Source: Candidatus Hadarchaeota archaeon (GTDB lineage Archaea; Hadarchaeota; Hadarchaeia; Hadarchaeales; Hadarchaeaceae). Taken from it: a stretch of 32,000 nucleotides of DNA. The stretch lies in contig CAZETV010000002.1 in the NCBI GenBank assembly GCA_964514965.1, forward strand, positions 60,001 through 92,000. Reading direction: 5' to 3'. This document shows positions 1-32,000 of the stretch, piece by piece. Made by a program: the position numbers and the translations under genes. The notes beneath the pieces are model-generated. The model was not told where the DNA came from. It ran no database searches and worked only from the letters and a program-made list of their open reading frames with translations. Positions within the stretch are counted from its first letter, which is position 1. Each line of letters starts with the position of its first letter.

Positions 1-227
1 TTTCTGTTCCGATTACCGACTTCTGGCGTGACGAGGTAACACTAATGACTTCATACGGCGCGGGGCCCGGGGATATCAAAGACGCACTGAAACTGATTAG
101 CGAGCATAAGGCGAATATTCACGAGATGATCACCCACCGGTTAAGTTTGGGTGAAGCGGGTCTGGGCTTCAAGCTTGTCGCCGACGCGGGAGAATCTCTG
201 AAAGTGATCATCGAGCCGCAGAGATGA
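1..227 (+). CDS. C-terminal fragment of a medium-chain (zinc-type) alcohol/threonine dehydrogenase family protein; the 5' end lies outside the window
   Basis: Frame 3 is open from nt 3 (SVPITDFWRDEVTLMTSYGAGPGD...SLKVIIEPQR*). The tail resembles the C-terminal end of MDR dehydrogenases. Confidence 0.55.
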   Translation, partial: SVPITDFWRDEVTLMTSYGAGPGDIKDALKLISEHKANIHEMITHRLSLGEAGLGFKLVADAGESLKVIIEPQR

Positions 228-990
228 TATCGCCCAAGGACTTGCAAACATAGCTGAAATCTGCGCTGGGGTCAAGACCGGGCTTGTATTCTAGGCACGT
301 TAGCCCTTTGAATTTCTCCCGAATAATTTTCAGAACTGGGGCAAAGTTTATGGACCCCTGTCCTAGAGGTCTCGAGTTGGTATCACGTAGCTGAAGTTCT
401 GATATTTTCACGAGGTATTCATTTACAACTCCTACGACATCTTCCCCATTGCTGTGAATGTGCATGGTATCTGCCATCAGTCGTACGTGCTCCGAACCCA
501 CATCTTGAACTAGCCGATAGATTTCAGACACGCTTGGGAGAAAAGTGGTCCTCTCCCTGCCTAATGGTTCGATGGAGGTCAGGATGTTAAATTCCTCGCT
601 GAGCTTGCCAAAATGTTTGAATAGTTCAACGCATCTTTCCCTCGGATTTTCGATTCTCGGTTCTTCGTAGGTGATGGTGGTCACAACATTCTGTGCCCCA
701 ACTTTAGAGGCTATTTTTATTGTTTCTTCCACATGGCGTATAGCGAGTTTCTGATCCTTTTCTTTCGCACTTAGCATTCGTAGGTCATGTAGCAGAAATG
801 CTTGGACAGACATGATGGGAGTTTTAAAATTCGGCAATATTTCTAAAACACTCTTTAATCGCTTTTCATCAAAACCGTCGTTGACCAATTCCAACCACAT
901 TTTACGCGATTCTAATATTCTCAATTTATCTTCTAATGTGTCTCCAGGAACCACGAATTCAACACATCCCCAAGTCACACGTCTCACCAT
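208..990 (-). CDS. Sugar phosphate isomerase/epimerase-like protein (xylose isomerase-like TIM barrel)
   Basis: 260-aa ORF with alternating beta/alpha pattern and metal-ligand-like motifs (SIEPLGRE, HVRLMADTMHIH, LQLRD). Assignment is by general resemblance only. Confidence 0.45.
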   Translation of the reverse strand: MVRRVTWGCVEFVVPGDTLEDKLRILESRKMWLELVNDGFDEKRLKSVLEILPNFKTPIMSVQAFLLHDLRMLSAKEKDQKLAIRHVEETIKIASKVGAQNVVTTITYEEPRIENPRERCVELFKHFGKLSEEFNILTSIEPLGRERTTFLPSVSEIYRLVQDVGSEHVRLMADTMHIHSNGEDVVGVVNEYLVKISELQLRDTNSRPLGQGSINFAPVLKIIREKFKGLTCLEYKPGLDPSADFSYVCKSLGDIISAAR

Positions 991-1066
991 TACGAATAGT
1001 GTGCCTAAGTTATAATTTGGTTAAAATTTATAAGTAGATTGATAATTTTCAGGGGGGTAAGTCAAG

Positions 1067-1735
1067 ATGGTTCTTAAAATAAGCAAGGGTCTGGTGGAGC
1101 GCTTCCCCGGGCTGCAAGTTTTGGTTGTGCATGTTAACGGGGCAAGGGTTGAAAAAGAAAAAGTCGAGTTGCAGCAGTTCAAAGAAGAGGTAGTTGAAGA
1201 GATGAAGCAGACATACGACCTTGCAACGGTAAAAGATGTTCCAATTTTCAGGGCGTACAGGGACTTCTTTTGGCGCATCGGCATCGACCCAACGAAAAAC
1301 AGACCCGCAGCTGAGGCGCTCATCCGAAGAGTTCTGGCCGGAAAGCCGTTACCCAACATAAACACGCTCGTTGATGCGTATAATTTAGCCTCGATCAAAA
1401 CATGCATCGCGATAGGCGCATTTGACGCGAGCCGCATCCGTGGGAACCTTGCGCTACGGCTGGCGCGCAAGGGTGAGGAATTTACAGGTATAGGTATGGA
1501 AAAACCAATGGTGCTTGATGGCAAAGAAGCGGTAGTGTCAGATTCAGAGAAGTTAATCGCGGTCTACCCATATCGAGATGCCGATGATACAAAGGTGACC
1601 TTATTGACGAGAGACGTTCTTCTGCTCATCTGTGGGGCTCCGAGGATATATGAAGAGGTACTGAAAAACGCTGGGCGAACCACAGTCGGCTATATAACAA
1701 GATTTTGTGGTGGTGAAGGGGGAACTGAAACTTGA
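1067..1735 (+). CDS. Stand-alone B3/B4 (PheRS-beta-like tRNA-binding) domain protein
   Basis: Motifs FRAYRDFFWRIGIDPTKNRPAAEALIRRVLAGKPLPNINTLVDAYNLASI...AIGAFD are typical of solo B3/4 domain proteins. The stop overlaps the start of the next gene by 4 nt. Confidence 0.6.
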   Translation: MVLKISKGLVERFPGLQVLVVHVNGARVEKEKVELQQFKEEVVEEMKQTYDLATVKDVPIFRAYRDFFWRIGIDPTKNRPAAEALIRRVLAGKPLPNINTLVDAYNLASIKTCIAIGAFDASRIRGNLALRLARKGEEFTGIGMEKPMVLDGKEAVVSDSEKLIAVYPYRDADDTKVTLLTRDVLLLICGAPRIYEEVLKNAGRTTVGYITRFCGGEGGTET

Positions 1736-2478
1736 AGCGAGATTTCAAGGCGGTGCTATTCGATTTAGATGAAACTCTCACAGATTCGTCCACTGGCTTG
1801 GACGCAACACATCGCGCGGTGGCGAAGAGTTTGCACAATTACCTCCGTCAACACGGGATCGAGGTGAACGAAACCACCCTGCGTTCGAAGCTCAACATAT
1901 TCGACGACAAAATGAATATCGAAACGAAATACGACAGGGACGAGTGGTGGCCAGAGCTACTCGCCGAACTCGGGTTGAAGCAAGAGGTGCCCCGCCAGAT
2001 AGCAGAGGAGATGACGCGACTTTACTGGACCACATATTCCAACGCGGATACTCCTTACGCAGATGCGGAACCGACTTTGAGTTATCTAAAGCAAAAAGGT
2101 TACAAACTGGGCCTCATCACGGACACGGATGGAAAGCCGGGGATTAAGAGTGAACGAATAAAACATTTCAGTTTCATCGGGCTTTTCGATGTGGTGGTCA
2201 TTAGTGGTGAAGACACCTCTGAAACGAAGACTAGCCCGGAGCCATTTTTATTTGCCGCGTCAAAGCTGGGTTTGCCCGCGAGCAAATGCGTTTTTGTCGG
2301 AGATAAGCCTTTCACCGACATCAAAGGCGCAAAAGCTGCTGGCATGTGGACTATTTTAGTGAATCGAAGGGATTGGGGCATAGGCGAGCGAGCAGATTTC
2401 ATCGTCAATTCTTTGGCTGAAATTCCCCGTATACTAGATGCAAATAGAAAATTTTATAACAAAAACATGCCACCTTGA
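1732..2478 (+). CDS. HAD-superfamily hydrolase
   Basis: Motif I is FDLDETLTD (DxDxT). The C-terminal motif is FVGDKPFTDIKGAKAAGMWTILV. Confidence 0.8.
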   Translation: MKRDFKAVLFDLDETLTDSSTGLDATHRAVAKSLHNYLRQHGIEVNETTLRSKLNIFDDKMNIETKYDRDEWWPELLAELGLKQEVPRQIAEEMTRLYWTTYSNADTPYADAEPTLSYLKQKGYKLGLITDTDGKPGIKSERIKHFSFIGLFDVVVISGEDTSETKTSPEPFLFAASKLGLPASKCVFVGDKPFTDIKGAKAAGMWTILVNRRDWGIGERADFIVNSLAEIPRILDANRKFYNKNMPP

Positions 2479-2481
2479 ATC

Positions 2482-3570
2482 ATGCACAAAAAAATTTTGA
2501 GATATCCGACCGAGCCTCTTGAGGTCTGGCCGGAACGAAAAGTCAGCGAACTAACAAAAGGGATGTTGGAAACAGGATTTCAGGGAAAAAAGTTGGCCGA
2601 GACGGTTGAAGTCTGGGCTGGAATGCTTCGGAAGAAAAATGTTGTGATCTGGCTCGGTTTGTCGGGAGCTATGGTTCCCGCAGGAATGAGACGGCTTGTA
2701 TCTTACTTAATCAAGCGGCGCATGGTCGATGCCGTGGTCAGCACCGGAGCAAATCTCTATCACGATGCCTACGAAGCCAAGGGAAAGAAACACTATGTCG
2801 GTACCCACCTGATTGACGATGTGAAGTTAAGGAGATACAAAGTGGATAGAATTTACGACATCTTCGCGGACGAAGATGGATTTTACAAGTTCGATAATTG
2901 GGTAGAGAAGAGTTTTGCATATGGCTTGAAAGATAACTACCCTTACTCCTCCCGTGAACTCATGTTTCTTCTCGGAAAAACCTTGAGTAAAGTTGGTAGA
3001 GAAAAGGACTCAATTTTGGTGAGTGCGTATCGTAAGGGGGTCCCAATATTTTCCCCGGCCCTGAACGATAGCGCCCTCGGTTTTTCGATAATGTTCGCCA
3101 ATCGAAGAGGCCGTAGGGTGAAGACGGGGAAGACTGCCCGCTACCTCCGCAAAAAAATATTGATTGACGCGCTCAAAGATGTAGAGGAGAGCTCCCGCAT
3201 CACTGAAAAAGCAAAACTAACTGGCGTGGTCTATCTTGGGGGCGGAACACCCAAGAATTTCATCCAGCAGACGGCGGTCATAGCCAGCTATCAGACCCGT
3301 CATGACCGTAGCCACAACTACGCAATCCAGATAACGACGGACTCTCCACATTGGGGCGGACTATCGGGTTGCACTTTCGAAGAAGCGCAATCTTGGGGGA
3401 AGGTAAATCAGCATGCGGGAAAGGTAATGTGTTTTTCGGACGTGACGATCGCCTTGCCGATCATCGTACATGCGCTCAGCGAGAAGTTCAAGCGGTTGAC
3501 GAGGGAAGTGCCGGTTTTCAATTGGAACAAAGATGGCGTGGACATAACTTACGAGAAAATGAGGCTGTAA
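2482..3570 (+). CDS. dys: Deoxyhypusine synthase
   Basis: GLSGAMVPAGMRRLVSYLIKRRMVDAVVSTGANLYHD, VYLGGGTPKNFIQQ and PHWGGLSGCTFEEAQSWGK are characteristic DHS motifs. Confidence 0.9.
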   Translation: MHKKILRYPTEPLEVWPERKVSELTKGMLETGFQGKKLAETVEVWAGMLRKKNVVIWLGLSGAMVPAGMRRLVSYLIKRRMVDAVVSTGANLYHDAYEAKGKKHYVGTHLIDDVKLRRYKVDRIYDIFADEDGFYKFDNWVEKSFAYGLKDNYPYSSRELMFLLGKTLSKVGREKDSILVSAYRKGVPIFSPALNDSALGFSIMFANRRGRRVKTGKTARYLRKKILIDALKDVEESSRITEKAKLTGVVYLGGGTPKNFIQQTAVIASYQTRHDRSHNYAIQITTDSPHWGGLSGCTFEEAQSWGKVNQHAGKVMCFSDVTIALPIIVHALSEKFKRLTREVPVFNWNKDGVDITYEKMRL

Positions 3571-3708
3571 CATAAACTGAAAACCATAAGTATTTCTATT
3601 TTTACTTATGCTGGATGTCTAAAAGGAATTAGGCTATATTTATGTAAAAGCCAAAGTAGACCAGAATCTTTAAGAACTACATGGAAACTATTTTTAAATG
3701 AAAGTTTT

Positions 3709-3840
3709 ATGGCTAAGAAAAAGAAAGGCGTTGCCGAAAAAAGCGGCGAAGTTGCAGGCAAGGGTATGCAAAAAGGCTGGAGCATTGCTAAAGGTTTTGG
3801 GAAAGGGTTAAAGAAAGGCTTAAAGAAAAAGAAAAAATAA
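3709..3840 (+). CDS. Possible 43-aa Lys/Gly-rich basic micro-protein (not in the ORF track)
   Basis: Hand translation gives MAKKKKGVAEKSGEVAGKGMQKGWSIAKGFGKGLKKGLKKKKK*. The opposite-strand 82-aa Phe-rich ORF (3606..3854) looks like its antisense shadow. Confidence 0.25.
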   Translation: MAKKKKGVAEKSGEVAGKGMQKGWSIAKGFGKGLKKGLKKKKK

Positions 3841-3899
3841 AAACCGCTCGGCAAGTCAAATAAGCGTCGGGAAGCATTCGCAAATTAGACCTTTTGCCA

Positions 3900-4427
3900 T
3901 CAATGGAGCCCATATCCTCCGGTTATCGGGTCCTGAAAAATCGGCAAGTGAAGCGGATAAAAAGTGAAAATTACGAATAACACGGCTAAAAGAATTAAAG
4001 CGACCAGGAAAATTTTACCCCACGTTTTAGGAAATTTTTTTGAAATCAACAACTTATAACTCACAAATTGGCCTATTACGACGGCGATGACGAAAGTAAG
4101 AATATCAATTGCAAACACACTTTCCCCGAGAATGGCCGTGTAAGAATAGAAGAGAACTGCTATGATTGTCGGCATTAAATAGATGCCAACCCCTTTCGCA
4201 AATAAAAAGTTCTGATTTGCTTTCAAGGGTCTGTATTCTATAATGGCGAAAAACAATGCCGGCCAAAAAGCCAGTTTCAGATGCTCCCACACGCTTTCGT
4301 TTACAGACGAAAATATCCCGACAACTGCCTGATGGTCTGACAACTCGAAAGTGAAATGTAGCAAACTCCCTAAGATTATTATAAAAACTATTCCCGCCAA
4401 CTCATAGACTAAAACAATCCTTTTCAT
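3900..4427 (-). CDS. Integral membrane protein, about 5 TM segments, function unknown
   Basis: 175-aa hydrophobic ORF in an AT-rich patch, with a conserved-looking N-terminal segment (LLHFTFELS...VNESVWEHLKLAFWP). Confidence 0.6.
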   Translation of the reverse strand: MKRIVLVYELAGIVFIIILGSLLHFTFELSDHQAVVGIFSSVNESVWEHLKLAFWPALFFAIIEYRPLKANQNFLFAKGVGIYLMPTIIAVLFYSYTAILGESVFAIDILTFVIAVVIGQFVSYKLLISKKFPKTWGKIFLVALILLAVLFVIFTFYPLHLPIFQDPITGGYGLH

Positions 4428-4553
4428 GATTAAACTCTCGAAATATGCTCCAGATTATTATATGCTTTCCAAGTAATTTAAATTTTGCAATAGAAGCACC
4501 GGAGAAAGTTCCCAACAAACAGCTCTTTGGCCGCACCAATTTGGGCCACGGCT

Positions 4554-5360
4554 TTACCGTCTTCGAAAAGCTGAGAGTATCCAAAAGAACAGTAAAATAG
4601 TGAAGAAAGACGACCCCCCGAAAAACACTCCGCCTCCATCGCTCGGAGCCGACGCCTTGGACTCACCCGCTGCGTGGACGTTTTCATAGTCAATCTCGTA
4701 CACGGCGAGGTCGGAACGCATCAACTTGGAAGGAGTCCACCCGAGCGGGTTCGTCCGCCCCGTGGCCTCGGCCCATATCCAGCCGCTCTTGCCATCAAGG
4801 CTCCAGTAGGCGTTCGCGCCTGGGTAGTCAGGCAGGTAAACGAGCGCTGCGGCGTGTTCTGGGGCAAGCACCACGGCCGATTGGAGACCAGCTGCTTTGA
4901 ACATCACCGCAAGTAGGACAGCATAGTCCTCGCAATCGCCGCGGGAAGAGCCAGCTGATTCGATGTCCTTGGCCATCTCGTCGGCGTTAATTGCAAAATC
5001 ATCGTAGCCGAACTGAACCGCGTCAGAGGTGTAGGTCACATTGTCTCGAGCATAGGTGAAGATTCGCTCTGCAAGCTCGTTTTTATCCGAGTACTCATTT
5101 TTAAACCTCTCGCCGACCGCCCATGCAATGTCTGTAAGCTGGAGGTTCTCTCCTATGCTCTCGAACGCGATTGCCGGACGGAAAGTCGAATCGGTGACTT
5201 GAAAGAACCCATTATCCCCCCAGCTCCTGGTCCGGCAGATGTTCCAGTTGTCATACACCTCCCCGTTTCTCTCGGAGTAGCTCGACGGATTTGCGAAGCA
5301 AGAACCTGCTGAGGCAAGCAATGTTAGCATCAGGAGCCCGACCAATGCGAGCTTTTTCAT
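4554..5360 (-). CDS. Secreted transglutaminase-like cysteine peptidase-fold protein with a C-terminal membrane anchor
   Basis: N-terminal signal peptide MKKLALVGLLMLTLLASAGSC. Transglutaminase-core-like motif RGDCEDYAVLLAVMFKAAGL. C-terminal Gly-rich linker, TM helix and RRR tail (GGGVFFGGSSFFTILLFFWILSAFRRR). Confidence 0.55.
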   Translation of the reverse strand: MKKLALVGLLMLTLLASAGSCFANPSSYSERNGEVYDNWNICRTRSWGDNGFFQVTDSTFRPAIAFESIGENLQLTDIAWAVGERFKNEYSDKNELAERIFTYARDNVTYTSDAVQFGYDDFAINADEMAKDIESAGSSRGDCEDYAVLLAVMFKAAGLQSAVVLAPEHAAALVYLPDYPGANAYWSLDGKSGWIWAEATGRTNPLGWTPSKLMRSDLAVYEIDYENVHAAGESKASAPSDGGGVFFGGSSFFTILLFFWILSAFRRR

Positions 5361-5368
5361 TAGAACAC

Positions 5369-5842
5369 CTAGATGGCGGCTGCGAAAGCGGCGTGGGTGA
5401 TGAGCCCTAGGAAGACGAAGTAGCCGAGGACGTAGAGCCCGGTCCCCAAGGAGCTTTCGCGAAGGCGGCTGAAGGGTATCTTGGGAGTCAGCCGGTCGAG
5501 AAGGTTGAACATCCCGACGGCGAGGAGCAGGCTAATGGCGAAGGCGACGATAATCAACCCGAGCCTCCGCATGATCAAGTCCAAGTCAAACGACCCTCCG
5601 GGAAGTGTGGTCACGGCGCCGTGAATCACCAGCCCGATGTAGACGAGGAAGCCCGAGATGAACATGCCCACCGAGCGCGGGTCCTTCCCCATCAACTCCC
5701 GCTCGTGGATTCGCGGGGTCAGGGCATCGAGCACCCGCAGGCCCAGCCACCCCAGGAAAAAGCATATCAGCGTGAAGAAGACTACCTTGACGACCCAATA
5801 CGCCACGAGTTCCCAGAATTCCACTCCAACACCAACCTTCAT
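5369..5842 (-). CDS. DUF350-like membrane protein with an internal duplication
   Basis: Two related halves: LDALTPRIHERELMGKDPRSVGMFISGFLVYIGLVIHGAV and LDRLTPKIPFSRLRESSLGTGLYVLGYFVFLGLITHAAF. Confidence 0.55.
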   Translation of the reverse strand: MKVGVGVEFWELVAYWVVKVVFFTLICFFLGWLGLRVLDALTPRIHERELMGKDPRSVGMFISGFLVYIGLVIHGAVTTLPGGSFDLDLIMRRLGLIIVAFAISLLLAVGMFNLLDRLTPKIPFSRLRESSLGTGLYVLGYFVFLGLITHAAFAAAI

Positions 5843-5898
5843 TACGTGGGAAGCAATAAAAGTGTGCTAGCTGCTCGGGCAACTTTAACCGTCAAGAC

Positions 5899-6153
5899 CT
5901 ACTCGATAAGTTTTACGCTCTTGAGCTTTGAAACCACTTCGGAGACCAAGGGTTTGACGCGCTCTTTCTCGGTCTTGGCCTTTGAGGCAATTTCATCTAT
6001 GACTTCTTCCTCGCTTTTACCATCACAGAGTTGCCATACGGCAGCGGCAATCTCGTCGACGCGAAATCCCTGATTTTTCTCATTGACGAGCGCTATTTCA
6101 CCCTTCTCGGTCCGAACAGCGTTGCCCTTGCGCTTCAACTTTTCTTTTTCCAT
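5899..6153 (-). CDS. PqqD-family (RiPP-recognition-element-like) small protein
   Basis: 84 aa. The pattern ...ALVNEKNQGFRVDEIAAAVWQLCDGKSEEEVIDEIASKAK...VKPLVSEVVSKLKSVKLIE matches the PqqD winged-helix consensus as I remember it. Confidence 0.6.
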   Translation of the reverse strand: MEKEKLKRKGNAVRTEKGEIALVNEKNQGFRVDEIAAAVWQLCDGKSEEEVIDEIASKAKTEKERVKPLVSEVVSKLKSVKLIE

Positions 6154-6276
6154 TTTTACCCAACCGTGTGGGAGAAACGTCTAAGCGAACGCTTAAAAAC
6201 GTTTGGGGTGCTCCGCAACGGCTTTTATCCCCGCTTCTAAAGTCCCTCGCGATGGTCTAAGAATTCAGGTGCCAAC

Positions 6277-6735
6277 ATGATTGTCCTGTTCTGCGGCCCT
6301 CCTGCGTCCGGCAAATCGGCGATAGCTAAGAGGCTCGTGAAGGAGCTGGAGGACTGGAAGCTTATCGTTTCTGACGAGTTCAAGAGAAAAACCTACAAGC
6401 ACATGTTTGTTGAAACTGAAAGGTGGACGGGCAGGGTCAGATATCTAATCTTGGACGGAACTTTCTACATGAAAGAGTGGAGAGACAGAATCAGAGAGAT
6501 TGCTCAGAAGAGGGAGGAGGAAATTTTCACAGTTTATGTTACCTGTTCTTTAGAGACTTGCTTGGAAAGAAACAGACTGAGAAAAGAGCAAATAGAGGAA
6601 AAGGCCGTCAACATTATTTACAACCAGATCGAGAAACCCGAAAAATCAGGTTTATCCCTCGACACGGACGTTTTGAGTGTCGATGAAGCCGTAAGAATGT
6701 TGATGATTGCACTATCCCCCTGCCGTGTTTCTTAA
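6277..6735 (+). CDS. P-loop kinase, KTI12/PSTK-like
   Basis: Walker A is FCGPPASGKS. The remainder (LILDGTFYMKEWRDRIREIA...VYVTCSLETCLERNRLR...IYNQIEKPEK) parallels archaeal PSTK/KTI12-type kinases. Confidence 0.55.
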   Translation: MIVLFCGPPASGKSAIAKRLVKELEDWKLIVSDEFKRKTYKHMFVETERWTGRVRYLILDGTFYMKEWRDRIREIAQKREEEIFTVYVTCSLETCLERNRLRKEQIEEKAVNIIYNQIEKPEKSGLSLDTDVLSVDEAVRMLMIALSPCRVS

Positions 6736-6823
6736 CTTGCGCAACGGGTTCTCCCCATCTGAATTAGGCAAGAATCGGAGTGTAGATAATGGAGTAACTC
6801 AAGCAGGTTTTCCTTTTAGATGA

Positions 6824-7009
6824 TTAACGCCGAAAAAGCTTCAGCTCCCCCACGGAGGTTTCGAAAGTCCCGCATTTCTGGCATTGCAGCTCAGCCCGTC
6901 CCCCCTCTATTCCTACGGTATGCGCAGGCTTACCACAGTAGGGGCAACGCACGGGCCCGTGAAGCAGTTTTGAAATTCTCATTGCAACCCGGACAGACTT
7001 AGAACTCAT
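6824..7009 (-). CDS. Small zinc-ribbon protein
   Basis: 61 aa with CPYCG...x17...CQKCG. A palindromic TTTATAAA sits at 7050-7057, about 44 nt upstream. Confidence 0.5.
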   Translation of the reverse strand: MSSKSVRVAMRISKLLHGPVRCPYCGKPAHTVGIEGGRAELQCQKCGTFETSVGELKLFRR

Positions 7010-7049
7010 ACTCTACACCTTGAACCAAAAAACACACTGTTGTTACAAC

Positions 7050-7057
7050 TTTATAAA
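7050..7057 (-). promoter_or_regulatory. Candidate archaeal TATA box for the zinc-ribbon gene
   Basis: TTTATAAA lies about 44 nt upstream of the start codon at 7009. Confidence 0.3.
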
Positions 7058-7202
7058 TGACACGTTTAACACGTTTTTCTTAAAACCTTAATTTCGTCAC
7101 ACTATCAATGCTGGCTATCGTGAAAACCAAAATTAATAAATGTTGCTCATGGACTTACCGAACAATGGGAAAGCCGAAGATTTTCTTAAGGATAGCCGAA
7201 CT

Positions 7203-7634
7203 TTACTTCTCCGCCTCTTCCTCAAGCGCCCCCGTATGGAGTGTTTCCCATTCTACTTTTCCTTGTTCGACCACGCGCTTGAGCTTTCGTTCGACCGGGC
7301 TCAGAGCTGCAGTTTTACCGGTCTTGACATCGAGAAATATGATTCTTCTTGGCTCCCCCTCCTTGTAGCCATCGAACACCAAATAGTCCACAGGCGAACC
7401 TATGAACCGCGCATCAGCCGGCTCGTGTTTGAACATCGGCAGCAAGGGAGCAAGTTGTTCACCAATCCTGCCTTTAAGCACCGCCCGGCTTCGCTCGAGC
7501 ACCTCTCGCCTGATCCTTTCTTCGAACTCGGCTTTCCATCGTTCGAACTGCACAGCCAGCCGCCCTCGGAGATATGTGTAGGCTAAAAAGATGCCGATCA
7601 AAAGTCCGATGACGAAAACGACTATCTCGATCAT
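7203..7634 (-). CDS. Membrane-anchored Holliday-junction-resolvase-like (PD-(D/E)XK-type) endonuclease family protein
   Basis: N-terminal TM segment (MIEIVVFVIGLLIGIFLAYTY), a coiled linker, then GEQLAPLLPMF...DARFIGSPVDYLVFDG...IIFLDVKTGKTAALSPVERKLKRVVEQGKVEWE. This resembles the 'endonuclease related to archaeal Hjc' family. Confidence 0.5.
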   Translation of the reverse strand: MIEIVVFVIGLLIGIFLAYTYLRGRLAVQFERWKAEFEERIRREVLERSRAVLKGRIGEQLAPLLPMFKHEPADARFIGSPVDYLVFDGYKEGEPRRIIFLDVKTGKTAALSPVERKLKRVVEQGKVEWETLHTGALEEEAEK

Positions 7635-7780
7635 TTGCTCAACCCTTCCCCGCTATTGATTCACGCGGAAGTTAATAGAACCTAATGTTTAGAACTAAGA
7701 CCACATGAATTATTTTACCTAACTCGGCGGCAAGCAAAACAAGTAGCAAATAAATTGATCCCACCTGCATCTTTTTCTCG

Positions 7781-7866
7781 CTTATAAACAACTCCCACGC
7801 AAAGCTTCGGCGGGATGAATGGGGCGAACGCTTTTCCATCGGACGAAAGAGGCGGTAAAAGCTGAG
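7781..7866 (+). repeat. Copy 1 of an 86-nt direct repeat (TATA box plus the first roughly 16 codons, MGRTLFHRTKEAVKAE)
   Basis: Hand alignment to 8485-8570 gives 69/86 identical, and 46/53 over the first 53 nt. Confidence 0.75.
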
Positions 7867-7944
7867 CTCACACGCTCAACACTTGCGCAGAGAGGAGACC
7901 AAAACACTTTTAATTGGTGTAAACAAAAATGTTTACGTGAAAAA

Positions 7945-8166
7945 ATGCCCCAAGTCCAGCTGAGGGTACCTGAGGGAACGCTTGAAGAACTCGATAAATG
8001 GGTAAAAGAAGGTAGATTCAAAAGCCGCAGCGGCGCGATCAAAACCATCATTGCTTTTTACCAAGAGCGGGAACGAGCGCGCAGCTTCTACAAGATGCTA
8101 GTAGAGCGGAGCCGAGAGGCCAAGAAAAAACCAGAACTCCTCATTCCACTAGGGGAATTAGAGTGA
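7945..8166 (+). CDS. Ribbon-helix-helix (CopG-like) antitoxin
   Basis: MPQVQLRVPEGTLEELDKWVKEGRFKSRSGAIKTIIAFY fits the RHH fold pattern. The ORF is open upstream to 7819, but that extension is the repeat-derived remnant. The stop overlaps the toxin GTG start (GTGA). Confidence 0.7.
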   Translation: MPQVQLRVPEGTLEELDKWVKEGRFKSRSGAIKTIIAFYQERERARSFYKMLVERSREAKKKPELLIPLGELE

Positions 8167-8429
8167 GTTTTCAGGTCTTCCTGCATCCCAAGGCGGTGAA
8201 CTCTCTACAAAAGTTAGACAAGCTAATCAGGGGCGAAATAAAAAAGAAGTTGAAGGAGCTGGAAAAGCAGCCCAATTCAGGCAAACGGTTGCGATATTCT
8301 AATTTTTGGGGTTTAAGGGTGGGAGACTTTAGGGTTATCTACGAAATCGATCGTGCCGAAAAAAGAGTGATTGTATTATTCATCGGACACAGGAAAAAAG
8401 TTTACGACGATTTTTCAAGGATATTCTGA
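8163..8429 (+). CDS. RelE/ParE-family toxin
   Basis: 88 aa. KKLKELEKQPNSGKRLRYSNFWGLRVGDFRVIYEIDRAEKRVIVLFIGHRKKVY is the classic RelE/StbE pattern. Confidence 0.8.
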   Translation: MSFQVFLHPKAVNSLQKLDKLIRGEIKKKLKELEKQPNSGKRLRYSNFWGLRVGDFRVIYEIDRAEKRVIVLFIGHRKKVYDDFSRIF

Positions 8430-8484
8430 TTGAGCTGCTGCTAGCACCATAATCTCCGAAGGATCGCCCCCAACCAATTTCCCC

Positions 8485-8570
8485 CATATAAATAACCCCC
8501 ACCCAAAGCCTCAGCGGGATGAATGGGGCGGACGCTTCATTATCGAACGAAGGAGGCCGTAACAGTCGAG
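8485..8570 (+). repeat. Copy 2 of the 86-nt direct repeat (TATA box plus the first roughly 16 codons, MGRTLHYRTKEAVTVE)
   Basis: See copy 1. ATATAAATA lies at 8487-8495, about 28-36 nt upstream of the ATG at 8523. Confidence 0.75.
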
Positions 8571-8834
8571 GAGTTCAAACAGATACGAGAGATCGCGAAC
8601 AGGTACAACGCGGGGCACAAATGGGCATACGAAAACATCAAACTCTGGAGGGAAACGAGCGGCACGCTCTGGGGATTCACAAAAGTCAACGACAGCGCCC
8701 GGGATAGAAAATTGGTAATTCAAGCGATAAAGGAGATTTCCAAAACGACGCCACGGCTGACCTGGCTGTTCTTCGATGAGGGCTGGCTGGGAAAAGGCGA
8801 GTGGGCAAGATTCAAAGGTGGAAAGCAGGTTTAG
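8523..8834 (+). CDS. Hypothetical 103-aa protein
   Basis: The ORF follows a TATA-like box at leaderless-type distance. No motif recognised. The antisense ORF 8511..8843 is judged spurious. Confidence 0.45.
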   Translation: MGRTLHYRTKEAVTVEEFKQIREIANRYNAGHKWAYENIKLWRETSGTLWGFTKVNDSARDRKLVIQAIKEISKTTPRLTWLFFDEGWLGKGEWARFKGGKQV

Positions 8835-8915
8835 TCCACTCAATATCTCAATCGCTTTCCATTTGATTTATTTCTCCGCGTGCCAAAAATGAAATGCCCG
8901 TGAGTGGCGTGAGGC

Positions 8916-9689
8916 TTGGAATTGACGGTGTTGATTGGCCCCAGCTTGGAGGACGCGAAGGAACTCCTGGCAGCTGCGATAAGGGACAAGCGGCTCGCCC
9001 TGCTCGTCGGCTCCTGCGTGGTCAACTACATCGGGCGGGCCGGCTCGGTGCTCCCCGAAGGCGAGCGCGTGGTGATGCTCAAGCCGGATGGGGCCCTGCT
9101 CGTCCACCAGAAGAAGAAGCGGGAGCCCGTGAACTGGAACCCGCCCGGCTGCGAGGCGAGCGTGCGTCTAGGCGGGAAGGGCCTGCAACTCATCTCCAAG
9201 CGGAAGCGGCCAAAAGAGCAGCTGCTGGTCATCTTCAAGAGCCTAGAGCTGGCCGCGTCCTTCGAACTCGTCGATCAAGAGGAGCTTTACCTCGTGGGGT
9301 CGGAGCGGGACCTAATCACCCTTGTGTTCAACGAGCCGAGCCTGATCGAGCCGGGCTTCAAGCCACTTGAGCGGGAGAAGCTCACGAAATACGGCATGGT
9401 TGACCTTTACGGCGTCGACCGGGATGGAAATGGTGTGGCGATAGAATTCAAGCGTCGGCGGGCCGAACTCGCCAGCGCAAGCCAGCTCAAGCGCTACGTG
9501 GATGAGCTGAGCAAAAAACTCGGAAAGCGCGTCCGAGGCATCCTAGTGGCCCCCTCGATAACCTCGAGCGCCCTGAAGCTACTCAATGAAAATCAGCTGG
9601 AATACGTACGAATCAGGAAGCCACCCACCTACACCTTTGAACGGGTTGTGACCCGGGAGCGGGGGCAGAAGGGAATAAGTGAGTTTTGA
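8916..9689 (+). CDS. nucS: Endonuclease NucS (EndoMS, mismatch-specific)
   Basis: The N-terminal domain (GSCVVNYIGRAGSVLPEGERVVMLKPDGALLVHQKKKREPVNWNPPG) and the C-terminal RecB-like domain (GMVDLYGVDRDGNGVAIEFKRRRA...GILVAPSIT) match NucS closely. The start is TTG. Confidence 0.9.
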   Translation: MELTVLIGPSLEDAKELLAAAIRDKRLALLVGSCVVNYIGRAGSVLPEGERVVMLKPDGALLVHQKKKREPVNWNPPGCEASVRLGGKGLQLISKRKRPKEQLLVIFKSLELAASFELVDQEELYLVGSERDLITLVFNEPSLIEPGFKPLEREKLTKYGMVDLYGVDRDGNGVAIEFKRRRAELASASQLKRYVDELSKKLGKRVRGILVAPSITSSALKLLNENQLEYVRIRKPPTYTFERVVTRERGQKGISEF

Positions 9690-9798
9690 GCTTAATGGGC
9701 TAAAGTCCGTGATTCAATCCAAGATTGGGCGGCATGTAATTTACAAATGTCAATAAGCTAATTAACAAAAAAATGTCAGATTATTCATTGTAGTCAAT

Positions 9799-10848
9799 AT
9801 GAAAAGATCATCAAAAAAAGGTCTTCCGCCAGGATCTCTCGTTCATGTAGGGGAGAAAAAGGAAGAAAAAGTAAGAATTACAATCATCGACTATGACAAA
9901 GCGCAATTTCAAGAGAAGGAAGCAGAAACTGTCGAGGAATGTTTTCCCTTTAAAGATAAACCGACCGTGACATGGATAAACGTAGATGGCATTCATGAGC
10001 CGGAGATTGTGAAAAAGCTCGGTGATTGTTTTGGAATGCATCCTCTCGTGCTCGAAGACATCCTAAACACCGATCAACGTCCAAAAATGGAGGATTATGG
10101 TAACTACATTTACATCGTTTTGAAAATGCTTTATTACGATGAGAAAAGCAACGAGATGATTACAGAGCAGGTAAGTTTAGTTCTCGGTTCGAATTTTGTC
10201 ATCTCTTTCCAAGAAAAAAGAGGGGATGTCTTTAACCCGATTAGAGAGCGAATCAAGAGCGATAAGGGCCGCGTAAGAAAAATGGGGGCCGATTACCTTG
10301 CTTATGCTTTGACGGATGCAATTGTTGATAACTATTTTACAATCTTGGAAAAAATTGGAGAAAAGGTAGAGTCCCTAGAAGAAGAGTTGGTGGCCAAACC
10401 AACACCAGAAATACTACAGGCAATCCACAATCTGAAAAGAGATCTGATATTCTTACGAAAATCGGTCTGGCCTTTGAGGGAGGTGATTAGCGGCTTGGAA
10501 AGAGGAGAATCATCGCTGATTGATGCGTCCACCAAGCTCTACCTCAGGGATGTTTACGACCACACAATTCAGGTAATTGATACGGTGGAGACTTTGCGAG
10601 ATATGGTTTCCGGGATGCTTGATATTTACCTCTCGAGCATCAGCAATAAAATGAACGAAGTCATGAAAGTACTGACGATTATTGCCACGATATTTATTCC
10701 TTTGACTTTCATCGCGGGCATTTATGGAATGAATTTTGCCTTCATGCCGGAACTTGGGTTACCTTGGGCTTATCCTCTAATTTTGCTCGTGATGGTTGGT
10801 GTAGGTATATTAATGTTGATTTATTTTAGGAGAAAAAGGTGGATATGA
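9799..10848 (+). CDS. corA: Magnesium/cobalt transporter CorA
   Basis: GIYGMNFAFMPEL (the GMN motif) between two C-terminal TM helices, with a typical cytoplasmic domain. The gene is AT-rich. Confidence 0.9.
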   Translation: MKRSSKKGLPPGSLVHVGEKKEEKVRITIIDYDKAQFQEKEAETVEECFPFKDKPTVTWINVDGIHEPEIVKKLGDCFGMHPLVLEDILNTDQRPKMEDYGNYIYIVLKMLYYDEKSNEMITEQVSLVLGSNFVISFQEKRGDVFNPIRERIKSDKGRVRKMGADYLAYALTDAIVDNYFTILEKIGEKVESLEEELVAKPTPEILQAIHNLKRDLIFLRKSVWPLREVISGLERGESSLIDASTKLYLRDVYDHTIQVIDTVETLRDMVSGMLDIYLSSISNKMNEVMKVLTIIATIFIPLTFIAGIYGMNFAFMPELGLPWAYPLILLVMVGVGILMLIYFRRKRWI

Positions 10849-11315
10849 TGGTCGATCAAAGGCTCGTGTACACGCTCGTGGTGATAGTGGTCGTGGTTGC
10901 CTTTAGGTTAGCGTTGGGCGGGGTATTCAAGCGGAAGCTCCGTGAACTCGCGGGGCACGTTTTGTTGGCAAACACTCTTACGGGAATCCTCATAATTGGC
11001 TTAGCATTTTACCTCCTCTACTTGTGGGGGGTAATCCAAGCTCTGGTCGAGATAACTCTCACACTCGGGGTAATCACCGCGGTCCTCCTGTTCACCATAA
11101 AGGATATCTGGGTATCCAATCTCTTCGCAGGCATTTCACTAATAGGCGACAAACTGATCAACATCGGCAGTGAGGTAGAGGTTGGAGGTAAAAAAGGGAA
11201 AATAGTGGAGATGACCCTCACGATGACAAAGGTCCGAACCTCCGATAACCGTCTCATGATCGTGCCGAACAAGAAGTTTCGCGAGGAAATTGTCTTAATC
11301 ACCAAACGTCGCTAA
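10839..11315 (+). CDS. Short MscS-like mechanosensitive channel family protein
   Basis: TM helices followed by LFAGISLIGDKLINIGSEVEVGGKKGKIVEMTLTMTKVRTSDNRLMIVPNKKF, which matches TM3 plus the beta-domain of MscS. The protein ends right after the beta-domain. It overlaps the corA stop. Confidence 0.6.
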   Translation: MDMMVDQRLVYTLVVIVVVVAFRLALGGVFKRKLRELAGHVLLANTLTGILIIGLAFYLLYLWGVIQALVEITLTLGVITAVLLFTIKDIWVSNLFAGISLIGDKLINIGSEVEVGGKKGKIVEMTLTMTKVRTSDNRLMIVPNKKFREEIVLITKRR

Positions 11316-11353
11316 CGGTAATCCAAAGTCAATTCTTGCCTTTTCCTAAGTCG

Positions 11354-12247
11354 CTACTTCGAGAAGAGAGGTTCGAGCAGGCCCCTGAGAAATATCTCCA
11401 CCGCCGCGTTCACATTTTGGAAAGTATCGCCAACCATTCGGCGCTGAAATTCCTTCACGACCGTCAAAAAATCTTCAACCATCTGGCCCGGCAGATACGA
11501 GAGCTCGTCCTTTATCCACTCAGTTATCGAAGGTTCCTCCAAGCGCAGGCCGATGACACACGCGGCATCCTTGAGCCTTCCCGCCAAACACAGCGCCATG
11601 TCAGCGGGTTTGCCTACCGCGATCTGCCACGCGGCCAGATCTTCCTCCGAGGTGGAGAGCATGTGCTTCGAGTAGGCAACTTGATCCTCAACATACCCTT
11701 TACCCGACAGCAGCCTCGTGACCTCGAAGTCCTTCACGGCGATGGATATGAGGTACAGGAGGTTGAACGAAAATTTTTCCGAGAGCCCGAATCTCTCCGA
11801 GGCTTCCGTGAGGGGCTGGGGAATCGAAAATATGTAGTATTCCATCGAGCCGTGCAGGACCGAATGCCCGACCTCGTGCCTGAGGGTCCCGACCTGAACC
11901 AGCCTCGGGAGCTCCCCTATTCTCTCGAGGCACACGGATATCCTGGATGTCCCCCTCCATGCATCGTGGCTGGCAAAAAATTTTTCACCGAAATCTTCAG
12001 AAACGACCCCCACGGCTGCGCGTTCTCGCGAGTAAAAGCTCTTCATGGCGGATGAACTCTCGAACAACAGAAGGTCCAGGATCTCCACTTCATGCGGCAT
12101 CAACCTCTCATAGCATTCCTCGATCGTGGTTGTGATTTCTGTCGCTTGCTTCTCGGGAATTTTGCCGAATTTCTGCACAACGAGTTTTACCATGACGACC
12201 GATAAGCTCATCGTCGGGAGAAAATAAAAATTCAGGTCAAAACACAC
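11354..12247 (-). CDS. Hypothetical protein with an HExxH motif (putative metallopeptidase-like)
   Basis: TLRHEVGHSVLHG is present. There is no other assignment. The likely start is the internal MSLSVVMVK. Confidence 0.45.
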   Translation of the reverse strand: MCFDLNFYFLPTMSLSVVMVKLVVQKFGKIPEKQATEITTTIEECYERLMPHEVEILDLLLFESSSAMKSFYSRERAAVGVVSEDFGEKFFASHDAWRGTSRISVCLERIGELPRLVQVGTLRHEVGHSVLHGSMEYYIFSIPQPLTEASERFGLSEKFSFNLLYLISIAVKDFEVTRLLSGKGYVEDQVAYSKHMLSTSEEDLAAWQIAVGKPADMALCLAGRLKDAACVIGLRLEEPSITEWIKDELSYLPGQMVEDFLTVVKEFQRRMVGDTFQNVNAAVEIFLRGLLEPLFSK

Positions 12248-12354
12248 CGAATCCCCACCTCCTTTTTGCCCGATTATAAAGAACCTCCGCGCAACGGCTT
12301 GACGGGAAAGATGGAGAAGAGACCGATACAGACAAATTTAGACGATTTTTCTGA

Positions 12355-12372
12355 AGTTTATAAAGTTTATAA
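12355..12372 (+). promoter_or_regulatory. Tandem AGTTTATAA x2 (double TATA-box-like element) upstream of the radical SAM gene
   Basis: AGTTTATAAAGTTTATAA was read directly. It lies 65-80 nt upstream of the in-frame ATG at 12437 and inside the 5' extension of the tracked ORF. Confidence 0.35.
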
Positions 12373-12436
12373 ATTACTTTCACCGACTTCTCCCTCCCCT
12401 AAAATCGCATTTATTAATGATCGTAGAGAATGCAAA

Positions 12437-13654
12437 ATGGGGGTGACAGTGCAGCAGGGCATACTGTTAGTGCAACCAGAGTTCCCGATCGCTGGTAAGA
12501 GCAGGTGGCATAAATCTTTCCTGCCAATCGGGCTCCTAAAGCTCGCTTCATACTACCGGAAAAAAGGGCACAATGTGAAGTTGGTCTGTGGTAAAAAGAA
12601 CCTAAAATTTCGACCTGATAAAGTCATGATAAGCTCGCTATTCACGTATTGGTCCAAATACGTCTGGGATTGCGTTAAACACTACAAACAGCTCTACCCA
12701 AATGCCAAGGTTGTGGTCGGTGGGATTTACGCCTCTCTAATGCCAGAACACTGCAAAAAGTCAGGGTGCGATGAAGTATTCGTTGGGGTGCACAAAAAAG
12801 CAGAGAAATGTGAACCTGCATACGATCTTCTTAAAAATAACTCTCACCCCATAGACTATCAAATAATTCACACTTCTCGAGGCTGCGTCAGAAAGTGCAA
12901 GTTCTGTGGCGTATGGAAGATTGAGCCCGATTTTGAATACAAAAAAAGCATAAAAGATGAAATTCGAAGCAACCAACTGGTATTTTACGATAACAACCTT
13001 TTGGCAAACCCTTACATCGAGAACATTTTGGAGGAGATAGCACATACCAAAGTTAACGGCAGGGTCGTGATCTGCGAGAGCCAATGTGGTTTCGATGGAC
13101 GAATGCTAACCCCTAAGCTCGCAAGGCTAATCAAGGGGGCACATTTTCAATATCCCAAAATTGCGTGGGACGGGTCTTATTCAGAGCACAAAAACATCAA
13201 AAAACAGCTAGACATGCTTATAGATGCTGGCTATAGCCACAAAGACGTTTTCGTGTTCATGATATACAACTGGGACCACGATTTCCGCGAGATGCAGAAA
13301 AAAAGATTGAAATGCTGGGGGTGGAAGGTGCAGATTTCTGATTGTCGATACAGACCATTGGAACAGACTTATGATAATTATGATCCGAGGAGAGTACAGA
13401 CGAACGATGATTATTTTATACATCCAAAATGGACTGATTCTGAGGTTAAACAGTTTAGAAAAAACGTGCGTAGGCAAAATATTTGTGTTAGGCTGGGATT
13501 TTCATTTCATAGCAAAATCTTAGAGCAGAAAAAGCTCGGCAAAAACACGATAAAAAAATTACGAGACATGACACCAACTAAAGCTAAAAAAATGTTGCCA
13601 GATGTTTGGAACCCTGGTGAGATTACATTCCCTAAAATGGACTTATGTACGTAG
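12437..13654 (+). CDS. B12-binding-domain (class B type) radical SAM protein
   Basis: N-terminal Rossmann-like segment ILLVQPEFP...LPIGLLKLASYYRKKGHNVKL...VVVGGIYAS. Radical SAM cluster motif SRGCVRKCKFCGVW (CxxxCxxC), followed by LVFYDNNLLAN. The tracked ORF extends to 12266, but the TATA element favours 12437. Confidence 0.75.
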   Translation: MGVTVQQGILLVQPEFPIAGKSRWHKSFLPIGLLKLASYYRKKGHNVKLVCGKKNLKFRPDKVMISSLFTYWSKYVWDCVKHYKQLYPNAKVVVGGIYASLMPEHCKKSGCDEVFVGVHKKAEKCEPAYDLLKNNSHPIDYQIIHTSRGCVRKCKFCGVWKIEPDFEYKKSIKDEIRSNQLVFYDNNLLANPYIENILEEIAHTKVNGRVVICESQCGFDGRMLTPKLARLIKGAHFQYPKIAWDGSYSEHKNIKKQLDMLIDAGYSHKDVFVFMIYNWDHDFREMQKKRLKCWGWKVQISDCRYRPLEQTYDNYDPRRVQTNDDYFIHPKWTDSEVKQFRKNVRRQNICVRLGFSFHSKILEQKKLGKNTIKKLRDMTPTKAKKMLPDVWNPGEITFPKMDLCT

Positions 13655-13655
13655 A

Positions 13656-14078
13656 TCATTTTTTCTTTACTTTCTTTGCTATCCCAATTAATTCCGTCTC
13701 TAATCTTTTACTAAAGCTACCTTTCCCACTAAAAACCTGATCTTTTAGAATTTTTATTCCGCCTGCAGCATATTCCTCGACTATTGAATACACTCTTTTT
13801 TTATCCAATAGCACTTCTAAATTACCTGCATCTTTTACAGCTACAGCGTTAATCAAAGCTTTTTCTGTATCGCTAAGGTATTCTGTCCTGATATATCCCG
13901 AGGGGTCCTTGTCTGTTATTTTGTGCTTTATTCCATTTTTGAATCCAACTACCATCGCTGCCAAAAATAAATGTTTTTTATTCTTGTTTCCAAATGGGCT
14001 ATCTTTTTCTTCCAGCCTTGAAAAATGTTCTTTATCACTTTTTCTAATGTAAATTATTGCTGGATCTTTACTTACCAT
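13656..14078 (-). CDS. Small protein reminiscent of 'DNA phosphorothioation (Dnd)-associated protein 4'-type proteins
   Basis: KHLFLAAMVVGFKNG...EYLSDTEKALINAVAVKDAGNLEVLLDKKRVYSIVEEYAAGGIKIL. An AGGTGG Shine-Dalgarno-like motif lies 6 nt before the ATG at 14078, so that start is preferred over the tracked TTG at 14120. The start overlaps the ATPase stop by 11 nt. The family call is from memory only. Confidence 0.45.
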   Translation of the reverse strand: MVSKDPAIIYIRKSDKEHFSRLEEKDSPFGNKNKKHLFLAAMVVGFKNGIKHKITDKDPSGYIRTEYLSDTEKALINAVAVKDAGNLEVLLDKKRVYSIVEEYAAGGIKILKDQVFSGKGSFSKRLETELIGIAKKVKKK

Positions 14079-14667
14079 ATTTTCCCACCTGCGCTTTTGA
14101 GCCTGTTTTAAGTTCTTCAAATATTATTTTGTATTCTCCAATCAAATTATCTGATAACTTTTTTCTGACGAATGGTGTATACTCGGTATCAGTCATTAAC
14201 AGAATAACTTGCTTGTTTTTTAGATATTTGGGTAAATTTTTGCAAATGTTTTCCCTTATTTCTCCAGAGATTCTACCCAGCGGGGTATCCATAACTATTG
14301 GGAAATCGAAACCAGAATATGCGCTCAAAGCATTTATGAATGATAATGCCAACGCTTCCATTTCACCTCTGCTTAAGCTTCCTAATCCTTCGTGGTCTGA
14401 TCTATGCGTGACGGAAATTTCATAATCATCGTTTATTTTTACATTTTTCCATTCATCTTTCTTCCAAATTAAATTGAAAAACGATTCTTTTGTGATTTGG
14501 TTAATTTTTTCTCTAGTGTCTTTCATAATGTTTTTTTTCACCTTAGTAGCCAATTCAACGGCTTCATCACAAAATGACACCACTTTGTTTAGCTCATCAA
14601 ATTCTTTAGATCTTTCTAGTTCTTTATCCCGTTCTCTTCTGTAGGTCTCGAACTGACTTTCGGCCAT
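14068..14667 (-). CDS. DndD-like SMC/ABC ATPase, C-terminal fragment (signature motif and Walker B)
   Basis: LSRGEMEALALSF is the ABC signature. FPIVMDTPLGRISGEIRENI...QVILLMTDTEY matches the DndD-type DTPLGRL Walker B/D-loop. This reading frame is actually open upstream to about 14806. Confidence 0.75.
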   Translation of the reverse strand: MAESQFETYRRERDKELERSKEFDELNKVVSFCDEAVELATKVKKNIMKDTREKINQITKESFFNLIWKKDEWKNVKINDDYEISVTHRSDHEGLGSLSRGEMEALALSFINALSAYSGFDFPIVMDTPLGRISGEIRENICKNLPKYLKNKQVILLMTDTEYTPFVRKKLSDNLIGEYKIIFEELKTGSKAQVGKYGK

Positions 14668-14702
14668 TTTAACTCGTGCCTCACGTTCACCGATATCTTC
14701 AC

Positions 14703-16028
14703 TTAATTTCGTGATTTCTGTATCAAGGTTTCCGTATCGTTTCTCCAGTATTTTAAATTTTTCTTCAATTTTTGAATCGACTTGTTCTTTAATTTTTTGC
14801 TTTTATTTTCATAGCCAGTTTCTAGTTTTTTGATTTCTCTTTCAAGTTTGATCATGCTTGTGTCAAAATTTTTAAGGTTATCGATGGATCGGGCTAAATC
14901 GGTTTTTAATTTAATCAAATCCGAACTAATGGCGGATATATCGCTTATTTTTTTAAGAAGACTCTCAACTTTTTTTCTACAACTGATATTCTTTTTAGTT
15001 ATGTCCGTCCCACAGATACAATTACCATCTTTAAGTAATTTTTCTAAATATTTTGGGTCTATATTTGGCGGTACATTTTCTTGGTCTTGTTCTCGAGTAA
15101 TCTCTTTAATTGTGGATTCTATAGCAGGATAAGTTAGTAAATGCAGGGAAGAATCTACAAGAAAATCCGTCAATTCATCTCTCTTATCTTTTATTGTTTT
15201 TTCAAGATCTTTCAAATCACGTTCAAGTTCTTCCCTGGTTTCCTGTAAGTTCCTTATATTTGGCATTGACTTTAATTCTTCGGCTATTTCGTTTTTATCC
15301 TTAACTTTCCCATCTTTTATTTTACGGAATTTTTCCAAGTCGGCTTTATAGTTGTTTAAGGATTTCTCCCAAGTATCAATTTTCTCTTGAGCATCTGCAA
15401 GAGCGGGAGTTAACTTTTTTGATTTTCTTACAAATTCGTTTTGTATTGCTCCCAAGTGCGATATCGCTTTTTCCAACACTTCCAATTGAGAAAGTTTAAA
15501 AATCTCCTTTTTTATCTCCTCACCAGATTTTTCTCTAAAATAACTTTCTAGCTTTTCACCATCAAAAAGAAAATAGTCTACAATACTCCCTGGTATCAAC
15601 TGATTAGCAACATAAGTCGGATCAGAAACAAATTTCATGTCGTCTCCGATTTCTCGTAAAAGTTCAAATTTTTGTTTGTTGGGAATTTCTTTTACTTCGC
15701 CATTTTCTTCACAATATTTTGTGCTTCTCACAAAAATCGCTTTATTTCCTTCATTGTCTGTCATTACAATTTCCACTTTTACTTCACATGCTGATGGACT
15801 CTCCTTTAAAGAAATAGTATTGACCGTGGGCAAAGCTAAACTTTTTTTATTTAGGTGTAACTCCCTGCCATATAAGCACCAAGTAATAGCGTTCATTATG
15901 TTTGTTTTCCCTGCCCCGTTTCTACCTTCTAAGACGACTATGTTTTTTTTGCCGAATGGTGCAGGGAACTCTATTATTTCATTTGCATATTGCCTATAAT
16001 TAATTAATTTAATTTTTTTAATTAACAT
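14703..16028 (-). CDS. DndD-like SMC/ABC ATPase, N-terminal fragment (Walker A and coiled coil)
   Basis: IKKIKLINYRQY...VVLEGRNGAGKTNIMNAITWCLYG is a Walker A with an SMC/Rad50-type N terminus. A long K/E-rich coiled coil follows. The last roughly 30 residues are out-of-frame read-through. Confidence 0.8.
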   Translation of the reverse strand: MLIKKIKLINYRQYANEIIEFPAPFGKKNIVVLEGRNGAGKTNIMNAITWCLYGRELHLNKKSLALPTVNTISLKESPSACEVKVEIVMTDNEGNKAIFVRSTKYCEENGEVKEIPNKQKFELLREIGDDMKFVSDPTYVANQLIPGSIVDYFLFDGEKLESYFREKSGEEIKKEIFKLSQLEVLEKAISHLGAIQNEFVRKSKKLTPALADAQEKIDTWEKSLNNYKADLEKFRKIKDGKVKDKNEIAEELKSMPNIRNLQETREELERDLKDLEKTIKDKRDELTDFLVDSSLHLLTYPAIESTIKEITREQDQENVPPNIDPKYLEKLLKDGNCICGTDITKKNISCRKKVESLLKKISDISAISSDLIKLKTDLARSIDNLKNFDTSMIKLEREIKKLETGYENKSKKLKNKSIQKLKKNLKYWRNDTETLIQKSRN

Positions 16029-16031
16029 GAA

Positions 16032-16202
16032 TTATTTCACCGCCTTTTTTACAAGATTTTCGTACGTTTCACTATACCACCAACGATCTTCCTCGGAGTG
16101 GTCTGTTTCTAACATCAATATTTCTTTCAGAAATTTTTTGGTTTTTTCACTATAATTGCTTTTTTCAATTTCTTTGATGATTCTTTCGTTTAATATAGCC
16201 AT
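16032..16202 (-). CDS. Untracked 56-aa ORF between the helicase and the ATPase
   Basis: Hand translation gives MAILNERIIKEIEKSNYSEKTKKFLKEILMLETDHSEEDRWWYSETYENLVKKAVK*. It starts 8 nt after the helicase stop and ends 3 nt before the ATPase ATG. Confidence 0.4.
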   Translation of the reverse strand: MAILNERIIKEIEKSNYSEKTKKFLKEILMLETDHSEEDRWWYSETYENLVKKAVK

Positions 16203-16210
16203 GTGAACCA

Positions 16211-18307
16211 CTATAGGTTAAATTCTTTCCTTATTTTTTTAACTTTTTCAAGACACTTCGGGGTGTTGTTAGCATCATATGCGAACTCTTCGTATCTCTT
16301 TAGCTCTTTTATCAGTATCTTCCTTTCCAATTCAAAAAAATCTGGTTCGAAAGAACGTTGCGAAGAGGGCAAAACAATAATGTCGTAGAGTGTGGCCTTG
16401 TCCTTTCCCGGAAAACGTCTTAAAAGCCTCCCTCTTCTTTGAATGAATTCTCTGGGATTACCCGAGCTCGAGAGCAATATGCCTGTTCTGGCGGGTGGAA
16501 CATCCACTCCTTCGTCTAAACATTTCATTGCAACTAAAATCTGATAATCGCCATCGGCAAATTTTCGGAGCAAAATTTCTCGTTGGGCAACGTTTTCGAC
16601 CGCTGTAAACTTGTGTTGTAAAATATCTCTGTCGTTTAAAATTCTTTGAACTCTCTTTATCTGTTTTGGCGAACAATAAACAAAGCAATGTCTGGCACCG
16701 CCACCGATCTTGTCTAATATTTTTTCAAAAACAACGTATTTGTTTTGAGCGTTTTTTACGGTCTCTTGACGTTTTATACATAACAAATTAAAAAGTTCCT
16801 TTCTCTCCTGGTTAGACTTGCATGCGTAATATTGTCGAGCAATTTTCTTAGTTTCAGATTGATAGAGGTAAAACTCTTCGTCAGTCATCTCGACGAAATA
16901 GGGTTCATATTCGTATGGTGTGAGATAAGTTTCTCCGGTTTTTGGATTTACAGTTGTGATGGCATCTTTTATAGAGAAAACTGATACTATATCTCCGAAA
17001 TACTCAAAAAGTTTTTTGCTTCCAGGTTCATCAAAATATCTTTTAGGTGTTGCACTTAACCCCAACCTGAATTCATATCGGTCTAACAAACCTTTTTGTC
17101 TCTCTGGTGCCCCGAGGGTATGAACTTCGTCGCCAATTAAAAATACTTTTGCGCTAGTTTCATTTATTATTTCAGTAAAATCATTACTAGAAATGGTATT
17201 TGGGGTAGTTAAAATTATTATTTTTTCACTAATGTCATTTTCTATGTCCCGCAAGTAGTCAACCAGTTTATTTTTCCAACCTGGATTGCTACTATCAGCG
17301 ATTACGATAAGCCAATGAATGTCAAATTTTATTATTTCATTTTCCCATTGTTTCAGCAAATGTTTGGTGGGTGAAGTAATGACAATGACAAGCTTTTTTT
17401 CTGATTCAGACATTTTCTTCAAACATCCCAACGCAGCAAACGTTTTCCCAGAACCTGTAGCCATTTCAAAAATCCCTTTCTTACCGTTTTCTAACCAATT
17501 AGCGATAGCACTCTCTTGATGAGTCCATAACTTGATTGCTTTTTTTCTTATCCATTCTTTCTTTATCAACCATTTGTCCAGATTCAAAACTTCAACATTG
17601 TCTGGAGCTATTTTAATAAGCTTTTCTTTTACGCCGGTGGGGACATCGATAACTTTTGTTCTTCTTGCCTGTCCATTCCAGAATTTTTCAAATTTTTTGA
17701 TATCTGTATCAAGATATTCTTTTTCAGTTTCTTTCCAACTACAAAATACTTTAAACTCTTCTATATGCCTCGTCCATCCATAAGCGCTTTCGTTATCAGA
17801 ACCGCTAAACGATATTCGGTTCCCTTCTACATCTTCTAATATACCGACCTTCTGATGAAACAATCCTTCTTTTTCGATAGATTCTTCATCAAGAGGTAGC
17901 CCGTCCTCATCATAAACGATTGCTATTTTAATTTCTAGTTTCTTTTTGGCAATCATCCACCCCAGTGCGCACACATGGTCTTCCACGAATTTATCTTCTA
18001 AATTTTCCAATTCTTCAAGCATCATTTTTTCTATCACTTTCTCAGGAGTTTCATGAGCTTCTCTAATAACTTCAACATCGGATTTTCGTAGTTTGGCGCT
18101 TGTAACTAAATACATGAATCCACCATTGGAAATCAATTTAGAAATTCCTCTCGCGGCAACAGCAAGAGCGCTTGAAGAGAAAAATCCAGCTAACCTTTTA
18201 TAAGTTACTGATTGGGATAATGCAAGTATGTAAAAGTCATTTAGAATATCGTCAATGTCGGAGTCGTAAGCTTTTTTTAGCTTTATACCCTTCAAGGTCA
18301 TGTTCAC
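16211..18307 (-). CDS. PLD-like (single HKD) nuclease domain fused to an SF2 (ResIII/DEAH-type) helicase
   Basis: The N-terminal region has YKRLAGFFSSSAL and FHQKVGILED...FSGSDN (HxK...GSxN). Helicase motifs are EMATGSGKTF (I), LIGDEVHTL (II), LGLSATP (III) and QRRGRLLR (VI). A GGAGG lies 7 nt before the ATG at 18301, so the start is probably 18301 rather than the GTG at 18307. Confidence 0.85.
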   Translation of the reverse strand: MNMTLKGIKLKKAYDSDIDDILNDFYILALSQSVTYKRLAGFFSSSALAVAARGISKLISNGGFMYLVTSAKLRKSDVEVIREAHETPEKVIEKMMLEELENLEDKFVEDHVCALGWMIAKKKLEIKIAIVYDEDGLPLDEESIEKEGLFHQKVGILEDVEGNRISFSGSDNESAYGWTRHIEEFKVFCSWKETEKEYLDTDIKKFEKFWNGQARRTKVIDVPTGVKEKLIKIAPDNVEVLNLDKWLIKKEWIRKKAIKLWTHQESAIANWLENGKKGIFEMATGSGKTFAALGCLKKMSESEKKLVIVITSPTKHLLKQWENEIIKFDIHWLIVIADSSNPGWKNKLVDYLRDIENDISEKIIILTTPNTISSNDFTEIINETSAKVFLIGDEVHTLGAPERQKGLLDRYEFRLGLSATPKRYFDEPGSKKLFEYFGDIVSVFSIKDAITTVNPKTGETYLTPYEYEPYFVEMTDEEFYLYQSETKKIARQYYACKSNQERKELFNLLCIKRQETVKNAQNKYVVFEKILDKIGGGARHCFVYCSPKQIKRVQRILNDRDILQHKFTAVENVAQREILLRKFADGDYQILVAMKCLDEGVDVPPARTGILLSSSGNPREFIQRRGRLLRRFPGKDKATLYDIIVLPSSQRSFEPDFFELERKILIKELKRYEEFAYDANNTPKCLEKVKKIRKEFNL

Positions 18308-18521
18308 GCCTCCAATTAAACTAACGACCCACTTTAATTACTTTTTTAGTCATTTAACTCTATTTATCTTCCTAATTCCATCCCAAGTAGTCCGCCTCGG
18401 TCTCGAAAACTCCTCAAAATTAGGACAAAGCCGACCCCGTTTTCTTGGCTACCAAGATTAAAAAACCAAATATTGCTATCGGCTGCCCTAGCGGTGCTTC
18501 TTCACCGGGTAGATCTCCTAC

Positions 18522-19565
18522 CTAAATCTTCCGCTGGGGAATCAGCCGAGAGTAAAATTCCCTCGGCCTCAGCTCCTTAAATTCCCCGGTTCGCTGGGCT
18601 ATGTGCTTCCGGATATCCACGCACAGGTGGCATTTCGAGATGTACCCGTCTGGAGCCTCCTCGTAATCGAATTCCTCGACGGCGAACCTGTACAGTTCTC
18701 CCATCCCCGTCACGAGGGCGCTGAGGATCGGGCGGTCATCCAGCCTCACCCCCTCGCAGATCGATTCCAGGTCCCTCGCATCTCCGAGCGAAAGCCCCCC
18801 GCAGTAGCCGGTGATGTAGTTGAAGTAATTGTCGATGTGGAAGTGCCAGCCCCTCGTCAGCTCGGCCGCACACGAGTCCCCGAAAAATACCTTCGCCGGG
18901 TATTTACGGTACAGGTGCCCGAGCTCGTAGGGCGCCCTTCCCATCGGGAGCAGTTCCAGCCTCAGCGCGTCTTGGCCCGCAAGCTTGAGGGTTTCTTCGA
19001 GTGACAAAGTGCCGCTTACCCCCAGCCCCCTCATCAGCTCGTAGAAGCCCTCCTGATAGACCAGCACGTTCGACCCGAATACCTCCCTGCTCACCTCGAT
19101 CGCCGTTGCCGCACGCTTGAGGGGGACGTGCTCCAGGATGAAGGGGTTGACGCTTATCAGGATCCCGTCCAGCCCGGCATCCCTGAGCTTGGAGAGTTTT
19201 TCCTTGCAAACTCGACGGCTGGTGCACCAGAAGCAATTAGTCTCGACGAAGGTCGCCGGAATCTCGAGCGCCTCGGCAACCTTGGTGAGCTCGAGTAAGA
19301 GGTCGAAGTTCATGAAGGGTTCGCCGCCCGTGAAGTGAAGCCCGTAGTTTATCCCAACGGTCTTGAAGCCGGGCGGATATTGCACCCGAAACCTTCCTGA
19401 TAGCTCGGTCAGGACCTTTTCGGCATCTCCCAGATCGATCCAATCTGCATCCCAGCGCGGGGAGCAAGCATACATGCAGTGCTTGCATTCGCCCGTGCAT
19501 TTGTACGTGAGGAACAAGCCTCCCGAGAAAGGTTCTTCCACTTTTAAAATCGTCATACAAATCAC
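18522..19565 (-). CDS. Radical SAM protein, function unknown
   Basis: FLTYKCTGECKHCMY (CxxxCxxC), HFTGGEPF, and further Cys residues in the C-terminal part (GYCGG, KCHLC). Composition is GC-rich and host-like. Confidence 0.7.
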   Translation of the reverse strand: MICMTILKVEEPFSGGLFLTYKCTGECKHCMYACSPRWDADWIDLGDAEKVLTELSGRFRVQYPPGFKTVGINYGLHFTGGEPFMNFDLLLELTKVAEALEIPATFVETNCFWCTSRRVCKEKLSKLRDAGLDGILISVNPFILEHVPLKRAATAIEVSREVFGSNVLVYQEGFYELMRGLGVSGTLSLEETLKLAGQDALRLELLPMGRAPYELGHLYRKYPAKVFFGDSCAAELTRGWHFHIDNYFNYITGYCGGLSLGDARDLESICEGVRLDDRPILSALVTGMGELYRFAVEEFDYEEAPDGYISKCHLCVDIRKHIAQRTGEFKELRPREFYSRLIPQRKI

Positions 19566-19717
19566 TCCAAGGAGACTCCCGCTTTAGCTGGGGTAGGAAT
19601 TGAGGTTAAATTTTTTCGTTGGTCTTCGAGCGAGTAGCGTGAAAGTGCCCGAAAATCAGGCCAGCGAGGAGAGCTGGTCGTATTGCAACCCCTTTAGAAG
19701 GTTTTACTTCCGACGCC

Positions 19718-20287
19718 TCACTTGATGTTGACCTTTTCGCCCGGTTTCTCCTCCTCAAGCCTCCGCAGCGTTACCTCGAGCACCCCGTTCTGATAGCTCG
19801 CGTCCACGCTCTTGGGGTCCACCCTCGCCAGAAGCTCGACCTCCTTGAAGTACTTGCGCTCCTTGGTGTCAACGGAAATGGTCAGCTTGTCCTCTTTCAC
19901 CCGCAAATCGATGTCCTCCTTGGTGACGCCAGGAATCTCGGCTATCACCCGAATGATGTAGGGGGTCGGGACCACTTCGATTATCGGCTCCCTGCGCTCG
20001 GTGGGCCTCGGGAGGGGAACGCCCGGCTTGAGGTTGCCGAAGGTTCGGACCTTTGGCTTGCCGTCGGGCCCTATGGTCATGGAATATCCGTAGACCAGCG
20101 GCCCCAGAGTCCTGACCGTAGTGCCGTCCGGAAACTTTCGCTCGCGGTAAAGCTCCTTGGGCATCCGCTTCGAGAAGTTCTCAAACATCTCCCCGAACGT
20201 CCGGTCCATTTCTCGGAAGAAACGCGCGAAAGGGCGGCGTCCAAACCATTCCTCAAACTCGTCCCAAAATGCCATCCCTTTTTCCAC
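19718..20287 (-). CDS. Small heat-shock protein (Hsp20/alpha-crystallin family)
   Basis: Alpha-crystallin domain: IIRVIAEIPGVTKEDIDLRVKEDKLTISVDTKE...ASYQNGVLEVTLRR. Confidence 0.9.
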   Translation of the reverse strand: MEKGMAFWDEFEEWFGRRPFARFFREMDRTFGEMFENFSKRMPKELYRERKFPDGTTVRTLGPLVYGYSMTIGPDGKPKVRTFGNLKPGVPLPRPTERREPIIEVVPTPYIIRVIAEIPGVTKEDIDLRVKEDKLTISVDTKERKYFKEVELLARVDPKSVDASYQNGVLEVTLRRLEEEKPGEKVNIK

Positions 20288-20373
20288 CTTGATTATAATT
20301 TGGAATGATTTGCTAAAAAATTTTTCTCTCAGAATCTCGTGCTCAATTTTTAGGTTTGGTGTGAAAGATACAG

Positions 20374-20910
20374 TTGAGAGGCGGATTCGTGCTTGAAGAA
20401 TGGAACGTGCTGGTGGTCTCCCACGAGGGCGAGGAGCGGCGCTTGCGCAGGGACTTGCGGGAATTGGGAGAGTTCAAGTTCACGAGATTCAGAAGTCTGC
20501 TGCTCGGAAAAGTCGATCTCCATGCGTTTCTCGAAGAGGTTCAAGCCAAGTCCATCCCTTCGCTGGCGAGGGTCGTCCCTGTCGAGGAGAACTTCCGCGC
20601 GCAGCCTGAGGATTTGCTCGAAATCCTGAAAGACAAGGTAAAGAAATACTCGGGGCGAATCGGGCAGGGCGAAAGCTTTTGCGTGAGGTTCGAGCGCAGA
20701 GGTTTCAAAGGTCGGATTTCGAGTCTGGAGGTCGAGGAAGAAATCGGAGGGTACTTGCATGACCTGCTCGAGAAGGAAGGGAAAAGCCCCAGAGTCAGCC
20801 TAGAAGACCCGGACAAGTTGCTCGTAATCCAATCGGTCGGAACCTCGTTTGGCATAGGGCTCATAGACCGCGAAAACAGGCAGAGATATCCGATCATTCG
20901 GGTGAAGTGA
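20374..20910 (+). CDS. THUMP-domain protein
   Basis: SFCVRFERRGFKGRISSLEVEEEIGGYL...LLVIQSVGTSFGIGL is typical of stand-alone THUMP proteins. The start is uncertain (alternative GTG at 20389). Confidence 0.6.
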   Translation: MRGGFVLEEWNVLVVSHEGEERRLRRDLRELGEFKFTRFRSLLLGKVDLHAFLEEVQAKSIPSLARVVPVEENFRAQPEDLLEILKDKVKKYSGRIGQGESFCVRFERRGFKGRISSLEVEEEIGGYLHDLLEKEGKSPRVSLEDPDKLLVIQSVGTSFGIGLIDRENRQRYPIIRVK

Positions 20911-20985
20911 ATGTCTGTTTTTGCTCCCCCTCCAAATCCAAATTTTAATACCACTAACCTCAAATCGCTAGAATGAGGTGATGGA

Positions 20986-21495
20986 ATGGAAGTTCTCGAA
21001 GCCATCCGCACGAGGCGAAGCATTAGAAACTACGAAAGGCGACCGGTTCCCGAGGAGTCCGTTAGAAAGATCTTGGAGGCTGGCAGGTGGGCACCTTCTG
21101 CAGACAACTCCCAGCCTTGGAGTTTCATCGTGCTCAGGGACGAAGGGGTTCGTAGAGAGGTATCAAGAGCAACCACCTACGGGAGGTTCCTCGCCGACGC
21201 TCCGCTTGGCATCGCGGTCGTCATAGACCCGGCAGCGTCTACACATCCGGTGGAGGATGGGGCAATCGCAACCCAAAATATGATTCTAGCCGCTCACGCC
21301 CTCGGACTTGGTACGTGTTGGATCGGGTCGTACGGGTCCACCCACGAGAAACGGGTGAAGGAGATACTGGGCATCCCCAAGGATAAACGATTGCTTTCAA
21401 TAATATCTGTGGGTTTCCCAGCTGAATCCCGAAAATCTACACGTAGGGAGCTGGGAGAACTGACATTCACCGACAGATATGGGAAAAGTGACTGA
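20986..21495 (+). CDS. Nitroreductase family protein
   Basis: AIRTRRSIRNYERRPVPEESVRKILEAGRWAPSADNSQPWSFIVL. A GAGGTGAT Shine-Dalgarno-like motif lies just upstream. Confidence 0.85.
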   Translation: MEVLEAIRTRRSIRNYERRPVPEESVRKILEAGRWAPSADNSQPWSFIVLRDEGVRREVSRATTYGRFLADAPLGIAVVIDPAASTHPVEDGAIATQNMILAAHALGLGTCWIGSYGSTHEKRVKEILGIPKDKRLLSIISVGFPAESRKSTRRELGELTFTDRYGKSD

Positions 21496-21505
21496 GGGTT
21501 GATGG

Positions 21506-21976
21506 TTGAGGCTTTATTTGGTTCAGCACGCCGAAGCCAAACCTCAAGCGGATGACCCGGCGCGCCCGCTCTCCGAGAAAGGCCAAGCAGACATCCAGAA
21601 GGTGGCGAATTTCATCAAGGCGAAAGGAATCGAGGTATCCAAAATATTCCACAGCGGAAAACTCCGGGCCAAGCAAACCGCTGAAGCCCTGGCCGAAAGC
21701 ATCTCATCAACGGGAGGAGTCGAGCAGGCTGAAGGTCTAGCACCGCTCGACGACCCGGGCATCTGGGCGAACAGGCTGAAGGAAGAGCTCGAAGATCTGG
21801 TGCTCGTTGGCCACCTCCCCTATCTGAGCAAGCTCGCTGGTCTTCTGCTAGCGGGCGACCCTGAGCGAAAGGTCGTGAAATTTAGGAATGGTGGGGTAGT
21901 CTGCTTGGAGCGGGACGAGGACGGGAACTGGTCCGTGGGGTGGGTCCTGACTCCGGAGCTCTTAGCAACCAAATGA
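21506..21976 (+). CDS. sixA: Phosphohistidine phosphatase SixA-like (histidine phosphatase superfamily)
   Basis: MRLYLVQHAEA...PLSEKGQADIQKVANFIKAKGIEVSKIFHSGKLRAKQTAEAL (RHG-type motif). The start is TTG. Confidence 0.75.
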   Translation: MRLYLVQHAEAKPQADDPARPLSEKGQADIQKVANFIKAKGIEVSKIFHSGKLRAKQTAEALAESISSTGGVEQAEGLAPLDDPGIWANRLKEELEDLVLVGHLPYLSKLAGLLLAGDPERKVVKFRNGGVVCLERDEDGNWSVGWVLTPELLATK

Positions 21977-22056
21977 AAACTGCTCCGAACTTGAACTCCC
22001 ACAGGCTACTGCTCCAATTTAAATGATATCCCCACCACTTTGTAACGGGAAATCTC

Positions 22057-22698
22057 ATGCACGAAAACATCAGGCTCGGAGTGACCCGCCTCCAATCGGC
22101 TCTCGACTGCCCCCTCTGCTTCTGGCTCTCTCGGCGTATTGGCTCGCCTCCCTCCATCTTCGCCGGCATCCCCGCCCAGATTGACTCCGTGATCAAAAAT
22201 TACATGAAGCAATTCATCGGGAACTCGGATTTGCCTGAGTGGTTCCCCGTGCGCGGCACCTTCATGGACGCCAGCCAGACCCTGAGAGCAACCGACCCGA
22301 CCACCTGCATCACCGTGGTGGGAAAGCTCGATGCTTTGGTGAAGACGGCAGACGAAGAATATCACATCATCGACTACAAAACTGGCAGGCCCCCCAAGGA
22401 GGTTCCAAATTACTACCAAATGCAGCTCGACGGCTACGCCTACCTCCTCGAGCAAAACGATTTCCGGCCCGTGGTGGGCGGCACGTTGCTTTACTTCACG
22501 CCCGAGCATGGGGACCTCTCGGAGGGGCGCTTCCCGTTCAAAATCACCGCTGTGCGGGCCGAGGTTGACCCGGGCCGCATCCCGCCCGTTCTCGCGCTGG
22601 CCAGGGAAATCCTCGACTTGCAGACCCCGCCGCCCAGAAGCGAGGACTGCGAGATGTGCATGTGGCGGGAGCAGGTCGAGCACACTCTATCAGAATGA
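22057..22698 (+). CDS. Cas4/RecB-like PD-(D/E)XK nuclease with four cysteines
   Basis: N-terminal CPLC, IIDYKTG (D-x-K), YYQMQLDGYAYLL (QxxxY), and C-terminal CEMC. Confidence 0.65.
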   Translation: MHENIRLGVTRLQSALDCPLCFWLSRRIGSPPSIFAGIPAQIDSVIKNYMKQFIGNSDLPEWFPVRGTFMDASQTLRATDPTTCITVVGKLDALVKTADEEYHIIDYKTGRPPKEVPNYYQMQLDGYAYLLEQNDFRPVVGGTLLYFTPEHGDLSEGRFPFKITAVRAEVDPGRIPPVLALAREILDLQTPPPRSEDCEMCMWREQVEHTLSE

Positions 22699-22751
22699 GA
22701 ACACCCGAACGATTTTTGACTTCTCACGAGATTTTGTTGGCCAAAGACAGC

Positions 22752-23606
22752 CTAGAAAGGTGCGAATACGCCCATAAACACGAACCACGCCAAAATTGTT
22801 TTTGCGGCTAAACTGAGAATAACGTAAAATCGTTCGCCATAGAGGTAATCTCTCCAACGTCCGACACCTTTGTACTGTAAGACCATGTTGATCGCGAAGA
22901 TATTGAACAGAATGAAATAGATGAAAGGGATGAAGTATACGAATGTTGGAATTTCTCCTCCCACAGAGTTAACAGCAGCAACGAAATAGGCGAAAATCAC
23001 GACCCATGGAACCCAACCTGAAATCGTCCCCAAGATAAATGGCGACCAATTAGTCTTTTTTGTTTTCTGATTGAGAATTTCCATCAAATACCCGAACATT
23101 ATCATCATCGCGTTTAAGACGAAAATCATGATCAACGACCAAAAATCCCAGACACCCACCAACAGTGCAATCAGTAATATCATTATTGAGCTTGAGAAGG
23201 CGTACTCGTACCAGCGGTAAGGATTCATCCCTTTTTTCAAATTTTCATTGTAACGGTTATTTACCAGATACGAAATCGAAAAGTGCGCTATGGCAGAAAT
23301 TAGGAGGAAGGAAGCGAGAATCGCCCCCAAATATTCGAAAGTAAACAAAATTTGAGGATTCGGTACCACCTCGAATAGGATTGGTTCCGTAGTAATTATT
23401 TTTATATCAAGATAGAACGTGTATACATTTCTCGAAAACGTCAGAAGAAGACCCAACAGCAACATTGCTATCCCCTGAACTAAATGCAAAGAACCTGCGA
23501 TGGTGTTGAAGCGTTTCAGATAGGTAAAAGTTATAGGTGAGCTGGCGATTATTTTCTGCCTTTCTTTATAATCCATTGGTGCCCCCATAGTACTAAATAT
23601 GTCCAA
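22752..23606 (-). CDS. Heliorhodopsin
   Basis: FNTIAGSLHLVQ, NPYRWYEYAFSSSIMILLIA (counterion Glu), GWVPWV, and QYKGVGRWRDYLYGERFYVILSLAAKTILAW (Schiff-base Lys, codon at 22800-22802) parallel the published heliorhodopsins 48C12/TaHeR as I remember them. The likely true start is the ATG at 23588 or 23576. Confidence 0.85.
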   Translation of the reverse strand: MDIFSTMGAPMDYKERQKIIASSPITFTYLKRFNTIAGSLHLVQGIAMLLLGLLLTFSRNVYTFYLDIKIITTEPILFEVVPNPQILFTFEYLGAILASFLLISAIAHFSISYLVNNRYNENLKKGMNPYRWYEYAFSSSIMILLIALLVGVWDFWSLIMIFVLNAMMIMFGYLMEILNQKTKKTNWSPFILGTISGWVPWVVIFAYFVAAVNSVGGEIPTFVYFIPFIYFILFNIFAINMVLQYKGVGRWRDYLYGERFYVILSLAAKTILAWFVFMGVFAPF

Positions 23607-23771
23607 AATACTAAATAAATCTTCTTATTTAGAACCAAATAATTTAAATTGGTGCAAAATACTGCAAAATTATCGCGATAAGTGCCCGATTTAGAGTGAT
23701 AATTGATTTGATTCTAAACCTAGTGCAAAAACTAGCCATTTACATTGACCCGCTGTTGAAAAATTAAATAA

Positions 23772-24476
23772 TTACGAAATCAGCGGAATTATCTCGTTTG
23801 TCACGTAATCCAGAAATTCATTCAGCTCAGCCCGGCTGAACATCGTCACCACGCAATCCCGGGTGATACCCACGACCAAGCCACGCTTTTGCAGTTCAAG
23901 AACCGTGTACCAAATCTTTCCGTGTTCAAGATAATCGCGGTAGAGCTTGGTGTCCGCGAGCGCTGATCCTGCGAGCGCTAGTTTCCCTACACTTGGGATA
24001 TCAACTTCGTCGAACCAGATGAGCTTCGTGGCGCGGGGGTTTGATTCGTGAAGCTCCTTTAAAGTTTCATGGGTAATCTTTGTCTCAACTATCCCCCCCG
24101 TCTTGATGAAAAGAATCTCGCTGAGTTTGTTCGCCACGTAGTTCGTCAGCAGCTTCTTCACCCCCCTAGCTTTTGAAGGCGCGAGCACGACAAGGAAAGT
24201 CCGATCTTTAAATCGCTTGATCCAGAAGGGGGTTTCTTCCGTGACCGGAGTTTCAACCAGTCCGCGCTTGTAATAACGGCTGAGCACGAAGTCCTTGCTA
24301 AAAATTCCCGCCAGCAAGTCGGCCTCTATCTTCAAATCCAAAATTTCCATCGCCAGTTTGAGCTGCTGCCCCTTTTGCTCGTACGGTACTTCTTCCCGGA
24401 AGTCCTTGAGCTTCTGGGCTATCAGCGCCAGCTCGATTGGCTCCTTGAGCTCGAATATCTTTGCGGCGAGGACCAT
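23772..24476 (-). CDS. Hypothetical 234-aa protein, divergent from the SMC-like operon
   Basis: Clean ORF with host-like composition. No motif recognised. Confidence 0.5.
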   Translation of the reverse strand: MVLAAKIFELKEPIELALIAQKLKDFREEVPYEQKGQQLKLAMEILDLKIEADLLAGIFSKDFVLSRYYKRGLVETPVTEETPFWIKRFKDRTFLVVLAPSKARGVKKLLTNYVANKLSEILFIKTGGIVETKITHETLKELHESNPRATKLIWFDEVDIPSVGKLALAGSALADTKLYRDYLEHGKIWYTVLELQKRGLVVGITRDCVVTMFSRAELNEFLDYVTNEIIPLIS

Positions 24477-24546
24477 ATGTCACCCTAAAGACTTAAACAC
24501 TGTGAGGGTTTAAAATTGAGGACGTATAAAATTTAAACTGGTACTT

Positions 24547-26460
24547 ATGTCTGCAAGCGCCATAATCCAAGAGATAATTCTAGAAAATTTCATGAGTTAC
24601 GAATATTCTAGAATCCCATTCAATCCGGGGCTCAACCTAGTTTGCGGTCCAAACGGCGCTGGAAAGTCATCAATTCTGCTCGCTCTAGCTGTGGCCCTTG
24701 GGCAGACCTACACCGAGCGCTCCCGTAAGCTCAGCGACCTCATCCGCCGGGGTAAGAATCTGGGACGAGTGAGCGTGGTGTTCGACAATTCCCCCCACAA
24801 TGGAAGGAGGCCCATCCCGAGCGTGAACTCTGATAGTCTAGTCCTTTCGCGCTATCTGAACCGCGACGGAACCTACTGGCATGAGGCCAATAACCGCACG
24901 ATAACGAAGGGCGAGGTGCTGCGGCTGCTCGGGCGGCTCTCGATAAACCCCGACAACATGCTCATCATCATGCACCAGAACATGATTGATGTGCTCGGGG
25001 CGATAGATGCACACGAGCGGCTAAAAATCATCGAGGAAGCGGTCGGGCTGCGCGAGTACCGGGAGCATATCCTCGAGGCGCGTGAGAAGCTTTCGCACAC
25101 CTTGAGCGAGGAGGAGTCGATTCGCAGCCTGCTCGAGAAAGCTCAAGAAACGTTGCGCTACTGGGAGGGCGAGTACGGGAGATTTCAGCGGAAGCAAGAG
25201 CTCGGAGAGCGGAAGCAGGAGCTAGAGCTGGAATACGCTTGGGCGAAATGTATCCGGCAGGAAGAGGCGGTCGGCAACCTTCAATCTAAACTCGACGGGC
25301 TAAAGTCAGAGCTGAGTGAGATCGAGGGCGAGCTGGAGCAAAACTCGAAACGTGGCGGGGAGCTTGAAAAAAAGTTGGGGGAACTTGGGTTTGAACTCGA
25401 TGCTGCCTATCAAAAGCTCATCACCCAAGAACGGGCACAAGCCGAAGCGGGGGCACGCGCCAAGCTCATTGAGAGTTTCAACACATCCATACGCTCGGTG
25501 GCCGAAGTTGGCTTGAGTGAATTGCTCGCACACCTCGAGGTCGAACTGGGGCGGGCGAAAGAAACCCTTAAAGAAGCCGGCGAGCGGGCGAATGAGGTGA
25601 AATCTGAACTCGTCAGGGGCAAGGGCGAACTCGAGAAAACCCAAGAAACTTACGTTAACTCCCGTATCCACACCGCCGTGCTGGGGTTCCGCCGCGAACT
25701 CCTAGAACGTGACATCTCAAGCGCTCAGTCCGAACTCAGGCGAGCACGCCGCGAGCTGGAACAACTGGAGAATGATGCCCAGCAATTGGGGACGCGGGTC
25801 GAGACCGAAAGAAAGCCCCAGGAAGTGCTCGATGAACTCAAACTCACCAACATCCAACTAGCCAGCTTAGCTGATGTCTCACCCGATGTCGAGAGGATGT
25901 ATCTAAACTACAAGGGTACACTCAAGGAACTCGAGGCAAAGGCCGAGGTAGCTGCAGCCAACCGTAAGCGGGCGCTCGATGAGCTGGAACTCAGAAAGCA
26001 GCGCTGGACCGATGAAACAAACAACCTTATACGTCAAGTTAAGGTGAACTACATCGAAATCCTGAAGCGAGTTAACGCGAGCGGTGATGTGATTCTGACG
26101 AACGCTCAAGATATCGACGAAGCAGGGATAGAGCTGTTCGTTGGTTTCAGGGGGTCCGAACCTCAGGTGCTGAACGCCTACACACAGAGCGGAGGGGAAC
26201 GAACGACTTCCCTAATGTGTTTTCTGCTGGCGCTGCAGCAACAAATTCAATCCCCCATCCGTGCAATCGACGAGTTTGAAGCCCATCTGGACCCACACAA
26301 TCGGGAGGCAATCCTGCAGGGGATTATAGAGTTCATGAAGGGCGGGGAGACGCAGTACATCGTGATCACCCCCGGACAGCTTTTCAACGTGAAAGGGATA
26401 CCAAACGTGATCACCGTTCAAAACATCGCGGGCTCATCTCAGGTGAAGGTGGCTGCTTGA
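24547..26460 (+). CDS. Short SMC-like ATPase with SMC5/6-like head motifs
   Basis: N terminus: IIQEIILENFMSYEY...LNLVCGPNGAGKSSILLALAVALG...ERSRKLSDLIRRG. About 380 aa of E/L/K/R coiled coil follows. C terminus: YTQSGGERTTSLMCFLLALQQQIQSPIRAIDEFEAHLDPHNREAIL. Confidence 0.85.
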   Translation: MSASAIIQEIILENFMSYEYSRIPFNPGLNLVCGPNGAGKSSILLALAVALGQTYTERSRKLSDLIRRGKNLGRVSVVFDNSPHNGRRPIPSVNSDSLVLSRYLNRDGTYWHEANNRTITKGEVLRLLGRLSINPDNMLIIMHQNMIDVLGAIDAHERLKIIEEAVGLREYREHILEAREKLSHTLSEEESIRSLLEKAQETLRYWEGEYGRFQRKQELGERKQELELEYAWAKCIRQEEAVGNLQSKLDGLKSELSEIEGELEQNSKRGGELEKKLGELGFELDAAYQKLITQERAQAEAGARAKLIESFNTSIRSVAEVGLSELLAHLEVELGRAKETLKEAGERANEVKSELVRGKGELEKTQETYVNSRIHTAVLGFRRELLERDISSAQSELRRARRELEQLENDAQQLGTRVETERKPQEVLDELKLTNIQLASLADVSPDVERMYLNYKGTLKELEAKAEVAAANRKRALDELELRKQRWTDETNNLIRQVKVNYIEILKRVNASGDVILTNAQDIDEAGIELFVGFRGSEPQVLNAYTQSGGERTTSLMCFLLALQQQIQSPIRAIDEFEAHLDPHNREAILQGIIEFMKGGETQYIVITPGQLFNVKGIPNVITVQNIAGSSQVKVAA

Positions 26461-26461
26461 A

Positions 26462-27253
26462 ATGCCGGGCGAACGCAAAGAACTGATGTTACGGATAATC
26501 GACCTCTGCGACACTGTGCGAAAGCGAGGAGTCGACCCCTTCGACGTTGAGGTTCGAGAGTTTTTTGACCGACTGCGGGAACTCCTCCCAAATCTGAAAA
26601 AGAATGAGGACCTTTATCTTGACATCCAAGCGGTGCTCGGGCTTGCCGATGTGGTGTTCCAGCAGGGCGAGTGGATCAAGCACAAGTCGTCGATGCTCTA
26701 CCTCGATCCCCTGCTGATTATGCTCAAGCTTCATGCCCTCCCGGCGCGAGAGCTTGCCGATGTCTTCGCGCGTTCATGGCACCCCATTGTGCAGATGGAG
26801 ACACTCTCGCCCCACGGCATTTCCGAGGCCAAGCAGTACTGGACTAATCTACCGAGCCTTGAAGAACGCTGGCGTGGGCTCGACACGACTGAGGTGTTTA
26901 CTGGGGAGATAGCCCGCCGAGAGCTCGTTCGCATGGGCATCCTTTCAGAGGAAGACTTCGCGGCGGTGCTTGATCAGACTTGGCGCGAGCTCAAGGAAGC
27001 GGTGGGGGAGCGGGGCGAAATCTCTTACTGGGATTTCATCCACAACCAGAGCTTCGAGGAAACCGTCAGGCGGGCATGGCTCGTGAGCTTCTTGGTGAGC
27101 TATGGCTACGCCACTCTCGAACTCAAGCCCCTTGAGGAGGAAATTTTGCTGAGACCGTTGCCCAAACCGCGAGAACTCGAACGTGTCACAACCTTCTCTG
27201 TCCCTATCGCTATTTCCCGTGACGAGTGGCTCAGGAGGCTAAAGGGTGGCTGA
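26462..27253 (+). CDS. Kleisin-like (ScpA/Nse4-like) subunit candidate
   Basis: Starts 1 nt after the SMC stop. The N-terminal helix region (RIIDLCDTVRKRGVDPFDVEVREFFDRLRELL) and the C-terminal WHD-like segment (FEETVRRAWLVSFLVSYGYATLELKPLEEEILLRPL) resemble ScpA-type kleisins. Confidence 0.55.
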   Translation: MPGERKELMLRIIDLCDTVRKRGVDPFDVEVREFFDRLRELLPNLKKNEDLYLDIQAVLGLADVVFQQGEWIKHKSSMLYLDPLLIMLKLHALPARELADVFARSWHPIVQMETLSPHGISEAKQYWTNLPSLEERWRGLDTTEVFTGEIARRELVRMGILSEEDFAAVLDQTWRELKEAVGERGEISYWDFIHNQSFEETVRRAWLVSFLVSYGYATLELKPLEEEILLRPLPKPRELERVTTFSVPIAISRDEWLRRLKGG

Positions 27254-27857
27254 GGAACCAGATGTCGCCGAGCTACGGGAAAAGCTGGCGCGGGCTGCAC
27301 AGCTCCTGCTCTACAAGCACCACATGCAACCGGGAGCCAAGGAATGGGAGCTCAGGCGCACTCTGGGCAGGGACTACGAGCAGATTCTGAAGCTTCTCGA
27401 CGCCGAATTCGATAAACTGGGGCTAAAAGTAAAGCGAGTGAGCGAGGGCGAGACCAGCTCGGAATCGGACAGATATTATGTCACGCTCCGAGGGCATCCG
27501 AGAGTGACCGAGACCCGAACCTTCGGGTGGCGGATTGATGACATGGCAATGCTCACCGTCGCGCTCGCCCACATCCTATCAAAACAGGGAAAAGCCCCCC
27601 TCAAAGAGGTCGAGCGAATGTTGGAGGAAAAATTCCCGCGCTGGCGCATCGAGTCGACTTTAGACCGGTTCATCCGGCGGGGCTACCTGTCGGAGGATGA
27701 TGAAGGGTTGCTCTACGTGGGGTGGCGCGCTCGGGCGGAAATCGACCAGCGAACTCTGCTCGGGTTGTTGTTGGGGAAAGAAGAGAAGCCTAACGAAGCT
27801 GAGGCCGAGCCGAAAGTCGAAACCAAGAAAGTAGAAGAAACTAAAGGAGATAGCTAA
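27246..27857 (+). CDS. KITE-type winged-helix protein (MAGE/Nse3-/ScpB-like) candidate
   Basis: AAQLLLYKHHMQPGAKEWELRRTLGRDYEQILKLLDAEFDKLGLKVKRV...RYYVTLRG parallels the MAGE-homology/Nse3 WH-A pattern. A second WH-like half and an acidic/lysine tail follow. It overlaps the kleisin gene by 8 nt. Confidence 0.5.
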   Translation: MAEEPDVAELREKLARAAQLLLYKHHMQPGAKEWELRRTLGRDYEQILKLLDAEFDKLGLKVKRVSEGETSSESDRYYVTLRGHPRVTETRTFGWRIDDMAMLTVALAHILSKQGKAPLKEVERMLEEKFPRWRIESTLDRFIRRGYLSEDDEGLLYVGWRARAEIDQRTLLGLLLGKEEKPNEAEAEPKVETKKVEETKGDS

Positions 27858-27902
27858 ATTTTTATCGTTTCAAAACGATTTACTTACAGTAGGAGACAAA
27901 TT

Positions 27903-28184
27903 ATGAAGCAAAAATGTGAAGATTGGGAAGGCGAAATGCCGCCCGGATTGGCTCCGAGGACCGCAGTTACAATTATGGTAGGCATCGGCTGGCTGATATT
28001 CCTCATATTATTCTTGGCATTTTACGCAGGAGGATTTAACATCTGGCAGAACATAGCAATCATGCTCGTGTCAATTCTCGTTGTGTGCGCGATACTCGGT
28101 CCGATGTGGGCTTATTGGGGAATTAAAACTGGCCGCGCTGCAGTTCGGAAGAGGAGAACGAGAAAGAGAAGAGTAAGGAAATAG
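27903..28184 (+). CDS. Small two-TM membrane protein with a basic C-terminal tail
   Basis: 93 aa with two hydrophobic helices and an RKRRTRKRRVRK tail. Confidence 0.4.
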   Translation: MKQKCEDWEGEMPPGLAPRTAVTIMVGIGWLIFLILFLAFYAGGFNIWQNIAIMLVSILVVCAILGPMWAYWGIKTGRAAVRKRRTRKRRVRK

Positions 28185-28206
28185 CTCCACTTTATCTCGA
28201 CAACAC

Positions 28207-31083
28207 TTACGCCAACCTGAATCGCCTGAACAAAGCTTCCCGCTCTTTTCGAAGCAGGAGCTCGAAAAATTTGCTTGACATCTTCTGCTCCTTTGCTAAT
28301 ATCTCCCCCGCGGCCGCTTGTGTGATTCCCTTACCAGCCAATGTTACAGCCGCGAGCTTTCCATATTGGCCGATAAGTTTAGCACTCCCCTGCAGTTCTT
28401 TCCAAGTCGGACTTTTCCTCCCTCGCTCCAAGAGTTCGATCGCCCGCCGGACCTCTTCAGCCGGCTTTTCGACCATCCCCAGCATCGTCGACCCACAGCG
28501 CGGACACTTCGGTTTTTCATCGAGTTCGTGGAGCTGGAGTTCCTTGACATGATCCTTGCATTGAGTGCACGCGAAGGTGCGGGCCTCGCTGAGCAGCCGC
28601 GCTTTGGTCGAGGCTATCGCCAGCAGCCTGAGGCGCTCGGGCATCATCGGCTCAAGAGCTAGGTAGCGCTTGCGCCACAACGCCAAGTTGGACACGGGGG
28701 TTGGCTCTTCCCGCTCCCCCAACGAGACCAGTTCTATTTCACCACTTCGAATACTTTCGAGCACCTCGAGCGTGCGCTTCAGATCGAGGTCCTTGCGCAC
28801 GACTTCCTTGAATGTTTCTTCAAATGCTGGCGTTCCTTTGAGGCCGCGCATTAGCTTATCGAGGGTCACGCTTGTGAGCTCTGCCTCGCGCTCGAGTACG
28901 CCCATCCGCCGGGCTATCTGCGCAAGGCGCCACCGGAAGAACCGGCTCTCCTCGATTATCACGCGGAGGTCCTTCTTGAGGTCCGTGCTGAACCCGCCGC
29001 GCAATATCTCGATCACACCTTTTGGCTCGAGTGTCTCCGAGTGGAGCAGGATCCGGTAGGGGTCAATTGAGGTTGCGGTTGTCTCCCCGAGCTCGGTCGA
29101 GGCCTTGTAGGCGAGCAGCCGGGCAAGCGTTCGGTTGACAAGTGTTCCAAAGCAAGCGTTGACGATACAGAGCTCCTTAACTTTTTCTACAGTTACCCGC
29201 CGATCCGTGGGCACGGGCAACACAGCTTTGACCTGCTTGTGGGTGTCGGAGATGGCGGGTTCCATCGTGTCACGCGAAACGCCGTACCGCCCCGCAAGCT
29301 CTCGGACGATTTCATCAAATTCTTTGCCTGCACGTGAAAACTCCTCAAGTTGGGCCCGGAGCTTGCCGGCCTCCTGCGCGACTGAGTAGGGCACAGGGAT
29401 TTCTTCGCCTATCCAAGTCGGAATCGCCCCGAGAGGGTCGTTGTCGGGCTTCACGTAGACTTTGTCCTTGAAGACCTGGAGCACCCGCCAGATCTCACCT
29501 CCTATCACAAATTTTACCCCGGGTTCGCCATACTCCGCAACGAAAGACTCGTCCAAAATCCCGACTGGCTGGTTACGCTCGTCGTTGATTACGAGGTACT
29601 GCCGGACTTCAGGAATCATCGAGAGGTTTCCGAAATAATAGTTGAAAACCCGTTCCGTCGCTCGCGGGCGTGCAAACTCTTTCCCATCCTCGGAGACCAG
29701 CGCTAACCGCTTTTCTAAACTCTGCGCGAACTGGAGCACCTCGAGCAAGTCCTCCCGCTTGAGGTTCCTGAACGGGTAAGCGCGCCGGAAAATTTCGTAA
29801 ACATCATCAACGCTTACTCTCCGCTGTACCACCATGATCGAAACCAGCGCATGGAGAAGCACGTCGAGGGGCTTCTCGGGAACGATAACGGGCTCAAGCT
29901 CTTGCCGATGAGACCGGTCGGCTATCACGATTGACTCGAGTGCGTCTTCCGGGTCTTGAACCATGATTACCCCTTTGGCCACCCCGCCTATCCTGTGGCC
30001 GCTCCGCCCGACTCGCTGGAGCAAGCGAGTGGCCTGGCGAGGAGAATTGTACTGGATAACTAGGTCTATTCGCCCGATGTCCAACCCTAGCTCCATGCTC
30101 GAAGTGCAGACGATCCCTTTGAGCTCACCCTGTTTCAGCCCTCGCTCGGACCGGAGCCTCGAGAAGCCCGACAGTGACCCATGGTGGACGCTGAGAGGAA
30201 AACGAATATCCCAGAGGCGGAAGCGACTCGCCAAGATTTCAGCGGTTGCGCGTGTGTTGGTGAAGACGAGCGTGGAACCGTGCTCTTCGATTAACTTTCG
30301 CATCGTGCGTAAACGGGCAGCAACTGGAGAGTAAGTGTAGAGTTCTGATGCCAGCCGTTCGTCGCGCTTGGTCGCTGCGGGGTAGAGGATATCCAGTTCC
30401 AACTCACGAACGACGCTAACATCTACAACCTCGCATGATCTATCCACACCTGCCAGAAATCTGGCGACCTCCTGCGGGGAACCAATTGTGGCGGAAAGCC
30501 CGATGAGCTGGAATTCTCCACCTTTGAGCTTGCGCAGCCTTTCGAGTGTGAGGGCAAGCTGTACCCCGCGCTTGTTGTCAGCCAGCTCGTGGACCTCGTC
30601 AATAATCACCCACCGCACGCTTCGCAGGTGCTGACTCAGTCTCCGGCCCATCAGGAATATCTGAAGGGTCTCAGGAGTGGTGATCAAAACATCTGGTGGG
30701 ATTAATGCCTGTGCTCGCCGCTCACGCGCCGCCGTGTCCCCGTGACGGACTGATATCCGTAGGTCGAGAGCACGACACCACCACTCCAGCCGCTCAAGCA
30801 TGTCACGGTTGAGGGCCCGAAGTGGAGTGATGTAGATTACCTTTATCCCACGTTCGCGCGTCTGTGATACCAAGAGTTGGTGTAGCACCGGTAAGAAAGA
30901 GGCTTCCGTCTTTCCCGTACCCGCTGGAGCAATCAGCAGAACATTTTTGCCTTCAAGGATTTTGGGAATTGCTCTGCTTTGTGGGTGGGTAGGCTCGGTG
31001 AATCCCCGCTCGGCCAGCAACTTTCGGATTGGTCTGGCCAGTGAATCAAACACGTTGGATTCGTCCGACGTTTTAAACCCCAT
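28207..31083 (-). CDS. lhr: Lhr-family ATP-dependent DNA helicase (DEAD/DEAH box) with a C-terminal zinc ribbon
   Basis: PTHPQSRAIPKILEGKNVLLIAPAGTGKTE, IIDEVHEL, GLSATIG and QRVGRSGHR, followed by a long Lhr-type WH/domain-4 region. CTQC...x17...CPRCG lies near the C terminus. Confidence 0.9.
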   Translation of the reverse strand: MGFKTSDESNVFDSLARPIRKLLAERGFTEPTHPQSRAIPKILEGKNVLLIAPAGTGKTEASFLPVLHQLLVSQTRERGIKVIYITPLRALNRDMLERLEWWCRALDLRISVRHGDTAARERRAQALIPPDVLITTPETLQIFLMGRRLSQHLRSVRWVIIDEVHELADNKRGVQLALTLERLRKLKGGEFQLIGLSATIGSPQEVARFLAGVDRSCEVVDVSVVRELELDILYPAATKRDERLASELYTYSPVAARLRTMRKLIEEHGSTLVFTNTRATAEILASRFRLWDIRFPLSVHHGSLSGFSRLRSERGLKQGELKGIVCTSSMELGLDIGRIDLVIQYNSPRQATRLLQRVGRSGHRIGGVAKGVIMVQDPEDALESIVIADRSHRQELEPVIVPEKPLDVLLHALVSIMVVQRRVSVDDVYEIFRRAYPFRNLKREDLLEVLQFAQSLEKRLALVSEDGKEFARPRATERVFNYYFGNLSMIPEVRQYLVINDERNQPVGILDESFVAEYGEPGVKFVIGGEIWRVLQVFKDKVYVKPDNDPLGAIPTWIGEEIPVPYSVAQEAGKLRAQLEEFSRAGKEFDEIVRELAGRYGVSRDTMEPAISDTHKQVKAVLPVPTDRRVTVEKVKELCIVNACFGTLVNRTLARLLAYKASTELGETTATSIDPYRILLHSETLEPKGVIEILRGGFSTDLKKDLRVIIEESRFFRWRLAQIARRMGVLEREAELTSVTLDKLMRGLKGTPAFEETFKEVVRKDLDLKRTLEVLESIRSGEIELVSLGEREEPTPVSNLALWRKRYLALEPMMPERLRLLAIASTKARLLSEARTFACTQCKDHVKELQLHELDEKPKCPRCGSTMLGMVEKPAEEVRRAIELLERGRKSPTWKELQGSAKLIGQYGKLAAVTLAGKGITQAAAGEILAKEQKMSSKFFELLLRKEREALFRRFRLA

Positions 31084-31161
31084 GAACTTTTAGTCGGCTT
31101 TACTTATCAGTCTTGATTGCCAAATGGTGGTTTCACCCGTATGTGAATCGGGTCTTTAAAC

Positions 31162-31689
31162 CTAGCGGTAAGCGGCGCCCAGGTCCAACTTCCGGCGCAG
31201 CTCATCGAGTTTCAATTTCAGTTCAATATCTATCTTTCGCTGCTTCCCCGGGAGGAGACCTCTTAGATGCTCGGTCGACTCCTGATAGCGACCCATGCCC
31301 GCCGCGACAATCGCCCGATTCCTGAACTTGGGGTGAGAAGAAATCAGCCCGAAAGGCATTGGCAACCCTTCCTCCATGAGCTCGCGAATTTCATCGTCCA
31401 CCTTCCGAGCGGCCACCCGCGCCCCAGCACCGACCATCTCGTAAGGACTTTTTAACTCGCCCTTGATCTGCCAGATACCCACATCTGGGCCGTAAAAGAA
31501 GAGGTCTCTGTAGCCGTAATCATCACCACCAGTTAAAACCCGCCACTTGTTTTGAAGCTTGGGGAACTGCCTGTAGCGCTTGCGCATTTCCTCCATAATC
31601 TTCGATAGTGAACTAACATCCACGTTATCACCAGTATCGCACCTTGAAGTCTGAAAACCCGCCACGATAATTTTCCCATTCGACATCAA
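31162..31689 (-). CDS. Hypothetical protein
   Basis: 175-aa ORF. The first 62 nt overlap acyP in another frame, so an internal start (MEEMRKRY, about 31596) is plausible. Confidence 0.4.
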   Translation of the reverse strand: MMSNGKIIVAGFQTSRCDTGDNVDVSSLSKIMEEMRKRYRQFPKLQNKWRVLTGGDDYGYRDLFFYGPDVGIWQIKGELKSPYEMVGAGARVAARKVDDEIRELMEEGLPMPFGLISSHPKFRNRAIVAAGMGRYQESTEHLRGLLPGKQRKIDIELKLKLDELRRKLDLGAAYR

Positions 31690-31906
31690 CTTTGCTGACC
31701 GTGGCTCCAGAAGGACCGTGATTGCAAAAGTTCAGCACTCGCTCCACCGCATCCTTTTCGCCCTCGAACACCGCTTCGACTCGACCATCGTGTGTGTTTC
31801 TAACCCAACCGTGAACACCGAGTTGCTGCGCCAATTCTCGAGTGTAATATCTGAAAGAAACGCCCTGAACCATTCCAGATATCAGCACGTGGGCCCTCGC
31901 TTTCAT
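31628..31906 (-). CDS. acyP: Acylphosphatase
   Basis: HVLISGMVQGVSFRYYTRELAQQLGVHGWVRNTHDGRVEAVFEG...GPSGATVSKVDVEW is the canonical acylphosphatase signature. Confidence 0.9.
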   Translation of the reverse strand: MKARAHVLISGMVQGVSFRYYTRELAQQLGVHGWVRNTHDGRVEAVFEGEKDAVERVLNFCNHGPSGATVSKVDVEWENYRGGFSDFKVRYW

Positions 31907-32000
31907 TAAAATCCCATTTCAATTATGTGCGGCCTAACAAAAAATTGTTGCTCAAGAGGTAAACTTCATCTGCGCCAATTGATTTTCGATTTCCTACCTC

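Follow-up and report, generated by a model that had tools for sequence, protein, structure and literature searches.

A PbeABCD defence cassette of a probably undescribed, radical SAM-associated variant, decaying in a Hadesarchaeon

The window, a 32,000-nucleotide stretch of DNA from Candidatus Hadarchaeota archaeon, contains an AT-rich island that is probably a horizontally acquired PbeABCD system from a dnd-less subclade, in which a radical SAM gene is a near-obligate fifth member with a putative DNA-marking role. On the strength of their PADLOC and NCBIfam matches, the CxC motif, and the order and sizes of the genes, four of the five genes are identified as the published PbeABCD system. PbeA matched the PADLOC profile PDLC02707 over its full length (E=2e-231, aa 5-685, 672-position profile) and PbeC matched PDLC02723 in two pieces (E=2e-72, profile positions 3-421, and E=1.4e-42, positions 466-618, of 618), contradicting an initial annotation that had placed the combination in no named system and had counted Pbe with those excluded. 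Profile searches, which that annotation had suggested as a check, gave a divided answer: four of the five genes fell to known PbeABCD, while the radical SAM gene had no PADLOC or NCBIfam match. NCBIfam matches across the cassette were dnd_restrict_1, DndD, and dnd_assoc_4. The gene order is large-small-large-small (696, 59, ~656, and 140 aa), as in published pbeABCD, where PbeB and PbeD have 66 and 152 aa (Xiong et al. 2019, Nat Commun 10:1688; PMC6459918) and which was re-annotated in PMC10853773. The previously given coordinates of pbeA, the 56-aa ORF, the 140-aa ORF, and the radical SAM ORF were confirmed, as were the 8-nt gap, the 3-nt gap, and the 11-nt overlap between the minus-strand genes and their head-on meeting with the radical SAM gene, whose end lies 1 nt from that of pbeD.

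Table 1 Features of the AT-rich island (window positions)
Feature	Position	Strand	Size	Basis
Inserted AT-rich island, radical SAM gene and pbeABCD	12257..18521	.	about 6.2 kb	
Radical SAM enzyme of class-B type, B12-binding-like Rossmann domain (N-terminal) and radical SAM barrel	12437..13654	+	405 aa	
pbeD, DndE-like small DNA-binding protein	13656..14078	-	140 aa	TIGR04062, PF27807, conserved position
pbeC C-terminal fragment, ORF from internal ATG, ABC signature and Walker B	14068..14667	-	199 aa	profiles, motifs
pbeC lesion, one AAAATTAAAG copy left, two tandem copies in intact relatives	~14787-14797	-		alignment
pbeC N-terminal fragment, Walker A, coiled coil, and CxC Zn-hook	14703..16028	-	441 aa	profiles, motifs
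pbeB, small protein	16032..16211	-	59 aa (start GTG 16211) or 56 aa (start ATG 16202)	
pbeA, fusion of an HKD (PLD-family) nuclease domain and an SF2/ResIII helicase	16211..18301	-	696 aa from ATG 18301; 698 aa from GTG 18307	profiles, motifs

PbeA also matched TIGR04095 (dnd_restrict_1, E=1e-128) and, at its N-terminus, the PLD anti-phage family NF042964 (E=2e-20), and it contains ResIII, DEAD, and Helicase_C domains. Residues H149, K151, D157, and G167-S168-x-N170 (window 17792-17857), together with GSGKT (17441-17455) and DEVH (17120-17131), were invariant in 20 homologues, and dN/dS was 0.09-0.20. The gene between pbeA and pbeC occupies the position of PbeB; it had no match in the profile searches, consistent with the description of PbeB as a 'rapidly evolving small protein' (PMC10853773). 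An ORF of this size is also present in five related loci (L001, L009, L010, L011, L012), and dN/dS of 0.14-0.18 against L011 indicates that pbeB is a real coding gene. PbeD matched TIGR04062 (dnd_assoc_4) at E=2e-10, under the curated cutoff, and the existing annotation of a gene identical to pbeD carries PF27807 (DNA_S_mod_dnd_assoc_4). pbeD stands straight after pbeC in 56 loci, with dN/dS of 0.15-0.35.

The GC content is 0.364 in pbeA, 0.322 in pbeB, 0.331 in pbeC, 0.333 in pbeD, and 0.421 in the radical SAM gene, against 0.53 and 0.58 in the flanking genes and 0.509 in the remainder of the window; four earlier hand counts over 60-nt lines (19/60, 20/60, 37/60, and 39/60) were exact. The boundaries of the island were located by comparison with relatives. 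A related Hadesarchaeon contig (L107, 94% nucleotide identity) matches the window up to 12256 and has neither pbe nor radical SAM genes, while L010, L009, and L011 keep the island at 96%, 88%, and 78% nucleotide identity, the match stopping near the start of pbeA. Flanking direct repeats were looked for around the island and none was found. In one relative the cassette sits within an integrase/primase-MCM element. Since L107 lacks the block and this relative carries the cassette in such an element, the island is a module gained by horizontal transfer, as the initial annotation had proposed. Its report that tRNA, methyltransferase, and integrase genes are absent was borne out within the 32 kb by Pfam annotation of the ORFs, which found no dnd genes either, and by a tRNA search.

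The radical SAM protein matched Pfam B12-binding (E=3e-9, over the gathering score) and Radical_SAM (E=1e-4), but it had no sequence match in PADLOC, NCBIfam, or PDB. Gene callers start it at ATG 12311, giving a 447-aa form whose first ~42 aa lie outside the coverage of homologues; a TTTATAAA box occurs twice, at 12357 and at 12366. The gene encodes CVRKCKFC at 12884-12907, the CxxxCxxC motif was intact in 48/48 sequences, and dN/dS was 0.06. Its AlphaFold model (pLDDT 93.5) gave AprD4, TsrM, and TokK as the best PDB folds in Foldseek (E about 1e-10, TM 0.56-0.64). The enzyme shares a Rossmann B12-binding-like domain and a CxxxCxxC barrel with the cobalamin-dependent class B enzymes TsrM and TokK and with B12-domain-bearing AprD4, whereas it is only 10-13% identical to them, shorter (about 400 aa), and a putative user of cobalamin; the equivalent domain of AprD4 is not known to use B12. 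We know of no enzyme of the TsrM/TokK/AprD4 type with a DNA substrate or a place in a defence system. Against L009, dS was 1.66 for the radical SAM gene, far over the 0.10-0.33 of pbeB-D, which points to a partly separate history, and in the window group it is convergent and outside the pbe operon. Because homologues 61-78% identical occur without pbe genes, beside HATPase_c_3/MORC-like ATPases, solo Cas1, and NurA/mad8-like genes, the enzyme is not Pbe-specific.

The linkage of this gene with pbe was followed across a comparison set of about 85 related loci. The metagenomic loci were the 80, out of 455, most similar to window PbeA, so that the 90% figure for radical SAM carriage describes the subclade of window PbeA and not all Pbe systems. 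Informative PbeA loci (39–98% identity) numbered 61; 56 of them had a B12-domain radical SAM homologue and only 5 had dnd genes; among the 66 PbeA loci with pbeD, 56 had the radical SAM gene less than 4 kb away, five had dnd, four were too short, and one had neither. It is co-directional in 49/53 loci, usually directly after pbeD (4 nt after it in L012), and the adjacency is kept through inversion and relocation (L031, L039, L041). The only families kept across loci were PbeA, PbeC, PbeD, the radical SAM protein, and a DndB/DpdB-like ParB-family protein that the type-2 architecture adds. Mantel correlations with PbeA were r=0.81 and 0.84 (p<=0.0005) for the radical SAM protein and r=0.86 and 0.90 for PbeD; for PbeAC versus DndCD, the published rho is 0.107 (PMC6459918). 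The linkage is still seen at 38-39% PbeA identity on two viral contigs (L105, L106). Another viral contig carries only a PbeD-like gene with the radical SAM gene (L093), two have the radical SAM gene beside C5 DNA methylases (L096, L101), and ten carry a radical SAM homologue without pbeA/C. Conventional methyltransferases were essentially absent among 82 Pbe loci. In Nitrosotenuis (L001), pbeABCD converges on dndA-E-D-C-B, so that the radical SAM gene occupies the slot of the modification operon. The linkage in many genomes and the co-variation with PbeA (Mantel r≈0.8), which the initial annotation had proposed to look for, demonstrate a recurrent, co-evolving association. Judged from these gene neighbourhoods, the radical SAM gene seems to be a regular, near-obligate fifth gene of a subclade without dndBCDEA, in which it would replace the DNA-sulfur marking genes, and it is apparently an undescribed partner.

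Other readings of the five genes were weighed. That they form an uncharacterised system unrelated to any named one, as initially annotated, is very improbable: they do make a conserved module, and the radical SAM protein lacks database matches, but four of the five agree with published pbeABCD in their order and in their matches to the profiles of PbeA, PbeC, and PbeD, and for these four the PADLOC matches led us to reject it. The radical SAM gene could instead be an independent hitch-hiker of defence islands or mobile elements, the unit being a solitary, modification-less PbeABCD that is inactive without phosphorothioate. Of the published pbeAC pairs, 320/553 are solitary, and Xiong et al. 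proposed that solitary cassettes are inactive for lack of phosphorothioate (PMC6459918). The non-pbe contexts of close homologues, the ten viral contigs, the clustering of the window enzyme with non-pbe copies in an NJ tree, the convergent orientation, and a dS mosaic along the block all point the same way. We nevertheless regard hitch-hiking as unlikely, since the gene is present in nearly all informative loci, is mostly co-directional and closely spaced, keeps its adjacency through rearrangement, has a Mantel correlation almost equal to that of the core gene pbeD, and has no other conserved gene beside it in the neighbourhood. Slightly less doubtful is that the enzyme acts within the system as an effector or signal generator, for example by making a viperin-like modified nucleotide that blocks viral replication. 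Prokaryotic viperins show that radical SAM enzymes can serve as antiviral effectors, and the nearest solved fold, that of AprD4, belongs to a small-molecule dehydratase and not to a methylase. Such a role would also fit the replication arrest without DNA cleavage reported by Xiong et al. (PMC6459918), but the system tested there had no radical SAM gene. The partners of the enzyme are DndB/DpdB-like proteins typical of DNA-modification modules, and it and the dnd genes are mutually exclusive, one replacing the other. Moreover, viruses carry it beside DNA methylases or with a DndE-like DNA-binding partner alone, which suits self-protection by DNA marking and not a host effector. A DNA-modification role is therefore favoured, because of the DndB/DpdB-like partner, the viral C5-methylase and PbeD contexts, the scarcity of methyltransferases, the intact CxxxCxxC, and the dN/dS of 0.06.

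The cassette in the window is damaged. The 'DndD-like ATPase' had been annotated as one gene (16028->14068) and its frameshift overlooked: the interval is 1961 nt, not a multiple of 3, and holds two ORFs in different frames. The N-terminal fragment matches DndD TIGR03185 (E=3e-21), with AAA_23 and SMC_N domains, GRNGAGKT (15903-15926), and CIC (15012-15020), and its final ~30 aa are out of frame; the C-terminal fragment matches TIGR03185 positions 457-644 and contains LSRGE (14362-14376) and IVMDTP (14281-14298). In a MAFFT alignment with pbeC of L010, L009, and L011, which measure 1965-1971 nt and are all multiples of 3, the window sequence has a single gap, 10 columns wide, at the lesion. 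Loss of one of two tandem 10-nt copies thus split pbeC into two frames. A second public assembly has the same sequence. The deletion looks recent, as no other lesions have built up and the C-terminal fragment has none further; it could in principle be a minority variant of the sampled population. Since all four pbe genes were needed in the one tested Pbe system, the restriction arm is most likely inactive in the window genome. There is only a slim chance that the fragments form a working two-polypeptide ABC ATPase, or that the frameshift is corrected on expression, leaving the cassette active. Both fragments are otherwise intact, the C-terminal one starts at an ATG of its own that a GAGG precedes by about 11-14 nt, and dN/dS of pbeC between the window and L010 is 0.33, not clearly relaxed, a comparison with little power to detect relaxed selection because divergence from L010 is low (dS about 0.05). 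On the other side, a tandem-repeat unit is lost, about 30 coiled-coil residues are out of frame, and PbeC is a single ORF in 63/63 other complete loci.

The closest known system, DndCDEA-PbeABCD, is a phosphorothioate-dependent antiviral system whose Pbe part halts viral DNA replication without degrading DNA (PMC6459918). It has the same four genes, order, sizes, and domains as the window cassette: a PbeA that combines PLD, ResIII, and helicase domains, a PbeB of small size, a DndD/SMC-like PbeC, and a PbeD of about 150 aa. The window differs in having no dnd gene within 32 kb and a radical SAM gene where the dnd operon would converge, in its frameshifted pbeC, and in its host, a Hadesarchaeon instead of a haloarchaeon. 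Compared with the DndABCDE module, the cassette has DndD-like (PbeC) and DndE-like (PbeD) counterparts, and a DndB/DpdB-like ParB-family protein is common to that module and the type-2 architecture, whereas the cassette lacks the cysteine desulfurase DndA and the sulfur-inserting PP-loop enzyme DndC, and the radical SAM enzyme would take the catalytic role. Conflict systems anchored on a CxC-type ABC ATPase and DndE were reportedly first defined by Krishnan et al. in 2020. As re-appraised in NAR 2024, they share the HKD-SF2 helicase, the small disordered protein, the CxC Zn-hook ABC ATPase, and the DndE cognate, and many are without PT genes and may use other modifications (PMC10853773). The alternative modifiers described there are cytosine C5/N4 methylases with MTaX1, whereas in the window subclade the radical SAM gene is recurrent and methylases are essentially absent; the text and supplement of that paper, as distinct from the defining 2020 paper, contain no mention of a radical SAM or B12 partner.

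The radical SAM enzyme may thus supply a self-marking DNA modification in place of phosphorothioation, which is the best-supported reading and agrees with the initial annotation; gene context points to DNA as its putative substrate. PbeC-PbeD, homologues of DndD and DndE, would scan DNA and, with the radical SAM enzyme, install on host DNA a mark, covalent and probably sequence-specific, that fills the role of the DndA/DndC-made phosphorothioate in canonical dnd-pbe loci. Small PbeB would restrain PbeA, the HKD nuclease plus SF2 translocase, which would act on unmarked invading DNA. The island would thus represent a known system in what is probably an undescribed variant, present in this Hadesarchaeon as a decaying copy.

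Judged by profile matches, gene order, and motifs, four of the five genes in the AT-rich island are the known PbeABCD system. The initial annotation had excluded Pbe along with the other named systems it considered; that exclusion is refuted by the PADLOC matches to PbeA and PbeC, the NCBIfam matches, the published gene order, and the CIC motif, and the PADLOC check it proposed led to the assignment of four of the five genes. The pbeABCD genes were defined as encoding a PLD/ResIII/helicase protein, a 66-aa protein, an SMC/DndD-like ATPase, and a 152-aa protein (Xiong et al. 2019, PMC6459918), and the Aravind laboratory equates them with its own CxC-type ABC-ATPase/DndE-anchored system, consisting of an HKD endoDNase-SF2 helicase, a fast-evolving small protein, a CxC Zn-hook ATPase, and a DndE cognate (PMC10853773). 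The PLD-helicase of the window contains ResIII, DEAD, and Helicase_C domains, its N-terminus matches the PLD anti-phage model NF042964 (E=2e-20), and NCBIfam names it 'DNA phosphorothioation system restriction enzyme' (1e-128). Its motifs H149/K151/D157/GSxN, GSGKT, and DEVH are invariant across 20 homologues. The ATPase is split, and both pieces match NCBIfam DndD as well as PADLOC PbeC (E=2e-72 over profile positions 3-421 of 618 for the N-terminal piece, and E=1.4e-42 over positions 466-618 for the C-terminal piece); Walker A, the signature motif, Walker B, and the CIC motif (residues 337-339) are all present. Neither PbeB nor PbeD gave a PADLOC match at E<=10. PbeB keeps 59-93% identity in relatives, with a dN/dS of ~0.15 against L011, a diverged copy of the island, and the 140-aa PbeD carries PF27807 in the precomputed annotation and belongs to a family conserved in 56 loci.

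Dnd, Lamassu, and Gabija were ruled out as the identity of the cassette on PADLOC scores, and DISARM (DrmA helicase, DrmB/DUF1998, and DrmC/PLD, a methylase being optional) was rejected since no Drm model is among the 25 PADLOC matches listed and the PLD-helicase scores as PbeA. Whereas the DndABCDE phosphorothioation system has DndA and DndC, the window has neither: its Pfam lists, which describe the 32 kb, show no DndA, DndB, DndC, or canonical DndD/DndE, and no ORF carries Aminotran_5 or PAPS_reduct (DndA cysteine desulfurase, DndC PP-loop enzyme). The earlier statements that DndA/C/E, methyltransferase, and integrase genes are absent thus stand for the 32 kb, covered by the precomputed Pfam list of the identical public contig and a Pfam scan of the remaining ORFs, and ARAGORN likewise found no tRNA in the 32 kb, as had been stated. 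In the Pbe system tested previously, protection required all four pbe genes together with PT modification by dndCDEA, whereas the window lacks dndCDEA; however, the missing dnd pairing does not define sequence membership, because 58% of published pbeAC pairs are also solitary (PMC6459918).

The ORF table confirmed the coordinates originally proposed for pbeA, pbeB, pbeD, and the plus-strand radical SAM gene, as well as the 8-nt gap, 3-nt gap, and 11-nt overlap along the minus-strand genes; if pbeB starts at the GTG at 16211, the pbeA/pbeB junction is a 1-nt overlap instead of the 8-nt gap. The convergent stop codons of pbeD and the radical SAM gene lie 1 nt apart. All four hand counts of GC (19/60 and 20/60 inside the island, 37/60 and 39/60 in its flanks) were exact on recount, and per gene the GC content is 0.32-0.36 in the minus-strand four, 0.42 in the radical SAM gene, and 0.53 and 0.58 in the flanking genes. 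The single ATPase gene did not survive: its 1961-nt span comprises two ORFs of 441 aa and 199 aa in different frames.

Features of the window and of compared loci (L001, Ca. Nitrosotenuis; L003-L007, contigs with radical SAM homologues outside pbe; L044, L063, and L090, metagenomic Pbe loci; L093, L096, and L101, viral IMG/VR contigs; L107, related Hadesarchaeon contig)
Feature	Positions	Strand	Content	Basis or match
pbeA	window 16211-18301	-	HKD (PLD) nuclease + ResIII/SF2 helicase; expected ~680-700 aa	PADLOC PbeA E=2e-231, full length
pbeB	window 16032-16211	-	56-59-aa ORF between pbeA and pbeC	Position and size, without profile match
pbeC (split)	window 14068-16028	-	Coiled-coil ABC ATPase with CxC Zn-hook; family ~620-690 aa	PADLOC PbeC on both pieces
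pbeD	window 13656-14078	-	DndE-like, follows pbeC; family ~140-150 aa	TIGR04062 dnd_assoc_4 E=2e-10, under curated cutoff
Radical SAM gene	window 12437-13654	+	Convergent on pbeD	
Second radical SAM gene	window 18522-19565	-	347 aa, GC 0.58, adjoins island	Weak: YydG family (2e-10), viperin (NCBIfam 8e-5; PADLOC pVip 1.7e-5)
Three-gene operon	window 24547-27857	+	637-aa coiled-coil ABC ATPase; 263-aa protein; 203-aa protein	ATPase: PADLOC mad3 E=2e-29, LmuB E=6e-19; 263-aa protein: weak Nse4_C (kleisin-like)
Toxin gene pair	window 7819-8429	+	115-aa ORF, then 88-aa ParE-toxin gene	
Heliorhodopsin gene	window 22752-23606	-	In low-GC patch (~0.40)	PF18761
Type 2 Pbe locus	L044 6164-9693			
Viral radical SAM gene	L093 9586-11260		With PbeD-like gene only, then Gp3-like recombination directionality factor	
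Viral radical SAM genes	L096 2951-6543; L101 7681-10048		Adjoin C5 cytosine DNA methylases	
Radical SAM + HATPase_c_3 pairs	L003 7001-10622; L004 4890-8494; L063 8557-11687; L090 15032-17981		HATPase_c_3: MORC-like GHKL, 495-548 aa	
Solo Cas1 beside radical SAM homologues	L004 4890-13095; L006 5064-11372; also L005, L007		Homologues 71-78% identical; family-B DNA polymerase also in L004 and L005 (casposon-like context)	
Modification-dependent nucleases	L001 6632-9893		Mrr-type and GmrSD-type, preceding dnd-pbe locus (typical defence island)	
Segment missing from window	L107 2652-5938		~3.3 kb: NOG1-type GTPase, IF5A-like, small ORFs; between 297-aa homologue and MscS gene	

Diverged copies of the whole block occur in other public assemblies (L010, L009, and L011, at 96%, 88%, and 78% nucleotide identity), and in each of them PbeC is intact (654-656 aa). 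The sole length difference in the pbeC alignment is 10 nt missing from the window at ~14787-14797. At this site AAAATTAAAG stands twice in tandem in L010 and L009, and a diverged version is found in L011. The deletion is of the slippage type; after it, ~30 codons are read in the wrong frame before the N-terminal pbeC ORF stops at 14703. A second public assembly of the locus shows the identical sequence at the deletion, and a single full-length PbeC ORF is present in 63/63 other complete loci. The deletion appears recent, because both halves of pbeC are otherwise undamaged. Since protection in the tested system depended on each of the pbe genes (PMC6459918), the PbeABCD copy of the window is probably a dead one, recently broken.

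The proposal that the module was acquired horizontally was borne out. The flanks of the window are 85-94% identical at the nucleotide level to L107, from which the island (~12257-18521) is missing, and in L009 a tyrosine integrase and a primase-MCM replicase are encoded upstream of the block; from these observations we infer that the whole island, radical SAM gene included, was acquired horizontally. Homology between the window and L107 ends at 12256, just outside the radical SAM gene. L107 was rejected as a clean 'empty site', since it carries different genes at this position, and it defines only the left boundary. No convincing direct repeats (attachment sites) were found flanking the island. 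The flanking deoxyhypusine synthase is a member of a 90%-identity cluster of Hadesarchaea/Hadarchaeaceae MAG proteins. Between the window and L009 (12437-18301), dS is 1.66 for the radical SAM gene, 0.55 for pbeA, 0.16-0.33 for pbeC, 0.19 for pbeD, and 0.10 for pbeB. The block is taken to be mosaic because the dS of the radical SAM gene is far above that of pbeB-D (0.10-0.33), and this unevenness along the block indicates recombination within the cassette.

Elsewhere in the window, ~7866-8487 is a small toxin-antitoxin insertion, because its counterpart is absent from L107. The three-gene operon with the 637-aa ATPase may represent either another defence-type module, resembling Lamassu/MADS, or an SMC-like one with a housekeeping role. 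The 347-aa radical SAM protein has a host-like composition and is unrelated to the enzyme of the island.

The fifth gene encodes a protein with an N-terminal B12-binding-type Rossmann domain (Pfam B12-binding, 37.2 bits, the gathering score being 32.1). Its radical SAM core contains a CxxxCxxC motif, which is present in 48/48 pbe-linked copies; C150, C154, and C157 do not vary among 52 homologues. Its dN/dS of 0.06 shows strong purifying selection. The radical SAM profile gave zero matches when run against PDB sequences, and neither PADLOC nor NCBIfam has a model for the protein; against PADLOC at E<=10, only chance-level matches were obtained (PDC-M51A, 0.012). The AlphaFold model (pLDDT 93.5) matches radical SAM folds best, the nearest solved ones being AprD4, TsrM, and TokK (TM ~0.6, 10-13% identity), and its B12-binding part resembles TsrM, TokK, and stand-alone B12-binding domains. 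The protein thus shares the Rossmann domain and CxxxCxxC partial TIM barrel of Class B (cobalamin-dependent) radical SAM enzymes, while cobalamin binding and B12-dependent chemistry such as methyl transfer are putative for it. AprD4, the best fold match, has the equivalent domain and yet, to our knowledge, does not use B12.

In L001, the canonical dnd-pbe locus of Ca. Nitrosotenuis, pbeABCD converges on dndA-E-D-C-B, and because the dnd genes lie there, the radical SAM gene of the window fills the slot of the modification operon. A 387-aa convergent ORF of the Nitrosotenuis locus was rejected as a radical SAM homologue, being DndA itself. The convergent radical SAM gene is retained in L009, L010, and L011, and in L012, a more distant Pbe locus (57% PbeA identity), it is co-directional, 4 nt past pbeD. 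A scan of the genome collection for PbeA relatives returned one match only; a metagenome scan with a PbeA alignment gave 80 further loci at 49-61% identity, the best 80 of 455 by similarity. A radical SAM homologue was found at 56/66 pbeD-containing loci (55 by tblastn and one by clustering), and the remainder consisted of five with dnd genes instead, four ending too soon, and one with neither. With DndA and DndC of L001 as tblastn queries, these genes were present in only five of the related Pbe loci. The only conserved neighbourhood families were PbeA, PbeC, PbeD, the radical SAM protein, and one further; all others occurred in <=5 loci. In pairwise identity, PbeA is correlated with the radical SAM protein (r=0.81 for type 1, n=18, and r=0.84 for type 2, n=27; the two types are described below), compared with 0.86 and 0.90 for PbeA and PbeD; for PbeAC against DndCD, a rho of 0.107 has been published (PMC6459918). 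The association is still seen at 38-39% PbeA identity, in two viral contigs. The co-occurrence proposed at the outset as a check thus revealed linkage and co-variation of the radical SAM gene with PbeA, and from these locus comparisons we concluded that it is a functional partner of Pbe in the sampled subclade.

Two architectures were distinguished. In type 1, which includes the window, pbeABCD is followed by a radical SAM gene of ~400 aa whose product is 45-92% identical to that of the window. In type 2, represented by L044 and ~25 similar loci (e.g. L020, L034, L031, L041, L039), PbeD is fused to a Schlafen/AlbA_2 domain, the radical SAM protein has 364 aa and ~30% identity to that of the window, and an extra protein of ~455 aa matches DndB (Pfam, 1e-15 to 1e-19) and DpdB (PADLOC, 8e-18). 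The radical SAM/DndB-like pair is mobile as a unit, being located downstream, upstream (L031, L041), or inverted (L039).

The best reading of the role of the radical SAM enzyme is that it would mark DNA. Across Pbe loci, the radical SAM and dnd genes alternate and are nearly mutually exclusive, and the fixed companions of the enzyme are DndD and DndE homologues, sometimes with DndB/DpdB, all of them non-catalytic components in known modules for DNA modification. Conventional methyltransferases are nearly missing from 82 loci, with no C5-MTase homologues and one crude amino-MTase motif match. The viral contigs, where the radical SAM gene accompanies a PbeD-like gene alone or adjoins C5 methylases, fit what one would expect if a modification gene served self-protection. 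Thymidine hypermodification in phages already involves radical SAM enzymes (PMC5889632, PMC8989533), and phages are also reported to have a DNA-modifying enzyme that depends on ParB (PMC13229309). Against DNA marking, the gene is convergent in the group of the window, its dS against L009 far exceeds that of pbeB-D, and the enzyme also occurs outside Pbe: on long contigs, the homologues nearest to it (61-78% identity) have no pbe genes nearby, and their neighbours are HATPase_c_3 ATPases, solo Cas1 with a family-B polymerase, DUF5131, or NurA/mad8-like genes.

We propose only tentatively, at somewhat less than even confidence, that the enzyme, guided by PbeC-PbeD, installs a novel radical-chemistry DNA mark replacing phosphorothioate. 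The DndD/DndE-like PbeC-PbeD pair, with the DndB/DpdB-like protein at some loci, would guide the enzyme, which would introduce an unprecedented DNA modification, and by this mark the PbeA nuclease-helicase would recognise self DNA. Viruses and other defence modules, such as MORC-like HATPase_c_3 systems, would have borrowed the enzyme.

The pairing of radical SAM and HATPase_c_3 genes recurs outside and inside Pbe loci; in L063 and L090 the HATPase_c_3 gene follows the radical SAM gene, echoing the non-pbe contexts. A conserved 277-aa protein is added to the pair in L003-L005, and PADLOC has no model for any of the three. The pairing may be a separate, undescribed system sharing the same enzyme. 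The 297-aa gene on the left flank of the island was rejected as a homologue of the 277-aa partner (L003/L004): the two have no similarity, and it is a host gene common to L107.

The 2024 re-appraisal names dnd genes, cytosine methylases, and MTaX1 as partners, the cytosine methylases being assigned by Aravind and colleagues to some dnd-less systems (PMC10853773), and Xiong et al. 2019 did not settle why dnd is missing from most pbeAC pairs or whether other DNA modifications go with them (PMC6459918). The searchable literature, outside which stands the 2020 paper defining CxC, with a possible earlier mention, shows no link of Pbe/CxC to a radical SAM or B12 enzyme. The cassette is known; its fifth gene, with the chemistry this implies, appears not to have been described before. 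For the window itself the meaning is more modest, four of its five genes belonging to a known system in a copy that is probably dead. The sampled subclade is large, drawn mostly from sediment and subsurface metagenomes, and its partner is a B12-domain radical SAM protein co-evolving with PbeA. If the enzyme does mark DNA, it would explain the partner of many 'solitary' PbeABCD cassettes and be the first 'methylase-equivalent' of the radical SAM type in a system resembling restriction-modification. It would also point to a new epigenetic chemistry of DNA and to a new way for such immunity to modify DNA.

Follow-up and report, generated by a model that had tools for sequence, protein, structure and literature searches.

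Background

Archaeal gene clusters that encode an SMC5/6-related SMC together with an Nse4-like kleisin and an Nse1/3-like kite have been described by Yoshinaga and Inagaki in 2021 (PMC8665677) and by van Hooff et al. (bioRxiv 2024/25, 10.1101/2024.01.07.573240). Table S3 of the latter study lists such a cluster for Hadesarchaea archaeon WYZ-LMO6; for other Hadarchaeales genomes it records an SMC related to SMC5/6 and a kite related to Nse1/3. In the published matrix, Nse4_related is set to 0 in five Hadarchaeota rows, WYZ-LMO6 not being among these five. All SMC complexes are described as hinge dimers in the main text, and neither paper mentions arm length or a missing hinge.

Here we describe an operon of Hadarchaeales from a window of 32,000 nucleotides (the whole stretch of DNA analysed, positions 60,001 to 92,000 of contig CAZETV010000002.1; coordinates below are those of the window). 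It has the same three families, gene order and lineage as the published clusters and is a member of this already published kind, Hadarchaeales included, as seen in the grouping of the SMC head, the Nse4-branch kleisin, the MAGE-type kite and the linkage of the three genes. Its kleisin is clearly Nse4-like, whereas Nse4_related is 0 for Hadarchaeota in the part of the published matrix cited above, and its architecture, a short arm without a hinge, we found to be unreported in the papers cataloguing such operons. We consider it likely that the operon encodes an archaeal SMC5/6-type complex from one gene each for an SMC, a kleisin of the Nse4 type and a kite of the Nse1/3 (MAGE) type, probably acting as a DNA clamp of heads, kleisin and kite in which dimerisation is by the heads alone.

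Organization of the operon

The three genes lie on the forward strand and run from the SMC gene (24547-26460, 637 aa, ATG start) through the kleisin gene (26462-27253, 263 aa, ATG) to the kite gene (27246-27857, 203 aa, GTG). The coordinates are exactly those given in the first-pass annotation of this DNA, and the 1-nt gap and subsequent 8-nt overlap reported there were confirmed at both junctions by sequence reading. At the first junction (...gct TGA a ATG...) a single nucleotide separates stop from start, with GGTGAAGGTGG just before; at the second, GGAGGctaaaggGTGgcTGA, the 8-nt overlap is GTGGCTGA and a GGAGG Shine-Dalgarno-like site is present. All three genes are translationally coupled. 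The GTG start of the kite gene is consistent with the N-termini of 24 homologs. Because gene 1 has more than 100 homologs (620-652 aa, 57-100% identity), and the kleisin and kite have hundreds each, the three are real genes and no chance ORFs.

A divergent promoter region (24477..24546) separates the SMC gene from an upstream gene for a 234-aa protein. Two A/T-rich TATA-box-like elements can be read in it, TTTAAAAT (about 24509) and TATAAAAT (about 24525), the second of which precedes the SMC ATG by 15-22 nt; both may be archaeal TATA boxes, and the transcript of the SMC operon would have a short leader or none. A Pbe defence island is found 6 kb from the operon.

The SMC head is of the SMC5/6 type

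Pfam, PDB and Foldseek searches, an AF2 model and a neighbour-joining (NJ) tree were used to delimit, in the first protein, an N-terminal head (aa 1-168), an antiparallel coiled-coil arm (aa 169-508) and a C-terminal head (aa 509-637). The protein matches Pfam SMC_N at 3.5e-33; phmmer against the PDB places SMC5 (2.4e-27), Pyrococcus Smc (3.1e-25) and SMC6 (1.4e-22) above Rad50 (1.9e-8) and RecF (4.6e-5); and the best Foldseek match of the model is an Smc head with coiled coil and joint (5xei), followed by Smc6 and Smc5. Judged by sequence and predicted fold, gene 1 encodes a genuine SMC.

Its ATPase motifs were compared with those of eukaryotic SMC5 and SMC6 and of canonical SMCs. Walker A, GPNGAGKS (24646..24669, aa 34-41), falls in columns that are invariant in the family alignments, and the ABC signature QSGGER (aa 547-552) and Walker B/D-loop IRAIDEFEAHLDPHNR (aa 571-586) lie at 26185..26304. 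At the H-loop position, QYIVITP (26353..26373, aa 603-609) has Thr-Pro like SMC5/6 where canonical Smc has Thr-His, residues Q603, T608 and P609 being invariant in the same alignments. QSGGER, DEF..H.DP.NR after Walker B and QY..ITP at the H-loop agree with eukaryotic SMC5/6, and there is no agreement with the canonical Smc motifs DEVDAALD and ..ITH/ISL..VYG. By this comparison the motif set is complete and of the SMC5/6 type, which upholds the closeness to SMC5/SMC6 rather than canonical Smc proposed earlier from motifs that could all be found again (ENFMSYEY at aa 13-20, ERSRKLSDLIRRG at 57-69, QSGGERTTSLMCFLLALQ at 547-564 and IRAIDEFEAHLDPHNRE at 571-587).

A phylogeny of the head domains, suggested in the first-pass annotation, likewise puts the protein on the SMC5/6 side: a rough NJ tree (320 head columns, 42 taxa, without a Rad50 outgroup or SMC1-4 sequences) recovers in 200/200 bootstraps a split between canonical SMCs and a group made up of the short family, the archaeal forms that have a hinge, SMC5 and SMC6. 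In an exhaustive search covering 1.84 billion representatives, the full-length matches next after the archaeal family were 22 SMC5-type, four eukaryotic SMC6-type and six canonical-type proteins, with 153 bits for the best SMC5 and 119 bits for the best canonical-type protein.

It had been left open at first whether the protein belongs to the Sph- or coalescin-type proteins. It does not, and the view that it is a member of the ASRPs (coalescin/ClsN, Sph1/2) or a repair ATPase of the Rad50/RecN type is refuted at the level tested and now has next to no credibility. ASRPs, Rad50 and RecN are, like the hadarchaeal SMC, hinge-less SMC-superfamily ATPases with a coiled coil of moderate length, its size of about 600 aa without a hinge is ASRP-like, and sub-threshold matches to ASRP and Rad50 models do occur. 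Those matches, however, amount to 68 bits against a cutoff of 300 for ASRP model NF045487 (52-107 bits in relatives) and 68 bits against 847 for Rad50. Rad50 models as a whole give at most 68 bits for cutoffs of 700-1087 and recF gives 46 bits for 172, the PDB search ranking SMCs far higher; a placement of gene 1 with Rad50, RecN or RecF, which would have undercut the initial reading, was not seen in the PDB and fold searches, both of which favour SMCs. ASRPs and Rad50 dimerise via a zinc hook and RecN via its coiled-coil tip, whereas the zinc hook typical of ASRPs (PMC9389158) is missing from the hadarchaeal SMC; the word 'kleisin' occurs 0 times in that ASRP paper, which names no partner of either type, kleisin or kite. 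An assignment to Rad50, RecN or RecF is further opposed by the SMC-type fold found here and by the presence of a kleisin and a kite as partners. Rad50 and RecN are not known to have such partners.

The kleisin and kite subunits

In the kleisin, the homologous region is the C-terminal winged-helix part (approximately aa 137-258). It contains a Pfam Nse4_C match (nt 27020-27130, aa 187-223; 4.1e-4) that lies below the gathering score (21 bits vs 26); the same model is matched in 25/25 family members, the best at 1.1e-6, and the family profile retrieves only EID3/NSE4B (6.5e-6) and yeast Nse4 (9.4e-5) from the PDB. No homology was detected for the N-terminal domain and no profile matched over the N-terminus, nor was there a Pfam match to ScpA for either the protein or its family. 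Of the kleisin-like elements first noted at both ends of the protein, the C-terminal one stands, and the ScpA-like N-terminal one has no profile match behind it. The family-level matches support an Nse4-type kleisin, weak as the score of this particular sequence is.

The kite has two winged-helix domains, at approximately aa 5-81 and 97-176, followed by a charged tail that is disordered (178-203); its AF2 model is of medium confidence (pLDDT 65). The best Foldseek matches are the MAGE-G1/NSE1 complex 5hvq, MAGEA4 2wa0 and Nse1-Nse3-Nse4 7dg2 (E 3e-4 to 6e-4, probability 1.0, TM 0.34-0.39), with MukE lower (E of at least 0.02) and ScpB not among the 50 matches listed. Pfam MAGE is weakly matched in 19/25 homologs and SMC_Nse1 in 7/25, the Pfam scores of the protein itself being below gathering, and its sequence profile found nothing in the PDB. 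The MAGE/Nse3-like character that had been assigned to gene 3 agrees with these fold and family matches, and a tandem winged-helix protein of the MAGE/Nse3 type is supported by the model and, weakly, by sequence.

These subunits bear on another reading, that of a canonical Smc-ScpA-ScpB condensin that has degenerated and lost arm length, which is largely refuted and in our opinion very improbable. SMC_prok_A is indeed the best-scoring NCBIfam model, and the Pyrococcus Smc head is among the best PDB and fold matches. But SMC_prok_A reaches 166 bits for a cutoff of 729, the motifs are SMC5/6-type, the NJ tree is opposed in 200/200 bootstraps, the kleisin matches Nse4 only, and the kite matches MAGE/Nse3 better than MukE; neither ScpA nor ScpB was matched. 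Moreover, a separate cluster of condensin-type SMC, kleisin and ScpB is reported from a Hadarchaeales genome in the data of van Hooff et al. (10.1101/2024.01.07.573240). Measured directly as a canonical Smc-ScpAB, the locus gives 166 vs 729 bits with TIGR02169 and 144 vs 567 bits with TIGR02168, and no match to SMC_hinge, ScpA or ScpB. What the two systems have in common is the logic of SMC, kleisin and kite dimer, a (here presumed) homodimeric SMC, the operon and the head/coiled coil/joint fold (5xei). Smc-ScpAB differs in the motifs DEVDAALD and ITH...VYG, a hinge domain and arms 47-49 nm long, none of which the hadarchaeal SMC has, and in its ScpA and ScpB, the kleisin and kite here being on the Nse4 and Nse1/3 branches.

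A short arm without a hinge

In the AF2 model of the SMC (pLDDT 78), a helix (169-316) is followed by a 7-residue turn (317-323) and by helices 324-508, so that about 340 helical residues form an antiparallel hairpin of some 20 nm with a joint-like break at 415-446; the N-terminal arm helix alone, with 148 residues at 0.148 nm each, would span about 22 nm. The coil between the heads had initially been put at about 380 aa, a trivial difference that leaves the short arm as it was. The turn at the apex, SVAEVGL (25495..25515, aa 317-323), modelled as a loop between helices 169-316 and 324-414, occupies the usual position of a hinge or zinc hook.

As the first reading had held, hinge and hook are both missing: Pfam SMC_hinge has no match in the protein, and CxxC is absent from its sequence on direct reading as well as from all 47 complete short-form relatives. 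Among 48 short forms, aa 301-340 are the least conserved (0.13-0.14) and the richest in gaps (0.45-0.56), and over aa 301-358 no residue is conserved at 90% or more even within Hadarchaeales, the rest of the SMC having many such residues. Sequence and model agree in showing a short coiled-coil arm with no hinge domain, CxxC hook or conserved apex. Complete short-form SMCs of 548-685 aa make up at least 47 clusters (50% identity), and nested inside them is a paralogous branch with a central CxxC that resembles a zinc hook.

Proposed mechanism

We infer that a complex forms, what its stoichiometry is, that it clamps DNA and that the apices do not dimerise, taking the steps from solved Smc5/6-Nse1/3/4 and Smc-ScpAB structures. 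By this analogy two SMC copies would form a homodimer via ATP-dependent head engagement, the kleisin would bind the neck of one SMC through its N-terminus and the second SMC's cap through its C-terminal winged helix, a kite dimer would sit on the middle part of the kleisin, and SMC heads, kleisin and kites would clamp double-stranded DNA above the engaged heads. Because the apex does not have the look of any dimerisation interface, the SMC dimer is probably held by heads and kleisin alone. Such a machine could serve genome maintenance (repair or replication-associated) as an ATP-gated clamp, bridge or sensor that acts locally on DNA, rather than extruding loops over long range or forming a large topological ring.

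With the same SMC5/6-type identity, the arm tips might instead dimerise as in RecN, via a helical interface that is cryptic and evolves fast, and a small closed ring with arms of about 20 nm would then entrap or extrude DNA like other SMC complexes. The arms are well predicted as coiled coils with a joint, like those of bona fide SMCs, the CxxC-bearing paralogous branch within the short forms suggests selection for apex dimerisation, and an Smc engineered with a zinc hook in place of its hinge is discussed in PMC5344682. We nevertheless regard tip dimerisation as rather unlikely, the apex being the least conserved and most gap-rich region family-wide, lacking the well-conserved residues that might be looked for over aa 301-358 even in Hadarchaeales, and offering only a 7-residue turn in the AF2 model.

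The core of eukaryotic Smc5/6 resembles the hadarchaeal complex in the motifs QSGGERS, ..DE...MDP.NER and QY..ITP, in the Nse4-type C-terminal winged helix of its kleisin, in a tandem winged-helix kite of the MAGE type and in a plausible DNA-clamp head module. It is, however, a Smc5/Smc6 heterodimer with a hinge, whereas a single SMC gene (hence a predicted homodimer) with a hairpin apex is found here; it has both Nse1 and Nse3, against a single kite gene here (203 aa) that lacks a RING domain; it has Nse2 and Nse5/6, none of which is encoded in the operon; and its SMCs measure about 1,050-1,130 aa, against 637 aa. The locus does not encode a eukaryotic SMC5/6 holocomplex, with its hinge-joined heterodimer, two kites, Nse2 and Nse5/6.

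We would tentatively suggest, as a possibility short of an even chance, that hinge-less, hook-less SMC5/6-type complexes with arms of about 20 nm, their SMC dimer held by ATP-engaged heads and kleisin alone and so clamping DNA without a hinge-closed compartment, form a widespread natural class in Hadarchaeota and in Thermoproteota (TACK), Bathyarchaeia and Thermofilales for example. No natural machine of SMC, kleisin and kite would then be smaller, and close paralogs would have re-invented apex dimerisation via a Rad50-like CxxC hook.

Conservation of the operon and its neighbours

Hadarchaeales, MSBL1, Bathyarchaeia and Thermofilales share the operon as a conserved unit. The three-gene order is kept in 9/10 non-Hadarchaeal loci, the exception being L009; linked loci are L002-L007 and L010-L012 (MSBL1, Bathyarchaeota, Thermofilales, 'Thaumarchaeota' UBA160, Thermoproteota) and also L084-L087, and the SMC-kleisin-kite order persists in Hadarchaeales with unrelated flanks. 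Linkage in other archaea, the point on which the first-pass annotation had staked its reading, extends across phyla. A housekeeping character is favoured by the presence of a single locus that is conserved, at 57-100% identity, across an order.

A role in defence against plasmids or viruses (Wadjet-like, Lamassu-like, or as human SMC5/6 acts on episomal DNA) rather than in chromosome maintenance seems improbable to us. Restriction of extrachromosomal DNA by eukaryotic SMC5/6 and Wadjet is described in PMC10586767, PADLOC gives matches to mad3, LmuB, AriA and PtuA at the level of the N-terminal ATPase, and the Pbe island is close by. These PADLOC matches are, however, generic ABC-ATPase matches, with none for the kleisin, the kite or the upstream gene; the operon lacks a nuclease effector of the JetD, MksG or LmuA type; it is a single locus of normal GC (0.51-0.56, against 0.33-0.36 in the Pbe island); and its identity across the order and presence in several phyla are unlike patchy defence genes. 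As to membership in Wadjet or Lamassu, no JetA/B/D or LmuA-type partners were found, and the SMC matches only generic ATPase models in PADLOC.

The upstream gene (23772..24476, reverse strand) encodes a 234-aa protein with no match in Pfam, NCBIfam, PADLOC or PDB. It is adjacent to the operon and divergent in MSBL1 (67% identity), in Bathyarchaeota (42%) and in other Hadarchaeales whose flanks are otherwise unrelated, and is a candidate partner of the operon; 57/69 metagenomic loci with homologs of this protein have no adjacent SMC. Downstream and convergent with the operon lies a gene for a 958-aa Lhr-type DNA helicase (28207..31083, reverse strand; Pfam DEAD, Helicase_C, WH_Lhr and DEAD_assoc). 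The helicase is absent at L084-L087, L004 and L012, and is a recurring but partial neighbour, not a constant one: it is also present in close Hadarchaeal relatives, and orthologs of 45-47% identity stand convergent and downstream of the kite in L005 and L006 (Thermofilales) and in L011 (Thermoproteota).

An operon encoding an SMC of the SMC5/6 type

The three genes form one operon on the + strand, in which gene 1 (24547-26460, an ORF of 637 aa) encodes an SMC protein, gene 2 (26462-27253, 263 aa) a kleisin and gene 3 (27246-27857, 203 aa, with a GTG start) a kite (KITE subunit). Reading the ORFs and junctions directly gives the same boundaries as the first-pass annotation, and all the peptide motifs it quoted occur in the window proteins: a 1-nt gap separates genes 1 and 2 (...gctTGAaATG..., with GGTGAAGGTGG ahead of the junction) and an 8-nt overlap joins genes 2 and 3 (GGAGGctaaaggGTGgcTGA). 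Two TATA-like elements, TTTAAAAT and TATAAAAT, lie in the 70 nt 5' of gene 1, a region common to the SMC gene and a divergently oriented neighbour gene; a sigma-70 promoter/terminator scan is not meaningful in an archaeon.

Judged by its sequence, gene 1 encodes a true SMC of the SMC5/6 type. The protein matches Pfam SMC_N (3.5e-33) and reaches the cutoff of no NCBIfam model (SMC_prok_A, 166 bits vs a cutoff of 729; Rad50, 68 vs 847; the SMC-related proteins specific to archaea, or ASRP, 68 vs 300). Membership of the ASRP/coalescin group is rejected on that last score. Against solved structures, yeast SMC5 (2.4e-27), Pyrococcus Smc (3.1e-25) and SMC6 (1.4e-22) come first, followed by SMC3, SMC2 and SMC1 and then by Rad50 (1.9e-8) and RecF (4.6e-5), a ranking which places the protein, as first proposed, with the SMCs rather than with Rad50 or RecF. 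When 1.84 billion representatives are searched exhaustively with HMMER, its own family ranks first; the best long matches next in rank are 22 SMC5-type, 4 eukaryotic SMC6-type and 6 canonical-type proteins, with top scores of 153 bits for SMC5 and 119 bits for the canonical type.

The head motifs had been read from the outset as closer to SMC5/6 than to canonical SMC, and both motif comparison and phylogenetic analysis agree. Three motif positions distinguish the SMC5/6 branch from canonical proteins, and gene 1 is SMC5/6-like at all three. Its ABC signature is QSGGER. The segment past Walker B is DEFEAHLDPHNRE (family consensus DEFDVHMDPxNRE), to be compared with DEINQGMDPxNER in SMC5, DEFDVFMDxVNR in SMC6 and DEVDAALDxxN in canonical SMC, and the H-loop position reads QYIVITP, where SMC5/6 have QY..[IL]TP and canonical proteins QFIVITH/ISL followed by VYG. 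A contig scan with the pattern DE[FY]D[VI]H[ML]D has no Hadarchaeota among the matches listed because the window's gene 1, which reads DEFEAHLD, is unlike that pattern. For 42 taxa, the two halves of the head were concatenated (320 columns) and a neighbour-joining (NJ) tree was computed from Kimura-corrected distances. In 200/200 bootstraps it sets the canonical SMCs of bacteria and archaea apart from a group made up of the gene 1 family, archaeal relatives that carry a hinge, SMC5 and SMC6; the tree is a rough one, built without a Rad50 outgroup or SMC1-4.

Nse4-type kleisin and MAGE/Nse3-type kite

By profile comparison, gene 2 is an Nse4-type kleisin. Taken alone, its protein gives a sub-threshold match to Pfam Nse4_C (4.1e-4, 21 bits vs a threshold of 26), a model matched by 25/25 diverse homologs (best 1.1e-6). 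The family profile retrieves only Nse4 proteins from 177,635 PDB sequences (human EID3/NSE4B, 6.5e-6; yeast Nse4, 9.4e-5), in an alignment spanning the C-terminal winged-helix region (profile positions ~137-258). Neither Pfam nor the PDB profile search gave a match to ScpA, and no homolog could be detected for the helical N-terminal part. The initial identification as a kleisin stands, with a C-terminus of the Nse4 type, whereas the ScpA-like N-terminal element that was part of it finds no counterpart.

Gene 3 is, according to its predicted fold, a MAGE/Nse3-type kite; the fold match leads, the sequence evidence being weak. Its protein matches Pfam MAGE at 0.006, 19/25 homologs match that model weakly (SMC_Nse1, 7/25), and its sequence profile found nothing in the PDB, where only fold comparison gave matches. 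The AlphaFold2 model (25-sequence alignment, pLDDT 65, pTM 0.50) consists of a pair of winged-helix domains with a charged, disordered tail. Foldseek places first among PDB structures the MAGE-G1/NSE1 complex (5hvq), MAGEA4 (2wa0, 9bd3) and Nse1-Nse3-Nse4 (7dg2), the top matches having E-values of 3e-4 to 6e-4 and a probability of 1.0; MukE ranks below the MAGE/Nse3 proteins and ScpB is absent among the 50 matches listed. TM-scores are low (0.34-0.39), as would be expected for two domains in differing orientations. Together with the Pfam matches of the homologs, this ranking bears out the MAGE/Nse3-like start noticed in gene 3 before any search.

Conservation of the operon and published relatives

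The best 120 gene 1 homologs (57-100% identity, 514-652 aa, most of them 620-652) have Hadesarchaea, Hadarchaeum or Hadarchaeales as their named hosts, and relatives include sequences of hot-spring organisms such as Candidatus Hadarchaeum yellowstonense. Their annotations go no further than 'AAA family ATPase', 'hypothetical protein' or 'chromosome segregation ATPase', the first two of which conceal the family of gene 1.

The three-gene linkage pointed out in the window is found again in other archaea. The order SMC-kleisin-kite is kept on contigs of MSBL1 (L002, L003), Bathyarchaeota (L004, L010, L012), an unclassified archaeon (L005), Thermofilales (L006), 'Thaumarchaeota' UBA160 (L007), a Thermoproteota MAG (L011) and other Hadarchaeales with flanks unrelated to the window's (L084-L087); the exception is a Bathyarchaeal SMC (L009) with no kleisin or kite found downstream. 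On a Geothermarchaeales MAG contig (L001, 6001-7381), the kleisin (53% identical) and kite (61% identical) have no SMC beside them and lie immediately downstream of a type IA topoisomerase gene (Toprim, Topoisom_bac, Zn_ribbon_Top1). In one Hadarchaeal lineage (L084/L085, 1220-5875), the four-gene block directly adjoins the MCR (methyl/alkyl-coenzyme M reductase) alpha, beta, gamma operon; the block therefore stays together while its surroundings vary.

SMC5/6-related operons of this kind have already been published, Hadarchaeales included, and the window holds a further member. Yoshinaga and Inagaki (2021; PMC8665677) defined 'SMC5/6-related' archaeal SMCs, found mostly in TACK and in some Euryarchaeota, with which the host lineage is classed. 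Archaeal Nse4-related kleisins and Nse1/3-like kites are reported by van Hooff et al. (bioRxiv 10.1101/2024.01.07.573240; 2024, version of May 2025), with SMC, kleisin and kite paralogs in separate operons, condensin/cohesin-related vs SMC5/6-related. In their Table S3 both clusters are listed for an example genome, Hadesarchaea archaeon WYZ-LMO6 (SMC5_SMC6_related is 0 for it in the matrix, though its SMC5/6-related cluster is listed in the same file), and other Hadarchaeales are scored with an SMC5/6-related SMC and an Nse1/3-related kite. The DSZJ01 and DTKF01 rows are scored as lacking a canonical smc-scpAB cluster; were one also missing from the window's genome, the short complex would be the cell's sole SMC complex. 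The first-pass interpretation is right, though published for Hadarchaeales already. In the five Hadarchaeota rows shown of the matrix, Nse4_related is 0, yet the kleisin is clearly Nse4-like here, so the published pipeline missed the Hadarchaeal kleisin; going by those rows, the short SMC and the kleisin of this lineage evidently escape automated detection. Resting on independent profile and fold evidence, the operon confirms that an SMC5/6-type module, complete with SMC, Nse4-like kleisin and MAGE-like kite, occurs outside eukaryotes, a point already in the literature.

A short arm without a hinge

The part that appears to be unreported is the hinge-less, short-arm architecture, common to a broad family. 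The searchable text and supplements of Yoshinaga and Inagaki and of van Hooff et al. make no mention of arm length or a missing hinge, and a full-text literature search found no paper describing this form. AlphaFold2, run on a 32-sequence alignment, models gene 1 (pLDDT 78) as an N-head followed by a continuous helix (169-316), a 7-residue turn (317-323, SVAEVGL), helices 324-414 and 447-508, between which lie short joint-like breaks (415-423, 441-446), and the C-head. The fold closest to this model is the head, coiled coil and joint of Pyrococcus Smc (5xei), ahead of Smc6 and Smc5. Taking 0.148 nm per residue, the 148-residue helix gives an arm of ~22 nm, compared with a reported 47-49 nm for canonical Smc arms (PMC5344682, PMC5526789); this is a conserved natural complex with arms under half the usual length and no hinge.

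Among 48 complete short forms (hinge-less gene 1 relatives), aa 301-340 are the least conserved (column identity 0.13-0.14) and the most gap-rich stretch (0.45-0.56), and the Hadarchaeales alignment has no residue at least 90% conserved in aa 301-358, with many such residues in the heads and proximal arms. The lack of hinge and CxxC hook, noted early on, holds throughout: the Pfam scan of gene 1 found no SMC_hinge, the model has a hairpin turn, and CxxC occurs in 0/47 complete short-form clusters (548-685 aa, clustered at 50% identity). The existence of these 47 clusters also rules out an assembly artefact as the origin of the short form.

Five Bathyarchaeial clusters (P0373, P0383, P0388, P0421, P0424) are ~1,016-1,047 aa long, 38-44% identical to the window SMC, and carry a single central C[DE][KR]CGS motif, a candidate Rad50-like zinc hook, without a Pfam hinge; they score 85-97 bits against the ASRP model (cutoff 300). 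These CxxC forms sit inside the short forms in the NJ tree, and no kleisin or kite was found at the one such locus examined (L168 2105-5248; downstream), for which reasons we reject them as 'full-length ancestors'; they represent a paralog of their own rather than the parent form. P0452, an 835-aa relative from an Asgard archaeon (Freyarchaeum), does match SMC_hinge (4.6e-11). P0447, short and hinge-less (633 aa), groups with it outside the main short-form clade, a pairing in a rough tree which hints at repeated hinge loss.

A possible mechanism

Starting from the established gene organisation, family assignments, complete ATPase motif set and hairpin arm, and by homology to the solved Smc5/6-Nse1/3/4 and Smc-ScpAB structures, two SMC copies would form an ATP-engaged homodimer, the kleisin would bridge the neck of one to its partner's cap, a kite dimer would be seated on the kleisin and DNA would be clamped on the SMC heads. 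Given an apex so short, variable and domain-less, we think that the heads and kleisin alone hold the SMC dimer; against this apex, the main mechanistic rival, a cryptic apex dimer that would give a small closed ring, seems rather unlikely. Held by heads and kleisin, the complex could serve in genome maintenance as an ATP-gated clamp or bridge that acts locally on DNA. A role in defence is more improbable still, as the kleisin and kite partners have no PADLOC matches, the operon has no effector nuclease and a normal GC content, and conservation of the locus extends across an order.

The added value of the operon is its architecture; SMC models (DNA entrapment, segment capture, loop extrusion) give roles to long arms and a dimerising hinge. 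If assembled as predicted, the complex would be a compact test system of three small genes for the sufficiency of heads, kleisin and kite in ATP-gated DNA clamping, and for what hinge and long arms add. This hinge-less, short-arm form is worth a biochemical look.

Neighbouring genes

Divergent from the SMC gene, a 234-aa protein (23772-24476, - strand) has no Pfam, NCBIfam, PADLOC or PDB match. It stays divergently placed in MSBL1 (67% identity), a Bathyarchaeote (42%) and further Hadarchaeales whose flanks are unrelated (equivalents at L002 2559-3272, L012 5146-5835, L084 6139-6843 and L086 6228-6932), and is a candidate partner of the SMC complex. In a metagenome scan of its homologs (58-67% identity), SMC, kleisin and kite are all missing nearby in 57/69 informative loci, on which ground a dedicated fourth subunit is rejected; the neighbours vary, any one being shared by at most 5/64 loci. 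RadB-like and PolB genes lie upstream at one of these loci.

Just past the kite gene, a convergent Lhr-type helicase gene (28207-31083, - strand; DEAD, Helicase_C, WH_Lhr, DEAD_assoc) is also found, 45-47% identical and again convergent, at three distant TACK loci, in the unclassified archaeon (L005 9336-12068), Thermofilales (L006 4068-6785) and the Thermoproteota MAG (L011 2545-5274). It is absent beside the operon in other Hadarchaeales and Bathyarchaeota loci. Recurring in distant loci and missing from others, it is not an obligatory associate; the adjacency may reflect a functional tie with DNA repair or may be ancient synteny.

A low-GC island (~13650-18310, - strand; GC 0.33-0.36 vs ~0.5 elsewhere) holds a Pbe (Dnd-related) defence module with PbeA (16211-18307, - strand; PADLOC E 2e-231), a 154-aa ORF of no known identity (13656-14120, - strand) and the SMC-like ATPase PbeC, which looks interrupted or pseudogenised, being split between two - strand ORFs (14703-16028 and 14068-14667, covering model positions 3-421 of 618 and 467-618). 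A stand-alone PD-(D/E)XK / Cas4-like nuclease (22057-22698, + strand; PDDEXK_1 1.5e-14, TIGR00372 cas4 sub-threshold) has no CRISPR-Cas genes seen near it. Two genes upstream of the SMC operon, this subsurface-type archaeon carries a heliorhodopsin gene (22752-23606, - strand; Pfam PF18761, E 2e-91).
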